This document shows positions 1 through 49,901 of a stretch of 49,901 bases of DNA, piece after piece (position 1 is the stretch's first letter; each line of letters starts with the position of its first letter). Source of the stretch: Patescibacteria group bacterium (GTDB taxonomy: Bacteria; Patescibacteriota; Minisyncoccia; Phycocordibacterales; Zambryskibacteraceae). Under the pieces are notes generated by a model that worked only from the letters and a program-made list of their open reading frames with translations, was not told the DNA's origin and did no database searches. The stretch is from positions 1 to 49,901 of the forward strand of contig JBBUAI010000014.1 of the NCBI GenBank assembly GCA_038058745.1, in the 5' to 3' direction. Position numbers and translations under genes: made by a program.

Positions 1-174
1 GTTGCCAGTGTCGCTCATTCCGCCGGCTGGGTTGCCACTGAATACAATAATCAAAACTCCCCGAACACCTTCTATTCCTATGGCGGTCAAGGAGTAGAAA
101 TTCGCTCCTCTTCAGTTCCCAGCGTCAAAGTGCGCGGTAATGCTAAGATTCGCGGAGGGGTGAAGTTTCGATAA
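1..174 (+). CDS. 3' end (C-terminal 57 aa) of a large LamG/DUF2341-type surface protein, cut by the window edge
   Basis: Frame 1 is open from the window edge to TAA at 172-174. The translation ...SAGWVATEYNNQNSPNTFYSYGGQGVE... resembles the '(W)I.TEYNNQ.SP.TFY' tail typical of concanavalin/LamG-DUF2341 surface proteins. It has no start codon in the window, so it is absent from the ORF track. Confidence 0.45.
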   Translation, partial: VASVAHSAGWVATEYNNQNSPNTFYSYGGQGVEIRSSSVPSVKVRGNAKIRGGVKFR

Positions 175-184
175 TAGAAATTGT

Positions 185-1492
185 ATGACCTTTAAATATT
201 TAAGAACGTTAACCATCGCTCTAATGGTTTTCTCCTTTACTCTAACAGTCTGGGCGCAAGATTTTTCTTCAAGCAATTTCACGGTTACGGCCCCAGTACT
301 ATTTCCCGGAGGATACTCTACTTCGACTAATTTTTCTCTGACTGGGGTGATTTCGCAGATGGCCATTGGCACCTCTACTGCAACCACCTTCGATCTCTTC
401 GGCGGCTTCTTGTACTTCCCGTTTGTTTCGACGCCGACCGTTACGGCCACTGCCGGCAACACCCAAGTGGCTTTGACTTGGACTACTGCTGACGCTTCTA
501 CCGGCTGGGCAGTCAGCGGGTATGCCGTGGGGCAATCCACCACTGCCGGCGGGCCGTATACTTACAGCGATGTGGGAAATGTGCTGGCTTCCACCCGCAC
601 TAGCCTCACTAATGGCACTCCTTACTACTTCGTGATAAGAGTCACTGATGCCTTGGGATTCTACATTGCTACTTCTACGGAAGTTTCGGCCACGCCAACC
701 GCTCCGGCTGCTGGCGGTGGCGGTGGTAGCAGTGGCGGCGGGGGCGGCGGAGGGGCGAGCTATACGCAAACTGGCATCGTCTTTTCCGGCAGAGCTTATC
801 CCTTGAGTCGGGTGAGCATTTTAAAGGATGCTCAACTGGCGGTAACGACCATTGCCGGACCAGATAGCAAGTTCAAGGTTAATCTAAGCAATCTGTCGCC
901 CGGCAATTATCTCTTCTCCGTCTATAGCGAGGATTCGAATCAGATCCGGTCAAACTCCTTTACCTTCCCGGTTTATATCACTAATGGCGTAGTTACGGAG
1001 GTTGGCGGCATCTTTATAGCTCCGACTGTGGCTCTGGACAAGTCCCAAGTAAGGAAGGGGGATGATATTGCCATCTTCGGCCAGACTGCCGTAGCGAGCG
1101 ATGTGACTATCCAAGTGAATTCCGAACAGCAATTCTTCGCCCAGACTAAAGCCGATGCTAATGGTATTTATCTATACAATTTCGATACAACCCCGCTTGA
1201 GTACGGAAACCATAGCACCAAGACGAAAAGCGCCAAGGATGCCGAGATAAGCCCGTACAGCCTGGCAGTGCCCTTCGTGGTGGGCAATACCAGTATCTTA
1301 GTAAAGCCGCGGGAAAAGGTCTGCGACAAGCGCGGCGACGTCAATACCGACTGCCGGATCAATCTAGTAGACTTCTCCATCGCGGCCTACTGGTATAAAA
1401 GAGCCGCGCCGCCGGCCAGTATCGATTTGAATAAAGATGGGAAGGTAGACCTCATCGATTTCTCTATCATGGCCTTTAATTGGACAGGCTAA
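185..1492 (+). CDS. Secreted surface protein: signal peptide, FN3-like domain, poly-Gly linker, Ig-like region, C-terminal dockerin-like module
   Basis: 435-aa ORF. N-terminal signal peptide (LTIALMVFSFTLTVWAQD). FN3-like segment (TATAGNTQVALTWTTA...YYFVIRV). Linker AAGGGGGSSGGGGGGGAS. C-terminus has two EF-hand-like dockerin repeats, GDVNTDCRINLVDFSIAAYW and DLNKDGKVDLIDFSIMAFNW. Confidence 0.85.
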   Translation: MTFKYLRTLTIALMVFSFTLTVWAQDFSSSNFTVTAPVLFPGGYSTSTNFSLTGVISQMAIGTSTATTFDLFGGFLYFPFVSTPTVTATAGNTQVALTWTTADASTGWAVSGYAVGQSTTAGGPYTYSDVGNVLASTRTSLTNGTPYYFVIRVTDALGFYIATSTEVSATPTAPAAGGGGGSSGGGGGGGASYTQTGIVFSGRAYPLSRVSILKDAQLAVTTIAGPDSKFKVNLSNLSPGNYLFSVYSEDSNQIRSNSFTFPVYITNGVVTEVGGIFIAPTVALDKSQVRKGDDIAIFGQTAVASDVTIQVNSEQQFFAQTKADANGIYLYNFDTTPLEYGNHSTKTKSAKDAEISPYSLAVPFVVGNTSILVKPREKVCDKRGDVNTDCRINLVDFSIAAYWYKRAAPPASIDLNKDGKVDLIDFSIMAFNWTG

Positions 1493-1494
1493 GT

Positions 1495-2259
1495 ATGAAA
1501 AAACTTATCATCTCACTCGTTTTATTTTCTTTGCCAATCTCTCTCGAAGCGGCGAGATTGGTGGTGGAGATCGATACGGGCATAGAAACTATCAATGCTC
1601 TTGAAGGTATGATTAAAGTTCCCTCCGGCGTTTCCATCCATGACATTTACACCGGTAATTCAGTAATATTGATATGGATTGCAGAACCGACTTTAAACGA
1701 TGCAAACACTATTTTCTTTGCCGGACTCTCTCCCGGTGGGTTTAGAGGCATTTATCCTATTTTCTCTATCGAGGGCAAGTGGGGCGAAAGAGATTTGTCT
1801 CGGTTCAGCTTCAGCTCGATTAGCGCGCTTAAGAATGATGGTTCAGGAACGGCAGTGCCTGTTAAGCTGCGAGTGAAATCATCCGAAGTGGCAGAGGATG
1901 AGGCTCCACCAGAACCTTTTACTCCCATCATTTCGGCCTCAGTGGATATCTTTGACGGCAAATACTTCATATCATTCCTTACTCAAGATAAGGGGACGGG
2001 CATCGAGCGCTACGAAAAAGCGGCCACTTGGTTTCTTAAACCAGGAAGAAGCGATTGGATAGAAGCGAAATCGCCCCTGGTCTTATCGCGCGCTGAAGTT
2101 TTCCAAAGGATACATATTCGCGCGGTAGACAAATCCGGCAATTACATGGAGGTATCCACAGCCGCCCCTTATCATTATGCAACTCTCTTGATTGGCCTTA
2201 TAATATTATTATGCGTTCTTTTGCTTTTAAGACGCTCTTTTCGCTCATCTTCTCAGTAG
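1495..2259 (+). CDS. Membrane-anchored cohesin-like surface protein (paralogue 1)
   Basis: I chose ATG 1495 (MKKLIISLVLFSL..., signal peptide), 3 nt after the upstream stop, over the ORF-track start at 1480. The N-terminal module INALEGMIKVPSGVSI...IWIAEPTL..FFAGLSPGGFRG aligns with the next two proteins. There is a C-terminal TM helix (LLIGLIILLCVLLLL). Confidence 0.75.
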   Translation: MKKLIISLVLFSLPISLEAARLVVEIDTGIETINALEGMIKVPSGVSIHDIYTGNSVILIWIAEPTLNDANTIFFAGLSPGGFRGIYPIFSIEGKWGERDLSRFSFSSISALKNDGSGTAVPVKLRVKSSEVAEDEAPPEPFTPIISASVDIFDGKYFISFLTQDKGTGIERYEKAATWFLKPGRSDWIEAKSPLVLSRAEVFQRIHIRAVDKSGNYMEVSTAAPYHYATLLIGLIILLCVLLLLRRSFRSSSQ

Positions 2260-3161
2260 TCTTCCTGGTACCGGGAAGCGTTTTCGCGGACACCATCTTT
2301 GTCTCCCCGATTACCGGGACTTACACGGTGGGAGATACGTTTTCAGCACGTATTATGGTCTCGAGTCCTGGGCAGGCGATCAACGCGATTTCTGGCGTGT
2401 TGTCGTTCCCGATCGATAAGCTGCAAGTAGTCTCTGTGTCCAAGATCGGTTCAGTGCTTTCCCTCTGGGTCCAGGAGCCGTCCTTTTCCAATTCGCGCGG
2501 CACAGTGACCTTCGAGGGGGTAGTGCCTAATCCCGGCTTTAACGAGTCTAATGGTCGAGTGCTGGGCGTCAATTTCCGAGTCGTAGGCACCGGCTCTGCC
2601 GACATTCGTCTGACCTCCGGATCGCTTCTAGCTAATGACGGGTACGGCACCAATATATTGAAAAATCTTGGCACCGCTTCATTTTCCTTGGAGCAGAAGC
2701 AGGAGATTCTTGTGACTCCGCCGGCCATATCGGAATCGCCAGAGCCCCCGGCTACAGAAACAAGCGAGGACAAGGCGCCAGGCACCACCTTCGAGTTCGA
2801 TATGCCGTCCTGGAAGACCCTGGCCGACTGGATCATCAAATTCTTTTCCATAGTCATACCAATGCTCGCTCTCGGTTTCTTCCTGGTACATACTACCAAG
2901 AAAGGGGTAGGTAATATTCGCTCGTTGAAGAAAAACTTGCGCAAAGATCTTCACGGCATCGACCGCCTGATCGAGAAATCATTCGATTTATTGAAAGAGG
3001 ACATAAGCGACAGCATCCATATCCTGGAACGGGCACGCGTTAAACGCAGGCTCACGGCCGAAGAAGACGCGGTCATTCATCGCTTGAAGCAGAATCTGGT
3101 GGACGCCGAGAAGATCATTCACAAGGAGATTATTCGCTCAGAAAAGGATATCGGTGACTAA
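2211..3161 (+). CDS. Membrane-anchored cohesin-like surface protein (paralogue 2) with cytoplasmic coiled-coil tail
   Basis: Signal peptide (FSLIFSVVFLVPGSVFAD). The module INAISGVLSFPIDKLQVVSVSKIGSVLSLWVQEPSFSNSRGTVTFEGVVPNPGF is typical of proteins annotated as cohesin-domain proteins in uncultured bacteria. TM helix (FFSIVIPMLALGFFLV) followed by a charged coiled-coil tail. Confidence 0.8.
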   Translation: MRSFAFKTLFSLIFSVVFLVPGSVFADTIFVSPITGTYTVGDTFSARIMVSSPGQAINAISGVLSFPIDKLQVVSVSKIGSVLSLWVQEPSFSNSRGTVTFEGVVPNPGFNESNGRVLGVNFRVVGTGSADIRLTSGSLLANDGYGTNILKNLGTASFSLEQKQEILVTPPAISESPEPPATETSEDKAPGTTFEFDMPSWKTLADWIIKFFSIVIPMLALGFFLVHTTKKGVGNIRSLKKNLRKDLHGIDRLIEKSFDLLKEDISDSIHILERARVKRRLTAEEDAVIHRLKQNLVDAEKIIHKEIIRSEKDIGD

Positions 3162-3189
3162 GAAGGGGCACATTCTCGTTTGGACAACT

Positions 3190-4509
3190 ATGAGAAAATT
3201 TTTCTCTACCATCTCTCTCTTGATAATCCTTATCTTGGCTCCGGTTTATGCGATTCAAGCAGAGGCCCAAACGGTATTTTTGGACGGATCCAAACTTATG
3301 CCCCGAATCGAACTATCTCTTTCTCCTCGCGTTGGCAGTTTTGTCGAAGACTCCACCTTTGATATCCCTATCTTGATCAATACCAAAGGGGCGAGCATCA
3401 ACGGCTTAGAAATCACTATTAATTTTGACAAAGACAAACTTGAAATCGTCAAACCTTCAAGCGGCCAATCTATCGTCGGTGTCTGGCTCGCGCCTCCGAG
3501 CTACGATAATACCCGCGGTTTAGCGAGTTACATGGGGGTCATTCCCAGCGGCATTACGACCAGTTCTGGTTCGGTCGGCACTATTACTTTTAGAGCCAAG
3601 AAAACCGGCAAAGCAGTAGTTTCCGTGAGCGCGAATTCCAAAGTACTGTTGAATGACGGGCAAGGCACGGAAGCTACTGTCGAGGTGGGCAGGTCGGAAT
3701 ATACCATCATGGCAAGAGCGCCTGAAGGCGTCAGGGTTTTCTCGGAAACGCACCCGTTTCCCAGCGAGTGGTATAACAATGACAGCCCGGTGGTATTCTG
3801 GGAGAAGGATCCTGAGGTATCGGGATTTAGCTACCTGCTCGACGACAAGCCGCACACTATTCCGGAGAATACAATTAGCGCCAAGGATACCACCAAGTTC
3901 TTTGAGAATCTGGATGATGGCTTATGGTATTTCCACATTAAGGCCAACAGGAACGGGGCATGGGGAACGACAGGGCATTTCCTGATGCGCATCGATACGG
4001 CTCCTCCTGCTGACTTCAAGCCGGAAATAGATTATCTGTTGGCAGCCACGATCTTAAACGAGCGCGCCCTGGTTTCTTTCTTTACCACCGATAATCTCTC
4101 AGGCGTCGATCGTTATGAAATAGGAGTGATCGATAAAAGCCAGCCCGTTACTGTCTCGCCGGTTTTCGTCCAAGCGGAAAGTCCTTTCCAAGTGCCGCTT
4201 ACTGAGAGCAAATTAAGCGTGATAGTACGAGCGGTTGACAAAGCCGGCAATATTCGCGATGTCTCTATGGCAGTCGGATCGCCATCTCTGGTCGGCAAAT
4301 TCATGAAGAACAATCTTGTCTACATCCTCTTGTTCATCATCTTTGCTGGTTTAATCGGGCTCATATTACACTATCTGGTCGGGCATCATATAATAAGGTA
4401 CTTGCGCAAAGCGGCCGAACTGGTAAAAAAGGAGGAGCAAACCTCGGCAATAGAGCAAGACAAGGCCGAAAAGCCCAATGAAATTACTGATAATAACCCA
4501 GAAAGTTGA
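3190..4509 (+). CDS. Membrane-anchored cohesin-like surface protein (paralogue 3)
   Basis: Start moved to ATG 3190 (MRKFFSTISLLIILILAPVYA, signal peptide). Module INGLEITINFDKDKLEIVKPSSGQSIVGVWLAPPSYDNTRG. A second module (WYFHIKAN...IDTAPPADFKPEI...TTDNLSGVDRYE) is shared with 1495-2259. C-terminal TM helix (LVYILLFIIFAGLIGLIL). Confidence 0.8.
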   Translation: MRKFFSTISLLIILILAPVYAIQAEAQTVFLDGSKLMPRIELSLSPRVGSFVEDSTFDIPILINTKGASINGLEITINFDKDKLEIVKPSSGQSIVGVWLAPPSYDNTRGLASYMGVIPSGITTSSGSVGTITFRAKKTGKAVVSVSANSKVLLNDGQGTEATVEVGRSEYTIMARAPEGVRVFSETHPFPSEWYNNDSPVVFWEKDPEVSGFSYLLDDKPHTIPENTISAKDTTKFFENLDDGLWYFHIKANRNGAWGTTGHFLMRIDTAPPADFKPEIDYLLAATILNERALVSFFTTDNLSGVDRYEIGVIDKSQPVTVSPVFVQAESPFQVPLTESKLSVIVRAVDKAGNIRDVSMAVGSPSLVGKFMKNNLVYILLFIIFAGLIGLILHYLVGHHIIRYLRKAAELVKKEEQTSAIEQDKAEKPNEITDNNPES

Positions 4510-5362
4510 TAAAAATGACCCTATTTTGGGCTTTTTTCACCGTTGGTTGGAAGAATTTGCTAAAAAGTTTGAAAAAGTCACGGTCATCTGCCTGGAAAAA
4601 GGAGTTTATAGCTTGCCGGAAAATGTTAAAGTTCTTTCCTTAGGCAAGGAAGAAGAGAGATCAAAGGCGGAATATCTTTCGAGATTTTATCGCTACGTTT
4701 GGAATGAAAAAAATAATTACGACGCTGTTTTCGTGCACATGAATCAGGAGTACGTGCTTTTAGCGGGAGACCTGTGGCAACTCCTGGGCAAGAAAGTTTA
4801 TCTTTGGAGAAATCATGCGAAGGGGAATTTGTTGACTCGGATAGCGGTGGCTCTTTCCCATAAAGTGTTCTATACCTCTCCGCAATCTTTCGCTGCCCAA
4901 TTTAAAAAGGCAATTCAAATGCCTGTAGGTATTGATACTCAATTCTTTAAGCCGGATCCTCAGGTAGTAAGAGTACCCAATACCTACTTATTTTTGGGTC
5001 GCATTTCACCAGTTAAGAAAGTTTTGGAATTCATAGCTTGGGTTAAGAGTAATGGATATCAAGCGACCCTTGCTGGTCCAATTCTCAAAGAAGACAGGGA
5101 ATACGGAGAAGAAGTTAAGCGTAATTTGAATAACAAAATTAGATTTATCGGTCCGGTGACACCTGAAGAAGCGAGAGCACTCTATCTCTCACATGAATTC
5201 TATGTCAACAAAACTCCCGCCGGAAGCTTCGATAAAACCATCTTCGAGGCGGTCGCATGCGGGTGCAAATTAATGGTAGATAACCCTGATGCGAAAAACT
5301 TTAAGATCGAGGAACACAGTCTTAAGAAGCTTGCCGATAAATTAGTGAAGCAACTACAATGA
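4478..5362 (+). CDS. Glycosyltransferase (GT-B fold, GT4/GT1-like)
   Basis: 294-aa ORF. The N-terminus MKLLIITQKVDKNDPILGFFHRW and the C-terminal segment FDKTIFEAVACGCKL resemble retaining GT-B glycosyltransferases. Its stop overlaps the next start (ATGA at 5359-5362). Confidence 0.7.
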   Translation: MKLLIITQKVDKNDPILGFFHRWLEEFAKKFEKVTVICLEKGVYSLPENVKVLSLGKEEERSKAEYLSRFYRYVWNEKNNYDAVFVHMNQEYVLLAGDLWQLLGKKVYLWRNHAKGNLLTRIAVALSHKVFYTSPQSFAAQFKKAIQMPVGIDTQFFKPDPQVVRVPNTYLFLGRISPVKKVLEFIAWVKSNGYQATLAGPILKEDREYGEEVKRNLNNKIRFIGPVTPEEARALYLSHEFYVNKTPAGSFDKTIFEAVACGCKLMVDNPDAKNFKIEEHSLKKLADKLVKQLQ

Positions 5363-5994
5363 CATATTCTCAGCGCGATATATATAGACACCATCATTCG
5401 CACCATAGAGAAGCTGGTTTCTCAGTACTCAAAGATGATCGGGGCAAGCTTTTAAGAAATCTTATTGGAGAAGGAAAAACCATTCTCGACATTGGCTGCC
5501 GCGACGGAGCGCTTACCAAGTTTTTTTTGAAAGGCAATACCGTGCTAGGGGTAGATATCGATGATATAGCTCTTGACCTTGCCTCCAAATTGGGCATTGA
5601 GACTATGAAGCTAGACCTTAATGGTAATTGGTCAGAACTTAAGGGACGTAAATTCGATGTGGTGGTGGCTGGAGAAGTCCTCGAACACCTCTATTATCCA
5701 GACCAAGTGCTTGAAAAAATGAAATCACTTCTTAACCTGGGCGGCATGCTTATGGGCTCGGTGCCAAACGCTTTTTCTCTTAAAAATAGACTCCGTTATC
5801 TTCTAGGCACTAAGCGCCACACGCCCCTAAGCGATCCTACCCACATTAATCAATTTTCCGAGATAGAATTGCAGGCGATTTTAAGGAGATATTTTAAAGA
5901 AGTAGAAATTAGAGGACTCGGCCGCTATCAAACTCTCGCGAAGTTATCTCCTAATCTCTTCGCCTTCGATCTGTTCTTTATGGGAAAACTATGA
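5359..5994 (+). CDS. Class I SAM-dependent methyltransferase
   Basis: Motif I ILDIGCRDG, then VLGVDID, then VVAGEVLEHL (Methyltransf_11/23-like). Coupled to both neighbours by ATGA overlaps. Confidence 0.85.
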   Translation: MTYSQRDIYRHHHSHHREAGFSVLKDDRGKLLRNLIGEGKTILDIGCRDGALTKFFLKGNTVLGVDIDDIALDLASKLGIETMKLDLNGNWSELKGRKFDVVVAGEVLEHLYYPDQVLEKMKSLLNLGGMLMGSVPNAFSLKNRLRYLLGTKRHTPLSDPTHINQFSEIELQAILRRYFKEVEIRGLGRYQTLAKLSPNLFAFDLFFMGKL

Positions 5995-6887
5995 AAAGCA
6001 CTTCAATACACAGTCTCAATGCCGATAAAGGGCTGAATATTTTCCAGAAACCGGCTTATCTTTTCCTCAACCTCCTCAACAACCTTTTTCCTTATTCCAG
6101 TCTAGATAAAAGGATTGAGATAAGGTCTTGGAAAAACGCGGATTTAACGAAAGAATGGGATAAAACTTTTAAAACAAGTTCCGTCGGCCGTCGCCTCTCG
6201 GATCTTTTCTGGCGCACTCTGCCGTGGGATAAGCTCCATGAGGAGCTTAAAGAAATTCACGTATTCGATACTGGCTGCGGGCAGGGCAATTACAGTATGC
6301 GTCTCTCTGATGGCATAGCAAGCTATACCGGCGTTGATATGAGTCGACGGCCAAATTGGGATATTTTGGAAAAAGAGCATCCCAATTTTCATTTTATCGA
6401 ATCAAGCTCAACGGATATCCTGCCCCTCATTCCCCCCGAAACCAATCTTTTTATTACCCAATCCGCCATAGAGCATTTCGACGAAGACCTGCGCTTTTTC
6501 GAACAGATACGCGACTATATCGGTAAAACAGACAGGCCAATCATACAAATACACAACTTCCCGGCCCGGGCGATACTACCTCTCTATCTTTTCCACGGCA
6601 TAAGGCAGTATACGCCACGGACTGTATCGAAAATAACCAGAATTTTCGGCGATAAATCAAAGTTTTATTTATACGGCTTGGGTGGCAGAGAGAGCAAAAA
6701 AATTCAATTCAAATATTTCACCTGGCCGCTCTTAATACTCAAGGGTAAGGCCGCATGGTCGGAGGACGTGCCTAAATATGACAGCGAAGTGCGCAGGGCC
6801 ATAGAATCCGATATGAAAAGCCCCAGCAAAAATCCGCTCTTCTGGGTTCTCATTATTCATTCCAATGTCAAAAAAGAGATATGGTGA
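5991..6887 (+). CDS. Putative SAM-dependent methyltransferase
   Basis: 298-aa ORF with motif I-like VFDTGCGQGNYSMRL and YTGVDMS. The rest of the protein has no motif I can recognise. Confidence 0.6.
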   Translation: MKSTSIHSLNADKGLNIFQKPAYLFLNLLNNLFPYSSLDKRIEIRSWKNADLTKEWDKTFKTSSVGRRLSDLFWRTLPWDKLHEELKEIHVFDTGCGQGNYSMRLSDGIASYTGVDMSRRPNWDILEKEHPNFHFIESSSTDILPLIPPETNLFITQSAIEHFDEDLRFFEQIRDYIGKTDRPIIQIHNFPARAILPLYLFHGIRQYTPRTVSKITRIFGDKSKFYLYGLGGRESKKIQFKYFTWPLLILKGKAAWSEDVPKYDSEVRRAIESDMKSPSKNPLFWVLIIHSNVKKEIW

Positions 6888-7501
6888 AATTCTACGACAC
6901 TAGAATAGGCAGATATTTCAGGGAATACAAAAACAAGAGATTATTCGGCTCGCTTGTAGCAGGTGAAATAGCGATAGATTGCGGCGCCAATGTAGGCAAA
7001 ATTACGCAGATGTTGGCCAGGCCGGGCGTGGTCGTCTATGCCTTTGAGCCGGACCCGAATGCTTGGAAGATTCTTAAGTCGAAATTTGAGGGAATGGAAA
7101 ATGTCATTTGTATCAATAAGGCGGTTTCAGACCATAGCGGTACGGCGAAAATTTATTTCAGCGACAAATACGATGAAAATCCGGAAAAGTGGTCTACCGG
7201 CTCAACACTTTTGGCTGACAAGCCGCATATCGATAAGGGAAACTTTGCCATCTGCGAAGTAATGGACCTCACGGAATTTATAAAAAACTTGGATAAGCCC
7301 ATCGGGATTCTTAAGATGGATATCGAGGGGGAAGAAGTGAAGGTACTAAACAAGCTCATCGACCTGGGGCTCACCAAAAAGATAAGAAAGATAGTGGTCG
7401 AGACTCATGAGCGCTTCCCGATTCTTAAAGAGCTGACCGAAGAACTCAAGAATAAAATCAAGAGATTGAATATCAAAAATATCGACCTAAACTGGGCGTG
7501 A
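6881..7501 (+). CDS. FkbM-family methyltransferase
   Basis: AIDCGANVGKITQML...VYAFEPDPNAWKIL...NKAVSDHSGTAKIY matches the FkbM-family (TIGR01444-type) pattern. Confidence 0.8.
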   Translation: MVKFYDTRIGRYFREYKNKRLFGSLVAGEIAIDCGANVGKITQMLARPGVVVYAFEPDPNAWKILKSKFEGMENVICINKAVSDHSGTAKIYFSDKYDENPEKWSTGSTLLADKPHIDKGNFAICEVMDLTEFIKNLDKPIGILKMDIEGEEVKVLNKLIDLGLTKKIRKIVVETHERFPILKELTEELKNKIKRLNIKNIDLNWA

Positions 7502-8410
7502 GATATGCTTGAGCTTGTGTTTGAGAAGGAATAATGCCAAATTCGATAAGCGGGAGTAGATGGTAAGATTTTTGGGAAAGCTGATGTTTTCTCTCTCGAC
7601 GAAACCACCTGCCGCTCGTTTATACAGATTCCAGATGGCAAGTAGTTGGGACGAAGAAAGCGGCAAATCTTCACGCAATTCGGTCAGCATATCCTTCTCC
7701 TCCTCGGATAGCGTTATATAACGTTCGATATTATTGATTGAATTTCGAGCTGATGTCGCCCTCTTGTCGTTATTCAACCCTTGGGTAAATGATTCCTGAA
7801 ATACCCGGTAATAAAGCAGGGGTTCGGGGATATTAGCGAAGATAACGCTTCTCTCAAAAAGGAGTCGGCTCCAGAGTTCGTAATCCTCTGAACTGGTCAT
7901 TGTTTCATCGTAGGGGTTTTCCTTGAGTACCTCGGCGCGAGCCATGACAGTGGGGTGAATGAGTGGAGTCGAAAACAAGCTTGCCCATTTTATCTCCATG
8001 TGCCGGACGGGTCTATAGTACTTCTTTAAAAATCTACCATCTTTATCTATAAGTATTGCCGAACTGCCAACGATGCCTATTTCAGCATGACTTTCCAGGA
8101 ATGATAATTGTGTACTGAAGCGCTCGTAGATGCTCACATCATCAGCATCCATCCGGGCGATATATGCTCCGCGCGCAATACGGATGCCGATGTTGAACGA
8201 GGCGGACAAACCCTTATTACTTGTATTTTTGACATAAATAATGCGTTCATCTTTGTACGACTTGATAATCTCCTCCGTTTTGTCCTTCGAGCCGTCATTT
8301 ACGATAATAAATTCAAAATCTTTGAATGATTGGTTCAAAATACTGTCGATAGCTTCGCAGAGATATTTCCCCCCGTTATAAACCGGCATGACTACTGAGA
8401 TTTTCGGCAT
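7487..8410 (-). CDS. Family 2 glycosyltransferase (GT-A)
   Basis: N-terminus ISVVMPVYNGGKYLCEAIDSILNQSFKDFEFIIVNDGSKDKT and the DADD motif (ARMDADDVS) are classic GT2 features. Confidence 0.9.
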   Translation of the reverse strand: MPKISVVMPVYNGGKYLCEAIDSILNQSFKDFEFIIVNDGSKDKTEEIIKSYKDERIIYVKNTSNKGLSASFNIGIRIARGAYIARMDADDVSIYERFSTQLSFLESHAEIGIVGSSAILIDKDGRFLKKYYRPVRHMEIKWASLFSTPLIHPTVMARAEVLKENPYDETMTSSEDYELWSRLLFERSVIFANIPEPLLYYRVFQESFTQGLNNDKRATSARNSINNIERYITLSEEEKDMLTELREDLPLSSSQLLAIWNLYKRAAGGFVERENISFPKNLTIYSRLSNLALFLLKHKLKHISRPV

Positions 8411-9453
8411 AATTTTTCGAATATTTGTTCATGTCGTTTGAGCCACTTCTCTTTATCGAACCTCAATGCCTGCTCTCTCGCGCCGGCACTCAAACTCTTT
8501 AAATTCATTCTGGTTTCAAGTATCGCGTCGGCGACTTCGCGGGGAGTTGGGTAATGAAACTTTTCGAAATCTTCTCTAGCCGGAATGAGTACGCCGCACC
8601 TCTGGTTGACCAACTCCGGCATGCCGCCATTGCCGAGCCCAACTACCGGAAGGCCAGAAGAAAGCGCTTCCAAGACTATCGTGGGGCACGGGTCCAGATT
8701 CTTCAAATGAAGCAGGAGATGCGCTCGCTGGTAAAGCGCCGGCGCTTCTTCCTGGGTAAATTTACCCACTGTTTCTATCCAACTTTCGGGAAGCACTTCT
8801 TGTGTATTGCCGATGACCAGGAGTTTCGCATTTACCTCCATTCTGCGTAGCTTTCTTACGGCTTCGAGTGAAATATCCAGTCTCTCTTTAGATTCAAAAT
8901 GGTGTCCGGATATGATTATTATCAAGGGTTCCGGTGGCAGAGGCAGTTTCTCGGGCTTGAAATGATTTATGTCCACGGGGTTGATTAAAACGGTGGAAGG
9001 CCCGTTGAATTTGCCTAAGTACCGGTCCGCAGACTTTTTACAAAACTCCGTTTGGTAGATCACGTGATCGCTCAAGTGGATGGGAGAGAGAAGCTTGTTT
9101 ACGGATTTCGTTTTTCTGCCGGCCCAGGCCGGATACGCCACCCCGTTCTGGTTCCAGACTGTTTTTACTCCAAACAATTTGTAAATTTTTATCCAAATTG
9201 TCGGGGCGAAGGGCAAGCCGCTTGAGGCGAAATAAGCGATATTGAAACGTCGCCAGCTGTCGCCAAAGCGCTCACGCAGATGCAGGAGCTTGACCTTGCC
9301 GCCGTGGACTATCTTTTTGGAGTCGGGCGGCGGCAATACTCCCAAAAGGTTAAGTTTAATATCTTGCGCTGAAGCGCCACGCAGAAGACACCTCACGAAT
9401 ACGTATATGACGATAAGAGGATATTTAAGTATCTTGGGAATGAATTTGCCCAT
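8392..9453 (-). CDS. GT4-type glycosyltransferase
   Basis: 353-aa ORF. C-terminal EX7E-type region DPCPTIVLEALSSGLPVVGLGNGGMPELV. Confidence 0.8.
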   Translation of the reverse strand: MGKFIPKILKYPLIVIYVFVRCLLRGASAQDIKLNLLGVLPPPDSKKIVHGGKVKLLHLRERFGDSWRRFNIAYFASSGLPFAPTIWIKIYKLFGVKTVWNQNGVAYPAWAGRKTKSVNKLLSPIHLSDHVIYQTEFCKKSADRYLGKFNGPSTVLINPVDINHFKPEKLPLPPEPLIIIISGHHFESKERLDISLEAVRKLRRMEVNAKLLVIGNTQEVLPESWIETVGKFTQEEAPALYQRAHLLLHLKNLDPCPTIVLEALSSGLPVVGLGNGGMPELVNQRCGVLIPAREDFEKFHYPTPREVADAILETRMNLKSLSAGAREQALRFDKEKWLKRHEQIFEKLCRKSQ

Positions 9454-9463
9454 GCCTATTATC

Positions 9464-10432
9464 TTATATTTTGAACGCCTCGATATATTTGTCCGCCGTC
9501 TCTTTTAATGTGGGGTTGCTGATTTTATCCTGATATTGCCGGTAATTTTTAGCCACTTCGTCTATGGCTTTAAGTGCCTCCTCATTCGTGGTAAAACCAG
9601 CCCCACCCTCCTTTACAAGTTCCAGGTGGCCGCCGGATTTGAGGAATACCGCGGGCAGTCCACAGGTCAAGGCTTCAACTAGGGCGTTGGAGCACGGGTC
9701 ATCCTGGCTGGGGGCGATGTAAATGTCACGCTGACGGAGAATTTGGGCCAACTCTTCCGAAGGCACGGGCTCTATCACTTTTGCTCCCTTGAATTCGGCG
9801 TGAGTGCGGCCGACGAATGTAAGCTCATATCTGGTGTGGTCCAAATGCTCATCGAGCCAAGAGAGGAGAGGCCCGCCCTTTCTGGGATTGTCAGACCAGG
9901 CGGTGGCTATGAGTTTTATTTTCCTCTTGCCGTCGGGAGGGGCAAGGCGGCCGCGCCGGTGGAAAATATCCGGGTCGCAGGCATTGAGTATGATGTACGG
10001 CTCCTTGAAGACAAGGCCGAGTTCAAGATATTTATTGTAAGAGTATTGAGAGATGAAAATGGTGGCGTCGGCGTATTCGCCATTAAGCGCCCATAAATCA
10101 TGGTCTATTTGAATATCTTCTCCGCGGTACACCCCTATTGGTCCGGCCAGCCGTTGTATCATGTGAGCATTGAATTTCTTCCTGCATTTTTTGAGTTTCT
10201 CTTTATCGAATTCAAAAGAGTTAAAGAGACCGACCTTGGTATTTTTGCCCACGGTATTGTTGCCGACATCGTAGCCGTGCGTCTTCAATTCTTTCGTAAG
10301 CGCGAGCAGAAACTGATTCCCGCCGCCGTACGGGGGCTTCTGGAATTTGTGGAAAATGGTAATTTCCGGCCCGCCCGCCCGCCGGTAGGCAAGGTTTATG
10401 AAGTGACTAAGTTTTTGAAAAATGCTTTCCAT
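9464..10432 (-). CDS. GT4-type glycosyltransferase
   Basis: 322-aa ORF with DDPCSNALVEALTCGLPAVFLKSGGHLELV (GT-B EX7E region). Confidence 0.8.
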   Translation of the reverse strand: MESIFQKLSHFINLAYRRAGGPEITIFHKFQKPPYGGGNQFLLALTKELKTHGYDVGNNTVGKNTKVGLFNSFEFDKEKLKKCRKKFNAHMIQRLAGPIGVYRGEDIQIDHDLWALNGEYADATIFISQYSYNKYLELGLVFKEPYIILNACDPDIFHRRGRLAPPDGKRKIKLIATAWSDNPRKGGPLLSWLDEHLDHTRYELTFVGRTHAEFKGAKVIEPVPSEELAQILRQRDIYIAPSQDDPCSNALVEALTCGLPAVFLKSGGHLELVKEGGAGFTTNEEALKAIDEVAKNYRQYQDKISNPTLKETADKYIEAFKI

Positions 10433-11439
10433 AAAGGCAATTGGCTCTCGAAGTTATTTTCCTCGGCCGTCTTCTTGCCCTCTTTTACCAGTTTCTCGCT
10501 TAATCCACTGTTGTTGAGAAGCTCTAAAGAGGCCTCATATAGCCCTTTTATGTCATCTACAGGAACCATCATAGCATTTTCGCCGCTCTTTACTAAGTCT
10601 TTGCATTGGCCGACTTCCGTCGTTACCAGAGGTACGCCCTTGGCCATTGATTGAAGACACGCCTTTGGTCCGCCCTCTTCACGCGAAGTGATTATATAAA
10701 GGTCTATAGCATCGAAAAATTCGGCGATTTTATTTGAGTTATTGGCGTATCGATGAGCATAGGGAACCCCAATTTTTTCCAATCCGTTTTTGACGAAGCC
10801 CCTGGCCGGACCAGAAAGAAGCACCCACAAATTCGGCACCTGACTTTTAAGCTTCTCAATGACTTTCAAGAATGTGTCAGGGCCTTTAATAAGCTTGGGT
10901 TCCATGCCTTCTCCCCAGCCGACGCCATCTTTCTGGAAGGAGCCGATAACCACGGCATCGTCCGGAATACCAAGCTTAACTCTCATATTGCGCCTGGACT
11001 CTCTAGTCGCAGGAGTAAAGACATTTGTGTCGACGGGTATAGGTATCCGCATTACCTTGTCCGGATTGATACCGGTAGATTTTATAAGCCCCTCCATCTC
11101 TTTGTTTGAAACCCGCACTCGCGAGAGCTTTTCATGGTTTTTTTGCAACGTCTCAAAACATTTTCTAAAACTCTCTTGCTGTTCCGGCTTGCCGTGGTAA
11201 TAATCTACAGATATGCGGTGCCTGAATTTGTAGACGGATTCGTCAATTAGAGAGAATTGGGAAGTGTAGTGCACCGCTTGGGGGATATTCCAAGGCGTTC
11301 TTCTCACAATGCGGGCTTTAATGCCAAGCTTTCGGGCAAATTCTTTGAGGTCTCTCGCATCGTCGTCAACGGACCAGTTCGCGTTATCTCCCACTATAAA
11401 AAGCCGGCTATATGGCTTGGAGAAGAGTGCTCTTAGCAT
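10396..11439 (-). CDS. GT4-type glycosyltransferase
   Basis: Motif EEGGPKACLQSMAKGVPLVTTEVGQCKDLV. I chose the internal start MLRALFSKPY (11439). The ORF-track start at 11502 would overlap the upstream carbamoyltransferase by 95 nt. Confidence 0.8.
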   Translation of the reverse strand: MLRALFSKPYSRLFIVGDNANWSVDDDARDLKEFARKLGIKARIVRRTPWNIPQAVHYTSQFSLIDESVYKFRHRISVDYYHGKPEQQESFRKCFETLQKNHEKLSRVRVSNKEMEGLIKSTGINPDKVMRIPIPVDTNVFTPATRESRRNMRVKLGIPDDAVVIGSFQKDGVGWGEGMEPKLIKGPDTFLKVIEKLKSQVPNLWVLLSGPARGFVKNGLEKIGVPYAHRYANNSNKIAEFFDAIDLYIITSREEGGPKACLQSMAKGVPLVTTEVGQCKDLVKSGENAMMVPVDDIKGLYEASLELLNNSGLSEKLVKEGKKTAEENNFESQLPLWKAFFKNLVTS

Positions 11440-13162
11440 GATTAGAGAATACCGTATTATCGATAATAACCAAATCCAGGTTGGTTTTGTCGAGCATTTC
11501 AAGCCCCACTTCGCAGAAGTTTAATATCGGTTCTCCGGCGGGGTTGAATGAAGTATTGAGGAAAATCGGGCAGCCGGAAAGCTTCTCGAATTCCTTCAAA
11601 GCGTCATAGATGAGCGGATTCTGGTCCCGGCGCACGGTCTGGATGCGAGCGCTGCCGTCGACATGGGTCACTGAAGGCAATTTGTCCCTGTATTCCTCGC
11701 GAGTATCGCAGATAACCGACATATAAGGCACAGGCCGGGGGTTGGTGAAGTATTTGTGCGAGTCTTCTCCCGTGACCATTGGGGCGAACGGCCGGTACCA
11801 TTCCCTGTGCTTAACCTTGTCATTCAGGATGTCACGCATATCGGAGTTTAGGGGATTGCAGAGGATGGAGCGGTTGCCGAGAGCGCGCGGACCGACCTCG
11901 TACCGGCCGTTTATGAACCCGACGATAAGATTTTCCGAAACTAGCTTGGCAAGTACGCGAGGCAAGGATTCTTTATCAATTTCTTTATGAGGATAGCGTT
12001 TTTTAAGTTCATCCAGATTGTCTTTATCAAACGCTTCCGAGCCGAGATAAGGAGAAAAGTATTCTTTGGTGCCGATAAATGATTTGTTATTTAATCCATA
12101 ATACGCGTACAAAGCTGCCCCGGATGCCAAGCCGCAATCCGAAGGATTTGGTATAAAGTGGGTTTGCTCGAATAATCCGCTTTTATCGATAATGTAATTA
12201 GTCGTGCCGTTGAGAGCGCACCCGCCTACCACGCACAGGTTTTTATTCCCTCCCTTGTTTTCCTTAATAAGCCGCATTACCTCTTCGGTCCAGGCATGCT
12301 GGACTGTCGCGGCCAGGTCTTGTGAATCTTTTTCTTTCGGCCCCGGCAGATGAAGCTCCGTATTTTTTATGATGCCAAGCCAGAGTTTCCAGCCGCTCTC
12401 GAACGGATATTTTCGTACCGTTAAGTATTTTTGAAGTTCAGGAATATCGCGGAGGCCCACGTCATTTATCCTGTGGCCCAAGCCGCGCTGTTGAAGACCT
12501 TCAAGTTTCGCGGTTGGGAATTTCTGGTATTTCAAAACATATTCGCGCGCGTAGGGGAGCCAGTTTTCGTGCACCTTGCCATAAGAAGTGAGGCCCATGG
12601 TTTTGCCCGAAGTGGTGCCCTCTATCTCGGGATTTATACCGAGGATGTAGCCCAAGTTGTTGTAGCTCTGGCCGAAGGCGATAGGAATATTGGCCAGATA
12701 TGAAAGCTTATTTTCTTTTGCCGTGAAGAATACCGTTCTGCCGTCATTGCCTATGCCGTCATAGGAGAGCACGAGAGCTTCGGAGAATGGGGAAGTGAAA
12801 TATGAGAGGGCGGCGTGCGAGAGATGGTGGTCTATGTGGTGGATTTCTTGATAAGTGATGCCCGCTTCCTTCAATAATATTTTAAGATTCTCGAATTCTT
12901 CTTTACGTCCCTGGTTCTGAACCGCAACGGCGTCGAAATTTGAACCCCATTCTTCCTTTACCAGATTCAAGAAAAGTTTCAAATCTTCCACATCGGTATA
13001 TTGAAAAGTGCTGGGGAATTTGCCTGGTTCCAAATGCTCCGCGGAAAGCTTGTAGCGTTTCTGGCGGAAATATCTTTCCGCTTCCATGACGGCCGTTATT
13101 TTGCCGTCTTCGATAAGGGCGAGGTTCGAGTCGTGTCCGAGTGATATGCCGAGTATTTTCAT
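11408..13162 (-). CDS. NodU/CmcH-family O-carbamoyltransferase
   Basis: 584 aa. N-terminus MKILGISLGHDSNLALIEDGKI. ASKHA-like region with HHLSHAA. C-terminal YrdC/Kae1-like part (VTHVDGSARIQTV, LNTSFN) is characteristic of the family. Confidence 0.9.
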   Translation of the reverse strand: MKILGISLGHDSNLALIEDGKITAVMEAERYFRQKRYKLSAEHLEPGKFPSTFQYTDVEDLKLFLNLVKEEWGSNFDAVAVQNQGRKEEFENLKILLKEAGITYQEIHHIDHHLSHAALSYFTSPFSEALVLSYDGIGNDGRTVFFTAKENKLSYLANIPIAFGQSYNNLGYILGINPEIEGTTSGKTMGLTSYGKVHENWLPYAREYVLKYQKFPTAKLEGLQQRGLGHRINDVGLRDIPELQKYLTVRKYPFESGWKLWLGIIKNTELHLPGPKEKDSQDLAATVQHAWTEEVMRLIKENKGGNKNLCVVGGCALNGTTNYIIDKSGLFEQTHFIPNPSDCGLASGAALYAYYGLNNKSFIGTKEYFSPYLGSEAFDKDNLDELKKRYPHKEIDKESLPRVLAKLVSENLIVGFINGRYEVGPRALGNRSILCNPLNSDMRDILNDKVKHREWYRPFAPMVTGEDSHKYFTNPRPVPYMSVICDTREEYRDKLPSVTHVDGSARIQTVRRDQNPLIYDALKEFEKLSGCPIFLNTSFNPAGEPILNFCEVGLEMLDKTNLDLVIIDNTVFSNHAKSTLLQAI

Positions 13163-13184
13163 TTTTTATAGTGAGTTTATCGAA

Positions 13185-13835
13185 CTATTTCGTAAGGATT
13201 ATACCGTATCCGGTTGTCCAGGCGGTAAGCTGGGGTGCGACAGTTTTCTTGTCGAGCCACATCAAAAATTTTATGAGAGGGAACTGGACAGGCCGCCATG
13301 ATACGCCCTTGGCGAGGAAAAGATGCTGAAGCATTAAGCCGGCTACCGCAAATATTGTTCCCTGTCTTTCAATTTCCATTATTTTAAACCCGGCATCTCC
13401 GGAGGCATTCTTCCAGAACGCTTCCGTATATCGCCCATAGTCGTGCGGGTCTGCATGGATGCCGACCATAAAGGGTACTGTAATCAGGGCAATACCCCCC
13501 GGTTTTAACAGGCGATGTGCCTCTTTCAAGGCCTTCTTCGGCTCAGGCACATGTTCCAAGAGTTCCCCCATAATGACGATATCGCAGTAACTGTCCGGGA
13601 TGGGGATTTGCGCGGCATCGCTCACTATATCAGGATTCGTGGTGCGGTCGATATTAACGTATTTTACTTCCGCGCCGTAAATGCCAATGTCGAAAAGTCC
13701 TCGTTTGTTATCCTTTTTCCCGCCGATGTCAACAATTTTTTTTCCGGGACTAAAAAGCTTTTTATGGGAAAAGAAAAATCCGTCCACGAAATGGCGGCGC
13801 ACGGAGACGGAAAGAGATGTGCGTTCCTTACTCAT
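13185..13835 (-). CDS. Class I SAM-dependent methyltransferase
   Basis: Motif I IVDIGG, then IVIMGELLEHV, then LKPGGIALITVP (Methyltransf_11-like). Confidence 0.85.
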   Translation of the reverse strand: MSKERTSLSVSVRRHFVDGFFFSHKKLFSPGKKIVDIGGKKDNKRGLFDIGIYGAEVKYVNIDRTTNPDIVSDAAQIPIPDSYCDIVIMGELLEHVPEPKKALKEAHRLLKPGGIALITVPFMVGIHADPHDYGRYTEAFWKNASGDAGFKIMEIERQGTIFAVAGLMLQHLFLAKGVSWRPVQFPLIKFLMWLDKKTVAPQLTAWTTGYGIILTK

Positions 13836-15111
13836 TTTTTGCCATCAGGCGGCGCGCTTCCACCTCCCAAATTAAGAGGCCTAAGACGGCATTGGCGACA
13901 TTTGCCAAAACGCTTGCCAATACCAAGCCCCAAATCTGCCACATAAAGCCCATGATGATAAAAAGCGCGATGCGGACAATATGGCTCGTCAGATTGAACG
14001 CGTACATGGCCTTAATCATATTCTGCGCCGAAAAAACGCTGCCGAAGTAGACACTCACCGGCGTTACGATTACAGCGAGAGAAAGTACCCGAGAATACGT
14101 GACGGCATCAAGATAGCGCGGCAAAAATATTTTGAAAAGAAGCGGTACCAGAAACCAGTAACAAGCAAATAATGCTATGCCTGAAAGGAGAAGAATCGCC
14201 AGTCGCTTGTAAACTATCTCATGTATCTGGATAAGAGACCTCCTAGCTAGCCGGGGCAGGGCGATAGTGCCAGTATTCTTTATGAGACTTTTTAGCCGGT
14301 CCGGTCCGGCTAAAGCAAAGGTATAAACTGCCAGTGCGGCCGGTCCCGCCGCTTGGAAAAGGATGACACGGTCAATATATGAAGCAATCACGCCTATAAT
14401 ACCGGCGCCTGTGAAATGCAAGGATGTGCGCTTAAATTCCGCTACCTCTCCCGGTTTGGGAGAAGCTTTAATATTTTTGGTTACTGATTTGTAAACCAAA
14501 AAATTGGGCACGAAAGACATGATGGTATAAAGAGCGATAAGGATAAGGATATTGTCTGTAAGATAAAGCACTAAGACGGTAGCGGCCGCTCCGGTTACGG
14601 TAATAAGATTGGTAATCCGGCTTAAAATGTTGAAACACTTTCTGCCGGTCAGAACTTCTTTGTATATATGGAAAGCATCGGCGATCGGGTAAGCCAGAGA
14701 GAGGAGCGCCAAGGAGAAGGCAAAAAGCCCGTTGCCTTTATAACCGTAATAAGCGGCGACTATTAAGATAAGGGCTGCCGACAGGGAGTTATATTTGAGC
14801 TGAAGCGTGAGCGCGTAATGAGCGAGGTTATCGAAACCTCTGGCTGTGGCGCGCACCACGGCAGGGCCGGCGCCTGATAGGGTGAGAAAGGATAAAGAAG
14901 CCCCAAGAGACAAAAGATAGCTGTAAGTGCCGTAAGTCTCTCGGGACAAGAGGTTGCCGAACGCCACCATTGTTACCAAGGAACCCAAGATGCCCACGAC
15001 GAAAGAAAGAGTAATCCAAGAGCTGCCTTTGGCCAAATAGAGCATATCAAATTTGAACAGCCGCTCGCCCGAATGCAATGCCTGAAGCCCCTTATTTTTA
15101 AGGTTTTCCAT
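13828..15111 (-). CDS. Polysaccharide/oligosaccharide flippase (MOP/Wzx-like)
   Basis: 427-aa polytopic membrane protein with hydrophobic helices throughout. It is the first gene of the minus-strand glycosyltransferase operon. The layout is typical of Wzx/RfbX flippases. Confidence 0.75.
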   Translation of the reverse strand: MENLKNKGLQALHSGERLFKFDMLYLAKGSSWITLSFVVGILGSLVTMVAFGNLLSRETYGTYSYLLSLGASLSFLTLSGAGPAVVRATARGFDNLAHYALTLQLKYNSLSAALILIVAAYYGYKGNGLFAFSLALLSLAYPIADAFHIYKEVLTGRKCFNILSRITNLITVTGAAATVLVLYLTDNILILIALYTIMSFVPNFLVYKSVTKNIKASPKPGEVAEFKRTSLHFTGAGIIGVIASYIDRVILFQAAGPAALAVYTFALAGPDRLKSLIKNTGTIALPRLARRSLIQIHEIVYKRLAILLLSGIALFACYWFLVPLLFKIFLPRYLDAVTYSRVLSLAVIVTPVSVYFGSVFSAQNMIKAMYAFNLTSHIVRIALFIIMGFMWQIWGLVLASVLANVANAVLGLLIWEVEARRLMAKNE

Positions 15112-15121
15112 ATGGCTTTAC

Positions 15122-15138
15122 TGTGCTATCCTAGCACA
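15122..15138. promoter_or_regulatory. 7-bp inverted repeat (TGTGCTA-tcc-TAGCACA) in the 28-bp divergent intergenic gap
   Basis: Perfect inverted repeat read directly from the sequence. It lies between the flippase start (15111, -) and the KdsC-like start (15140, +). Confidence 0.3.
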
Positions 15139-15139
15139 C

Positions 15140-15664
15140 ATGCGAAGCCCTAAAAATTTCATTATTGACGTCGACGGCGTGATGACAGACGGCCGCTTTT
15201 ACTACACTGCAGAGGGCAAGGTAATGAAGGCCTTTGGTTCAGACGACCATGACGGTCTCCTGCTACTGAAACCGTATATGAACATCATTTTCGTGTCGGG
15301 CGACAGGAAGGGATTCGAGATAACCAAGAAAAGAATCGCTGATGATATGAAGTTTTCCCTTGAATTGGTGAGCACGGTAGGGCGGGTGGAGTGGATGCGA
15401 GAGAAGGGATTTAAACCGGAAGAATCCGTTTATATGGGCGATGGCATATTTGATGCTATTGTCTTCGATAAGGTCGGGTATGCCATAGCTCCTGCCAATA
15501 CTTTTTTTACTACGAAAAAGCATGCCGACTTCATCACTCAATCAGCCGGAGGCCACGGCGCGGTTGGCGAAGCCTGCATCCATCTTTTGAAAAAGTTCTT
15601 TAAACCGTTTGACCCTCTGAATTTCGAATTGGAAAAATCAAGCGGCGAGTGGAGTAATAAATGA
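15140..15664 (+). CDS. HAD-IIIA phosphatase, KdsC/YrbI family (sugar-acid or ketose phosphate phosphatase)
   Basis: FIIDVDGVMTDGRFYY...KAF...DG...VYMGDGIFDAIVFDKVGYAIAPAN...GGHGAVGEAC is collinear with E. coli KdsC (LDVDGVLSDG...KAFNVRDG...GDDLID...GGRGAVRE). Confidence 0.85.
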   Translation: MRSPKNFIIDVDGVMTDGRFYYTAEGKVMKAFGSDDHDGLLLLKPYMNIIFVSGDRKGFEITKKRIADDMKFSLELVSTVGRVEWMREKGFKPEESVYMGDGIFDAIVFDKVGYAIAPANTFFTTKKHADFITQSAGGHGAVGEACIHLLKKFFKPFDPLNFELEKSSGEWSNK

Positions 15665-17256
15665 AAAAGTCCAAATCACAATATAAAGTCTGCATTTTGG
15701 CGGCCGGAGCGGGAGCGGCCATGGACCATCTATCCGAGCACGTTAATCGCGCCGTCTTGCCGGTCAACAATAAGGCCGTCATTTCATATATCGTTGAAAA
15801 ATTTCCGAAAGGAACGGAGTTTGTGGTGGCGGTCGGGCACAAGAAAGAGACGGTTATAGATTATCTGAAACTCGCCCACCCGGAAAGGAAATTTACCTTT
15901 GTCGTTATCAAAAAATTTACCGGCCCGGGCACCGGTCCTGGCGCCTCCCTTCTCACTTGCCGGAAATATTTGCAAAGCCCATTTGTATTCTCGACGGCCG
16001 ACACTATCGTAACTGAAGACATACCGGCACCGGAGGTCAACTGGATGGGTATCGCGCCGGTGCGCGATACGGAGCATTATTGCACGATTAAAATCAGGAA
16101 TAATTCCATCTACCAGCTCGACGACAAGGTTAAGACCGACAATCACTTCGCCTTCATTGGTCTCGCCGGTGTGAAGGACCACAAGGATTTCTTCAGGGCG
16201 CTGGAATTGGACAAAAAAGCCATTGCCGGCGAAATCCAGGTTTCGAACGGCTTCAAGGCCCTAATCGAGAAGCACTTGGTGCCAGTGGGCTTTACCTGGT
16301 TTGATACCGGACACTTGGAGAATTACATCGAGACGAACAAAAATTTCTCCGGCGAAGCTAAGTTCGACTTCAGCAAATCGAACGAATTCCTCTATTTCGT
16401 CAATGGCCGCGTCATAAAATTTTTCGCTGACAAGAGCATTACCGACAAACGCCACGTCCGGGCTAAGAACGGGCTTCGAGGGCTGACGCCGAAAATAGAA
16501 GCCAGGCGCGGGCATTTCTATTCATATAAGAGAGTGGAAGGGCATACGCTCTACAGCATCTTGAATGCGAGTCTGGCGGGAGAATTTCTGCTTTGGGCCA
16601 AGAAGCATCTTTGGAAGAAGCTGAAGCTCTCTAAGAAGCAGCAAAAGGCATTCCAAGAAGCGGTGGTCAAATTCTACAAGCATAAGACGGAAGAAAGGGT
16701 GGCCGCTTTCGAAAAGAAAAAGAATCAGAAAGAAGCGGTGCTTATCAACGGCGCCAAAGTGCCTTCGACCAAAGAATTGTTAAAGAAGATAGATTGGGAA
16801 CATCTGACTCACGGCGAACCCGTAAACTTCCACGGCGATTTGCAATTCGACAATATTCTGGTCAACCCGAAAGCCAGGAATGCCAAGGGTAAATTCATCC
16901 TGCTTGACTGGCGGCACGAATTCGGTGGCATGATCGAGGCGGGCGACCTTTATTACGATTTGGCCAAGCTCTACGGCGGCATGGTTATTTCTTACCCTCT
17001 CATCAAGGAAGGGATGTTCTCGGCCAATACGGATGGCAAGGAAGCGTTCTATCATTACTTCGTGAAGAACGACCTCATAGAAGCGCGGGAGCATTATGAA
17101 GAATTTCTGCTCGCGAACGGCTATGATTTGAAAAAAGTCAAGATTCTGACCGCCATCATTTTTCTCAACATGGCGCCTCTCCACAATGCTCCGTTCGACG
17201 AAATGCTCTCGCACATGGGCCGCAAGATGCTTCATAAAACGCTAGAGATGCGATAA
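15661..17256 (+). CDS. Bifunctional sugar-phosphate nucleotidyltransferase / APH-type (choline or sugar) kinase fusion
   Basis: The N-terminal roughly 230 aa is NTP-transferase-like (KVCILAAGAGAAM...LPVNNK). The C-terminus carries the kinase Brenner motif HGDLQFDNILV and LLDWRHEFG, as in LicA/AmgK-type kinases. Confidence 0.75.
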   Translation: MKKSKSQYKVCILAAGAGAAMDHLSEHVNRAVLPVNNKAVISYIVEKFPKGTEFVVAVGHKKETVIDYLKLAHPERKFTFVVIKKFTGPGTGPGASLLTCRKYLQSPFVFSTADTIVTEDIPAPEVNWMGIAPVRDTEHYCTIKIRNNSIYQLDDKVKTDNHFAFIGLAGVKDHKDFFRALELDKKAIAGEIQVSNGFKALIEKHLVPVGFTWFDTGHLENYIETNKNFSGEAKFDFSKSNEFLYFVNGRVIKFFADKSITDKRHVRAKNGLRGLTPKIEARRGHFYSYKRVEGHTLYSILNASLAGEFLLWAKKHLWKKLKLSKKQQKAFQEAVVKFYKHKTEERVAAFEKKKNQKEAVLINGAKVPSTKELLKKIDWEHLTHGEPVNFHGDLQFDNILVNPKARNAKGKFILLDWRHEFGGMIEAGDLYYDLAKLYGGMVISYPLIKEGMFSANTDGKEAFYHYFVKNDLIEAREHYEEFLLANGYDLKKVKILTAIIFLNMAPLHNAPFDEMLSHMGRKMLHKTLEMR

Positions 17257-17262
17257 GGTAGA

Positions 17263-18279
17263 ATGATGCAAAATAAAGGGACAGAAAATCCCCAACTGGC
17301 CTTGGGACCGATGAGTTCGGAAATCATCGAGGCGGTGTTCTATTATTCAAATTTCTTCCGTAAGCCTTTGATGCTTATCGCTTCCAAGAACCAGATAGAC
17401 CATGCCGGCGGCTACGTCAACGGCTGGACCACTGACGAGTATATGTATTTCATCAAAAATATGAGGAAGCAGTATCCCTTGGCCTCGGTTAAGATTTGCC
17501 GAGACCATTGCGGTCCCGGTTTCAACGGCAGTCATGATATCAAAGACGTTTATCGCACCATTAGAACGGATATTAGGGCGGGCTTTGACCTCATGCATAT
17601 AGACTTCTGCATGTATCAGGGCTCTCAAAGCGAAAGATTGGAAGCAGCCAGGAAGGCGGTCGAATATTGTCTTGAGCTAAATCCTGATATAGAGCTCGAG
17701 ATCGGCACGGACGAGAATCAGGGCACTAATTACAGTTTGCCGAACATTAGGGAATGGGAAAGAGAAATAGACTTTTTCCAAAAGTTTTGCAAACCAACAT
17801 TTTATGTAATTCAGACTGGAAGTTTGGTTATGGAAATAAACCAGGTGGGCAATTTCAATAAATCCTTTGTCGAAAAAGTCTCCAAGCTCATACGTGCTAA
17901 AGGGCTTAAGCTTAAAGAGCATAATGCTGATTATTTGTCTAAAGAAGAAATTCGCGACAGAATAGGTTTAGTGGATGCCATGAACGTTGCGCCGCAATTA
18001 GGAGTTATCCAAACCCTGACGGTGCTTAGCCGAGCCCGGATATATGGCGTGAAGATTGATGATTTCCTGGAAGAATCCTACGAAGGCGGCAAGTGGAAGA
18101 AATGGATGAAGAACAACGGCCCGGAAAATAAAATGCTCTGCGCCATTATCGCCGGGCATTACCACTTCGCCTCGCCGGCTTATCAAGCGATAATCCGAGA
18201 GCTTGAGGAGAGGGAGGACATCAAAGAGACGATTATCAACTCTATTTTAAGTGTGATTAAGCACTATGTCGGGAAATAA
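17263..18279 (+). CDS. GatZ/KbaZ-family TIM-barrel protein (tagatose-bisphosphate aldolase accessory / ketose-6-P epimerase family)
   Basis: LMLIASKNQIDHAGGYVNGWTTDEY and ICRDHCGPGF parallel the GatZ/AgaZ segments [23 protein letters not shown] and LGGDHLGP. Confidence 0.55.
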   Translation: MMQNKGTENPQLALGPMSSEIIEAVFYYSNFFRKPLMLIASKNQIDHAGGYVNGWTTDEYMYFIKNMRKQYPLASVKICRDHCGPGFNGSHDIKDVYRTIRTDIRAGFDLMHIDFCMYQGSQSERLEAARKAVEYCLELNPDIELEIGTDENQGTNYSLPNIREWEREIDFFQKFCKPTFYVIQTGSLVMEINQVGNFNKSFVEKVSKLIRAKGLKLKEHNADYLSKEEIRDRIGLVDAMNVAPQLGVIQTLTVLSRARIYGVKIDDFLEESYEGGKWKKWMKNNGPENKMLCAIIAGHYHFASPAYQAIIRELEEREDIKETIINSILSVIKHYVGK

Positions 18280-18572
18280 AACAATTCTTATAACCGGTTC
18301 AAGTCGTGGTATCGGCGCTGCTACCGCGTGTCTGGCTAAGAAATACGGAGCAAATAAATAACGCAGGGATAAGCATTTCTAAGCCATTTTTAGAATTAAC
18401 TCAGAAAGATTGGACCGAAAGAATATACAATCAAATCAAGGAGGTACCTCTCGACCGAGCCGCCAAGCTGGAAGAAATCGCGGAAATCATCTTATTTGCA
18501 GCAAGCGACAAGGCAAGCTATATTAACGGCCAGACAATTATCGCCGATGGCGGTTACAGCATAAGGAGCTGA
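18266..18572 (+). pseudogene. Decayed short-chain dehydrogenase/reductase (SDR) remnant
   Basis: ATG 18266 gives MSGNKTILITGSSRGIGAATACLAKKYGANK*, which has the Rossmann TGxxxGIG motif and stops at 18359-18361. Another frame continues INNAGISI...TQKDW...VPLDRAAKLEEIAEIILFAASDKASYINGQTIIADGGY. The central part with the catalytic Ser/Tyr/Lys is missing. Confidence 0.7.
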
Positions 18573-18574
18573 CT

Positions 18575-18961
18575 ATGTTCGAAAGCAAGCCCTTCAAGGT
18601 GGTAACCAAGCCATGGGGAAGGGAAATCTGGCTTGAGTTGAATGACCGCTACTGCTACAAACGTATCTTTGTGAACGCTGGCACTAGGACGAGCTTCCAG
18701 TACCACGACAAGAAGTACGAGACCAACTACATCATCTCTGGCGAGGCCGAGGTCTGGCTCGAGAACGTCCATGGCGTGGTGGAGAAATTCCGGGTGAAAG
18801 AAGGGGACTTCTTCAACGTCCCGCCGCCGAGGAAACACAGGATCATCGCTTTGACAGACCTCATCCTCCAGGAGGTCTCGACTCCGGAAGTCGACGACGT
18901 CATTCGCATTGCAGACGACGCGGGCCGCGGCGACGGGCGCATCGAGAGTGAACACAAGTAA
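18575..18961 (+). CDS. Cupin-fold sugar-phosphate isomerase (type II phosphomannose-isomerase-like)
   Basis: KPWGREIWLELNDRYCYKRIFVNAGTRTSFQYHDKKYETNYIISGEAEV...HRI...QEVSTPEVDDVIRIADDAGR matches the PMI type II cupin pattern (KPWG..E.W...K.I.V..G...S.Q.H..R.E...V..G). Confidence 0.8.
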   Translation: MFESKPFKVVTKPWGREIWLELNDRYCYKRIFVNAGTRTSFQYHDKKYETNYIISGEAEVWLENVHGVVEKFRVKEGDFFNVPPPRKHRIIALTDLILQEVSTPEVDDVIRIADDAGRGDGRIESEHK

Positions 18962-18983
18962 GAAGAAAGGAAAAAGAAAACCA

Positions 18984-19019
18984 GGGCGGTAGTGTTGCGT
19001 GCAACGCTACCGCCCTTTT
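18984..19019 (+). terminator. Rho-independent terminator after the cupin gene
   Basis: GGGCGGTAGTGTTGC-gt-GCAACGCTACCGCCC, a roughly 15-bp stem with one T.G pair, followed by TTTT. Confidence 0.75.
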
Positions 19020-19033
19020 GTTATATTAGCCGC

Positions 19034-20737
19034 ATGCAATACAAGGTCTTATTAACCACTTCCGGAACGGGTTCGCGGCTAGGGGAATTGACCAAGAATA
19101 CTAATAAGGCGCTCGTGCCCGTCAACGGGCGGCCTACTATCGAATATGTTCTGGATTTGTATCCGAAGGATATTACGTTCGTAGTCACTCTCGGTTATCT
19201 GGGCCAGAGCGTGAAGGATTATCTGCTCAAAAATTACCAAGACAGAAATTTCGAATTTGCCTGGGTAGATAAATATGAAGGCCCTGGTTCAAGCGTTGGC
19301 TACTCAATGCTCCAGGCCAAAGAATATCTTCAGTGTCCGTTTATTTTCCACGCTTGCGATACGATTCTTACTGAAAAGATACCGGCACCGGAAACCAATT
19401 GGATAGGCGGCTATGTCGAGGATTGGCCGAAGAGCGAGATGAAAACGGACAGCTACAATACCTGTTCTGTCGAAAACGGCTATGTAGTGAGATTGAATGA
19501 AAGGGGCACTCCCGGCTTTGACGCCATTTACCTCGGCTTTGACGGCATCTTTGACCATAAACTTTATTGGGAAATATTAGAATCTCTCTATCAAGCTGAC
19601 CCGATGAGTTCCAAACTTCATCCCATTCAGGTTTTAAATGAAATGCTTAGAAGGGGAGTGAAATTCAAATTTACCCCGTATTCCGTTTGGCTTGATACCG
19701 GCAACCTTCCAGCACTCGCGAAAACCGAAGAGTTTCTAAAGACTTCAATGGACAAAAAAATCGGGTTAGTGATACAGGGGCCACTCATATCCATTGGCCG
19801 GACGGGGGGTAAGATGCGGCAGTCGGTGGAACAATTGCAGAAGGAAGGAGGGGTAATTCATTACGACTGCCGGGAGAATATCAATAAGATAATAAAAGAA
19901 TTCGGATATCTTTTTGATGAGATTGTGATTTCCACTTGGGACAATGAAGTGAAAGAGGGGGAAAATTTTCCAGGAGCCAAACTCGTTTCTCAACCCGACC
20001 CGGGCGGTATTAAACAAGCGGGACATTACAAAGACAATAATAAATACCGCCAATTTTTGAGCACTCACCTGGGTCTGGTTGAGCTTGAGAAAGATAACAT
20101 TGATTATGCGGTGAAAACTCGCACTGATATTTATCTTGATTTCGGAAAGTTGCTCGGTTCTTTTTTTAAAAACGATACGAAGAAGATTGGCGCGACTGTT
20201 ATGCATCCAAAAACTTTTTTGCTACATGACCTCTACTTCGTCGCAGAATTAAAAAAGCTGAAGGATTTCTGCGAAGCGATACTTTCATTCGATAGATTCG
20301 AATTTATCCCATCGGTCCATCGTGAAATGGTCTTAAAACATGCTTATGTCGAGTATAGGAATAAAATTGGCGTACCGGACTGGGCGTACTTCCCTGTATA
20401 TCCGCCCACGGGAGTAAATGCCGCAACAAGGAAAATTTTTGATTACATGTTTGAAAATGTTTATTTCTCTCTCCCACCATCTATATTTAAAGAAACATTA
20501 TGGCGCGGCACTTACTTCCCGGAAGACCATGTATCATCGCTTACCAAGGGTAATGTAAGTTCGAGGAAATATAATGTCCCGGCGTTCATTAGCACAGACT
20601 GGCAGCGTTATTTTGCTTTTCGCCAAGAGGTATATGGGAAGAAGATGGTGTTACAGGACAAAATTACCGCAAACCTCGGCAAGTGGGGGTGGGATTTGTG
20701 GAATCTCACTCGCAAGGTGGTCAATATGCTACGATAA
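19034..20737 (+). CDS. NTP-transferase domain fused to a WavE-like polysaccharide-synthesis domain
   Basis: Start moved to ATG 19034 (MQYKVLLTTSGTGSRLG), just past the terminator. The N-terminal domain is paralogous to that of 15661-17256. The C-terminal part (GLVIQGPLIS...ISTWDNE...YAVKTRTDIYLD) resembles the WavE LPS-synthesis family pattern. Confidence 0.65.
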   Translation: MQYKVLLTTSGTGSRLGELTKNTNKALVPVNGRPTIEYVLDLYPKDITFVVTLGYLGQSVKDYLLKNYQDRNFEFAWVDKYEGPGSSVGYSMLQAKEYLQCPFIFHACDTILTEKIPAPETNWIGGYVEDWPKSEMKTDSYNTCSVENGYVVRLNERGTPGFDAIYLGFDGIFDHKLYWEILESLYQADPMSSKLHPIQVLNEMLRRGVKFKFTPYSVWLDTGNLPALAKTEEFLKTSMDKKIGLVIQGPLISIGRTGGKMRQSVEQLQKEGGVIHYDCRENINKIIKEFGYLFDEIVISTWDNEVKEGENFPGAKLVSQPDPGGIKQAGHYKDNNKYRQFLSTHLGLVELEKDNIDYAVKTRTDIYLDFGKLLGSFFKNDTKKIGATVMHPKTFLLHDLYFVAELKKLKDFCEAILSFDRFEFIPSVHREMVLKHAYVEYRNKIGVPDWAYFPVYPPTGVNAATRKIFDYMFENVYFSLPPSIFKETLWRGTYFPEDHVSSLTKGNVSSRKYNVPAFISTDWQRYFAFRQEVYGKKMVLQDKITANLGKWGWDLWNLTRKVVNMLR

Positions 20738-20741
20738 TAGT

Positions 20742-22604
20742 ATGGATAGAAATACCCTTAAGCCGGTCATCTACACAGGCCTCTTTCTTGTGCCATTCAT
20801 CCCGTTTCTTGTCTCGAGTGAATTCTTTTTCCCCTTCATCACCACTAAAGCGTTCGTTTGGCGTATAATCGTCGAAATAATATTTGCCGCATGGGTTCTC
20901 CTCGCGCGAAACCACCCCGAATACCGTCCCAGGAAATCCGTCATCCTTTACGCTCTCGCATCCTTTCTCGCCATTGTCGGTCTCTCTGATTTGTTCGGCG
21001 TCGCGCCGATAAAAAGTTTCTGGTCGAATTACGAGCGCATGGAGGGATTCATTTCCCTCATCCATCTCGGAATGTTTTTCCTGATAATCGGTTCTGTATT
21101 TAAGGAAGCGGACTGGAAGCGCTGGTGGAATACTTCGCTTGCGGCATCGGCTCTGATGATTTTCTACTGTCTCTTCCAGCTTCTGGGCGCGGTTCAAATA
21201 CATCAGGGCGGCGTACGGGTGGACGGCACTCTGGGCAATGCTTCTTATCTTGCCGTCTATATGCTCTTCCATATATTCATCGCCGCCTTCTTCATGCTCC
21301 GCGAGAAAAAAGACACAACGCTTAAATGGATTTACGGTACTCTAATCCTTCTTCAGATGTTCATACTCTATGAGACAGCTACCCGTGGGGCAATTCTCGG
21401 TCTTCTCGGAGGTCTGGCCTTGGTGGCTCTCCTCAATGTAAGAAACAGGGAAAATAGAGTCATGGAGCGCGCCAGTATCGCCGTGCTAGTAGCTCTTATT
21501 GTCGTGGTTAGTTGGTTTTACCTCTCCAGGAATTCAAGTTTCGTGCAAAACTCGCCGGTGCTCGAACGCTTCGCGAATATCTCGACGGAGGAGCTGAAGC
21601 AGGGCGGCCGCTCATTCGTCTGGCCGATGGCTATCAAAGGATTCAAGGAGAGGCCAATCCTGGGCTGGGGCCAGGATAATTTCAATTACGTCTTCGACGA
21701 ACACTATGACCCTAGGATGTATATGCTTGAGCCGTGGTTTGACCGCGCCCACAATATCTTTCTCGACTGGATGGTGGCGTCGGGCATTCTCGGCATCCTG
21801 TCCTATCTGTCTCTTTATATAGCGCTTCTCTACTCTACCTGGAGAAAGGCCGGCTTCTCTTATTCGGAAAAGTCGATTTTATCAGGTCTTCTGGCGGCGT
21901 ACTTCTTCCACAACTTCTTCGTCTTTGACCAGCTGATAAGCTATATCCTCTTCGCGACTCTCCTGTCCTATGTGCATAGCCGGACGGAAGTTTCTCTTGT
22001 GAAGACGGTACCCGCGATAAAAAGCGGCGAGCCGTCTCCGCTCGCGGCGGCATTGGTACTCGGGTCCCTCGCCGTTTCCATGTATTGGATAAACATAAAG
22101 CCGATAATTGCAAACACCAGTCTCATCAATGCTTTGGTTCATGCCCAAGGTTCTCCGGAAGACCAGATTCTCTCCATCGCCGACTTCAAGCGAGCACACG
22201 GGGAGTCCCGCCTAGGACGTCCGGAAGTGGTCGAGCAGGTAGTTACCGCCACCCCTGGTCTTATCAGCGGAACTCTCTCGGTGGAAGAGAAAAACGATTT
22301 TTACAGCTTTGCCAATAATGCCATCGTCGGGCAGGCCGAAGATCTTAGCACGGACGCGCGCTACCAGCTCATCGCCGGAGTCTTTCACACGCAAACCGGT
22401 TCTCTGGACGAAGCGGTAAAGTATTTGACGCGCGCCAAGGAGCTTATTCCAGGTAAACCGCAGGTTTATATTGAACTCGCACGGGTTTATTATGCGAAAG
22501 GAGACAAAAACAAAGCGATTGAAACTCTGCGCTTCGTTTCAGAGATTGTTCCAGAACTTGCTCCGCAGATGGAAGAATATATAAGACAAATTCAAAATAA
22601 TTAA
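20742..22604 (+). CDS. O-antigen-ligase/polymerase-like (Wzy_C) polytopic membrane protein with C-terminal TPR region
   Basis: Start set to MDRNTLKPVIY (20742), 5 nt after the upstream stop. Wzy_C-type motifs YETATRGAILG and GWGQDNF...RAHNIFLDWMVASGILG. The C-terminus is TPR-like (AVKYLTRAKELIPGKPQVYIELARVYYAKGDKNKAIE). Confidence 0.75.
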   Translation: MDRNTLKPVIYTGLFLVPFIPFLVSSEFFFPFITTKAFVWRIIVEIIFAAWVLLARNHPEYRPRKSVILYALASFLAIVGLSDLFGVAPIKSFWSNYERMEGFISLIHLGMFFLIIGSVFKEADWKRWWNTSLAASALMIFYCLFQLLGAVQIHQGGVRVDGTLGNASYLAVYMLFHIFIAAFFMLREKKDTTLKWIYGTLILLQMFILYETATRGAILGLLGGLALVALLNVRNRENRVMERASIAVLVALIVVVSWFYLSRNSSFVQNSPVLERFANISTEELKQGGRSFVWPMAIKGFKERPILGWGQDNFNYVFDEHYDPRMYMLEPWFDRAHNIFLDWMVASGILGILSYLSLYIALLYSTWRKAGFSYSEKSILSGLLAAYFFHNFFVFDQLISYILFATLLSYVHSRTEVSLVKTVPAIKSGEPSPLAAALVLGSLAVSMYWINIKPIIANTSLINALVHAQGSPEDQILSIADFKRAHGESRLGRPEVVEQVVTATPGLISGTLSVEEKNDFYSFANNAIVGQAEDLSTDARYQLIAGVFHTQTGSLDEAVKYLTRAKELIPGKPQVYIELARVYYAKGDKNKAIETLRFVSEIVPELAPQMEEYIRQIQNN

Positions 22605-22882
22605 ATTTCCAAATTAATTCAAAAAATTGTTTTAAGAAAGTTATCCACACTTTTCTTTTTTCTCTATTGTACTCTTCGGTTTTGAGTAGATAATTAATAT
22701 AACCGCAGAGAAATTTAAAAACTGCGTACAATTTTTAAGGCAATGGCAAAGAAAAAAAAGTCTAAGAAGACAAAATCTTCAAAGAAGAGGCGACGCTAAT
22801 CCGCGAGTTCGCGGATGAAACAAGAAAAGATGCTCTGACGGAGCGTTTTTTCTTGTTTAAAATATGATAAAATGGGCTTTCC

Positions 22883-25345
22883 ATGGCCTTTTTAAAGAGC
22901 ATCTTCGGCTCTCCGGAAGAGAAATTGCTCAAATCTTGGCAACCCATCGTCGAGCGCGTAAACGCGCTTGAGGCAGAGTTTGAAAAACTTTCTCCGGAAG
23001 AGTTGAAGAATAAGACTTTGGAATTCAAAGAGCAGTTGAAGAATGGAGAGACGACGGAAGAAATTCTCCCGGAAGCATTTGCCGCCGTGCGCGAAGCCGC
23101 CAAGCGCACTTTAGGGCAAAGGCATTTCGATGTCCAGATTTTGGGCGGCATCGCTCTTTTCAAAGGCGGCATCGCCGAGATGAAAACCGGCGAAGGAAAG
23201 ACTTTGGTCGCAACTTTGCCGGCTTATCTCATGTCACTTACAGAAAAGGGCGTGCACGTGGTTACGGTCAATGACTATCTCTCGCGCCGCGATGCCGCCT
23301 GGATGGGAGAAATCTATGCGGCGCTTGGAGTCTCCGTCGGAGTATTAAACAGCAGTGAGTCATTTATCTATGATGAAACTCATACTGAAAAGAAGAAGGA
23401 CGAGGAGCGCGATAAGGCGGGCTCATTCCACGTCGTTCATGAATTCTTGAGACCCGCCGGAAAGCTTGAGGCCTATCGGGCGGATATCACTTACGGCACG
23501 AACAATGAGTTTGGCTTCGATTATCTGCGCGATAATCTTTTGTACGATAAAAATCGGCTTGCCCAACGTGATTATCATTACGCCATTGTAGATGAAATCG
23601 ACTCAATTCTCATCGATGAAGCGAGAACCCCGTTAATTATCTCTGGTAATACAGGCTCTGCCGGCGACTCTTACCTACGCTTCGCGAAGATTGCCGTTGC
23701 TCTCGAGGATGGAACCGATTTTACCGTTGATGAAAAATTGCGGGCGATTTCTCTTACGGACCAAGGCATAAATCATGCCGAAAAGCTTTTGGAAATCGAA
23801 AACATTTATACCGAAGGGGGAGTCAAATACGCTCATCATCTCGAGACTGCGGTCAAAGCGAAAGCCCTTTACCACAAAGACAAGGAATACGTGGTCAAGG
23901 GCGATGAAGTGATTATCGTAGATGCCTTCACCGGCCGACTCCAGCCCGGACGTCGCTGGTCAGAGGGTCTCCATCAGGCCATCGAAGCCAAGGAGGGAGT
24001 GCGAATCAAGGAGGAAAGCCGCACTTTCGCCTCAATTACCTTCCAGAACTATTTCCGCATGTACCAGAAGCTCTCCGGCTGTACCGGTACCGCTGTTACT
24101 TCCAAAGAAGAGTTTTACAAAGTCTATGGCCTTGAGACTTTCGTCATACCAACCAATAAGCCGATAGCGAGGAAAGACCATGACGACCTCATCTTCCAGA
24201 CGCAGGCCGGGAAGTACAAGGCGGTGGCGAGAAAGGTCAAAGAACTCAATCAAAAAGGTCAGCCGGTTCTCGTCGGCACGGTTTCCATCGAACATAACGA
24301 GCTCCTGTCGGCTTATCTCTCAAACGATGGTATCAAGCACGAACTCTTGAATGCCAAAAACCACGAGAAGGAAGGAGAAATTATCGCCGGCGGCGGCAAG
24401 TATGGAGCGGTAACGGTAGCCACAAATCTCGCCGGCCGCGGCATCGACATCAAGCTCGGCGGGAAGCTAGCCGCTCCCGAGGAATATGAAGAGGTAAAGT
24501 CTCTCGGAGGCCTCTTTGTCCTCGGTACCGAGAGGCATGACGCACGCCGGATAGACAATCAGCTCCGCGGCCGAAGCGCGCGCCAAGGTGACCCGGGAGA
24601 AACGCAGTTTTTCGTCTCACTCGAAGATTCGCTCATGCGCATATTCGCCATCGACGCCATCAAGAGCATGATGGGCCGCTTTAATATCGCCGAAGATGAG
24701 CCGATAGAGAACAAACTCATTACAAGCTCCTTGGAGAAGGCGCAGGAGAAGATAGAGGGCTTCAATTTTGATGCCAGAAAACATGTGCTCGAGTTCGACG
24801 ACGTGTTGAACTTCCAGCGAGGCATCATTTACGGCAAGCGAAAGAAAATTCTTCTGGGCGGCGCAGAAGAAATAAAAGAATATCTTCTTGAGGCGGGGGG
24901 AGATGTATCAAAGGTGCCATTTGACAAACCCGTCGTGGTAGAAGCGCTTCGCCGGGTCATTCTCCAGACTATCGACCTCTTCTGGGTCGACCATCTGGAG
25001 ATGATGGAGTACTTGCGCGGGAGCGTTAACCTCCGCGCATACGGCCAGCGCGACCCTCTCGTCGAATACAAAAAGGACGGCCTGCGCTTTTTCCACGATA
25101 TGGAGGCATCTATAGGCCGCCAGATTGCCGAATTTGTCACTACCCTTGATTTCGAGGCATTAACGAAAATTGACCTCTCCCAGCCCTCTCCTAGCCAAGG
25201 AGAGGGCGGGCGAAGCCCGGGTGAGGTGAATAAAATCGGGAGGAATGACCCCTGTCCGTGCTCCTCGGGCAAGAAGTGGAAAAAATGCGGTATGCTTAAT
25301 ACCCCCGAACATCAGGAGCGAATGGCCAAATTAAATTCTCAATAG
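22883..25345 (+). CDS. secA: Preprotein translocase ATPase SecA
   Basis: 820 aa. Walker A MKTGEGKT, DEAD-like VDEIDSILIDEARTPLIIS, TNLAGRGIDIKLGG, and the C-terminal zinc motif CPCSSGKKWKKCG. Confidence 0.97.
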   Translation: MAFLKSIFGSPEEKLLKSWQPIVERVNALEAEFEKLSPEELKNKTLEFKEQLKNGETTEEILPEAFAAVREAAKRTLGQRHFDVQILGGIALFKGGIAEMKTGEGKTLVATLPAYLMSLTEKGVHVVTVNDYLSRRDAAWMGEIYAALGVSVGVLNSSESFIYDETHTEKKKDEERDKAGSFHVVHEFLRPAGKLEAYRADITYGTNNEFGFDYLRDNLLYDKNRLAQRDYHYAIVDEIDSILIDEARTPLIISGNTGSAGDSYLRFAKIAVALEDGTDFTVDEKLRAISLTDQGINHAEKLLEIENIYTEGGVKYAHHLETAVKAKALYHKDKEYVVKGDEVIIVDAFTGRLQPGRRWSEGLHQAIEAKEGVRIKEESRTFASITFQNYFRMYQKLSGCTGTAVTSKEEFYKVYGLETFVIPTNKPIARKDHDDLIFQTQAGKYKAVARKVKELNQKGQPVLVGTVSIEHNELLSAYLSNDGIKHELLNAKNHEKEGEIIAGGGKYGAVTVATNLAGRGIDIKLGGKLAAPEEYEEVKSLGGLFVLGTERHDARRIDNQLRGRSARQGDPGETQFFVSLEDSLMRIFAIDAIKSMMGRFNIAEDEPIENKLITSSLEKAQEKIEGFNFDARKHVLEFDDVLNFQRGIIYGKRKKILLGGAEEIKEYLLEAGGDVSKVPFDKPVVVEALRRVILQTIDLFWVDHLEMMEYLRGSVNLRAYGQRDPLVEYKKDGLRFFHDMEASIGRQIAEFVTTLDFEALTKIDLSQPSPSQGEGGRSPGEVNKIGRNDPCPCSSGKKWKKCGMLNTPEHQERMAKLNSQ

Positions 25346-25346
25346 G

Positions 25347-25895
25347 ATGCCCGACCTTCATTTCGTCGAAGCGGTAAAGGATGTAGTGGTTAACCCAGCC
25401 GTCGGTAGCATGGTGCCACTCTTCATCTTCTCATTTTTGAACGACCTTATCGGCATTTTCCCGTTTGCCATCGCCTTGGCCGGGCAGCTCCTTTTTCTCA
25501 AGGAGCCATTTACCCTAGCCCTAGCTATGAAGCTTCTGGTATTCGTGGCTGTGCCGGTAGGCATAGGAAGCACCTTCGGTTCCATCCCGCTTTATGTGGT
25601 GGCCTATTTCGGCGGCAAGCCGGCGATTAAGAAATTTCACAGATTTCTGCGCTTTTCCTGGGATGATGTGGAGAAGATGAGCCATTACTTCCGCGGCAGC
25701 TGGTATGATGAAATCATCTTTCTTCTCTTGCGTTGTGTTCCGGTTTTGCCTTCAATTCCTCTCGATATCGCTTCAGGTATCATACGCATGCAATTTATGC
25801 CCTTCCTTGTCCTTACAATGGTCGGTTCCATTGTGAGAATGATGCTGACGCTTCTCGTTGTCGGCATGAGCTTGCACGGCCTGTCGCAAATCTGA
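25347..25895 (+). CDS. DedA/VTT-family membrane protein
   Basis: 182-aa membrane protein. YFGGKPAIKKFHRFL...LLLRCVPVLPSIPLDIASGIIRM matches the DedA pattern (G...l.r.g...RfiP..R....l.AG...m). Confidence 0.65.
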   Translation: MPDLHFVEAVKDVVVNPAVGSMVPLFIFSFLNDLIGIFPFAIALAGQLLFLKEPFTLALAMKLLVFVAVPVGIGSTFGSIPLYVVAYFGGKPAIKKFHRFLRFSWDDVEKMSHYFRGSWYDEIIFLLLRCVPVLPSIPLDIASGIIRMQFMPFLVLTMVGSIVRMMLTLLVVGMSLHGLSQI

Positions 25896-25918
25896 GTTTT
25901 AATCTATAATAATCAATT

Positions 25919-26287
25919 ATGAAAAAAGCTGTTTGGCTACTAGTGATACTGCTCTTGATAGGAGGCATCGTCTGGCTTATAAGGACTCCTGGCCGGCCCG
26001 GCAAGCTTGATTCATTCGCTTCCTGCATCAAGGACAGCGGTGCCCTTTTTTACGGCGCTTTCTGGTGTCCTCATTGCCAGAATCAGAAAGCGCTGTTCAG
26101 CTCTTCCGCGAAACTCCTGCCTTATATAGAATGCTCGACTCCGGATGGTAAAGGCCAGATTGCTGTCTGCACCGAGGCCGGCATTGAGGGCTACCCAACC
26201 TGGAAATTCCCGGACGGCACCATAAAGACGGGAGAAGTATCATTAGAAGATTTGAGTGAGCTTACCAATTGCCCCCTGCCTAAATAA
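25919..26287 (+). CDS. Membrane-anchored thioredoxin-like protein (VKOR-partner type)
   Basis: N-terminal TM anchor. FYGAFWCPHCQNQKALF...YIECS...C..AGIEGYPTWKFPDG resembles the Trx-like domain fused to cyanobacterial VKOR (YGAYWCPHCQDQKELFG...YVEC...GI.SYPTW). Confidence 0.7.
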   Translation: MKKAVWLLVILLLIGGIVWLIRTPGRPGKLDSFASCIKDSGALFYGAFWCPHCQNQKALFSSSAKLLPYIECSTPDGKGQIAVCTEAGIEGYPTWKFPDGTIKTGEVSLEDLSELTNCPLPK

Positions 26288-26296
26288 TCTCCTGTC

Positions 26297-26836
26297 ATGG
26301 TCTCTATTATTCAAATGCTCGTGCCTTATATCGTCTTGGGTTCCCATCTTCTCTTCACCATACTTTTTTTAGCCGTTATTTTCAAGAATTCCTGGGGTAG
26401 GAAGATTACCGCCTTTTTAGGCATTCATGGTATTGTCCTTGCACTCCTGGTCTTGCTTGTGGCTGTCGGTGGCAGTCTCTTTTACTCGGAAATTGTCGGC
26501 TTTGAACCCTGCCCTCTCTGCTGGTGGCAGCGGCTTTTCATTTATCCTCAACTGATTCTTTTTCTTACGGCGCTCAAATTCAAAGACCGGTCGGTCTTTC
26601 GCTATGCTTGGCGGCTTTCGCTGCTTGCCGCAATGATTGCTTTGTATCACCAGTACGTCTATATGGGAGGCGAATCCTTGTTGCCCTGCACGGCGCTCGG
26701 CGGCGCTTGTTCGAAAATTTATGTTTTCGCCTTCGGCTATATCACTATACCCATGATGTCTCTCACCATCTCGCTCTACGTCCTGCTTCTCGCCCGGGCG
26801 GACAGAATTTATCGAAATGAAAATTATCACTCATAG
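26297..26836 (+). CDS. Disulfide bond formation protein B (DsbB/BdbC family)
   Basis: Four-TM protein with EPCPLCWWQRLFIYP (the CxxC...QR signature) and a second Cys pair, LLPCTALGGAC. Confidence 0.8.
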   Translation: MVSIIQMLVPYIVLGSHLLFTILFLAVIFKNSWGRKITAFLGIHGIVLALLVLLVAVGGSLFYSEIVGFEPCPLCWWQRLFIYPQLILFLTALKFKDRSVFRYAWRLSLLAAMIALYHQYVYMGGESLLPCTALGGACSKIYVFAFGYITIPMMSLTISLYVLLLARADRIYRNENYHS

Positions 26837-27683
26837 CGGACACTTTCATCCCGACGAGCTTCTGGCTGTCGCGGCGCTTCTCTTGAAATATCCCGAGAGC
26901 GAGGTGGTGAGAAGCCGTGAGGAAAAAATTATAGAGTCCGGCGATATAGTCGTCGACGTCGGGCAGACATACGACACGAAGACACTTAAATTCGACCACC
27001 ACCAGTCAGAAGGCGCGGGTGTAAGGGAGAACGGCATTCCTTACGCTTCTTTCGGTTTGATATGGAAAGAATTCGGCGAAGAGCTTGCCAGCGGTAAAGA
27101 AGAAGCCGCAATCATCGAGGAGAAGCTGGTTATGCCAGCGGACGCTGGAGATAACGGTATTCATATTTACACTCCGCTTTTTGAAGGAGTTAATCCATAT
27201 ACTATTGGAGATTATTTTGATTCCTTTATCGACGGAGCCGACACCTTGGACGACCTTAATATGGCTTTTTTTAAAGCAATACCCAATGCTCAAGAACTTC
27301 TGGAAAGAGAAATCCGCGCCGCAAAGCGGGCGGTTTCCGGCTGGGAGAAGGTAAGGAAAATTTATGATGAGAGCAGAGATAAAAGAATAATCACGCTCCC
27401 GGGCAGTATTTCTTGGAAGCAGGTGCTTGTTCCGACAGAGGCGCAGTTTATAATTTCTCCACGTCCAGACGGCAAATGGAACGCTAAGGGGGTGCCGAAA
27501 ACCGTCCACAGTTTCGAAGTCAAAAAGCCATTTCCTAAAAACTGGTCTGGTCTGAAAGATGGTTTCCTAGCGGATATTTCCGGAGTGGCAGACGCCTTCT
27601 TCTGCCATAAAGCGCTTTTCATGGCGGTAGCGGGGACAAAAGAAGGAGCCATCAAGCTTGCGGAGCTCGCCTTAAACGCATAA
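26817..27683 (+). CDS. MYG1/UPF0160-family metal-dependent hydrolase
   Basis: N-terminus MKIITHSGHFHPDELLAVAALL and FDHHQ are the signature motifs of MYG1 (DHH-like) proteins. Confidence 0.8.
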   Translation: MKIITHSGHFHPDELLAVAALLLKYPESEVVRSREEKIIESGDIVVDVGQTYDTKTLKFDHHQSEGAGVRENGIPYASFGLIWKEFGEELASGKEEAAIIEEKLVMPADAGDNGIHIYTPLFEGVNPYTIGDYFDSFIDGADTLDDLNMAFFKAIPNAQELLEREIRAAKRAVSGWEKVRKIYDESRDKRIITLPGSISWKQVLVPTEAQFIISPRPDGKWNAKGVPKTVHSFEVKKPFPKNWSGLKDGFLADISGVADAFFCHKALFMAVAGTKEGAIKLAELALNA

Positions 27684-27692
27684 GGTTAAAGC

Positions 27693-28646
27693 ATGTTTAT
27701 AGATGAGATAACTCTTCATCTCAAGTCCGGGCGCGGTGGCGACGGGGTAGTGCGCTGGCTTCATGAAAAGGGTAAGGACAAGGGCGGCCCTTCGGGCGGG
27801 AACGGCGGCAAGGGCGGCGATGTTTATGCAATGGCCGTGCGGGATATCGGCATTCTTTCAAGTTACAGAAATATCAAAGAGTTTAAGGCGGAGAACGGGA
27901 AAGCGGGAGCCAATAATACAAAGCAAGGCAAAGAGGGTAAAAACATCGAAATCAAATTTCCCGTCGGTTCGCGCCTAACCAATCTTGTCACCGGCTATTC
28001 TCTAGAACTTTTGAAGGACGGGGAGAGAGTGTGCCTGCTTAAGGGAGGTAAGGGGGGCTTAGGTAACCAGCATTTTAAGGGTTCGACCAACGTACGGCCC
28101 AAAGAATCCACTCCCGGGGAAGCGGGCGAGGAAGCCGATTTCCACGTAGAACTTCTGCTTCTGGTCGATCTGGGGTTAATCGGATTGCCCAATGCGGGCA
28201 AATCGAGTCTTTTAAACGCCTTAACCAATGCCCAGTCTAAAGTGGGGGACTTCCCCTTTACCACTCTAACACCCAACTTAGGAAGCTTTTATGGGTTTAT
28301 CTTAGCCGATATCCCCGGCCTTATAGAAGGGGCGGCCGAGGGCAAAGGGTTGGGCCACAAATTCCTACGCCATATAGAACGCACCAAAGCCCTTATTCAT
28401 TGCGTCTCCGCCGAAGAGCCGGACCCGGTCGCGGCGCATAGAATTGTGAGAAAGGAGTTAGAACTTTATAATATAGCTATAGTTAAGAAACCCGAAATGG
28501 TGGTACTTACCAAAGTTGACCTGATTAAGAAGATTGAGATGCAAGAAAAAATGAAAGCTCTTGAAACGGTCTCGAGAACCGTCATCCCGGTATCGATTCT
28601 AGATGATAAACTTATTAAAAATTTCAAGAAATGGATTATAAATTGA
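27693..28646 (+). CDS. obg: GTPase Obg/CgtA (short form without a C-terminal extension)
   Basis: MFIDEITLHLKSGRGGDGVVRW, Gly-rich Obg fold (GGNGGKGGDVY), G1 GLPNAGKSSL, G3 DIPGLIEGA, G4 TKVD. Confidence 0.95.
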   Translation: MFIDEITLHLKSGRGGDGVVRWLHEKGKDKGGPSGGNGGKGGDVYAMAVRDIGILSSYRNIKEFKAENGKAGANNTKQGKEGKNIEIKFPVGSRLTNLVTGYSLELLKDGERVCLLKGGKGGLGNQHFKGSTNVRPKESTPGEAGEEADFHVELLLLVDLGLIGLPNAGKSSLLNALTNAQSKVGDFPFTTLTPNLGSFYGFILADIPGLIEGAAEGKGLGHKFLRHIERTKALIHCVSAEEPDPVAAHRIVRKELELYNIAIVKKPEMVVLTKVDLIKKIEMQEKMKALETVSRTVIPVSILDDKLIKNFKKWIIN

Positions 28647-30007
28647 CAGTCGGTCTTGAGATTCACGCGGAGCTCAATACCCGGACCAAGATGTTCTGTG
28701 ACTCGATGAACGACTCGGACGAGAAGAGTCCGAACGTCAATATCTGCCCCATATGCATGGGCTATCCGGGCACCTTGCCTACAATCAATAAAGCCGCAGT
28801 ACTATCCGTACTGCGGCTCGGTACCGCTGTCGGTGGAGAACTTGCCGACTACAGCGAATTCGACCGCAAGAACTACTTCTATCCCGACATTCCTAAGGGC
28901 TATCAAATCAGCCAGTATAAGCACCCCTTGGTCAAAGGGGGAAAGCTGGCGGGAATCGCTCTGACTAGGATTCATTTGGAAGAAGATACAGCGAAATCAG
29001 TACATACGAAGACCGGCGAGAGCCATATCGATTTCAACAGAGCCGGAGTGCCCTTGGTCGAGCTTGTGACTGAGCCAGATATTCACGACGCGAAAACTGC
29101 GGCCAAGTTTGCAAAGGAATTCCAGCTTCTCCTGACTTACCTCGATATTACTCACGCCAATATGGAGAAGGGCGAGCTGCGCCTTGAAGCCAACATCTCC
29201 GTATCAAGGTCCGACCTTAAGAATGCTGATTCCAAGGTCGGACCTTTAGGCACCAAGGTAGAAGTCAAGAATCTGAATTCCTTCAGGTCGGTTGAGAGAG
29301 CGATAAAGTTTGAATTTGAAAGACAGGCAGCTCTCCTCGATAAGGGAGAGAGCGTAATACAAGAGACACGCGGCTGGGACGAAACTGCTGGAGTGACAGT
29401 TTCGCAGAGACTTAAAGAAGAATCCCATGACTACCGCTACTTCCCGGACCCGGACTTGCCTAAACTTTTCATTTCTGAAATTCCAGACTTCGCAAGAACG
29501 GTTCTTGCGAAAGGTCTGCCAGAGCTTCCTTGGGAAAAAAGAGAGCGGTTATTGAAACTCGGCATAACAAGAGAGCATGCGGAAATTTATGTGACCCAGC
29601 CGGAGTGGGGAAGTTATTTCGAAGAGGTAGCGGAAATTTTGAAAGAACCAAGACTAATCGCGCTGGCCTCGAATTATATAACAAGCGAACTCAAGACGAG
29701 AGTCAATGCAATGGAACTTACCGAAGTCGTGCGCATGATTGATGCCGGGGGAATTTCTTCGCGGGGAGCGAAAGAAATATTAAAGGCGCTTCAAACTGAA
29801 GGCGGCACTGCACAGGAGATTGCTGATAAAAATAATCTACTTCAAATCAGTGATAGGGAAGTAGTGAGAAAATTTGTCGAGGATGTCATCAAAGAAAATC
29901 CAAAAGCCCCGATTCAATTTCTGGTAGGACAAGTTATGAAAAAATCTTTCAATCGTGCCAATCCTGAAATCACTCGCGAGCTACTCCTCGAAATGCTTGA
30001 TAGTTAA
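28631..30007 (+). CDS. gatB: Asp/Glu-tRNA amidotransferase subunit B
   Basis: VGLEIHAELNTRTKMFC, CPICMGYPGTLP, NYFYPDIPKGYQISQ, HLEEDTAK, and a C-terminal YqeY-like tail. Confidence 0.95.
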   Translation: MDYKLTVGLEIHAELNTRTKMFCDSMNDSDEKSPNVNICPICMGYPGTLPTINKAAVLSVLRLGTAVGGELADYSEFDRKNYFYPDIPKGYQISQYKHPLVKGGKLAGIALTRIHLEEDTAKSVHTKTGESHIDFNRAGVPLVELVTEPDIHDAKTAAKFAKEFQLLLTYLDITHANMEKGELRLEANISVSRSDLKNADSKVGPLGTKVEVKNLNSFRSVERAIKFEFERQAALLDKGESVIQETRGWDETAGVTVSQRLKEESHDYRYFPDPDLPKLFISEIPDFARTVLAKGLPELPWEKRERLLKLGITREHAEIYVTQPEWGSYFEEVAEILKEPRLIALASNYITSELKTRVNAMELTEVVRMIDAGGISSRGAKEILKALQTEGGTAQEIADKNNLLQISDREVVRKFVEDVIKENPKAPIQFLVGQVMKKSFNRANPEITRELLLEMLDS

Positions 30008-30220
30008 TTTCCTCATTCGCTTCTCGGCGTTTGATTTATTGGTACCACCTTCAATATCCTCGATTATGCGCTCTAAGGCAGAGAGCTTATAAACCCGGTA
30101 GTTATTCATAGGGTGTCTCTGAGCATGGAATTTGCCTGACCTGTCCCAATTACGCAGTGTAAGTGGGGAGACGCCCAATATACCCGCCGCCTCTTTTATA
30201 GAAAAATATATTTCTTTCAT
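29981..30220 (-). CDS. Small MerR/excisionase-type HTH DNA-binding protein
   Basis: 79 aa. FSIKEAAGILGVSPLTLRNWDRSGKFHAQRHPMNNYRVY matches the MerR-superfamily HTH seen at the N-terminus of IS607-type recombinases, but no catalytic domain follows. Its 3' end overlaps gatB convergently by 27 nt. Confidence 0.7.
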   Translation of the reverse strand: MKEIYFSIKEAAGILGVSPLTLRNWDRSGKFHAQRHPMNNYRVYKLSALERIIEDIEGGTNKSNAEKRMRKLTIKHFEE

Positions 30221-30466
30221 AAGTTTAACTTATATAAACATTATTAATCATTATAATCAAATTTTATAAGTATTTATACTATATATTAAGCTCTAGTTGG
30301 GATAATTAATTATAATTGCTCTATTTAACCTAAATAATACATAAACACATAATCACCCGAATCTTACCAGAAATCAGGTTAATTTGGAATTAGAAACCAT
30401 ATTTCCCTTATCCCCAGTTTTTCACACTTTATCCATATGGTTTTCCACAGCCGAGATTTATAATTT

Positions 30467-33400
30467 ATGTTGATGATAAGCCCTATTTTCTCCTCGGGTA
30501 AAGAGTATATCTCGGCTAGCCGAGCATCGAAAAAGATTGGCTATTCAAGCGACTATATCGGCCAGCTCTGCCGGGCGAAAAAAATACCGGGGCAGCTGGT
30601 AGGCAGAACTTGGTATATCGAACTCGCGGTTCTTCTGGAGTATAAAAAGAATCGTAAGATCAAAAATAAAATTGAAAGAGAGGCAGAGTACGTCTCGGCC
30701 TTAGAGGCGTCGAAAAGAATCGGTTACTCAAGCGACTATATCGGCCAGCTCTGCCGGGCGAAAAAAATACCGGGGCAGCTGGTAGGCCGGACTTGGTACG
30801 TGGATTTTAGTTCTCTTCTTGAACACAGAAGAGATAAGAAACTTAAAAGCAAACTTGAAGATGGTCCGATAAAGAATCTTAAGATAAAAGATGCTGTCCT
30901 GATTTATTCCAAAGAAGAACTTCCTCTCTTTCCTCAACTCTCAAAGAGCCAGTCAGCTCTAATTGGAAGCAAAGTTCATTCTCAACATGTACTCAAGAAA
31001 ACTCTCGCCCTCGCTCTATCTCTCGTCATGGCCGCAAGCATCACCCTTTCTCTCTTCCATGAATCCCCTTCGCTTGCCGGAAAGGAATCCCAACTTGCCG
31101 CAGTTTCCATCATGGATTTCTTCACCGACGGCTGGAACTCTCTCAAACAGATTGCTTTGGGAGAATCCAAGGCACTAACAACCAACAACCTACAACCAAC
31201 AACAAATATTCAACCAACAACCAACGACCAACAACCAACGACAGAATCAATCGCTCTCACCGAAACCACCCCCGCTCTAAACCTCGATTCGGTAAGAAAT
31301 GGTCTTAAATCAGAACTGGAAAGCTACATCAACGCCCGTCTCTCAAGCATCGAATCTCCCATCGTCGTCTACTCCTCGTCTCCGGTAATCAAGGAAGTGG
31401 AAACCATAAGGCAAGAAATCCTACTGGCTGACACTCGTCCCACGGTAACAAGGCAGTCCACCTCCGACGTGGATGCTCTATCGAGAGCGGTCTCCCGCCT
31501 TACCGACGGCGGCGTCTTCGCCAATGCCTCCCTCTCCGGTTCGGTCTCCGGTACCGGCGGCTTCAGCATCCTTGAGTGGACCAACGCCACGGGCACCAAC
31601 GCCACCACCACTGCTCTTTATGTCTCCGGCCTTGCCTCCACTACTAACCTCCGCGCCAACTCCTCAATCTTCGGCGACATTCTCATCGGCCTTGGCACCC
31701 TTACCAATCTGCTTGCCAATGGTTCTTCCACTCTGCAAAACTTCTCCGCTCAGACCGGTACTCTGGCAAATCTCTTAGTGAACGGCTCGTCTACCTTGCA
31801 AAACTTCACCGCTTCTAACTCCACCACCACCAACGCTACCACTACTAACCTCTCAATTGTCGGCAACGGAGCGGGACTCCTCTTTACCGGCACGGGGAAT
31901 CACGATATCACTACGACCGGCGGCACTCTAAGAATCGGCGCCAACACGGTAATCGGAAATATTTTGGCACTGGACGACACCATAGACATCGGTACCGCCG
32001 GCACCCGCTTCGACAAAGTCTACGCCAATGAAGTGAATGCCACCACATTGGTAGGTACCTTGACCGGTGGCAACCTGACCGCCGAAACCTTCACTATCAA
32101 CTCGGATAACACCACGGCCGACACCGAAGATTCCTATCTCTCCTTCGAAAGAGGCTCCACCGTACCCAACGCTCTCCTCCGATGGGACTCAACCAATGAC
32201 CAATTCGACTTCCAGCAGAGAGTGGTGGTGACGGGGGGCAATCTCGGCGTAGGCACCACCTCTCCTTATGCCAAACTCTCCGTCACCGGTACCGTTACCG
32301 ACACCAACTCTGCCCTCTTCGCTGTCTCATCCACCACCGGAGGCACTTCGACTTCCACTCACTTCACCATTCTCAACACCGGCAACATCGGCATCGCCAC
32401 CACCTCTCCAAGCTACAAATTCTCCGTCTCCGGTTCCGGCTTCTTCGACGGCGGGACGATTTACACGTCCGCGCTTACCGCCACTTCCTCAATCACGACG
32501 CCGCTTCTTACCTCAACCAACCTCCTTCTCAACGGCTCCACCACTCTCCAGAACTTCACGTTCACCAATGCTACCGGTACTAGCGCCACCACTACCAACT
32601 TTTTTGCTACTACTGCTTCTTCCACTAATCTCTTCTCCTCCGTTCTTACCGTAGGAAACAATGCTCTAGTGGTAAATTCATCCGGCAACGTTGGTATCAA
32701 TACTACCCCTGGCTCCGAGAAACTGACCATCTCCGGCAACATTGGTTTCTCCAATGGCCCAAAAATTAATGACTCATCAGGCAAACTTCAGCTTCAAGTT
32801 GGAGGAACGGGAACAGGATCATCAGGCACAGGCTCAATCTATTTCTTGGATTCAAGCGGCAGCACTAAGGGAAGAGTAGAAGTTACCAGTTCTGCTACAG
32901 TGTCACCTAATGCGGGACTTGGATTCGATGGGGCGGTTACTATCAATGGCGGAGGAACTAAAAACTGCCAAACGACAGCCTTTATCAGCAATCGAAGTTC
33001 TGCTGGCGATTGCGTGGCAACGGCCATTTCTAGCACTTCAAATACCGGTCAAGCCGTAGTTACGGTCGGCTCTACCACGGGGTTTCTTCCCAATGATGAG
33101 GTCTTACTGATTCAAATGACTGGTACCGGCGCTGGCAGTTATGAATTTAGAAAAGTTTTAACTATTGACTCTGCCACTCAAATCACTTTGACCGCTAATC
33201 TTACCAACACTTATACCAATGACGGTACCTCCAAACCGCAGATGGTACGAGTGCCGAATTATACTACGGTACTCGTAACAGCTGATACCACCTTTACGGT
33301 CAGTGCCTGGAATGGAACTATAGGCGGGATCATGTCCTTCAGAGCCAAAACAAGCGTCACCATCAATTCTGGCAGTCTTATTGATCTTAACGGTTTGGGA

Positions 33401-35551
33401 TTTACTGGTGGTAGTGGAACAAATAAAGGTACAGGTGGTAATGGTGCTAGTGGCGGCGGTCTTAATGGATCAGCTGGAAGTAGCGGCACGGCTGGCACTG
33501 TTGGGAATGGACCAACTACAACTACTGGTGGTGGCAATGGCGGAAGTGTTGGTGGTAACCCTGGAAGTGGCGGTAATGGAACTGTAAACAATAGTCCAGG
33601 CGGTGGCGGTGCGGGCGGTACCGGTGGTGGCGGTGCGGGTGGCGCTTATGCCACAGCTAATGCCGGAAGCGCTGGTACCTCGGGCGCTGGGGGCGCTGGT
33701 GGAGATAATCTTGGCGCCAATCAAACTAACGGTGGAACGGGAAGCGCAGGCGCCGGCGGTACCGCCGCTACCACGTATGGCACTGCCGCCTTGACAACAA
33801 TGTTTCTAGGATCTGGTGGTGGGCAAGGTGGTGGTGGCAATGGTGGCGGTGGCGGTGGATCTACACCTGGCAGTAGTGATGGTGCGGTTGGTAATGGAGG
33901 TGATGGTGGTAATGGCGGCGCCGGAGGTGCCGGAGGTGGAATTATATTTATAGAAACAGCTACGTTAACGAATAGCGGAACTATTAGAGCCAACGGTGCT
34001 GTCGGATCTGCCGGAGTAGTCGGTGCTGCTGGCGCTACTGGTGGAACTGAAATTAAGGGCGGTGGTGGAGGAGGCGCTGGCGGCGCTCCAGGCGGCGGCG
34101 GTTCAGGTGGATCGATTAATATTCAAACGACTACTATTACCGAAGGTACGATTACGGCTAGTGGTGGTGCGGGTAGTAGTACTGGTGGTAATGGTGGTAA
34201 TGGTGGTAATCCTGGTTCCGGTGGTACCGATGGCGGAGGTGGTGGTGGGACTGGTACAACTGGGGGAACAAAAGGAACTCTTGGCTTTGCTAACGGGGCC
34301 TCAGCAGCGCCAGGAGCGGGTGCCACTGGTGGTAATGGTCGCATCAGATGTGATAGTGCTGCTGGAACTGGCTGCTCTACCACTCCCACTGCTAATGAAA
34401 ATGTCTACGGCGCTTCTGTGGGCAATAGTTATGGCACCCTCTACATCGGTGCCGTCAACACCACCTCTGCCGACTTGGCTGAGTACTACCCCACTCACGA
34501 TCAAACAATCGTGGCGGGAGAAGTAGTTTCAGTGAAGCTGGTCAATAGGAGTTATGGTTTAGTTAAAGCCCGCGAACCAGATGCGCCATTAGGAATTATT
34601 TCTACTAATCCAGCACTTATCTTGGGTGGTGGAGAAGGAGAAAAATATAATGAAAGGCTGGTCGCTCTGTCTGGCAGAGTACCAGTAAAAGTCTCTAATG
34701 AAAACGGTGCTATAGAAGTAGGGGATAGATTAGCTATAAGTACCAGTACTCCAGGCTATGTCATCAAGGCCACTAAAGCTGGAGATATTGTCGCTATTGC
34801 CCTAGAACCCTTTAGTTCGGAATCAATAGCGACCACCTCGCCAGAAATCATAGCCACTACTTCAAAACCACTCATCCAGACAGAAGTGGCCTACGGCACC
34901 ATCCTGGCTTTTGTTAGCAGAGGATATTGGGCACCAGAGCTAACTTCAACTTTAGAAAATCTTTTTAATTTTAATGTCGCTACAACTACTAGGGCTACTA
35001 CTACAATTAATTTAACATCTCTGTCTTTCACCGAGCGCTTCTTTGAAAATCTTTTAACTCTTCTGACAGAATGGTTTAGAAATACAGCGAATGGAATTGA
35101 AGAAGTAATATCAGATACCTTCCGCGCGAAAGAATCTCTTTGCATCAATGATACTTGCGTCACTGAAGATCAACTCAAAGCACTTCTTGTTCAAATTGGC
35201 GGTACTTCTTCCTCCACCCCAGATATTTTAGAAGCGGCGAATAATAACGGCACTACTAGTTCCACTTCTACCATTGATCCTAGTACTGTATCAACTTCAA
35301 CTGAATCTGTGGTAATAGAGCCAAGTTCAACTACCACTCCCGATACTCTCCCAGCCGCTCCAGAACCAACACCTGAACCTACGTTAGAACCGCCACCTGA
35401 TCCGGCTTCTCCTGACCCAGTGCCAGAACTAACACCTGAACCAACACCAGAATCTCCTTTAGAATCAATCTTAGACCCCGTTCCTCTAATTGAACAGACA
35501 GAACCTACTGCGGAACCCCTTCCGGAAACCGCATTACCAGCAGGGGAATAG
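30467..35551 (+). CDS. Giant (1694 aa) membrane-anchored surface protein: 2x cytoplasmic HTH_17-like repeats, TM helix, tail-fibre-like beta-repeats, Gly-rich region, putative autoproteolysis-like module, Pro/Glu-rich tail
   Basis: The repeated segment SKKIGYSSDYIGQLCRAKKIPGQLVGRTWY occurs twice. TM helix TLALALSLVMAASITLSLF (about 31004-31066). Repeats of the type TNLL.NGSSTLQNF and GN(V/I)GI.TTSP.YK(L/F)SV(T/S)G. Long GGxGG stretches at about 33400-34330. SADLAEYYPT...PLGIISTNPALILGG resembles phage pre-neck-appendage (peptidase G2) IMC domains. PEPTPEPT tail. Confidence 0.85.
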   Translation: MLMISPIFSSGKEYISASRASKKIGYSSDYIGQLCRAKKIPGQLVGRTWYIELAVLLEYKKNRKIKNKIEREAEYVSALEASKRIGYSSDYIGQLCRAKKIPGQLVGRTWYVDFSSLLEHRRDKKLKSKLEDGPIKNLKIKDAVLIYSKEELPLFPQLSKSQSALIGSKVHSQHVLKKTLALALSLVMAASITLSLFHESPSLAGKESQLAAVSIMDFFTDGWNSLKQIALGESKALTTNNLQPTTNIQPTTNDQQPTTESIALTETTPALNLDSVRNGLKSELESYINARLSSIESPIVVYSSSPVIKEVETIRQEILLADTRPTVTRQSTSDVDALSRAVSRLTDGGVFANASLSGSVSGTGGFSILEWTNATGTNATTTALYVSGLASTTNLRANSSIFGDILIGLGTLTNLLANGSSTLQNFSAQTGTLANLLVNGSSTLQNFTASNSTTTNATTTNLSIVGNGAGLLFTGTGNHDITTTGGTLRIGANTVIGNILALDDTIDIGTAGTRFDKVYANEVNATTLVGTLTGGNLTAETFTINSDNTTADTEDSYLSFERGSTVPNALLRWDSTNDQFDFQQRVVVTGGNLGVGTTSPYAKLSVTGTVTDTNSALFAVSSTTGGTSTSTHFTILNTGNIGIATTSPSYKFSVSGSGFFDGGTIYTSALTATSSITTPLLTSTNLLLNGSTTLQNFTFTNATGTSATTTNFFATTASSTNLFSSVLTVGNNALVVNSSGNVGINTTPGSEKLTISGNIGFSNGPKINDSSGKLQLQVGGTGTGSSGTGSIYFLDSSGSTKGRVEVTSSATVSPNAGLGFDGAVTINGGGTKNCQTTAFISNRSSAGDCVATAISSTSNTGQAVVTVGSTTGFLPNDEVLLIQMTGTGAGSYEFRKVLTIDSATQITLTANLTNTYTNDGTSKPQMVRVPNYTTVLVTADTTFTVSAWNGTIGGIMSFRAKTSVTINSGSLIDLNGLGFTGGSGTNKGTGGNGASGGGLNGSAGSSGTAGTVGNGPTTTTGGGNGGSVGGNPGSGGNGTVNNSPGGGGAGGTGGGGAGGAYATANAGSAGTSGAGGAGGDNLGANQTNGGTGSAGAGGTAATTYGTAALTTMFLGSGGGQGGGGNGGGGGGSTPGSSDGAVGNGGDGGNGGAGGAGGGIIFIETATLTNSGTIRANGAVGSAGVVGAAGATGGTEIKGGGGGGAGGAPGGGGSGGSINIQTTTITEGTITASGGAGSSTGGNGGNGGNPGSGGTDGGGGGGTGTTGGTKGTLGFANGASAAPGAGATGGNGRIRCDSAAGTGCSTTPTANENVYGASVGNSYGTLYIGAVNTTSADLAEYYPTHDQTIVAGEVVSVKLVNRSYGLVKAREPDAPLGIISTNPALILGGGEGEKYNERLVALSGRVPVKVSNENGAIEVGDRLAISTSTPGYVIKATKAGDIVAIALEPFSSESIATTSPEIIATTSKPLIQTEVAYGTILAFVSRGYWAPELTSTLENLFNFNVATTTRATTTINLTSLSFTERFFENLLTLLTEWFRNTANGIEEVISDTFRAKESLCINDTCVTEDQLKALLVQIGGTSSSTPDILEAANNNGTTSSTSTIDPSTVSTSTESVVIEPSSTTTPDTLPAAPEPTPEPTLEPPPDPASPDPVPELTPEPTPESPLESILDPVPLIEQTEPTAEPLPETALPAGE
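30545..30604 (+). repeat. Copy 1 of a perfect 60-bp direct repeat (HTH-coding)
   Basis: tcaagcgactatatcggccagctctgccgggcgaaaaaaataccggggcagctggtaggc is identical to 30728-30787. Confidence 0.95.
30728..30787 (+). repeat. Copy 2 of a perfect 60-bp direct repeat (HTH-coding)
   Basis: Identical 60-mer, 183 nt (61 codons) downstream of copy 1. The flanks are diverged but alignable. Confidence 0.95.
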
Positions 35552-35645
35552 TTTGCGAGTTGAATACAATTAACCAGACAGGGTTTGACCTTGTCCGATG
35601 ACGAAAAGTTCTGCGTGAACAAAACTTCCCCTGTGTCTCCCAATG

Positions 35646-35654
35646 TGGTATAAT
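35646..35654 (+). promoter_or_regulatory. Extended -10 promoter element (TGgTATAAT) for rnpB
   Basis: TGGTATAAT ends 6 nt before the predicted 5' end of the RNase P RNA P1 stem. I could not identify a good -35 element. Confidence 0.5.
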
Positions 35655-35660
35655 ATAAGA

Positions 35661-36004
35661 GATGCCGGATAGTTGCTGTTGCCCTCCTTAGCTTTAGCTA
35701 AAGCGGGTGATAGAGGAAAGTCCGAACATTCATTGCGAAGTGTCGCGCATGCGCAATTTCGCAAAAGGGTAGCAGGTAACGCCTGCCGGGAGTAATCCTA
35801 GAGGTGCGAACAGAAATGACCCGGTTAAGTCCGGCTGAAACAGCAAAATCCTTACCTGAATGCAAGGCCGTGCTCATTTGTATGTTGTGCTGCAAATGCA
35901 TAACATGCATTTGCAGAGTGCCGCTAGATCCCACTAGTGATAGCGGGACCAGATAAATAACTATTTCCGCCAGTTGGCGGAACAGAATTCGGCTTATAGG
36001 CATC
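35661..36004 (+). ncRNA. rnpB: RNase P RNA, bacterial type A
   Basis: Universal P4 strands GAGGAAAGUCCG (5') and ACAGAAUUCGGCUUAU (3'). GGUAGCAGGUAACGCCUGCCGGG matches E. coli GGUGCCAGGUAACGCCUGGGGG. GUGCGAACAGAAA and GCAAGGCC are also present. P1 pairs GAUGCC with GGCAUC. There is no ORF support on the plus strand. Confidence 0.9.
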
Positions 36005-36005
36005 C

Positions 36006-36038
36006 AAACAAAACACCCTTCGGGGTGTTTTGTTTTTT
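36006..36038 (+). terminator. Rho-independent terminator after rnpB
   Basis: AAACAAAACACCC-ttcg-GGGTGTTTTGTTT is a perfect 13-bp stem with a UUCG loop, followed by TTT. Confidence 0.8.
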
Positions 36039-36054
36039 ATGCTAAAATGCAAAT

Positions 36055-38415
36055 ATGCTTAAGATAACCAAAAATCACAAAGCTAGTTTTCTCGCGTTTC
36101 TCTCATTTTTATTTCTCCTACCACTCTTTTTTGTCCCGGACGGAGCTCTCCCTCTGGCGAGCGCCAAAGCCGCACTCATGGCTTTCGGCATTGTTATAGT
36201 CACTCTGATATTCTTATTGGAAACTTGGCAGGAAGGAAAGCTAGACATTCCCTGGCACCCGTTTGTTCTCGTCACCCTCCTCCTGCCTCTGGTCTATTTG
36301 ATTTCCGCTCTTCTCTCGACGCCGTCCTCACTTTCGCTTCTCGGTTATAACTTCGAGGCGGGAACTTTCGGCTACATGCTTTTCGGTTGCGCCTTTCTTG
36401 TCCTTGTCGGCATGATTTTCACAAATACCGTGAGAATTCTCCAGGCTCTGGTGGCATTTCTTCTCTCCGTATCGATCGTGGCTATTTTTATGGTTATTAA
36501 AGTTCTCTTCGGTCTACCGGCTATTCTAGGGAGTGATATCATGGTCTGGGGAAATTTCTTCGGTAATATGGGTAACCCTTTAGGCGATTGGACTGACCTG
36601 GGGGTGGTTTTTGGATTACTCTCCGTCTTTACAGCACTCATCCTCGGCATGATTCCCATGAGGCTCATCGCCCGGGCGCTTATCTACACTGTTTTCGTAA
36701 CATCCGCAGCGCTTCTTGTCATTATCAATTTCTTCCCAGCTTTTATTCTAACCTTAGGGGCTTCTATTCTGCTCCTCTTCTACTTCGGAAAGGTTGAGAA
36801 GCAATTCTTTTCCACCGCAAACGCTGTGCCCGGGAAGTCGCCACGCTTTTTCCTCAAACCAGCTTTCTTGCCTATCATTCTTGGCCTAATCTCTGTCATC
36901 TTCCTTATAAACCCCACCGTCTCGGAGACTAGGGGAAGTCTCGGTGATGTAGTCGCCAATACTTTCAAAATCAATAATACCAGCGTGCGTCCGTCATTCG
37001 CCGCCACCTTAAGCATATCCAAGGCGGTACTCTCACAAGTCGCCTTTCTCGGTTCCGGCCCCAACACCTTTAGCCACGACTGGCTTATCTACAAGCCTCT
37101 AAATGTCAACGCCACTCCTTTCTGGGCCACGACCTTCCCCTTCGGCATCGGCTTCATACCTACCCAGATAGCTTCTACCGGCATTCTTGGTTCTACTTTC
37201 TGGCTCGCCTTCTTTGTCTTTCTGATTTTCCTGGGAATCAAAGTTCTAGATCGTATTCCCGAATCCAGAGCCGAGCGCTTCACTCTTATCACCGTCTGCC
37301 TATTCACTTTCTATCTATGGGTTTCGAGCTTCCTCTATGCCCCGTCGGAAGTGATGCTTATGCTCTCCTTCATCTTCTCCGGGCTCTTGGTGGCTGCGAG
37401 TCGTAGTGTGGGCATCGTACCTTCTCGCGCCGTAGCTCTTCGAGAGCCTTCGCGAACTCGCTTCATCTCGACCACACTTGTGGCGATAATCGCTCTTGGA
37501 GCGCTCTTTCTCGGCTGGGTCGGATTCGAGAAGACTGCCTCGGCCCTCTACTTCAAAAGAGCCATCGACCTTTCCAATACTACCGGAACGTCTCTACCGG
37601 AACTTGCCGCAATAGAGGAGGAGCTCGATCGGGCAATAAGCTTCGCTCCGACCGACGCGCATTATTTCGCCATCTCGCGTACCAACTTTGCCAAGGCTCA
37701 AGCAACAGCGAATATTAACACAGGTAGCCCGAAAGAAAATCAAGCAACTTTCGAAGAAGCGGTGAAAAAGAGCATTGAGGCGGCGCGCTCCGCCGTCAGC
37801 ATAAATCCGGCCGGGTTTCAAAACTGGGTATCGCTCGGCATGATTTACAGCGCTTTGGTGCCAGCGCCGCTATCCGTGGAAGGGGCATATGAGAATGCTC
37901 GTTTTGCCTACAATGAGGCACTTAAGAAGAATCCTAATAATCCGGAATTGTATCTTCTTCTCGCTCGGCTTGAATTCAGCAAGGGCAATGTGGAAGGAGC
38001 GCGCTCACTTATAAGGAACGCCATTGCGCTCAAAGAGGATTATACTAATGCTTATCTCATGCTCGCAGAGCTTGAAGTGGGGGCAGGTAACACTACCGCC
38101 GCCATCGCTTCTGCCGAAAAGCTCGCGCTCTTGGTTCCCAATAATCCCGGCCTCTACTTCGAATTAGGGCTCCTGAAATATCGGAACAAAGATTACGCGG
38201 GCGCCGAGCAAGCGCTCTCTCTGGCGTTAAAGCTTGCGCCGGAATATGCCAATGCCAGGTACTATCTCGGGCTCACGCTCTCTGGCCTTGGCCGTCTCAC
38301 TGAAGCGCAAAAGGAGTTTGAAACTCTGACCAAGACTAATCCGAACAATCCTGAAGTCGAAGCCGCCCTCGCTTCTCTGCGCCAAGGCAAGAGTCCTATT
38401 CCCAAAACACAGTAA
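36055..38415 (+). CDS. Polytopic membrane protein (O-antigen-ligase-like) with extended C-terminal TPR domain
   Basis: 786 aa with at least 10 hydrophobic helices. FLGSGPNTF is a motif like the G.G..F of Wzy_C proteins. The C-terminal roughly 230 aa are clear TPR repeats (NPELYLLLARLEFSKGNVEGARSL..., YFELGLLKYRNKDYAGAEQAL..., ARYYLGLTLSGLGRLTEAQKEF). Confidence 0.7.
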   Translation: MLKITKNHKASFLAFLSFLFLLPLFFVPDGALPLASAKAALMAFGIVIVTLIFLLETWQEGKLDIPWHPFVLVTLLLPLVYLISALLSTPSSLSLLGYNFEAGTFGYMLFGCAFLVLVGMIFTNTVRILQALVAFLLSVSIVAIFMVIKVLFGLPAILGSDIMVWGNFFGNMGNPLGDWTDLGVVFGLLSVFTALILGMIPMRLIARALIYTVFVTSAALLVIINFFPAFILTLGASILLLFYFGKVEKQFFSTANAVPGKSPRFFLKPAFLPIILGLISVIFLINPTVSETRGSLGDVVANTFKINNTSVRPSFAATLSISKAVLSQVAFLGSGPNTFSHDWLIYKPLNVNATPFWATTFPFGIGFIPTQIASTGILGSTFWLAFFVFLIFLGIKVLDRIPESRAERFTLITVCLFTFYLWVSSFLYAPSEVMLMLSFIFSGLLVAASRSVGIVPSRAVALREPSRTRFISTTLVAIIALGALFLGWVGFEKTASALYFKRAIDLSNTTGTSLPELAAIEEELDRAISFAPTDAHYFAISRTNFAKAQATANINTGSPKENQATFEEAVKKSIEAARSAVSINPAGFQNWVSLGMIYSALVPAPLSVEGAYENARFAYNEALKKNPNNPELYLLLARLEFSKGNVEGARSLIRNAIALKEDYTNAYLMLAELEVGAGNTTAAIASAEKLALLVPNNPGLYFELGLLKYRNKDYAGAEQALSLALKLAPEYANARYYLGLTLSGLGRLTEAQKEFETLTKTNPNNPEVEAALASLRQGKSPIPKTQ

Positions 38416-40124
38416 TGGTCAGAAAGATATTCGGCTTTTTCTATCAAGGATTTCTTGACAAAGAAATCAATTCCTTAAACCAGGCGGCGTTTCTTTTAGG
38501 ATTCTTTTCCCTACTCTCTCAATTCATCGGGTTTCTGCGCGACCGGCTTCTGGCCCATATGTTCGGGGCTGGGAGCGAACTTGACGTATACTACGCGGCA
38601 TTCCGCATACCGGACTTTCTCTTTGTTTCTGTTGCCTCAATCGTTTCGCTCTCCGTGCTCGTTCCCTTTATTATTGAAAAAGAAGCCGTCGGCAGGCACG
38701 CTCTGCACGATTTTATAGACAGCATCTTCTCCTTCTTCAGTATTCTTATCCTGGGGGTAGCGGCTCTCGTATATTTTCTCATGCCGCAAATCTCTCAAAC
38801 GCTTTTCAAGGGATTTTCCCCAGCCGCGCTCGAGGATGTGATTTTCATCTCTCGGCTTATGCTCCTTTCTCCCATAATCTTGGGGCTCTCCAATCTCTTT
38901 GGCTCACTTACCCAAGCCTACAACCGCTTTCTCATCTATGCCTTGGCGCCTATTCTATACAACGCGGGCATTGTCATAGGCATTATGATTTTTTCTCAAA
39001 AACTCGGCATCCTAGGTGCGGCCATAGGGGTAATTCTCGGCGCCTCCCTTCATCTTCTGGTGCAGGTGCCGTTTGTCTGGCAATCCGGCCTTCTGCCCCG
39101 CCTTCGCCTAGGCTTCGGCGGGCAAGCGAGTCCCGATTGGCGCGTCATACACAGTGTAGTGAGAATTTCCTTTCCGCGTACGCTTACATTATCCATGAGC
39201 TCCGTAGTCTTGCTATTTCTCGTGGCTATGGCGGCAAGAATAGCGTCCGGCTCTGTCTCCATCATCTCGCTTTCAAACAATATCCAGACAATCTCTCTTT
39301 CTCTCATCGGCGTCTCGTATTCCCTGGCCGCCTTCCCAACGCTTTCTCGCAAGTTTCAGGAGAAGGATATGAAGGCTTTCGTCGAGCAGATGGCGACCTC
39401 CACGCGGTTCATCATCTTCTGGTCTCTGCCTTTAACGGCGCTTCTGATAGTTCTGCGCGCCCAGGTAGTTCGGGTGCTTTTGGGAAGTGGCCTTTTTGAT
39501 TGGGGCGCCACGCGGCTTACAGCTGCTGCTGTCGCCCTTTTTGCAATCTCGTCGCTTTTCCAATCACTCATGCTCCTATTTATGAGAGGATTTTATTCCG
39601 CGGGCTTTACCCGAAAGCCTTTTTACGTCAATCTCTTCTCAACTCTTGCGCTGGGGCTAATCACTTACTATCTGCTTGAACTTTTCTACCGTTCGAACAT
39701 TTTCCATCTCTTTATCACCACTCTTCTTAAAGTTGAAGACCTGCCGTCGAGCGCCGTATTGATGCTTCCGCTCGGCTTCTCCTTAGGCACGTTCCTTAAC
39801 ACCATCATTCTCTGGTACGCGTTTGAACGCGAGTTCCCCGGGTTCTCGCAAGGCATAGTGAGAACATTATTTGAGGGGGTAGGCGCGGCCTGTATCATGG
39901 GGGCCGTCTCTTATGCCGGGCTGAATATTTTCGCCAGCTTTTTCAATACCGACACTCTGGCCGGGATATTTCTGCAGGGTTTTGCCGCCGGCATCTTGGG
40001 CATCGTAGCGGCGGTATTGGTCCTCATCGCCTTAAAGAGTCCGGAGCTCTCACAAGTGTCCAGGGCTTTACGCGGCCGGTTCTGGAAGACAAAAGTTATT
40101 GCCACTGACCCGGAGATAATCTAG
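38415..40124 (+). CDS. murJ: Lipid II flippase MurJ/MviN
   Basis: LLSQFIGFLRDRLLAHMFGAGSELDVYYAAFRIPDFLF parallels E. coli MurJ [36 protein letters not shown]. The protein is a 14-TM-type polytopic protein. Confidence 0.9.
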   Translation: MVRKIFGFFYQGFLDKEINSLNQAAFLLGFFSLLSQFIGFLRDRLLAHMFGAGSELDVYYAAFRIPDFLFVSVASIVSLSVLVPFIIEKEAVGRHALHDFIDSIFSFFSILILGVAALVYFLMPQISQTLFKGFSPAALEDVIFISRLMLLSPIILGLSNLFGSLTQAYNRFLIYALAPILYNAGIVIGIMIFSQKLGILGAAIGVILGASLHLLVQVPFVWQSGLLPRLRLGFGGQASPDWRVIHSVVRISFPRTLTLSMSSVVLLFLVAMAARIASGSVSIISLSNNIQTISLSLIGVSYSLAAFPTLSRKFQEKDMKAFVEQMATSTRFIIFWSLPLTALLIVLRAQVVRVLLGSGLFDWGATRLTAAAVALFAISSLFQSLMLLFMRGFYSAGFTRKPFYVNLFSTLALGLITYYLLELFYRSNIFHLFITTLLKVEDLPSSAVLMLPLGFSLGTFLNTIILWYAFEREFPGFSQGIVRTLFEGVGAACIMGAVSYAGLNIFASFFNTDTLAGIFLQGFAAGILGIVAAVLVLIALKSPELSQVSRALRGRFWKTKVIATDPEII

Positions 40125-40131
40125 ACTCATG

Positions 40132-40159
40132 ATTCAAGATTTAAGATTCAGGATTTATG
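40132..40159 (+). repeat. 7-bp-period array (ATTCAAG ATTTAAG ATTCAGG ATTTATG) abutting the lepA start codon
   Basis: Read directly from the sequence. The last unit contains the lepA ATG (40157). About 27 of 30 nt match the sense strand of tsaD at 48585-48619. Confidence 0.6.
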
Positions 40160-41962
40160 AATAATATCCGAAACTTCAGCATCATTGCCCATATTGACCA
40201 TGGCAAGTCCACCCTGGCGGACCGGATGCTTGAATTGACCCATACTATCGAGAAGCGGGATATGCGCGCGCAGGTGCTCGATTCCATGGAGCTCGAACGG
40301 GAGCGGGGCATTACCATCAAGATGCAGCCGGTTCGGATGAGTTGGGAGTTTGAAGCCGTAAGCTATCAGCTCAATCTAATAGACACGCCTGGTCACATCG
40401 ATTTTTCTTATGAAGTATCACGCGCACTCCGCGCAGTCGAGGGCTCGCTTCTCCTCGTTGACGCCACACGGGGTGTGCAGGCCCAGACACTCACCACTCT
40501 TAATATGGCGAAAGATGCCGGACTTGTTATCATTCCGGTAATTTCGAAAATCGATTCTCCCTTAGCGCGTGTTCCAGAGGTAAAAGAAGAAATAGCAGAA
40601 CTTCTGGGAGTATCGCCGGAAGAGATTATCTTAGTATCCGGCAAGACCGGGGAAGGCGTTGGTAATCTTTTGGAAGAAATTGTAAAGAGAGTTCCCGCTC
40701 CGAATCAAGGTCCGACCTTAAGTATCAATGCCCAAAGCCGGACCTTCAGGTCGCTTGTTTTTGATTTTAAATACTTGAACCATAAAGGGGTGATAGTATT
40801 CGTCCGCGTCTTTGATGGCGTTGTAAAAAGGGGGGACCGGCTCAAATTCAAAGCGGCCGGTAATGAATTCCAGGCACTTGAAGTCGGAATCTTTACTCCG
40901 AATGAAAGGTCTGTCGAAAGTCTGAAAGCGGGCGAAATCGGCTATATCGTCACCGGCATCAAAAAGCCGGGTATCGCCTCCGTGGGCGACACAGTTGCCT
41001 CTATTTCTGATACATTGCCCGTACTGCCCGGATACGATGTGGCCCGTCCTGTTGTCTGGGCTTCCGTCTATCCCGAGAATCAGGACCATTTTATCAATCT
41101 TAAACACGCCCTCGGAACTTTGCATCTTTCGGATTCAGCTTTTTCCTTCGAAGAAGAATCTTCAGGAGTTTTGGGCAGGGGATTTCGCTGTGGTTTTCTG
41201 GGGATGCTTCATCTCGAGATAATCACCGAGCGGCTGCGCCGTGAATTCAACCTTCCTCTCGTCATAACGTCGCCATCCATCACTTACCGTGTCGAATATA
41301 AAAATGGCAAAGAGGAGTGGATCTATACCCCATCTTTTTTCCCTGAAGACCACATGATAAACGCGGTATACGAGCCGTGGATTTCGGCGGCAATAATATT
41401 GCCGCCGAAATATCTCGGCGCAATCATGCAGTTACTACATGAATTTGAAGCTGAAATCGGAGAGAGTGAAAGTTTCGGAGATTCTCGAACATCTATCAAA
41501 TTTGAAATGCCTTTGCGGGAGCTTATGCGGGGATTCTTCGACCGGCTCAAAGGCGCCACTTCCGGCTTCGGCTCGATTTCCTACACGCTTACAGGTGAAA
41601 AGATCGCCGATGTGGCCCGGCTTGATATCCTTGTCGCCGACGAGTCCGTGCCCGCGTTTAGCAAAGTAATAGCCCGGCGGCTCCTTCAAACGGAGGGAGA
41701 GAAAGCGGTCGAGAAGCTCTTCGAAATCCTGCCACGCCAGATGTTTACCGTAAAGATCCAGGCCAAGGCCCTGGGACGCATACTATCGAGCCGCACCTTA
41801 AGCGGCACGAAGAAAGACGTGACCCAGCATATGTATGGCGGGGATATTACCCGCAAGATGAAGCTCCGAGAGAAGCAGAAAAAGGGCAAGAAGAAGATGA
41901 AAGAGCGGGGTAGGGTCAATATTCCGCAAGAGGTCTTTCTTAAAATGATTAGAAATGACTAA
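40157..41962 (+). CDS. lepA: Translation elongation factor 4 (LepA)
   Basis: [32 protein letters not shown], and the LepA-specific C-terminal domain ([11 protein letters not shown]...QKKGKKKMK). Confidence 0.97.
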
Positions 41963-42063
41963 AAGATCGGCGCGTAAGCGAGAATCATCGATATAGCGAT
42001 AAGAATAGCCAGAACTCCCCAAATGGCCCTTACCTTACCCCGATGTCTTCTGTCGAATAGCAT
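41959..42063 (-). CDS. Possible 34-aa small membrane protein
   Basis: ATG 42063 to TAG 41959 gives [34 protein letters not shown], a basic N-terminus plus one TM helix. It is too short for the ORF track and overlaps the lepA stop convergently by 4 nt. I see no clear RBS. Confidence 0.3.
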   Translation of the reverse strand: MLFDRRHRGKVRAIWGVLAILIAISMILAYAPIF

Positions 42064-42092
42064 TTCTTATATGTTAACATATTTCGTACGGG

Positions 42093-42479
42093 ATGAAAGA
42101 ACTGGAGAGAAGACAGTTGGCAAGAAGAGTCATATACTCCATACCGTCTCTTTGCCTGCTTGTCCTGCTCACATTTCTCTTAGCCAGAGGAGCACTTGGC
42201 ATTTTCCTCAAGGAGCGTGAAAGTGCAAAGAGGGTTTCCGAACTTGAGACAAAGGCACTCGCCAGAGAGAAAAGGCAGGAAGAACTCGAGGCCTTCATCG
42301 CACGGTTGAAGACCGAAGAAGGTATTGTCGATGAAATAAAGGATAAATTCAGCGTAGTAAGAGAGGGTGAACACGTAGCCATAATTGTCGATGCTCGCGA
42401 GGATCAAGCTTCAACCAGCGTTACAAAAATCTCTTGGTATAAAAGATTATGGACTGCTATAATGTCTCTTTATGAATAA
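42093..42479 (+). CDS. Septum-formation-initiator-like protein (FtsB/DivIC family)
   Basis: N-terminal TM helix (IPSLCLLVLLTFLLA), coiled coil (ERESAKRVSELETKALAREKRQEELEAFIARLKTEEG), then IVDEIKDKFSVVREGEHV, like the DivIC tail. Confidence 0.55.
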   Translation: MKELERRQLARRVIYSIPSLCLLVLLTFLLARGALGIFLKERESAKRVSELETKALAREKRQEELEAFIARLKTEEGIVDEIKDKFSVVREGEHVAIIVDAREDQASTSVTKISWYKRLWTAIMSLYE

Positions 42480-42717
42480 AAAAGTGGAAATCTACTCGAC
42501 CGAAACCTGCCATTTCTGTTATATGGCAAGGGAATTTTTTAAAGAAAACAACATTCCCTTTACCGACTATAACGTGGGCAGAGATACGGCCCGCCGCGCG
42601 GAAATGCTCGATAAAAGCGGTCAGATGGGCGTACCGGTCATCGTCATCGACGACAAGGACCTCATCATCGGCTTTGACAAGAAAGCTCTCGTTAAACTTC
42701 TCGAGATACCAACTTAG
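42472..42717 (+). CDS. Glutaredoxin-family small redox protein
   Basis: 81 aa. VEIYSTETCHFCYMAREFF (CxxC) and GVPVIVIDDKDLIIGFD are typical of the Grx/NrdH fold. Confidence 0.8.
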   Translation: MNKKVEIYSTETCHFCYMAREFFKENNIPFTDYNVGRDTARRAEMLDKSGQMGVPVIVIDDKDLIIGFDKKALVKLLEIPT

Positions 42718-42724
42718 TAAGAGG

Positions 42725-42797
42725 TGCCCAGAGTCAGGATCGAACTGACGACCCCTTCCTCTTCAGGGAAGTGCTCTACCAACTGAGCTATCTGGGC
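42725..42797 (-). tRNA. tRNA-Phe (anticodon GAA)
   Basis: The reverse complement GCCCAGATAGCTCAGTTGGTAGAGCACTTCCCTGAAGAGGAAGGGGTCGTCAGTTCGATCCTGACTCTGGGCA folds as a canonical 73-nt cloverleaf with anticodon loop CTGAAGA. The 3' CCA is not fully encoded (CCT follows). Confidence 0.95.
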
Positions 42798-42801
42798 AAA
42801 C

Positions 42802-43030
42802 TTATCTTGTCAATAAATCTTGCAACCGGCTGTAAGTACTCCCTGCCTGATTTATATACGGCTCAAGCAGGAAGTATCCTATCACAAGCGGCGCTATGAT
42901 AACGGCAAGCTTGATGAATCCATAAACAGCCGCTCTTTTGGCTCTTTTTATCCATCTTTTTCAGTATCTGGTTGTTCTCTTCCGAGAGCTTCAGAGAACG
43001 TTCTATAAGGTGTTTTTCTTCTGGATTCAT
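42802..43030 (-). pseudogene. Small coiled-coil/TM protein gene interrupted by a +1 frameshift in an A-run (or a homopolymer sequencing error)
   Basis: ATG 43030 gives MNPEEKHLIERSLKLSEENNQILKKMDKK.... After gataaaaagagcc the sensible continuation (AKRAAVYGFIKLAVIIAPLVIGYFLLEPYINQAGSTYSRLQDLLTR*, one TM helix) is in the +1 frame. The total length of 229 nt equals 3n+1. Confidence 0.4.
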
Positions 43031-43037
43031 GTAGAAG

Positions 43038-43066
43038 ATTATAGCAAAAATATGCTATATTTTCAA
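43038..43066 (-). promoter_or_regulatory. Near-consensus sigma70-type promoter (TTGAAA-17 nt-TATAAT) directing a probably leaderless transcript
   Basis: On the minus strand: TTGAAA (43066-43061), a 17-nt spacer, TATAAT (43043-43038), then 7 nt to ATG 43030. Confidence 0.5.
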
Positions 43067-43071
43067 CGTTC

Positions 43072-43146
43072 GCCGCTGTAGTTCAACGGATAGAACAGCG
43101 CCGTCCTAAGGCGTTGATGTAGGTTCAATTCCTGCCGGTGGCACCA
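43072..43146 (+). tRNA. tRNA-Arg (anticodon CCU), CCA encoded
   Basis: GCCGCTG TA GTTC AACGGATA GAAC A GCGCC GTCCTAA GGCGT TGAT GTAGG TTCAATT CCTGC CGGTGGC A CCA. The cloverleaf has two G.U pairs in the acceptor stem and a T-loop TTCAATT. Position 32 is an unusual G. A TGcTATATT extended -10 lies just upstream. Confidence 0.88.
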
Positions 43147-43177
43147 TTAAATTTAATTAAAACAATGGATAATTGCT

Positions 43178-43645
43178 TTAATTTCCCCTGACGCGGAGTT
43201 TGGTCTGGCGGTTTTTGTCGAGCTTGGGCAGGAGGAGGATGAGCATGCCGTACTTTTCGCTTGCTTCCGCCTCATCAACATTGATTTCTTCCGGCAGGTT
43301 TATCGTCCTTGAGAATGAGCCCCAGTAAAGCTCGCGATGGATGTAATCACCCTCCGAAACCGTTCTTTCTTCACCGCGCTCGCCCCGGATGGTGACGGAA
43401 TCGCGGGTAATGGAGACATCCAGATCGTCCGGCTTGACTCCGGCCACCATGGTTTTGATTATTATTTCGGTCGGAGTATGATAGACGTCTACGGTAAGCT
43501 GGGCTTCCTCCAGTTCTTCGAAGATATTATGTTTACCCGAGTTTCTGGTCAGCGCAACATTATCAGAAGAGGCACCCGCCTCTTCTGATTCATCCAGCCG
43601 GACCGCTCCGGTCAGTCTTTCAAAAAAGCTTCTTTTATTTTTCAT
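43178..43645 (-). CDS. Small heat-shock protein (Hsp20/alpha-crystallin family)
   Basis: LTVDVYHTPTEIIIKTMVAGVKPDDLDVSITRDSVTIRGER...GSFSRTINLPEEINVDEAEASEKYGMLILLLPK is a canonical alpha-crystallin domain. Confidence 0.9.
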   Translation of the reverse strand: MKNKRSFFERLTGAVRLDESEEAGASSDNVALTRNSGKHNIFEELEEAQLTVDVYHTPTEIIIKTMVAGVKPDDLDVSITRDSVTIRGERGEERTVSEGDYIHRELYWGSFSRTINLPEEINVDEAEASEKYGMLILLLPKLDKNRQTKLRVRGN

Positions 43646-43646
43646 G

Positions 43647-43713
43647 ATGCGAATAGTTACGAATTTGATCGAATGATACGAATATTTTAATTATTCGCAT
43701 GCCCTATTCGTAA
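43647..43713 (-). promoter_or_regulatory. CGAAT/ATTCG repeat array in the hsp20 5' region
   Basis: CGAAT occurs at 43650, 43660, 43670 and 43679 (spacing 10, 10, 9). The inverted copies ATTCG occur at 43693 and 43706. Longer complementary arms are ATGCGAATA/TATTCGCAT and TTACGAAT/ATTCGTAA. Confidence 0.35.
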
Positions 43714-43725
43714 GGGTTCTTAATA

Positions 43726-44427
43726 TTATAACCCAGTATTACCGCGGCGCAACGTTTTCACCATCTCAAAAGCGAAGAGCAGGAGGACAATGCCCGCCCA
43801 AACGGAGAGGAAGGAAATCATGGTTCCGGCATCGCCCCATTTAAGTATCAATATGTTGAATACTGTATGGAGGGCGACGGCCCCTATCATAGCAAGGGAG
43901 GCGATGCGTACGCGTGCACGGAGCGGCTTGTAGAAGGAGAATCCCAAGGAGACCCCGATTAGGCCGGAAGAAAGCACGTGGAGGAGACTCGCTCCGATAA
44001 AACGGAGATTTCCGGTAATTATGCTTTTTGGCACGTCTTCTCCCACGAGCGGCCCCAAGATAAAAAGAGTATTTTCCAACGCCACGAAACCGAGCGCCGC
44101 GGTTATCGTGTAGATAATGGGATCTACCGGCTCGTTGTCCTCAACGGAGTGGAGTCCGCCAAAGTATCCGGCCGCGAATTTGAAAACTTCCTCGAGTACT
44201 GCCCATAGAAATAAAGCTGTTACCATCGCATCGGGGAAAAGCCGCTCCACTCCTTTCTGAAACGGCAGCACCAGTATTACCGCGAGCATGCCGAGGAGGA
44301 AAGTTTTCCCGATAAGACCCTTCGGCTCCGGATGCTTCCTGTCCTCGCGGAGCCAGAAAGAAAGCCACAAGAGTGCCGGCAGGATGCCGCCCATGAGAGC
44401 GTAGAAAATTATCTTGGAGCTAATCAT
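43726..44427 (-). CDS. prsW: PrsW-family intramembrane metalloprotease
   Basis: Polytopic membrane protein with LREDRKHPEP, the catalytic-type motif LEEVFKFAAG (EExxK), and HTVFN (HxxxN). Its start overlaps the valS stop (ATGA). Confidence 0.75.
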   Translation of the reverse strand: MISSKIIFYALMGGILPALLWLSFWLREDRKHPEPKGLIGKTFLLGMLAVILVLPFQKGVERLFPDAMVTALFLWAVLEEVFKFAAGYFGGLHSVEDNEPVDPIIYTITAALGFVALENTLFILGPLVGEDVPKSIITGNLRFIGASLLHVLSSGLIGVSLGFSFYKPLRARVRIASLAMIGAVALHTVFNILILKWGDAGTMISFLSVWAGIVLLLFAFEMVKTLRRGNTGL

Positions 44428-46538
44428 ACGGGTTTACCCTGAGCAGAGTCGAAGGGCCAGTTTTCAATCATGAGCATTTTTTTATTCTTTATGGGCAATT
44501 CGGACCAAATCTCTTCAGTAATGAATGGCATGAAGGGGTGAAGAAGTTTCAAAGAATTCTGCAGCAAGTAGTAAGTAGTAGGAAGTAAGGAGGGGTCTTT
44601 TTTACTCTCCTCCAAAATCTCATCCGCCAAGCGGTGCCAGATATAATGGTAAATTTTCTCGGCAGCGAGATAAAAGCGGAAGTTATCCATATCGACCGTA
44701 ATATCTTTAGCCATAGTATCAAACTCTTCGACCAATTCCTTTTTTAATTCCCCTTGATTTTCTTGCGAAAGCACGTATCTGGCAATATTCCAAACTTTAT
44801 TGGCAAAGTTTTTATAAGCCTTTAATTTATCATTACCCAGTTTACTGTCCGAGCCCGGACCAACTCCCACAATAAGTGCCATACGCAGGGCATCAGTGCC
44901 GTATTGCTCGCCAATGGAGACCGGATCAATATTATCTCCTAGAGATTTGCTTAATTTCTCTCCGCGCTCATTTCTAACAAGCCCATGGAGGTAGACAGTT
45001 CTAAAGGGAATTTCCCCGAGGATAAATTCAGACATAAGGATCATTCTCGCTACCCAGAAGAAGATAATATCGTATCCAGTTTCCAGTATATCTGTTGGAT
45101 GGTATGTCTCTAAATCTGGAGTTTTCTCAGGCCAACCAAGTGCAGAAAATGTCCACAATCCAGAAGAGAACCAAGTATCTAGAGTATCTTCATCTTGTAC
45201 CCAACCATCACCAGCTGGTTTATCGACCCCTACATATGTATCATTCTCTCTATACCAAACAGGGATTCTATGTCCATACCAAAGTTGTCGAGAAATATTC
45301 CAATCATGCAGATTATTTATCCAGTTGAAGTATTCTTTATCAAACCTCTCCGGCAAGATCTTAATCTCCCCGCTTGCGACAGCGTTGTACATCAGCTCTT
45401 TGAGTGATTTGTTTTTTCGTTCTGAAACCTTTTTGTTCACATCCACGAACCACTGCAATTTTGGCAATGGCTCAATAATGCCCCCCGTGCGTTCTGCTGT
45501 AGAAATGTTCTGCACAATATTCTCTTCAGCTATCAGCAAACCTTCTTTCTTAAGCCAGTCGACGATTTTTTCTCGTGCTGAAATTGTCTTCTCACCCTCG
45601 AGACCAGGTATTGGTAAAGAAATCTTTGCATATTCGTTAATCACTTGTATTGATGGCAGATTATGTCGCTTGGCAATTTCTGCATCAAGTGAACTATGTG
45701 CCGGAGTCACTCCAAGAGCCCCAGTGCCGAACTCCATATCTACAGATTCATCAGCCACCACTTTTATCTGAAGTTCGGCTCCAGCAAAATTTACCTTGAA
45801 AGTCTGACCTACAAACTTTTTATATCTCTCATCATCCGGATGAACTGCCACGGCCGTGTCTCCAAGTTTTGTTTCCGGTCGAGTGGTCGAAATAGCGATA
45901 GGGAAGTCGGAAGAATATTTAAAGGTGTAAAGTTTGGCCTCTCTCTCCTCATAAACTATTTCATCGTCGGAGATAGTGGTCTGCCCCTTTGGGTCCCAAT
46001 TGATTATCCTGGTGCCCCGATAGATAAGCCCAGCATCGTACATTTTCTTGAAGGCGGTTCTAACAGCCAAATTCCTTTTTTCATCGAAGGTAAATGCCTC
46101 ACGGCTCCAGTCCAGAGATGTTCCCATCTTGCTGATTTGGTGTCTTAAGGCTCCGCGATTTTCCTCCACGAATTTTTCCACCTTCGCTACGAAATCCTCT
46201 CGACCAATATCATGCCTGCTCTTACCCTCTTCTTTATAAAGGATTTTCTCCACCTTGGCATTGGTAGCGATGGCGGCGTGGTCCGTGCCGGGAAGCCATA
46301 AGGTTTTGAATCCCACCATGCGTTTGTAGCGAACGATGATGTCTTGTATTACTGTCATTAAAGATCCGCCTATATGAAGGGTTCCAGTTGCGTTCGGTGG
46401 TGGCAATACAATACAAAAAGGATTTTTATGTCTTGCCGGTAAGTTATCAGGGTTGAAGTAGCCGCTTTTTTCCCACAGATCATAGATCCTTGACTCCGTC
46501 CCTGCCGGATTATATGGTTTAAGAAACTTATCGTTCAT
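44424..46538 (-). CDS. valS: Valine--tRNA ligase (short form lacking the C-terminal coiled-coil)
   Basis: Start set at MNDKFLKPYNP (46538). HIGH motif PPPNATGTLHIGG, editing-domain motif TTRPETKLGDTAVAVHPDDERY, KMSKS motif KLSKSLGN. The protein ends about 20 aa after LHPFMPFITEEIW. Confidence 0.95.
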   Translation of the reverse strand: MNDKFLKPYNPAGTESRIYDLWEKSGYFNPDNLPARHKNPFCIVLPPPNATGTLHIGGSLMTVIQDIIVRYKRMVGFKTLWLPGTDHAAIATNAKVEKILYKEEGKSRHDIGREDFVAKVEKFVEENRGALRHQISKMGTSLDWSREAFTFDEKRNLAVRTAFKKMYDAGLIYRGTRIINWDPKGQTTISDDEIVYEEREAKLYTFKYSSDFPIAISTTRPETKLGDTAVAVHPDDERYKKFVGQTFKVNFAGAELQIKVVADESVDMEFGTGALGVTPAHSSLDAEIAKRHNLPSIQVINEYAKISLPIPGLEGEKTISAREKIVDWLKKEGLLIAEENIVQNISTAERTGGIIEPLPKLQWFVDVNKKVSERKNKSLKELMYNAVASGEIKILPERFDKEYFNWINNLHDWNISRQLWYGHRIPVWYRENDTYVGVDKPAGDGWVQDEDTLDTWFSSGLWTFSALGWPEKTPDLETYHPTDILETGYDIIFFWVARMILMSEFILGEIPFRTVYLHGLVRNERGEKLSKSLGDNIDPVSIGEQYGTDALRMALIVGVGPGSDSKLGNDKLKAYKNFANKVWNIARYVLSQENQGELKKELVEEFDTMAKDITVDMDNFRFYLAAEKIYHYIWHRLADEILEESKKDPSLLPTTYYLLQNSLKLLHPFMPFITEEIWSELPIKNKKMLMIENWPFDSAQGKPV

Positions 46539-46681
46539 GCGTCTTCTAATGATACCACGCTTAAGAGCGTGACCCAGGTTTAGTAAAGGACAAAATATAA
46601 AGAACAAATAAAGTAATAGTGTCCTTTACAAAAACTTGACTTTAAATTTCAAAAAAAGTAGCTTGATCCTGTCTGATAGAA

Positions 46682-48115
46682 ATGGAAGCCTTTTCTTTCC
46701 CTAAGAAGATTAAACAGAGGTTGCTTCGAGTCGGAGCTTTTTATCTTGCCTTAGCGGTATTTTCTATGGGAGTGCCAGTGGCTTACGCTGCTCTGACCGC
46801 CGACATCAAGGCCAATGGCTCTGACGGGCCAGTGACGGTAACCAATGGCGATTCCTGGACCTACAGCTGGACCTCGACTGTGGCTACGGCTTGTACTCTA
46901 ACCTCGCCAACTGGTGATTCTGGTATCTCCACGGCTGGTTCTGGTGGTCCTATTCCTCCTGGTCATTCTTGGTATCCGGCAGTTGGGAATTCCACCACCC
47001 TCACTCTTAATTGCACCAATGGCACCAATACGACGACGGATTCGGTGGTAATCAATGTTATCGCTCCAGCAGGTCCAGGTGTCACAGCAGTTCCTCCAGC
47101 CCCGCCTGCTCCTCCAACGCTTCCTAGCGGAGGCGGAGGGAGTGCAGCCACTACTACTCCTCCCACCTCTGGTGGCGGTGGCGGAGGTGGTGGGGGAGGA
47201 AGCTCTGGCGGTGGAGGTGGAGGTGGAGGTGGAGGTGGTTCCAGCCGTCCGCCTACTCCTTCAGGACAAGTGCTAGGAGTCTCTACAATATCAGATTTTT
47301 GTCCTTATCTAACAAGCTATTTGAGGATTGGTTTTAATAATGACCCGATTCAGGTTATCCGCCTTCAGGCATTCCTGAAAGCATTTGAAAAATTCGACTA
47401 CGTCACCATAAATGGTGTCTTTGATGAAGCAACACTGCAAGCTGTTAATGAATTCCAGTTAAGGTATAAGGACGAGATTTTAATCCCATGGGGCATAAGC
47501 CAGCCGACGGGCTATGTTTACATCCGGACCCTAGGCAAAATCAATCAGATTCTCTGCGGCACGTCCATCCAAGATGTCCATCCTCAAGTCATAAAGAACA
47601 TCAAAGCGCCGGTCAGCAAGGAGATGGACGGCCACAAGGAAGGTGCCGGCACAAGCACGCTTTCCTCGATACCGCTCATAGGGCAAGACATTTCTAAAGG
47701 ACAAATACCTGATAAACCAGATAAAGGACATCCAAGCGGTCTCACGGCAGCCCTATTCACATGGCCAGATACAGGTACGGATATAGTGAAGTGTCTCTAT
47801 CAATTCCTGCTAATACTGATTGTCCTTTATATCTTAGGGAGCATAATGGAAAGTGTCCTTTATAAGGACAACCCTGAAAATATCCTTAAGAAGTTTTACT
47901 CCAAGTGGGCAACTATCCTTATAGGTCTTGTTCTGGCCTTTATAGGTGCTTATCTTCTAGAACTATGGTGCTTGCTTCTGCCATTACTCCTATCATTAAT
48001 CACATCGGCAATCTGGATGTTTGTAAAGCGTCCGCCTCAACCAAAAGTAGCCACAAGCAAGGAACCGGTCAAAGAGACGACCAAAGTTATAATGCTTACC
48101 GAAACTAAGAAGTAG
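46682..48115 (+). CDS. Secreted/membrane protein with Ig-like N-domain, poly-Gly linker, peptidoglycan-binding (PG_binding_1-like) domain and C-terminal TM helices
   Basis: Signal/anchor LRVGAFYLALAVFSMGVPVAYA. Linker SGGGGGGGGGSSGGGGGGGGGGGSS. IQVIRLQAFLKAFEKFDYVTINGVFDEATLQAVNEFQ fits the PG-binding-1 helix pattern. Three hydrophobic helices at the C-terminus. Confidence 0.75.
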   Translation: MEAFSFPKKIKQRLLRVGAFYLALAVFSMGVPVAYAALTADIKANGSDGPVTVTNGDSWTYSWTSTVATACTLTSPTGDSGISTAGSGGPIPPGHSWYPAVGNSTTLTLNCTNGTNTTTDSVVINVIAPAGPGVTAVPPAPPAPPTLPSGGGGSAATTTPPTSGGGGGGGGGGSSGGGGGGGGGGGSSRPPTPSGQVLGVSTISDFCPYLTSYLRIGFNNDPIQVIRLQAFLKAFEKFDYVTINGVFDEATLQAVNEFQLRYKDEILIPWGISQPTGYVYIRTLGKINQILCGTSIQDVHPQVIKNIKAPVSKEMDGHKEGAGTSTLSSIPLIGQDISKGQIPDKPDKGHPSGLTAALFTWPDTGTDIVKCLYQFLLILIVLYILGSIMESVLYKDNPENILKKFYSKWATILIGLVLAFIGAYLLELWCLLLPLLLSLITSAIWMFVKRPPQPKVATSKEPVKETTKVIMLTETKK

Positions 48116-48152
48116 TTCGACGTTGCTGGTTCGACAAACTCACCACAAGTCA

Positions 48153-49244
48153 CTATAGGTAAGTCAAGTTGCCGCGAGCTCTGATATTCCCGTTTTCTTC
48201 AATCAGTTCCGGGCGCTTGCTTACGTTCTCGTATGCCGCAATGCCAATCATCACGGCATTATCGGTTGCCAAGAGCTTTTCCGGCAGGCGAAGGGCAAGT
48301 CCCGGGAAATCCCGGATTAAATTGTTCAGTTCATGAATAAGATGAGTATTGGCGGCGACACCGCCCGCAACTATAAGCGTTCTCGCTTCATTCCCGAGAT
48401 TTTCTAACGCCGTTCTCGTCTTCTCTATCAATACTTCCACCGCCGCGTCTTCGAACGCCCGGGCAATATCTTGCTTATATTCTATATCTTCTCTATTATC
48501 TCTTCTGATTTTATAAAGTACGGCAGTCTTTAGCCCCGAGAAAGAGAAATCCAGGTTTCCAGAATTAAGCATTGGTCGAGGAAACTTAAATCCTAAATCC
48601 TTAATCCTAAATCTTGAATCTGCGGCTAGTGCCGAAATTTTAGGCCCGCCAGGATAAGGAAGGCCGAGCAATCTTCCCACCTTATCAAAGGCCTCTCCTA
48701 CGGCGTCGTCCCTCGTCTGTCCGATGATTTCGTAATGCCCGAATTCCCTCATCAAGACAAGTTCCGTATGTCCGCCAGAAACTAACAATGCCAATGCAGG
48801 CATTGTTAGTAAATTCGAATTTCGAATTTCGAATTTCGAAATTGACCCTGTTTTGTACAAAACAGAGTAGATATGTCCTTCCATATGATTGACCGGCACA
48901 ACGGGCTTTCTCCAGCGTCTTCCCAGTTCTTCCGCGAACGTGATGCCTGTCCAGAGAGCCGGCTCGAGCCCCGGGCCGGCGGTGACGGCAATAAAATCCA
49001 CCTGTAGACACTCCGTGTCTACGTTGGCTTGCTTAAGTGTTTGTTCCAGGAGAATCGGAAGATTCTTTTCGTGTTCGCGCTTGGCAAGCGTGGGGTAGAC
49101 GCCGCCGTACTTTTCGTGCAGGGCCGCTTGAGAAAGCAGAGTGTTACCCAGGACTCTTATATCCGGTTTTTCAGCTGGCCCGCTTATCTCCAGAAGCGCT
49201 ACCGCCGTCTCATCACAACTTGTCTCTATGGCTAGAATCTTCAT
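48153..49244 (-). CDS. tsaD: tRNA N6-adenosine threonylcarbamoyltransferase TsaD
   Basis: MKILAIETSCDETAVAL, VNHMEGH, LLVSGGHTEL, DDAVGEAFDKVGRLLGLPYPGGP, DFSFSGLKTA, and ATDNAVMIG are collinear with E. coli TsaD. Confidence 0.95.
   Translation of the reverse strand: MKILAIETSCDETAVALLEISGPAEKPDIRVLGNTLLSQAALHEKYGGVYPTLAKREHEKNLPILLEQTLKQANVDTECLQVDFIAVTAGPGLEPALWTGITFAEELGRRWRKPVVPVNHMEGHIYSVLYKTGSISKFEIRNSNLLTMPALALLVSGGHTELVLMREFGHYEIIGQTRDDAVGEAFDKVGRLLGLPYPGGPKISALAADSRFRIKDLGFKFPRPMLNSGNLDFSFSGLKTAVLYKIRRDNREDIEYKQDIARAFEDAAVEVLIEKTRTALENLGNEARTLIVAGGVAANTHLIHELNNLIRDFPGLALRLPEKLLATDNAVMIGIAAYENVSKRPELIEENGNIRARGNLTYL
48585..48619 (-). repeat. 7-bp-period array inside tsaD (plus strand CTTAAAT CCTAAAT CCTTAAT CCTAAAT CTTGAAT)
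   Basis: Five imperfect heptamers. They are translated in frame as ...DSRFRIKDLGFKF... in a variable TsaD loop. The sense strand nearly matches the array in front of lepA. Confidence 0.6.
48781..48865 (-). repeat. Composite of a 12-bp-stem hairpin, a TTCGAAT x4 tandem repeat and an 18-bp perfect palindrome inside tsaD
   Basis: ACTAACAATGCC(48781-92)-aatgca-GGCATTGTTAGT(48799-810). TTCGAAT x3 plus TTCGAAA (48814-48841). CTGTTTTGTACAAAACAG (48848-65). All are in frame and encode VLYKTGSISKFEIRNSNLLTMPALALLV. Confidence 0.7.
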
Positions 49245-49314
49245 AAGTTATTGGCGCATCTCTACGTTAATGCTCGAACCTACTTTATCAAAAATTCCTG
49301 ACTCTAACTAACTC

Positions 49315-49860
49315 GCACGCCCTGCGGGCGTGCTCGTGCGCCTCGCCCCATCGCTTTCATTCTTTTTAGAGTTGGCGGGGGTTAGATTTTTTCAGAGGTA
49401 TGAGCGATGGGGCTCGGCTTGGAATACAGGGTGCATTGTGCTCGGTCTGGTGTTTTGTGGAGCGTCCGTGCCTAAAGCAGATGACACCACTCGGCATCCG
49501 CCTCGGGCTGTTTCCGCTAGGGCTACGAGCGCCTAAGTGCCTAGGTGTGGGTAGGTTGGCTTGCGGCTCAAATACCCGGTAAATGAGCCGCAAGCCCTAC
49601 CCGTCTCCTTTTGGGGAGAGGAAAGGTTCCTCTCCCCAGCTTCGGTCTCCTCCTCGCAGGGATAGGTTGGAGTTCATAGTGCTATCTAACCCCTATCCTT
49701 TCTTTATTTCAGTTTTGCAGTTTTCCGTGCCTTCGGAGTCCGCCCTCGCACAACCCCTCTCCTTGTTTTCATCACAGAGTGTGTGGTGTCGCTTTCGCTT
49801 TCGAGTTCTCTAACTTCGTTCGGGTCGGCGCTCGTCTTTAGTCACAGAGTAGTGTACCCC
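49315..49860. ncRNA. Candidate large structured non-coding RNA (class and strand unresolved)
   Basis: No ORF longer than 76 aa in roughly 650 nt, and none has a recognisable protein pattern. There are several long perfect or near-perfect hairpins: 49315-49333, 49345-55/49403-13, 49549-49602 and 49613-49637. Confidence 0.3.
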
Positions 49861-49901
49861 TTTTCTTAGACAACTAGTTTCTCTTGATTTGTATTGTATT
49901 T

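What the first reader, a model, noticed from the sequence alone, without database searches (positions are those of the whole stretch)
15140..20737. Non-canonical nucleotide-sugar module: KdsC-like phosphatase, GatZ-like TIM-barrel protein, cupin isomerase and two NTP-transferase fusions
The co-directional genes encode five activities in this order. They are a KdsC/YrbI-type HAD phosphatase, an NTP-transferase fused to an APH/choline-kinase-type kinase (HGDLQFDNILV), a GatZ/KbaZ-family protein, a PMI-type cupin isomerase, and an NTP-transferase fused to a WavE-like domain. There is no KdsA/NeuB-type synthase and no classical RmlA-D or Gal/Glc enzyme. GatZ-family proteins include ketose-6-phosphate 4-epimerases. 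One reading is: hexose-6-P, then isomerase, then GatZ-like epimerase, then phosphatase, then anomeric kinase, then nucleotidyltransferase, giving an NDP-activated ketose or other rare sugar. This combination inside a polysaccharide locus is one I do not recognise from described pathways.
Basis: inference. Interest (0 to 1): 0.65.

Follow-up and report, generated by a model that had tools for sequence, protein, structure and literature searches.

The report
Uncharacterised widespread nucleotide-sugar gene cassette
The genes are real and form the local copy of a cassette conserved in many bacteria and archaea, which most likely turns a ketose phosphate into a nucleotide-activated rare sugar for a surface glycan by a route I could not find described.

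Summary
The five reading frames exist and every domain call holds: a KdsC-type HAD phosphatase, an NTase fused to an APH-type kinase, a short GatZ-like TIM barrel, a PMI-type cupin and an NTase fused to a WavE-like domain.

Four corrections apply:
- An SDR pseudogene lies at 18266-18572.
- A strong terminator-like hairpin (18983-19016) separates the cupin from the second NTase gene.
- That gene starts at 19034. It is a one-off end-to-end fusion of two genes that are separate in every other sequence found.
- The NTase domain of the kinase fusion lacks the signature arginine, so the second NTase probably does the activation here.

HAD + NTase-kinase + GatZ-like + cupin is a conserved cassette. 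All four partners lie within 6 kb in 41 of 54 and 39 of 50 well-flanked loci. These come from CPR bacteria, DPANN archaea, Proteobacteria, Campylobacter concisus, Chlorobium and picocyanobacteria. Natural fusion proteins link the parts.

The best reading is ketose phosphate, then C4-epimer or aldol product, then aldose phosphate, then 1,ω-bisphosphate, then aldose-1-phosphate, then NDP-sugar. This is the logic of the heptose and lincomycin-octose pathways, carried out by unrelated enzymes. The sugar is unknown. No paper describing the cassette was found.

The parts
13828..15111 (-). Wzx-type (MOP/Polysacc_synt) flippase, transcribed divergently from the cassette. It is part of the glycan assembly context, not of the cassette.
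   Evidence: PF01943 at 6.8e-16. The same gene flanks the syntenic loci L167 and L169.
15140..15664 (+). KdsC/YrbI-type (cap-less, type C0) HAD sugar-phosphate phosphatase, 174 aa. Proposed to remove the distal (ω) phosphate.
   Evidence: TIGR01670 at 4.6e-20 but below its cut-off. PDB relatives Aq2171 at 1.3e-17 and several KdsC; the DxDGV and GDxxxD motifs align. Present within 6 kb of the GatZ-like gene in 41/54 and 41/50 loci.
15661..16365 (+). NTase domain of the NTase-kinase fusion (the whole gene is 15661-17256, 531 aa). It has a sugar-1-phosphate nucleotidylyltransferase fold, but the signature GxG(S/T)R reads GAGAAM here, so it is probably weakened or inactive.
   Evidence: The Foldseek top 50 are GalU, RmlA, HddC and MurU. 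The start codon overlaps the HAD stop by 4 nt.
16366..17256 (+). APH/ELK-superfamily kinase domain from an orphan clade. Proposed to be the anomeric (C1) sugar-phosphate kinase.
   Evidence: PF01636 matches 10/10 family members, best 5.1e-7. K, HGDxxxxN and DWR are invariant across 15 sequences that are 29-45% identical to the window's domain. No significant PDB sequence match. A standalone 299-aa orthologue that is 40% identical sits in the syntenic locus L167.
17263..18279 (+). Short (338 aa) GatZ-like class II aldolase-superfamily TIM barrel, called 'GatZL' in this report. Proposed to be a metal-dependent retro-aldol/aldol enzyme acting on a ketose ω-phosphate.
   Evidence: PF08013 at 32.3 bits against 26.7. 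AF2 pLDDT 85.7. Foldseek: 2fiq and 3txv at TM 0.76-0.81 normalised to the query, then class II FBP/TBP aldolases and YdjI. D81-H82, E146 and H220 are invariant. D81-H82 aligns directly with GatZ D87-H88. E146 and H220 match GatZ Glu171 and His257 by motif. 2313 homologues and 298 representatives at E<=1e-30.
18266..18572 (+). Pseudogene of a classical short-chain dehydrogenase (SDR). Only residues 1-29, about 78-100 and 181-237 of about 238 remain, in two reading frames. The catalytic Ser-Tyr-Lys region is deleted.
   Evidence: tblastn with intact SDRs from L005 and L003. An intact SDR sits at this position in L001, L003 and L169, and in 11/54 loci overall.
18575..18961 (+). Type II PMI-like cupin, 128 aa. 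Proposed to be the ketose-phosphate to aldose-phosphate isomerase.
   Evidence: PF01050 at 7.2e-8 and TIGR01479 C-terminal part. The family signature KPWGxE..SxQYHxxKxET..HR..ExSTPExDDVxR is conserved. Present in 50/54 and 47/50 loci. A natural GatZL-cupin fusion exists, P0373.
18983..19016 (+). Intrinsic-terminator-like hairpin with a 15-bp stem, followed by UUUUGUUAUAU. It probably ends the core cassette transcript or attenuates read-through.
   Evidence: Free energy -29.4 kcal/mol, z -4.95, with 0 of 200 shuffles folding as well.
19034..19747 (+). Second NTase ('NT2') with an intact GTGSRLG motif. It is a standalone 230-243 aa gene in the other loci examined. Here it reads straight into the WavE-like gene. 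It is probably the active nucleotidylyltransferase of this locus.
   Evidence: 56-64% identical end to end to standalone NT2 in L011, L022, L044, L049, L167 and L169. PDB LicC 3.9e-9, MurU 4.1e-5.
19748..20737 (+). WavE-like domain, which is a standalone 327-350 aa protein in the other genomes examined. It is a candidate transferase that uses the activated product. It is a lineage-specific accessory, not a conserved cassette member.
   Evidence: PF07507 at 29.9 bits against 27. 72-75% identical from residue 1 to standalone proteins. Of the best 120 of 450 homologues, only the window's own protein has both halves. In L167 the NT2 stop overlaps the WavE start, ATGA.
20742..22604 (+). Wzy_C (O-antigen ligase/polymerase-type) membrane protein with C-terminal TPR repeats. 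It is assembly context. The true start is ATG 20742, not 20574.
   Evidence: PF04932 at 3e-22. Orthologues in L167 and L169 align from residue 57 or 59 of the long ORF.

Best explanation
The core cassette at 15140-18961 is a dedicated de novo pathway. It makes a nucleotide-activated rare aldose for the Wzx/Wzy-type surface glycan encoded around it. The second NTase at 19034-19747 works with it.

Proposed steps (all inferred; none was assayed):
1. The GatZ-like TIM-barrel enzyme uses its conserved Asp-His / Glu / His metal site to break and re-form the C3-C4 bond of a common ketose ω-phosphate, either fructose-6-P or sedoheptulose-7-P. The favoured outcome is the C4-epimer: tagatose-6-P, or mannoheptulose-7-P. 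The latter name is my own stereochemical reasoning.
2. The PMI-like cupin isomerises that ketose phosphate to the aldose ω-phosphate of the talo or galacto series.
3. The APH-type kinase domain phosphorylates the anomeric position, giving an aldose-1,ω-bisphosphate.
4. The KdsC-type HAD phosphatase removes the distal phosphate, giving aldose-1-phosphate.
5. An NTase makes the NDP-sugar. In this genome that is probably NT2, because the NTase domain fused to the kinase has lost its signature arginine.

Glycosyltransferases of the locus, with the WavE-like domain as a candidate, then use the product.

The locus is a trimmed derivative of a longer version. The optional SDR is a pseudogene, and NT2 and the WavE-like gene have fused.
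For: Shown:
- Each fold or family assignment is established.
- The GatZ catalytic core is retained. D81-H82, E146 and H220 are invariant in 23 sequences. They correspond to E. coli GatZ Asp87-His88, Glu171 and His257. E. coli GatZ and KbaZ carry F6P to T6P C4-epimerase activity in vivo (PMC11907403).
- The four genes travel together in 41/54 and 39/50 well-flanked loci across bacteria and archaea, in two different gene orders.
- Natural fusion proteins exist: NTase-kinase-GatZL (P0432, 897 aa) and GatZL-cupin (P0373, 430 aa).
- The NTase fold matches sugar-1-phosphate NTases such as GalU, RmlA, HddC and MurU.
- A syntenic locus, L167, has the same flanks, and its SecA is 77% identical. It keeps the KdsC-type HAD (53%), the cupin, the kinase (40%), NT2 (64%) and WavE (74%). 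In place of the GatZ-like gene it has a split transketolase plus a GmhA-like isomerase. That means another way of making a ketose ω-phosphate and isomerising it.
- Arg-less NTase-kinase fusions co-occur with a second NTase in 7/7 loci, against 5/57 for those with Arg or Lys. Fisher p is 1.3e-6.

Inferred:
- The order of the steps rests on analogy with GmhA/HddA/GmhB/HddC and with LmbR/N/P/K/O (PMC4351081).
Against: - No enzyme was assayed.
- The kinase cannot be placed in any characterised subfamily, so an anomeric sugar substrate is an assumption.
- Residues that distinguish GatZ are not kept. GatZ Glu44 aligns with invariant Ile39, and Lys279 corresponds by motif to Asn241. The substrate or the outcome may therefore differ from F6P/T6P epimerisation.
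- L167 keeps cupin domains alongside a GmhA-like isomerase, so the cupin may do something other than the sole aldose-ketose step.
- KdsC relatives with known function act on ulosonic-acid phosphates, not on aldose bisphosphates.
- Some Kaiserbacteria loci carry a canonical heptose pathway right beside the cassette, so the product there is not simply D,D-heptose.
- D-talose is not, to my knowledge, a common glycan sugar.
- The locus counts are not phylogenetically independent.
Confidence: 0.45

Rival explanations
1. Same five-step logic, but step 1 forms a C-C bond rather than epimerising. The GatZ-like enzyme keeps the metal-bound dihydroxyacetone enediolate and adds it to a different aldose phosphate, or condenses DHAP with one. 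This builds a higher-carbon ketose phosphate (C7 or C8), and the product is an NDP-heptose or NDP-octose. The precedent is lincomycin biosynthesis: LmbR transaldolase, LmbN isomerase, LmbP kinase, LmbK phosphatase and LmbO NTase.
For: - In the syntenic locus L167 the GatZ-like gene is replaced by a transketolase, a C-C bond-transferring enzyme, plus a GmhA-like isomerase.
- After GatZ, the nearest folds are true class II aldolases, including YdjI.
- KdsC-type and GmhB-type phosphatases act on long-chain sugar phosphates.
- IMPase/FBPase-family genes sit in 6/54 loci. They could remove a C1 phosphate from a ketose bisphosphate.
- The Lmb pathway is documented in PMC4351081.
Against: - The closest characterised relatives, GatZ and KbaZ, are epimerases, and fbaA, gatY and kbaY could not replace them.
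- The region after the second metal histidine (H-N-A-D-Y) resembles GatZ (H-S-T-D-Y) rather than FBP aldolases. This comparison is my reading.
- The IMPase-like gene is absent from most loci, and from this window's locus.
Confidence: 0.2
2. The first reader's order, which follows salvage-type logic as in MurNAc recycling (MupP phosphatase, AmgK kinase, MurU NTase). The sugar ω-phosphate, or a ketose-1-phosphate from a DHAP aldolase reaction, is first dephosphorylated to the free sugar. It is then phosphorylated at C1 and activated. The product could in principle be an NDP-ketose.
For: - APH-family anomeric kinases such as AmgK and NahK act on free sugars (from my own knowledge).
- Both NTases give weak MurU matches.
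- The gene set is equally compatible with this order. No tool result separates the two orders.
Against: - A PMI-type isomerase homologous to enzymes that act on phosphorylated sugars is always present.
- The syntenic L167 cassette contains a GmhA-like isomerase. In the heptose pathway that step is followed by kinase and then phosphatase.
- Known routes to NDP-sugars that lack a mutase go through the bisphosphate (heptose; Lmb).
Confidence: 0.15
3. The NTase-kinase fusion is a LicC-LicA-type pair (like the LicCA fusion I recall from Treponema). It activates a small alcohol or polyol as a CDP-alcohol. The alcohol could be choline-like, glycerol-like, or an alditol made with the optional SDR. Its phospho-group is then transferred to the glycan as a phosphodiester decoration.
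For: - The best PDB sequence hit of both NTases is LicC, at 1.7e-4 and 3.9e-9.
- The domain order, NTase then kinase, equals that of LicCA (from my own knowledge).
- JGI labels some members 'choline kinase'.
- A CDP-alcohol phosphatidyltransferase follows the cassette in L002.
- A classical SDR of the sorbitol-6-P dehydrogenase type is optional.
Against: - The LicC matches cover only the N-terminal nucleotide-binding part (residues 7-73 and 7-122). The whole-domain fold matches sugar-1-P NTases.
- The kinase gave no Choline_kinase family match.
- The window's locus has no LicB or LicD.
- This reading gives no role to the strictly linked GatZ-like enzyme and PMI-like cupin, or to the fusion proteins that join them to the NTase-kinase.
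Confidence: 0.08
4. The genes are neighbours by chance, or the cassette here is a decaying remnant that makes nothing. In its favour are the SDR pseudogene, the Arg-less NTase domain and the gene fusion.
For: Signs of decay in this particular copy: two internal deletions in the SDR, GAGAAM in place of GxGSR, and a unique read-through fusion.
Against: - Chance is excluded by the recurrence of the set and by the fusion proteins.
- All family-invariant residues of the GatZ-like protein and of the kinase domain are intact in the window copy, because the invariant columns were computed with it included.
- SDR-less cassettes are the majority, 43 of 54.
- Arg-less fusions regularly pair with an intact second NTase, which this locus has.
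Confidence: 0.04

Closest known systems
GDP-D-glycero-α-D-manno-heptose pathway (GmhA isomerase, HddA kinase, GmhB phosphatase, HddC NTase) and the ADP-heptose variant with bifunctional HldE
   Same: It has the same proposed chemical logic: ketose ω-phosphate, then aldose ω-phosphate, then 1,ω-bisphosphate, then aldose-1-phosphate, then NDP-sugar. As in HldE, the kinase and the NTase are fused. The phosphatase is a cap-less HAD. The setting is a surface-glycan locus.
   Different: None of the proteins is an orthologue. The isomerase is a cupin, not SIS. The kinase is APH-type, not GHMP or ribokinase. The phosphatase is KdsC-type, not GmhB-type. The NTase scores 28 bits against the 300-bit HddC cut-off. 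An extra GatZ-like step precedes the isomerase. A canonical heptose pathway lies next to the cassette in L003, so the products differ.
Lincomycin GDP-octose pathway: LmbR (transaldolase), LmbN (isomerase), LmbP (kinase), LmbK (phosphatase), LmbO (guanylyltransferase) (PMC4351081)
   Same: It has five activities, including a TIM-barrel enzyme that remodels the carbon skeleton of a ketose phosphate before isomerase, kinase, phosphatase and NTase.
   Different: LmbR is a class I transaldolase, whereas here the enzyme is a metal-dependent GatZ-like protein. The other four are heptose-pathway homologues, unlike here. Lmb makes an antibiotic precursor in actinomycetes, not a surface glycan.
GatZ/KbaZ family (fructose-6-P to tagatose-6-P C4-epimerases, formerly called 'aldolase chaperones'; PDB 2fiq, 3txv)
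   Same: It is the closest fold (TM 0.76-0.81 normalised to the query). The conserved Asp-His, Glu and His metal and base residues are shared.
   Different: The window protein is 338 aa, not about 420 aa, and only 14-16% identical in the structural alignment. It fails the equivalog cut-offs (26 bits against 569). The family-specific Glu44 and Lys279 positions hold Ile and Asn. There is no GatY partner. The context is biosynthetic rather than catabolic.
MurNAc recycling route MupP (HAD phosphatase), AmgK (APH-type anomeric kinase), MurU (NTase)
   Same: It combines a HAD phosphatase, an APH-superfamily kinase and a small RmlA-like NTase to reach an NDP-sugar without a mutase.
   Different: The MurU models match only weakly (E 7e-4 to 9e-3, far below cut-off). 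The kinase matched no AmgK-like family. MurNAc recycling has no GatZ-like or cupin step and is a salvage route, not a de novo one.
LicA/LicC phosphocholine activation (and LicCA fusions)
   Same: It has the same domain order, NTase then APH/choline-kinase-superfamily kinase. LicC is the best solved sequence relative of both NTases.
   Different: There was no choline-kinase family match and no LicB or LicD. The NTase fold is closer to sugar-1-P NTases. LicABC has no counterpart to the obligatory partners, the GatZ-like enzyme, the cupin and the KdsC-like phosphatase.
CMP-Kdo pathway (KdsD isomerase, KdsA synthase, KdsC phosphatase, KdsB NTase)
   Same: It uses a KdsC-type phosphatase, an isomerase, a TIM-barrel C-C enzyme and an NTase in one glycan-precursor route.
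   Different: The cassette has no KdsA/NeuB-type PEP-dependent synthase and no KdsB-type cytidylyltransferase. A kinase is present, which ulosonic-acid activation does not need. The HAD scores below the KdsC cut-offs.

Membership tests
GatZ/KbaZ family (PF08013, TIGR02810) | Class II aldolase-type TIM barrel closest to solved GatZ structures | tested here: met
   AF2 model pLDDT 85.7. Foldseek ranks 1-5 are 2fiq and 3txv at E 2e-13 and TM 0.76-0.81 normalised to the query. FBP/TBP aldolases follow.
GatZ/KbaZ family (PF08013, TIGR02810) | Curated model score above cut-off | tested here: inconclusive
   Pfam PF08013 scores 32.3 against 26.7, but only over residues 20-129. NCBIfam equivalogs TIGR02810, NF012002 and NF011626 score 16-26 bits against cut-offs of 569-707.
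GatZ/KbaZ family (PF08013, TIGR02810) | Predicted catalytic Asp plus His/Glu/His metal ligands (E. coli GatZ Asp87, His88, Glu171, His257; PMC11907403) | tested here: met
   D81-H82, E146 and H220 are invariant in 23 family members. D81-H82 aligns directly with GatZ. H220 aligns with the 'AHSTDY' histidine of 3txv. E146 is matched by motif only.
GatZ/KbaZ family (PF08013, TIGR02810) | Family-specific residues Glu44, Lys279 and Cys20, length of about 420 aa, and a GatY/KbaY partner | tested here: not met
   Glu44 aligns with invariant Ile39. The Lys279 position corresponds by motif to Asn241, and Cys20 to Gly or Pro. The length is 338 aa. No class II aldolase partner gene was seen in the locus.
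KdsC / YrbI phosphatase (TIGR01670, NF007019) | Cap-less HAD with KdsC-like sequence and catalytic motifs | tested here: met
   PDB Aq2171 at 1.3e-17 and KdsC entries at 1e-14. The DxDGV and GDxxxD motifs align.
KdsC / YrbI phosphatase (TIGR01670, NF007019) | Score above the curated cut-off, and KdsA/KdsB in the pathway | tested here: not met
   72 bits against 107 and 69 against 208. No KdsA/NeuB or KdsB in the locus.
LicC/LicA phosphocholine activation | Choline-kinase family kinase, LicC-type NTase over its whole length, and LicB/LicD partners | tested here: not met
   The kinase matches only the general APH model. The LicC matches cover residues 7-73 and 7-122 only. No LicB or LicD in the window's locus.
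Heptose pathway HddA/HddC (or HldE), GmhA, GmhB | GHMP or ribokinase-type kinase, SIS isomerase, GmhB-type HAD, and an HddC equivalog | tested here: not met
   HddC model NF049965 scores 27.7 and 21.1 bits against 300. There are no GHMP or SIS domains in the cassette. The HAD is KdsC-type.
Sugar-1-phosphate nucleotidylyltransferases (RmlA/GalU/MurU fold) | Fold | tested here: met
   All of the Foldseek top 50 are sugar-1-P NTases, with E down to 6e-12 and TM up to 0.74 normalised to the target.
Sugar-1-phosphate nucleotidylyltransferases (RmlA/GalU/MurU fold) | Signature GxG(T/S)R motif with the phosphate-binding arginine | tested here: not met
   This row concerns the NTase domain fused to the kinase. 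It reads GAGAAM where most relatives have G(S/T)R(M/L). The motif is intact as GTGSRLG in NT2 at 19034-19747.
APH / eukaryotic-like kinase superfamily (PF01636) | Catalytic loop HxDxxxxN, metal-binding Asp and ATP-binding Lys | tested here: met
   K, H-G-D...N and D-W-R are invariant in 15 sequences that are 29-45% identical to the window's domain. PF01636 matches 10/10 members, best 5.1e-7. The window copy itself scores 20-22 bits against 23.2.
APH / eukaryotic-like kinase superfamily (PF01636) | Assignment to a sugar-kinase subfamily (AmgK, NahK, MtnK) or to a non-sugar one | tested here: inconclusive
   No NCBIfam subfamily match. PDB profile searches give only E > 0.1 matches to YihE, the ACAD11 kinase domain and a macrolide phosphotransferase around the catalytic loop. 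The fold search was swamped by the NTase domain.
Type II phosphomannose isomerase (ManC C-terminal cupin, PF01050) | Pfam score above cut-off, and the signature Q-x-H...E...H-R...DD-V-R | tested here: met
   33.1 bits against 23.6. The residues are conserved in 15 cassette cupins. The same pattern is visible in the Nitrotoga ManC translation.
WavE (PF07507) | Pfam score above cut-off | tested here: met
   28.2 and 29.9 bits against 27, matching 76 of 305 model positions only. The function of the family is not established.

The most novel reading that the evidence does not exclude
The cassette encodes an undescribed, very widely distributed de novo route to a nucleotide-activated rare sugar. 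Carriers include CPR bacteria, DPANN archaea, marine picoplankton, Campylobacter concisus and Chlorobium. The sugar would be a C4-epimeric hexose such as D-talose, or a non-canonical heptose or octose. The route would give the GatZ family its first biosynthetic role. It would also define a new clade of anomeric sugar kinases in the APH superfamily and a KdsC-type phosphatase working on aldose bisphosphates. Interchangeable front ends, either GatZ-like plus cupin or transketolase plus GmhA-like, and optional tailoring genes (SDR, C-methyltransferase-like) would then generate glycan diversity.
Probability: 0.5. Interest if true: 0.8.

Novelty: new variant of a known kind. Interest (0 to 1): 0.7.

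Why it matters
If the reading is right, at least several hundred, and probably more than a thousand, species of bacteria and archaea make a surface sugar by a pathway that annotation pipelines currently label as 'tagatose-bisphosphate aldolase non-catalytic subunit', 'choline kinase' and 'hypothetical protein'.

Several things would follow from defining the product:
- It would assign function to four protein families of a few thousand members each.
- It would show what ultra-small CPR and DPANN cells put on their surfaces, which is relevant to how they attach to host cells.
- It would explain part of the hypervariable glycan islands of Prochlorococcus, SAR11 and similar plankton.
- It would add an enzymatic route to rare NDP-sugars for glycoengineering.

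The work also gives directly testable side claims. One is that an arginine-less NTase domain is complemented by a second NTase. Another is that a GatZ-like enzyme and a transketolase are interchangeable front ends.

Tried and rejected
Tried without result:
- Sequence and profile searches of the kinase domain against PDB, using a narrow and a broad alignment, gave nothing significant.
- NCBIfam gave no kinase subfamily.
- The fold search of the whole fusion returned only NTase hits, so the kinase fold could not be compared.
- A single-sequence scan with the Nitrotoga GatZ-like protein found only four close relatives and cost one genome scan.
- A literature search for WavE returned only unrelated uses of the word.
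- Four literature searches for the gene combination found no paper describing the cassette.
- The Streptantibioticus megaplasmid hit has no annotation, and high-GC ORF calling there was uninformative.

Considered and rejected:
- Methionine-salvage or DHAP-shunt enzymes (MtnK, MtnB, MtnC, MtnD share superfolds). The aldolase-like protein here is a TIM barrel, not the AraD type, and that pathway has no place for an NTase.
- The CDP-2-glycerol Gtp1-3 type pathway. The SDR is optional, and that pathway has no role for the GatZ-like enzyme or the cupin.
- The CMP-Kdo, Kdn or NulO pathways. There is no PEP-dependent synthase, and a kinase is present.
- An RmlC- or FdtA-type NDP-sugar epimerase or isomerase role for the cupin. 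Its signature is that of type II PMI.

Full report
OBSERVATION

They are:
- 15140-15664 (174 aa)
- 15661-17256 (531 aa)
- 17263-18279 (338 aa)
- 18575-18961 (128 aa)
- 18992-20737 (581 aa)

The surrounding 4.4-22.6 kb is a Wzx/Wzy-type surface-glycan locus. It holds four GT4/GT1-type and one GT2 glycosyltransferases, four methyltransferases, a NodU-like carbamoyltransferase, a Polysacc_synt flippase and a Wzy_C/TPR protein. Housekeeping genes follow: SecA, a DsbB-like gene, RNase P RNA and tRNAs. No KdsA/NeuB, RmlA-D, Gal/Glc, LicB or LicD gene is present in the locus. The nearest relatives in the species-level genome collection are labelled Candidatus Saccharibacteria. The GatZ-like protein is 79% identical and the kinase domain 88%. 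The organism is therefore a CPR/Patescibacteria bacterium.

FAMILY ASSIGNMENTS

The first protein is a cap-less KdsC/YrbI-type HAD. TIGR01670 scores 72 bits, below its cut-off of 107. PDB Aq2171 matches at 1.3e-17 and several KdsC entries at about 1e-14, with the DxDGV and GDxxxD motifs aligned.

The second protein has two domains.
- The N-terminal domain was modelled with the whole protein (mean pLDDT 83). Its best 50 Foldseek matches are all sugar-1-phosphate nucleotidylyltransferases: GalU, RmlA, HddC and MurU.
- The C-terminal domain matches only the general APH model. All ten members tested hit PF01636, the best at 5.1e-7.
- An ATP-site Lys, HGDxxxxN and DWR are invariant across 15 sequences that are 29-45% identical to the window's domain.
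- No characterised kinase subfamily could be assigned.

The third protein gives a confident TIM-barrel model (pLDDT 85.7). Its closest solved folds are the two GatZ structures, 2fiq and 3txv, with TM 0.76-0.81 normalised to the query. Class II FBP/TBP aldolases, sulfofructose-phosphate aldolase and YdjI come next.

The cupin carries the signature of the C-terminal domain of type II phosphomannose isomerases: KPWGxE...SxQYHxxKxET...HR...ExSTPExDDVxR. PF01050 scores 33.1 against 23.6.

The last protein combines a LicC/MurU-like NTase with a WavE-like domain.

CORRECTIONS TO THE ANATOMY

(i) SDR pseudogene. Between the GatZ-like gene and the cupin lies the wreck of a classical SDR gene (18266-18572).
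- Residues 1-29 are in one frame. Residues of about 78-100 and 181-237 are in another.
- The catalytic Ser-Tyr-Lys segment is deleted.
- Intact SDR genes occupy this position in related loci.

(ii) Terminator-like hairpin. A 15-bp GC-rich hairpin followed by UUUUGUUAUAU sits at 18983-19016. Its free energy is -29.4 kcal/mol with z -4.95, and none of 200 shuffles folds as well.
- It separates the core cassette from the next gene.
- It overlaps the GTG at 18992, so that gene must start at ATG 19034. This gives 567 aa, the length on record.

(iii) One-off gene fusion. The 567-aa protein is an end-to-end fusion of two genes that are separate everywhere else I looked.
- The first is a 230-243-aa NTase ('NT2'), 56-64% identical over its whole length.
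- The second is a 327-350-aa WavE-like protein, 72-75% identical from its first residue.
- Among the best 120 of 450 homologues, only the window's own protein has both halves.
- In the syntenic locus L167 the NT2 stop codon overlaps the WavE start (ATGA). In the window the stop is gone and the frames coincide.

(iv) Wzy_C start. The Wzy_C gene starts at 20742.

(v) Missing arginine. The NTase domain fused to the kinase reads GAGAAM where most relatives have GxG(S/T)R(M/L). In RmlA-type enzymes this arginine contacts the NTP phosphates (established knowledge).
- Among loci with at least 4 kb of flank, all 7 fusions without Arg or Lys at this position have a second NTase gene nearby. Only 5 of 57 with Arg or Lys do.
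- Fisher p is 1.3e-6.
- Two of the seven are the same contig, and the loci are not phylogenetically independent.
- NT2 in the window has an intact GTGSRLG. NT2 is therefore probably the working NTase here and belongs functionally to the pathway, even though WavE does not.

THE CASSETTE IS CONSERVED AND WIDESPREAD

The GatZ-like protein has 2313 homologues in the 90%-clustered collection. Those listed are more than 60% identical across CPR bacteria and DPANN archaea. At 50% clustering, 298 representatives reach E <= 1e-30.

The two sets partly overlap.

I searched 78 and 80 fetched loci with the window's proteins.
- Among loci with at least 5 kb on both sides, the HAD, the NTase, the kinase and the cupin all lie within 6 kb of the GatZ-like gene in 41/54 and 39/50.
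- The cupin alone is present in 50/54 and 47/50.
- The NTase and kinase are contiguous in 47 and 42 loci.

Two gene orders occur:
- Order 1: HAD, NTase-kinase, GatZ-like, optional SDR, cupin. This is seen in CPR, DPANN, Bdellovibrionales and Omnitrophota.
- Order 2: HAD, GatZ-like, a 278-aa protein with no Pfam match that looks glycosyltransferase-like to me, cupin, NTase-kinase, and a methyltransferase with a C-methyltransferase-type C-terminal domain.
- Order 2, with or without the 278-aa gene, is seen in Nitrotoga, a Legionella MAG, Luminiphilus, Pelagibacteraceae, Prochlorococcus/Synechococcus, Chlorobium ferrooxidans DSM 13031, Rhodoblastus acidophilus DSM 142, Aliiglaciecola lipolytica E3 and Campylobacter concisus.

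Natural fusion proteins tie the parts together:
- NTase-kinase-GatZ-like (P0432, 897 aa)
- GatZ-like-cupin (P0373, 430 aa)

WavE is not a conserved partner, being present in 1 of 54 loci.

SYNTENIC RELATIVES SHOW HOW THIS COPY AROSE

L169 is 72-73% identical in the core proteins. Its order is flippase (opposite strand), then HAD, NTase-kinase, GatZ-like, intact SDR, an extra cupin, cupin, NT2, an IS200-like fragment, WavE and Wzy_C. The window is a trimmed version of that arrangement.

L167 has the same flanks: the flippase, Wzy_C at 59%, SecA at 77%, then DsbB and MYG1. Its slot contains a different cassette:
- a KdsC-type HAD (53%)
- a double cupin (31%)
- an SDR
- an HxpB-like HAD-IA phosphatase
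- a GmhA-like SIS isomerase
- a standalone kinase (40% identical to the window's kinase domain)
- a split transketolase
- NT2 (64%) and WavE (74%)

So the phosphatase, the kinase, the NTase and the cupin are kept. The GatZ-like enzyme is exchanged for a transketolase plus a sedoheptulose-7-P-isomerase-like protein. That is another way of producing a ketose ω-phosphate and isomerising it.

MECHANISM

E. coli GatZ and KbaZ were long called aldolase chaperones. In vivo they carry fructose-6-P to tagatose-6-P C4-epimerase activity. A Zn-dependent retro-aldol/aldol mechanism is predicted, with Asp87 as base and His88, Glu171 and His257 as ligands (PMC11907403).

The window protein and its family keep these residues as D81-H82, E146 and H220. 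They differ at positions that distinguish GatZ from aldolases. Glu44 aligns with invariant Ile39, and Lys279 corresponds by motif to Asn241. The catalytic machinery is therefore present, but the specificity is probably different.

I propose five steps:
1. The GatZ-like enzyme remodels a common ketose ω-phosphate at C3-C4. C4-epimerisation is favoured. Exchange of the aldehyde partner, giving a higher-carbon sugar, is the main alternative.
2. The PMI-like cupin makes the aldose ω-phosphate.
3. The kinase phosphorylates C1.
4. The KdsC-type phosphatase removes the distal phosphate.
5. An NTase makes the NDP-sugar.

This is the logic of GmhA/HddA/GmhB/HddC. It is also the logic of lincomycin's LmbR (transaldolase), LmbN (isomerase), LmbP (kinase), LmbK (phosphatase) and LmbO (guanylyltransferase) (PMC4351081). 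Here it would be carried out by enzymes of other families.

What is shown: the folds, the conserved catalytic residues, the genomic coupling, the fusion proteins and the synteny. What is inferred: every substrate, the order of kinase and phosphatase, and the identity of the sugar.

By my own stereochemical reasoning, candidates are D-talose or D-galactose-series hexoses derived from F6P. From S7P they are D-glycero-D-talo or D-glycero-D-galacto heptoses, reached through mannoheptulose-7-P.

The optional SDR (with an extra cupin) and the methyltransferase of order 2 would be tailoring steps that diversify the product.

RIVALS

- Aldol construction of a C7 or C8 sugar is supported by the transketolase replacement and by IMPase/FBPase-like genes in 6/54 loci.
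The gene set fits it equally well. The PMI-type and GmhA-type isomerases and the heptose and octose precedents make it less likely.
- A LicCA-type CDP-alcohol reading fits the LicC hits and the domain order. It gives no role to the obligatory GatZ-like enzyme and cupin, and no LicB or LicD is present.
- Chance neighbourhood is excluded.
- Complete decay of this copy is unlikely, because all family-invariant residues of the GatZ-like protein and the kinase domain are intact.

COMPARISON AND NOVELTY

The cassette works like the heptose and octose pathways, but it fails every membership test for them, for LicABC and for CMP-Kdo (see the membership table).

The GatZ-like protein belongs to the GatZ/class II aldolase superfamily as a separate short subfamily. 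It is not a GatZ orthologue.

Four literature searches over the held library found no description of the gene combination. Where public records name these proteins at all, they call them 'class II D-tagatose-bisphosphate aldolase, non-catalytic subunit', 'choline kinase', 'NTP transferase domain-containing protein' or 'hypothetical protein'. Most papers of subscription journals were not searched, so prior work cannot be excluded.

I rate it a new variant of a known kind: a known biosynthetic logic carried out by a new, widespread enzyme set with an unknown product.

A SECOND CONTEXT FOR THE GATZ-LIKE/CUPIN PAIR

On Sinorhizobium symbiosis-type plasmids and in Amycolatopsis halotolerans, the pair is followed by a DegT-type aminotransferase and a HAD-IA phosphatase, plus an MFS transporter or a DeoR regulator. 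There is no kinase or NTase. A GatZ-like-aminotransferase fusion also exists (P0462).

This suggests that the pair supplies a carbonyl-bearing sugar phosphate to different downstream modules. It is consistent with a ketose phosphate as the product of the GatZ-like enzyme.

LIMITS

- Nothing was assayed.
- The kinase subfamily and the nucleotide specificity are unknown.
- The locus counts come from tblastn with E <= 1e-5 on fetched loci and are not corrected for shared ancestry.
- The correspondences E146/Glu171 and N241/Lys279 rest on motif comparison, not on a printed structural alignment.

Noticed in passing
window 18266-18572: SDR pseudogene between the GatZ-like gene and the cupin. Three surviving pieces lie in two frames, and the catalytic region is deleted. 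Intact orthologues occupy the same position in related loci.
   Followed up: yes
window 18983-19016: Very stable terminator-like hairpin (15-bp stem, -29.4 kcal/mol, z -4.95) directly after the cupin gene. It overlaps the GTG that opens the long ORF, which implies a separate or attenuated transcription unit for the NT2-WavE and Wzy genes.
   Followed up: partly
window 19034-20737 (junction at 19745-19750): Read-through fusion of a normally standalone NTase and a normally standalone WavE-like gene. It is unique among the homologues found. A sequencing or assembly error at the junction cannot be excluded from this one sequence.
   Followed up: yes
window 15700-15715 (residues 16-21 of the NTase-kinase): The signature GxG(S/T)R motif reads GAGAAM. 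Fusions without the arginine co-occur with a second NTase gene (7/7 against 5/57 loci), which suggests a degenerate NTase domain complemented in trans.
   Followed up: yes
L167 1456-9990 (ENA groundwater metagenome contig, syntenic with the window): The same genomic slot holds an alternative cassette: a KdsC-type HAD, a double cupin, an SDR, a HAD-IA phosphatase, a GmhA-like isomerase, a standalone APH-type kinase, a split transketolase, NT2 and WavE. The GatZ-like gene is replaced by a transketolase plus a SIS isomerase.
   Followed up: partly
L165 10025-13501 (Sinorhizobium sp. CCBAU 05631 plasmid pSS05631a) and L163 7836-12576 (Amycolatopsis halotolerans): The GatZ-like/cupin pair is followed by a DegT/DnrJ/EryC1 aminotransferase and a HAD-IA phosphatase, plus a DeoR regulator or an MFS transporter, with no kinase or NTase. 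This may be a route to a free amino sugar, aminopolyol or iminosugar precursor. A GatZ-like-aminotransferase fusion protein (P0462) also exists.
   Followed up: partly
L078/L087 (Nitrotoga sp. HW29), L103 (Chlorobium ferrooxidans), L150 (Campylobacter concisus) and many others: A second cassette architecture adds a methyltransferase with a C-methyltransferase-type C-terminal domain (PF08484). Most copies, though not the C. concisus ones, also add a 278-aa protein with no Pfam match. A GT90-like protein or a cupin-ended 389-aa protein often follows.
   Followed up: partly
L003/L011 12039-16086 (Candidatus Kaiserbacteria): A canonical heptose-pathway gene set lies immediately downstream of the cassette and two IMPase-family genes. 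It comprises an NTase, a GmhB-like HAD, a GHMP kinase, a SIS isomerase and an epimerase/dehydratase.
   Followed up: no
window 20574-20741: The 676-aa Wzy_C ORF overlaps the WavE-like gene by 164 nt. Orthologues align only from residue 57 or 59, so the real start is ATG 20742.
   Followed up: yes
window 185-4509: Proteins with Big_6 plus dockerin type I domains, and with a cohesin domain, lie next to the glycan locus of a CPR bacterium. This may be a cohesin-dockerin surface assembly.
   Followed up: no
window 30467-35551: A 1694-aa ORF coincides with a sharp swing in GC skew, about -0.3 at 31-33 kb and then +0.2 at 33-34 kb, and with a low-GC stretch at 30-31 kb.
   Followed up: no
phage-collection record MH319741.1 ('Marine virus AG-345-E15'), 15099-16010: A GatZ-like homologue, 29% identical over 93% of the query, lies in an unannotated record labelled as a marine virus from a single-cell amplification.
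   Followed up: no

Follow-up and report, generated by a model that had tools for sequence, protein, structure and literature searches.

A widespread, uncatalogued large structured non-coding element of Patescibacteria at the end of a contig, next to tsaD

The window analyzed here, the whole 49,901-nt stretch of contig JBBUAI010000014.1 from the Patescibacteria assembly GCA_038058745.1, ends beyond tsaD in a region that had initially been annotated as free of open reading frames (ORFs), rich in hairpins, and comparatively rich in GC. Its features are given below, with the strand that we favor for the element and its parts.

48153 to 49244, minus strand: tsaD, the chromosomal gene adjoining the element (from the ORF listing)
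49261 to 49848, minus strand: copy of the element (469 bits in an nhmmer search of the whole genome)
49849 to 49901, no strand: unrelated AT-rich sequence of 53 nt (32% GC) that follows the break in the copy

The outer end of the element lies 17 nt from the tsaD start codon. In the whole-genome nhmmer search, 49261–49848 aligns to positions 2–609 of the 803-column family profile, and ~110–150 nt, corresponding to the would-be 5' end on the minus strand, are missing beyond the break at 49848/49849. Only 53 nt of contig follow this break, up to 49901, and they matched nothing else in the genome and none of the loci fetched; thus, the turn toward AT-rich sequence, which had been taken as the possible start of an intron domain IV ORF, is simply unrelated sequence past the point where the copy breaks off. 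The GC content of the region is indeed above that of the whole window (53.6% vs. 47.9%, within the top 7.5% of windows of the same size), although the excess is modest.

The ORF listing for the element region contains short ORFs only, and a Pfam search of their translations returned nothing, in line with the initial annotation. Across ~170 homologues, indels in the core have lengths that leave a remainder of 1 (1479 cases), 2 (247 cases), or 0 (172 cases) on division by three. As judged from these indel lengths, which show no bias toward multiples of three, the core is non-coding, and we rejected a protein-coding reading on the grounds of indel phase and the lack of a Pfam match. Stop-free stretches of ~116 aa do occur on the plus strand, because that strand is low in A.

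The element is a member of a family. The 407-kb genome itself contains three diverged copies (78%–86% identity), of which the copy in the window is 83% identical to 30330–30774 of contig C11, where a full copy spans 30169–30889, and 78%–86% identical to 13495–13888 of contig C6. BLAST found matches in 10 of the 41 relatives searched and, across the order, in 46 of 401 genomes. A 25-nt signature, CCTCGGRC-N1-2-TTWCCGCTAKGGCTAC, present in the window copy at 49501–49526, occurs in at least 119 species genomes, nearly all of them labelled as Patescibacteria lineages, and in at least 119 metagenome contigs. Full copies are ~650–740 nt long and stop within ~740 nt, at the stop codon of the neighboring gene, and the sequence of the element is better conserved than the genes that adjoin it. 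It is thus close to certain that 49261–49848 belongs to a widespread family of structured elements.

A search of all Rfam covariance models, which the initial annotation had suggested, was run on the window, on 49200–49901 (E ≤ 10), on one full copy (E ≤ 1), and on eight loci with full copies; neither the window copy nor the full copies gave a match at gathering thresholds or at the relaxed cutoffs of E ≤ 10 and E ≤ 1. No family match was found among viral contigs, PLSDB plasmids, or INPHARED phages, and the literature that we searched for large RNAs of Patescibacteria, or for islands of the kind described below, contained nothing relevant. The family is a large structured element, non-coding and uncatalogued, from Patescibacteria of the class Paceibacteria/Parcubacteria, with hundreds of members in ultra-small bacteria that are poorly understood.

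Full copies follow a common plan, in which an outer module of ~160 nt (a conserved box and two hairpins) precedes a core of ~450–500 nt. The core is closed by a 24-bp long-range helix, within which a second long-range helix is nested. Several covarying hairpins are also part of the plan. The corresponding parts of the window copy are as follows.

49261 to 49420, minus strand: outer module, comprising the box, P1, and P2; it faces tsaD, and complete islands have a second, inverted copy next to the recombinase
49272 to 49290: conserved box of the outer module
49315 to 49333, minus strand: P1 hairpin, an 8-bp GC stem with a 3-nt loop (read directly)
49345 to 49355, minus strand: first arm of P2 in plus-strand order, pairing with 49403–49413
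49403 to 49413, minus strand: second arm of P2, pairing with 49345–49355
49500 to 49523, minus strand: LR-A, a single strand of the ~24-bp closing helix, with its partner beyond the break
49527 to 49533, minus strand: first arm of LR-B, GAGCGCC, pairing with 49827–49833
49549 to 49602, minus strand: P3 hairpin, a long interrupted stem of variable sequence (from copy comparison)
49788 to 49799, minus strand: small hairpin AGC-GAAA-GCG, with a GNRA tetraloop on the minus strand (from loop conservation)
49827 to 49833, minus strand: second arm of LR-B, GGCGCTC, pairing with 49527–49533

Helices of the outer module were identified by inspection of the copies. Other copies hold a hairpin at the position of P1 with a different stem sequence, and the arms of P2 covary between copies (CCCCATCGCT/AGCGATGGGG vs. 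CCCCTTTCCGCT/AGCGGAAAGGGG). In the C11 and C6 copies, the partner of LR-A is its exact or near-exact reverse complement at a distance of 290–390 nt, with compensatory changes at several pairs; in the window copy the closing helix is incomplete, and only the strand at 49500–49523 is there. For LR-B, three of five pairs show compensatory changes. The P3 stem GCTTGCGGCTCA/TGAGCCGCAAGC becomes GCGAACGGCTCA/TGAGCCGTTCGC and further variants among copies, and a different hairpin substitutes for it in other families; 49549–49602 itself has a perfect 12-bp stem and a 13-nt loop, with neither a bulge nor a GNRA loop.

All five helices listed in the initial annotation are present at the coordinates given there. 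Those at 49315–33, 49345–55/49403–13, 49549–602, and 49613–37 are conserved with compensatory changes, whereas the one at 49660–98 is variable and absent elsewhere. A direct repeat, TCACAGAGT, is peculiar to the window copy and has a frequency near chance expectation; its second occurrence coincides with the point at which family homology stops (49848/49849). Since one arm of the closing helix is missing here, the window copy could be non-functional or a product of mis-assembly, and, being truncated, it adds nothing of its own regarding function.

Folding is more stable than that of shuffled sequences, with minimum free energy z-scores of −3.4 (plus strand) and −5.4 (minus strand) for the truncated window copy and of −7.9 and −7.8 for the two strands of a full copy. 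Covariation was also measured among homologues: across 93 pairs tested, 88.9% of cells are paired (82.6% in shuffles and 37%–47% in slid controls), changes on both sides were seen at 42 pairs compared with 25.3 ± 2.5 in shuffles, and the covariation score is 0.196 against 0.100, a value that none of 500 shuffles equaled. A conservative set of pairs gave 19 of 36 compensatory. The candidate proposed at the outset, a large structured RNA of a new kind, is upheld by this family-wide covariation and by the lack of an Rfam match.

Wobble pairs carry information about the strand. In five core helices compared across 105 genome copies, plus-strand A.C combinations, which are G.U wobbles when read on the minus strand, are more frequent than G.T combinations (84 vs. 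22), and 65 independent metagenome copies gave 51 to 15. When the count is made over pairs predicted on both strands, it is 104 to 56. The RNAalifold energy is lower for the minus strand (−197.7 vs. −183.7), unpaired columns are 64% purine on that strand, and in 139 of ~147 copies the minus-strand loop of the small hairpin is GAAA or GGAA (TTTC in 85 and TTCC in 54, in plus-strand letters). Against this stands a predicted CUCC/GGAG helix that has more G.U on the plus strand (14 vs. 2). A choice of strand on thermodynamic grounds was dropped, the folding z-scores of the two strands being equal on a full copy. From these sequence patterns, we consider that the functional strand is quite probably the minus strand of the window, in the direction of tsaD.

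The most unusual part of the core involves three segments rather than two:

49613 to 49637, minus strand: purine/pyrimidine hairpin, GGGGAGAGGA (49613–22) and TCCTCTCCCC (49628–37), the proposed duplex of a triplex
49754 to 49763, minus strand: third strand, CCCCTCTCCT in plus-strand letters, a mirror of the pyrimidine arm of the hairpin

In the hairpin, 99% of cells are paired and five of 11 pairs change on both sides. The third strand, ~115 nt away, covaries with the pyrimidine arm as its mirror image, not as its reverse complement. In the window copy the three segments match at 10 of 10 positions in parallel register, and over the alignment the parallel-register match is 885 of 1040, compared with 822 ± 6.9 after permutation (none of 5000 permutations reached 885). 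An asymmetric variant, GGGGGAGAAA / TTTCTCCCCC / CCCCCTCTTT, keeps the mirror relation and not complementarity; therefore, the possibility that the third strand forms an ordinary alternative helix was ruled out. Mirror covariation of the three strands suggests a triple helix of ~10 steps.

On the minus strand, this would be a purine-motif triplex (G.G-C / A.A-U), and on the plus strand a pyrimidine-motif one. A natural RNA counterpart of the purine-motif triplex is not known, according to a review (PMC7583470). Triplex chemistry thus favors the familiar motif of the plus strand, in conflict with the wobble counts. Experiments can address the mirror covariation directly, and a natural triple helix that is long and unusual in type could lie behind it.

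The genomic setting of the copies has a recurrent layout. On contig C6 of the same genome, 13295–13451 recurs inverted at 19740–19583 with 98.7% identity (a 158-bp pair of modules), and the contig also carries a tRNA-Ile gene and a gene for a large serine recombinase with Resolvase, Recombinase, and Zn_ribbon_recom domains. Inverted pairing of the outer module, and this layout, were found in 13 of 22 loci; in four loci (L015, L017, L020, and L021) the outer module stands alone. The order in the islands is tRNA, recombinase, inverted outer module, cargo, element, and then the gene that formerly followed the tRNA. The cargo, which the islands carry between these genomes, is variable, 5–9 kb long, and is read toward the element; counting against this scheme, the cargo adjoining the proximal module reads the opposite way in three of 13 islands, all in the same genus as the window. 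The tRNA is co-directional with the minus-sense strand of the element in seven of seven cases. Some copies have no recombinase within the 10–20 kb of contig fetched. Proteins flanking the C6 and C11 copies include, by Pfam, wHTH, TrmB-like, MGMT-like, serine recombinase, and TraG-like proteins, and an orphan recombinase fragment lies on contig C16.

Tycheposons are reportedly small islands with cargo, sited at tRNA 3' ends and carrying the recombinase on the tRNA-proximal side. These tRNA-targeting serine-recombinase islands thus share with the ones described here the cargo at tRNA 3' ends and the tRNA-proximal recombinase, whereas the literature searched for such islands contains no description of a 650-nt structured end with a duplicated inverted module (an absence of description only). 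On balance, the element appears to be the distal end-piece of islands placed at the 3' ends of tRNA genes by a large serine recombinase. The conserved box at 49272–49290 was considered as a remnant of the 3' end of a tRNA (att core) and rejected, because the box is unchanged whichever tRNA the island uses; no tRNA of the same genome ends in this way.

Taken together, the explanation that we favor, with some reserve, is a minus-strand structured RNA at the distal end of a tRNA-inserted recombinase island. The RNA would be transcribed behind the last cargo gene and would adopt a compact fold braced by the triplex. The outer module might then end the transcript at its GC hairpins and supply outward transcription, so that the distal module would drive tsaD, the chromosomal gene displaced in this case, and the proximal module the recombinase. 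In the minus sense, the last cargo gene comes so near the element that a promoter could hardly fit in between. Scans for promoters and terminators gave none above chance, and the promoter scan of both strands found no convincing sigma-70-type promoter. The role of the outer module as a terminator plus outward promoter is offered as a tentative suggestion. Going further, it is conceivable, if unlikely, that the family constitutes a new class of large bacterial RNA, read from the minus strand, braced by a purine-motif triplex of roughly 10 steps, and essential to a process of these very widespread islands such as excision, transfer, or maintenance, which would make it more than a passive end-piece.

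Several other readings were considered. The same family could function from the plus strand, with inward transcription from the outer module (promoter and leader), an RNA that ends at a GC-rich hairpin shared with the convergent last cargo gene, and a pyrimidine-motif (C+.G-C / U.A-U) triplex. Mirror covariation would then suit the only type of triplex known in natural RNAs (PMC7583470). The proximal module lies directly upstream of co-directional cargo in 10 of 13 islands, loops of the UUCG/UACG type fall on the plus strand, the C11 copy has a weak promoter-like site upstream of it, and the CUCC/GGAG helix noted above also fits, as does a single conserved U.G pair. However, wobble counts of ~3.5 to 1 in two independent sets favor the minus strand, the loops would be pyrimidine rich, which is unusual in structured RNA, the best-conserved tetraloop would be UUUC or UUCC, and seven of 10 triples would need protonated cytosines. 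We therefore regard the plus-strand reading as rather improbable. Less probable again is a folded single-stranded DNA, such as a single-strand origin, priming site, or transfer site used when an island, once excised, is replicated or imported in single-stranded form. A folded DNA strand would likewise be expected to show covarying helices and tolerance of G.T, the element is carried on mobile islands, and a TraG/VirD4-like coupling protein is encoded near the C11 copy. In DNA, the purine-motif triplex (G.G-C, A.A-T) is a well-established structure, and mini-hairpins of the GCGAAAGC type are very stable as DNA, both of which count for this possibility. On the other side, no Rep or relaxase was seen in the island cargo examined (Pfam on proteins of the window's own genome only), the element far exceeds known single-strand origins in size, plasmid, phage, and viral-contig collections hold no matches, and purine-rich loops are typical of RNA. 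An RNA rather than a single-stranded DNA is thus what the sequence patterns probably reflect.

Duplex DNA would explain some of the same observations, if the element were an architecture of inverted repeats or binding sites for the recombinase or for small winged-helix proteins, with covariation arising via gene conversion. The outer module is 98.7% identical to its inverted counterpart within an island and only ~80% identical between islands, a winged-helix gene adjoins nine of 39 copies, and arms bound by a single protein would covary too. Yet some ten nested or local helices of differing sequence, together with strongly conserved unpaired stretches, are unexpected under such a scheme, and neither strand-asymmetric wobbles nor mirror covariation of three strands is expected of protein-binding repeats. 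The sites of serine recombinases are ~50 bp, which also counts against it. We consider this explanation highly improbable, and action as a folded single strand, not as duplex DNA sites, very likely. The initial annotation had offered, as one speculative reading, domains I–III of a group II intron, with a retron ncRNA and an omega/HEARO-like guide RNA among its other options. The element is multi-copy, ORF-free, highly structured, and over 600 nt long, as these would be, and GTGCG does occur at 49336, where it was cited in support of an intron; it is not kept in other copies. The Rfam models for these RNAs, including Intron_gpII, the D1–D4 models, HEARO, and retron msr, gave no match at E ≤ 10 for the window copy or at E ≤ 1 for a full copy, no reverse transcriptase gene adjoins the two complete copies of the same genome, and no IscB, IsrB, or TnpB ORF lies next to any copy examined. 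By inspection, no domain V/VI was seen before the full copies end, within ~740 nt, and the element is three times larger than a retron ncRNA of ~150–250 nt. The probability that any of these readings is correct is negligible, and the minus-strand structured RNA remains our preferred reading.

Few large structured bacterial RNAs are known, and RNase P, group I and II introns, OLE, ROOL, and GOLLD have each taught new RNA biology. ROOL and GOLLD are ~500–800 nt long, densely structured, without an ORF, carried on mobile DNA, and often near tRNA genes, and the element is alike in these respects. It differs from them (RF03087, RF01998) in having no covariance-model match, in that their host group is not Patescibacteria and their setting is prophage, in its fixed position at the distal island end, in the mirror three-strand motif, and in the lack of phage, viral, or plasmid matches. 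OLE RNA (RF01071) and raiA RNA are likewise large, highly conserved, and structured, with long-range helices. They are single-copy chromosomal genes of Bacillota with fixed protein partners, whereas the element is multi-copy and island-borne and matches neither model. Group II introns resemble it in being large, structured, multi-copy, and associated with mobile elements, and they contain a short catalytic triplex, but the element has no GUGYG or domain V/VI signature, no intron-encoded protein, and no Rfam match, and is intergenic at an island boundary. The triplexes of MALAT1/MEN-beta and of the PAN ENE are of the U.A-U-rich pyrimidine motif and lie at RNA 3' ends (PMC7583470, PMC7102945). 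They share with the proposed triplex of the element a hairpin duplex bound by a third strand within one molecule, over ~10 triples; that of the element, proposed from covariation, would be G-rich, internal, and of the purine motif on the favored strand.

Finally, the position of the window copy next to tsaD can be compared with the arrangement in relatives. Among 26 relatives of the same genus, 19 have a tRNA cluster (Ser-CGA, Glu-TTC, and often Val-GAC) within ~1.3 kb upstream of tsaD, and in about half of those 19 the end of a co-directional tRNA is no more than ~12 nt from where tsaD starts. The assembly studied here lacks these tRNAs altogether. Because a tRNA directly precedes tsaD in relatives, we infer that an island was inserted here; it would probably lie between the tRNA (Ser-CGA or Glu-TTC, unassembled) and tsaD, with its remainder beyond the contig end. 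The complete layout on contig C6 and the orphan recombinase fragment on C16 support this indirectly. Recognition of the element would explain the frequent contig breaks upstream of tsaD in this genus and would flag an unassembled island.

The stretch from the tsaD start (49244, minus strand) to 49901, most of which (49300-49901) the initial annotation put forward as an ORF-free, hairpin-dense, and comparatively GC-rich candidate large structured RNA, holds only short ORFs with no Pfam matches, is more stably folded than dinucleotide-shuffled sequence (z = -3.4, plus strand; -5.4, minus strand), and has 53.6% GC vs. 47.9% for the window (top 7.5% among same-size windows). The five helices that had been listed were all found in the sequence. 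One of them (49660-98) lacks conservation in the family described below, and a 9-nt direct repeat that had also been singled out occurs at about chance frequency and is confined to this copy.

The region belongs to a repeated family, with two more copies in the same assembly (G000; 407 kb, 25 contigs, 82% complete).

C14 (the window), 49261-49848, truncated copy
C11, 30093-30901, minus strand, 83% identical to the C14 region
C6, 13301-14072, plus strand, full copy, 78-86% identical to the C14 region

In the alignment of genome copies, homology in C14 starts at 49261 and stops abruptly at 49848, so in an 803-column profile this copy spans positions 2-609; full copies extend another ~110-150 nt past the break. 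Also absent is the strand that would pair with a 24-nt segment (49500-49523); in C11 and C6, 290-390 nt separate this segment from its exact or near-exact reverse complement. The window end is the contig end because the window spans all of C14, and no match was found for its final, AT-rich 53 nt. Alone, the truncated copy contributes only evidence on the tsaD insertion site and an independent strand analysis.

Using BLAST, we found matches in 10 of 41 close relatives and in 46 of 401 genomes of the order (38 of 223 genera), and contig ends are frequent among the hits. A 25-nt degenerate signature occurs in at least 119 species-representative genomes and at least 119 metagenome contigs; among the matches listed, the genomes are labelled Nomura-, Zambryski-, Kaiser-, Vogel-, Taylor-, and Yonathbacteria, Paceibacterota, and Minisyncoccia. 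IMG/VR viral contigs, PLSDB plasmids, and INPHARED phages gave no match to the element. A few hits to the signature fall on short contigs in MAGs assigned to Thermodesulfobacteriota, Ignavibacteriaceae, Omnitrophota, Synergistaceae, or Gammaproteobacteria (L089, L100, L120, L127, L135, L155); mis-binning of Patescibacteria contigs is a more probable cause than true spread.

The element is non-coding: multiples of three are not enriched among core indel lengths in ~170 copies (1479 of length 1 mod 3, 247 of 2, and 172 of 0). It also belongs to no Rfam family. The initial annotation had suggested, among other options, a group II intron, an omega/HEARO-like guide RNA, or a retron RNA; a search of this region against Rfam 15 (E ≤ 10) returned nothing, nor did a full copy (E ≤ 1), and eight loci with full copies returned only flanking tRNAs. 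A literature search on large Patescibacteria RNAs and islands of this kind recovered no paper describing it. ROOL and GOLLD are similar in size, comparably ornate, and likewise carried on mobile DNA near tRNAs.

Both long-range and local helices covary. In a conservative RNAalifold structure, from 33 diverse cores aligned with MAFFT, compensatory double changes occur at 19 of the 36 pairs. In a fuller 93-pair structure, 88.9% of cells form a standard pair (82.6 ± 0.3% in shuffles, 37-47% in slid controls), 42 pairs have both sides changed (25.3 ± 2.5 and 12-22, respectively), and the covariation score is 0.196 (0.04-0.075 in slid controls; 0.100 in shuffles, with 0 of 500 reaching the observed value). 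The robust helices are as follows.

49500-49523, one strand of the long-range helix LR-A
49527-49533 with 49827-49833, nested long-range helix
49315-49333, hairpin
49345-49355/49403-49413, hairpin
49549-49602, hairpin
49613-49637, purine/pyrimidine hairpin

In the last of these, GGGGAGAGGA (49613-22) is the purine arm and TCCTCTCCCC (49628-37) its pyrimidine partner; a third segment, CCCCTCTCCT (49754-63), mirrors the pyrimidine arm while being the reverse complement of nothing nearby. The three segments change together in the family (e.g., GGGGGAAGGA / TCCTTCCCCC / CCCCCTTCCT and GGGGGAGAAA / TTTCTCCCCC / CCCCCTCTTT). For 104 distinct haplotypes out of 164 copies, the parallel-register match was 885 of 1040, vs. 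822 ± 6.9 when partners were permuted (0 of 5000 permutations as high); the best antiparallel match was only 690. An ordinary alternative helix is ruled out, given that the asymmetric third variant cannot form one, which leaves a putative triple helix of about ten steps, joining the hairpin arms and the third segment, as the simplest reading.

The family was initially oriented as the window plus strand, but several measures favor the minus strand, and the wobble tolerance of its helices is strand-asymmetric. In five well-aligned helices, A.C (G.U on the minus strand) outnumbers G.T by 84 to 22 in 105 genome copies and by 51 to 15 in 65 new metagenome copies; for pairs predicted on both strands the counts are 104 and 56. 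The RNAalifold energy of 130 cores is -197.7 for minus and -183.7 for plus. Unpaired columns, in plus-strand letters, are 33.5% T, 30.4% C, 18.8% A, and 17.2% G, thus 64% purine on the minus strand, and purine-rich unpaired positions are usual in structured RNAs. The loop of a small conserved hairpin (plus-strand letters TTTC in 85 copies and TTCC in 54) reads GAAA or GGAA on the minus strand, both GNRA. Against this, one short helix favors plus-strand wobbles, and the triplex would be of the purine motif on the minus strand; according to a review, poly(G.G-C) triplexes form in vitro, with no natural counterpart so far (PMC7583470). Folding z-scores do not discriminate. On balance, we consider it quite likely that the minus strand is the functional one.

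Copies lie at island ends, with the outer module (49261-49420 in the window, facing tsaD) duplicated in inverted orientation. In C6, an inverted copy of the outer 158 nt (13295-13451) lies ~6 kb off at 19740-19583 (98.7% identity). A large serine recombinase (Resolvase, Recombinase, and Zn_ribbon_recom domains), which adjoins tRNA-Ile, is flanked by the two members of another inverted pair (112 bp, 100% identical). Across 22 loci with 10-20 kb of flank each, 13 have a full element and an inverted outer module 5-9 kb apart, with variable cargo genes between; in seven of these 13 a recombinase and a tRNA lie just past the module, the tRNA always (7/7) in the element's minus-sense direction. The gene beside the inner end, a small winged-helix gene in 9 of 39 copies, reads toward the element in at least 12 of 14 cases and is therefore co-directional with it in the minus sense.

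Several smaller features accompany these islands. The 112-bp repeat (C6:19738-19849 and 21474-21585; L057 6739-6850 and 8475-8586) adjoins the tRNA-Ile(GAT) gene at its 3' end and takes in the final 37 recombinase codons; the recombinase itself falls into two ORFs (133 and 392 aa). The C6 cargo has 163-bp direct repeats (17425-17587 and 19039-19201, 98.8% identical; weaker third copy at 15970-16028). An inner-tail-like piece (~50-100 nt; profile ~630-730) that recurs immediately before the recombinase gene, and in its direction (L057 6911-7018; L073 3154-3246; L064 942-987; L075 13118-13158), suggests that a leader or hairpin module is shared. Between the C11 copy and an MGMT-like DNA-binding gene, ~300-400 nt (C11:31042-31359; L002 2213-2530) lack a credible ORF and an Rfam match at E ≤ 1.

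At tsaD, the site is probably occupied in G000 and empty in relatives. In 19 of 26 same-genus relatives, a tRNA cluster (Ser-CGA, Glu-TTC, and often Val-GAC) precedes tsaD by no more than ~1.3 kb, and in about half of those 19 a co-directional tRNA ends within ~12 nt of the tsaD start. In G000, the element's outer end is 17 nt from that start, and none of the three tRNAs was found in the assembly. The simplest reading is an island inserted at the tRNA next to tsaD, with the window holding its distal end only and the remainder unassembled. Many relatives' contigs break just at the cluster, apparently a hot spot in this genus for insertions that repeatedly break assemblies. In ~10 of the 26 relatives (L318, L325, L327, L331, L333, L334, L336, L343), tsaD lies no more than ~1.5 kb from the end of its contig. 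The 1.5-kb contig C16 carries, at 342-497, an orphan fragment of a second serine-recombinase N-terminal domain, 58% identical to that in C6, which may belong to the unassembled island.

In those relatives whose tRNA directly adjoins tsaD, the gene has no room for a promoter of its own; we infer that an insertion must then supply transcription, either through the outer module or from it, in agreement with minus-sense transcription. The element would act as an RNA made in the minus sense behind the cargo, the GC hairpins of the outer module would end the transcript, and the module's box (minus strand, TTGATAAAGTAGGTTCGAGC in C14) may help drive the next gene.

Elsewhere in the genome, C12 has a 535-bp direct repeat (13439-13973 and 18023-18557; 99.4% identity, 4.6 kb apart). 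The RNase P RNA (window 35657-36011) scores 103.6 bits vs. an Rfam gathering threshold of 100, which suggests a divergent or reduced form, as is common in ultra-small bacteria.
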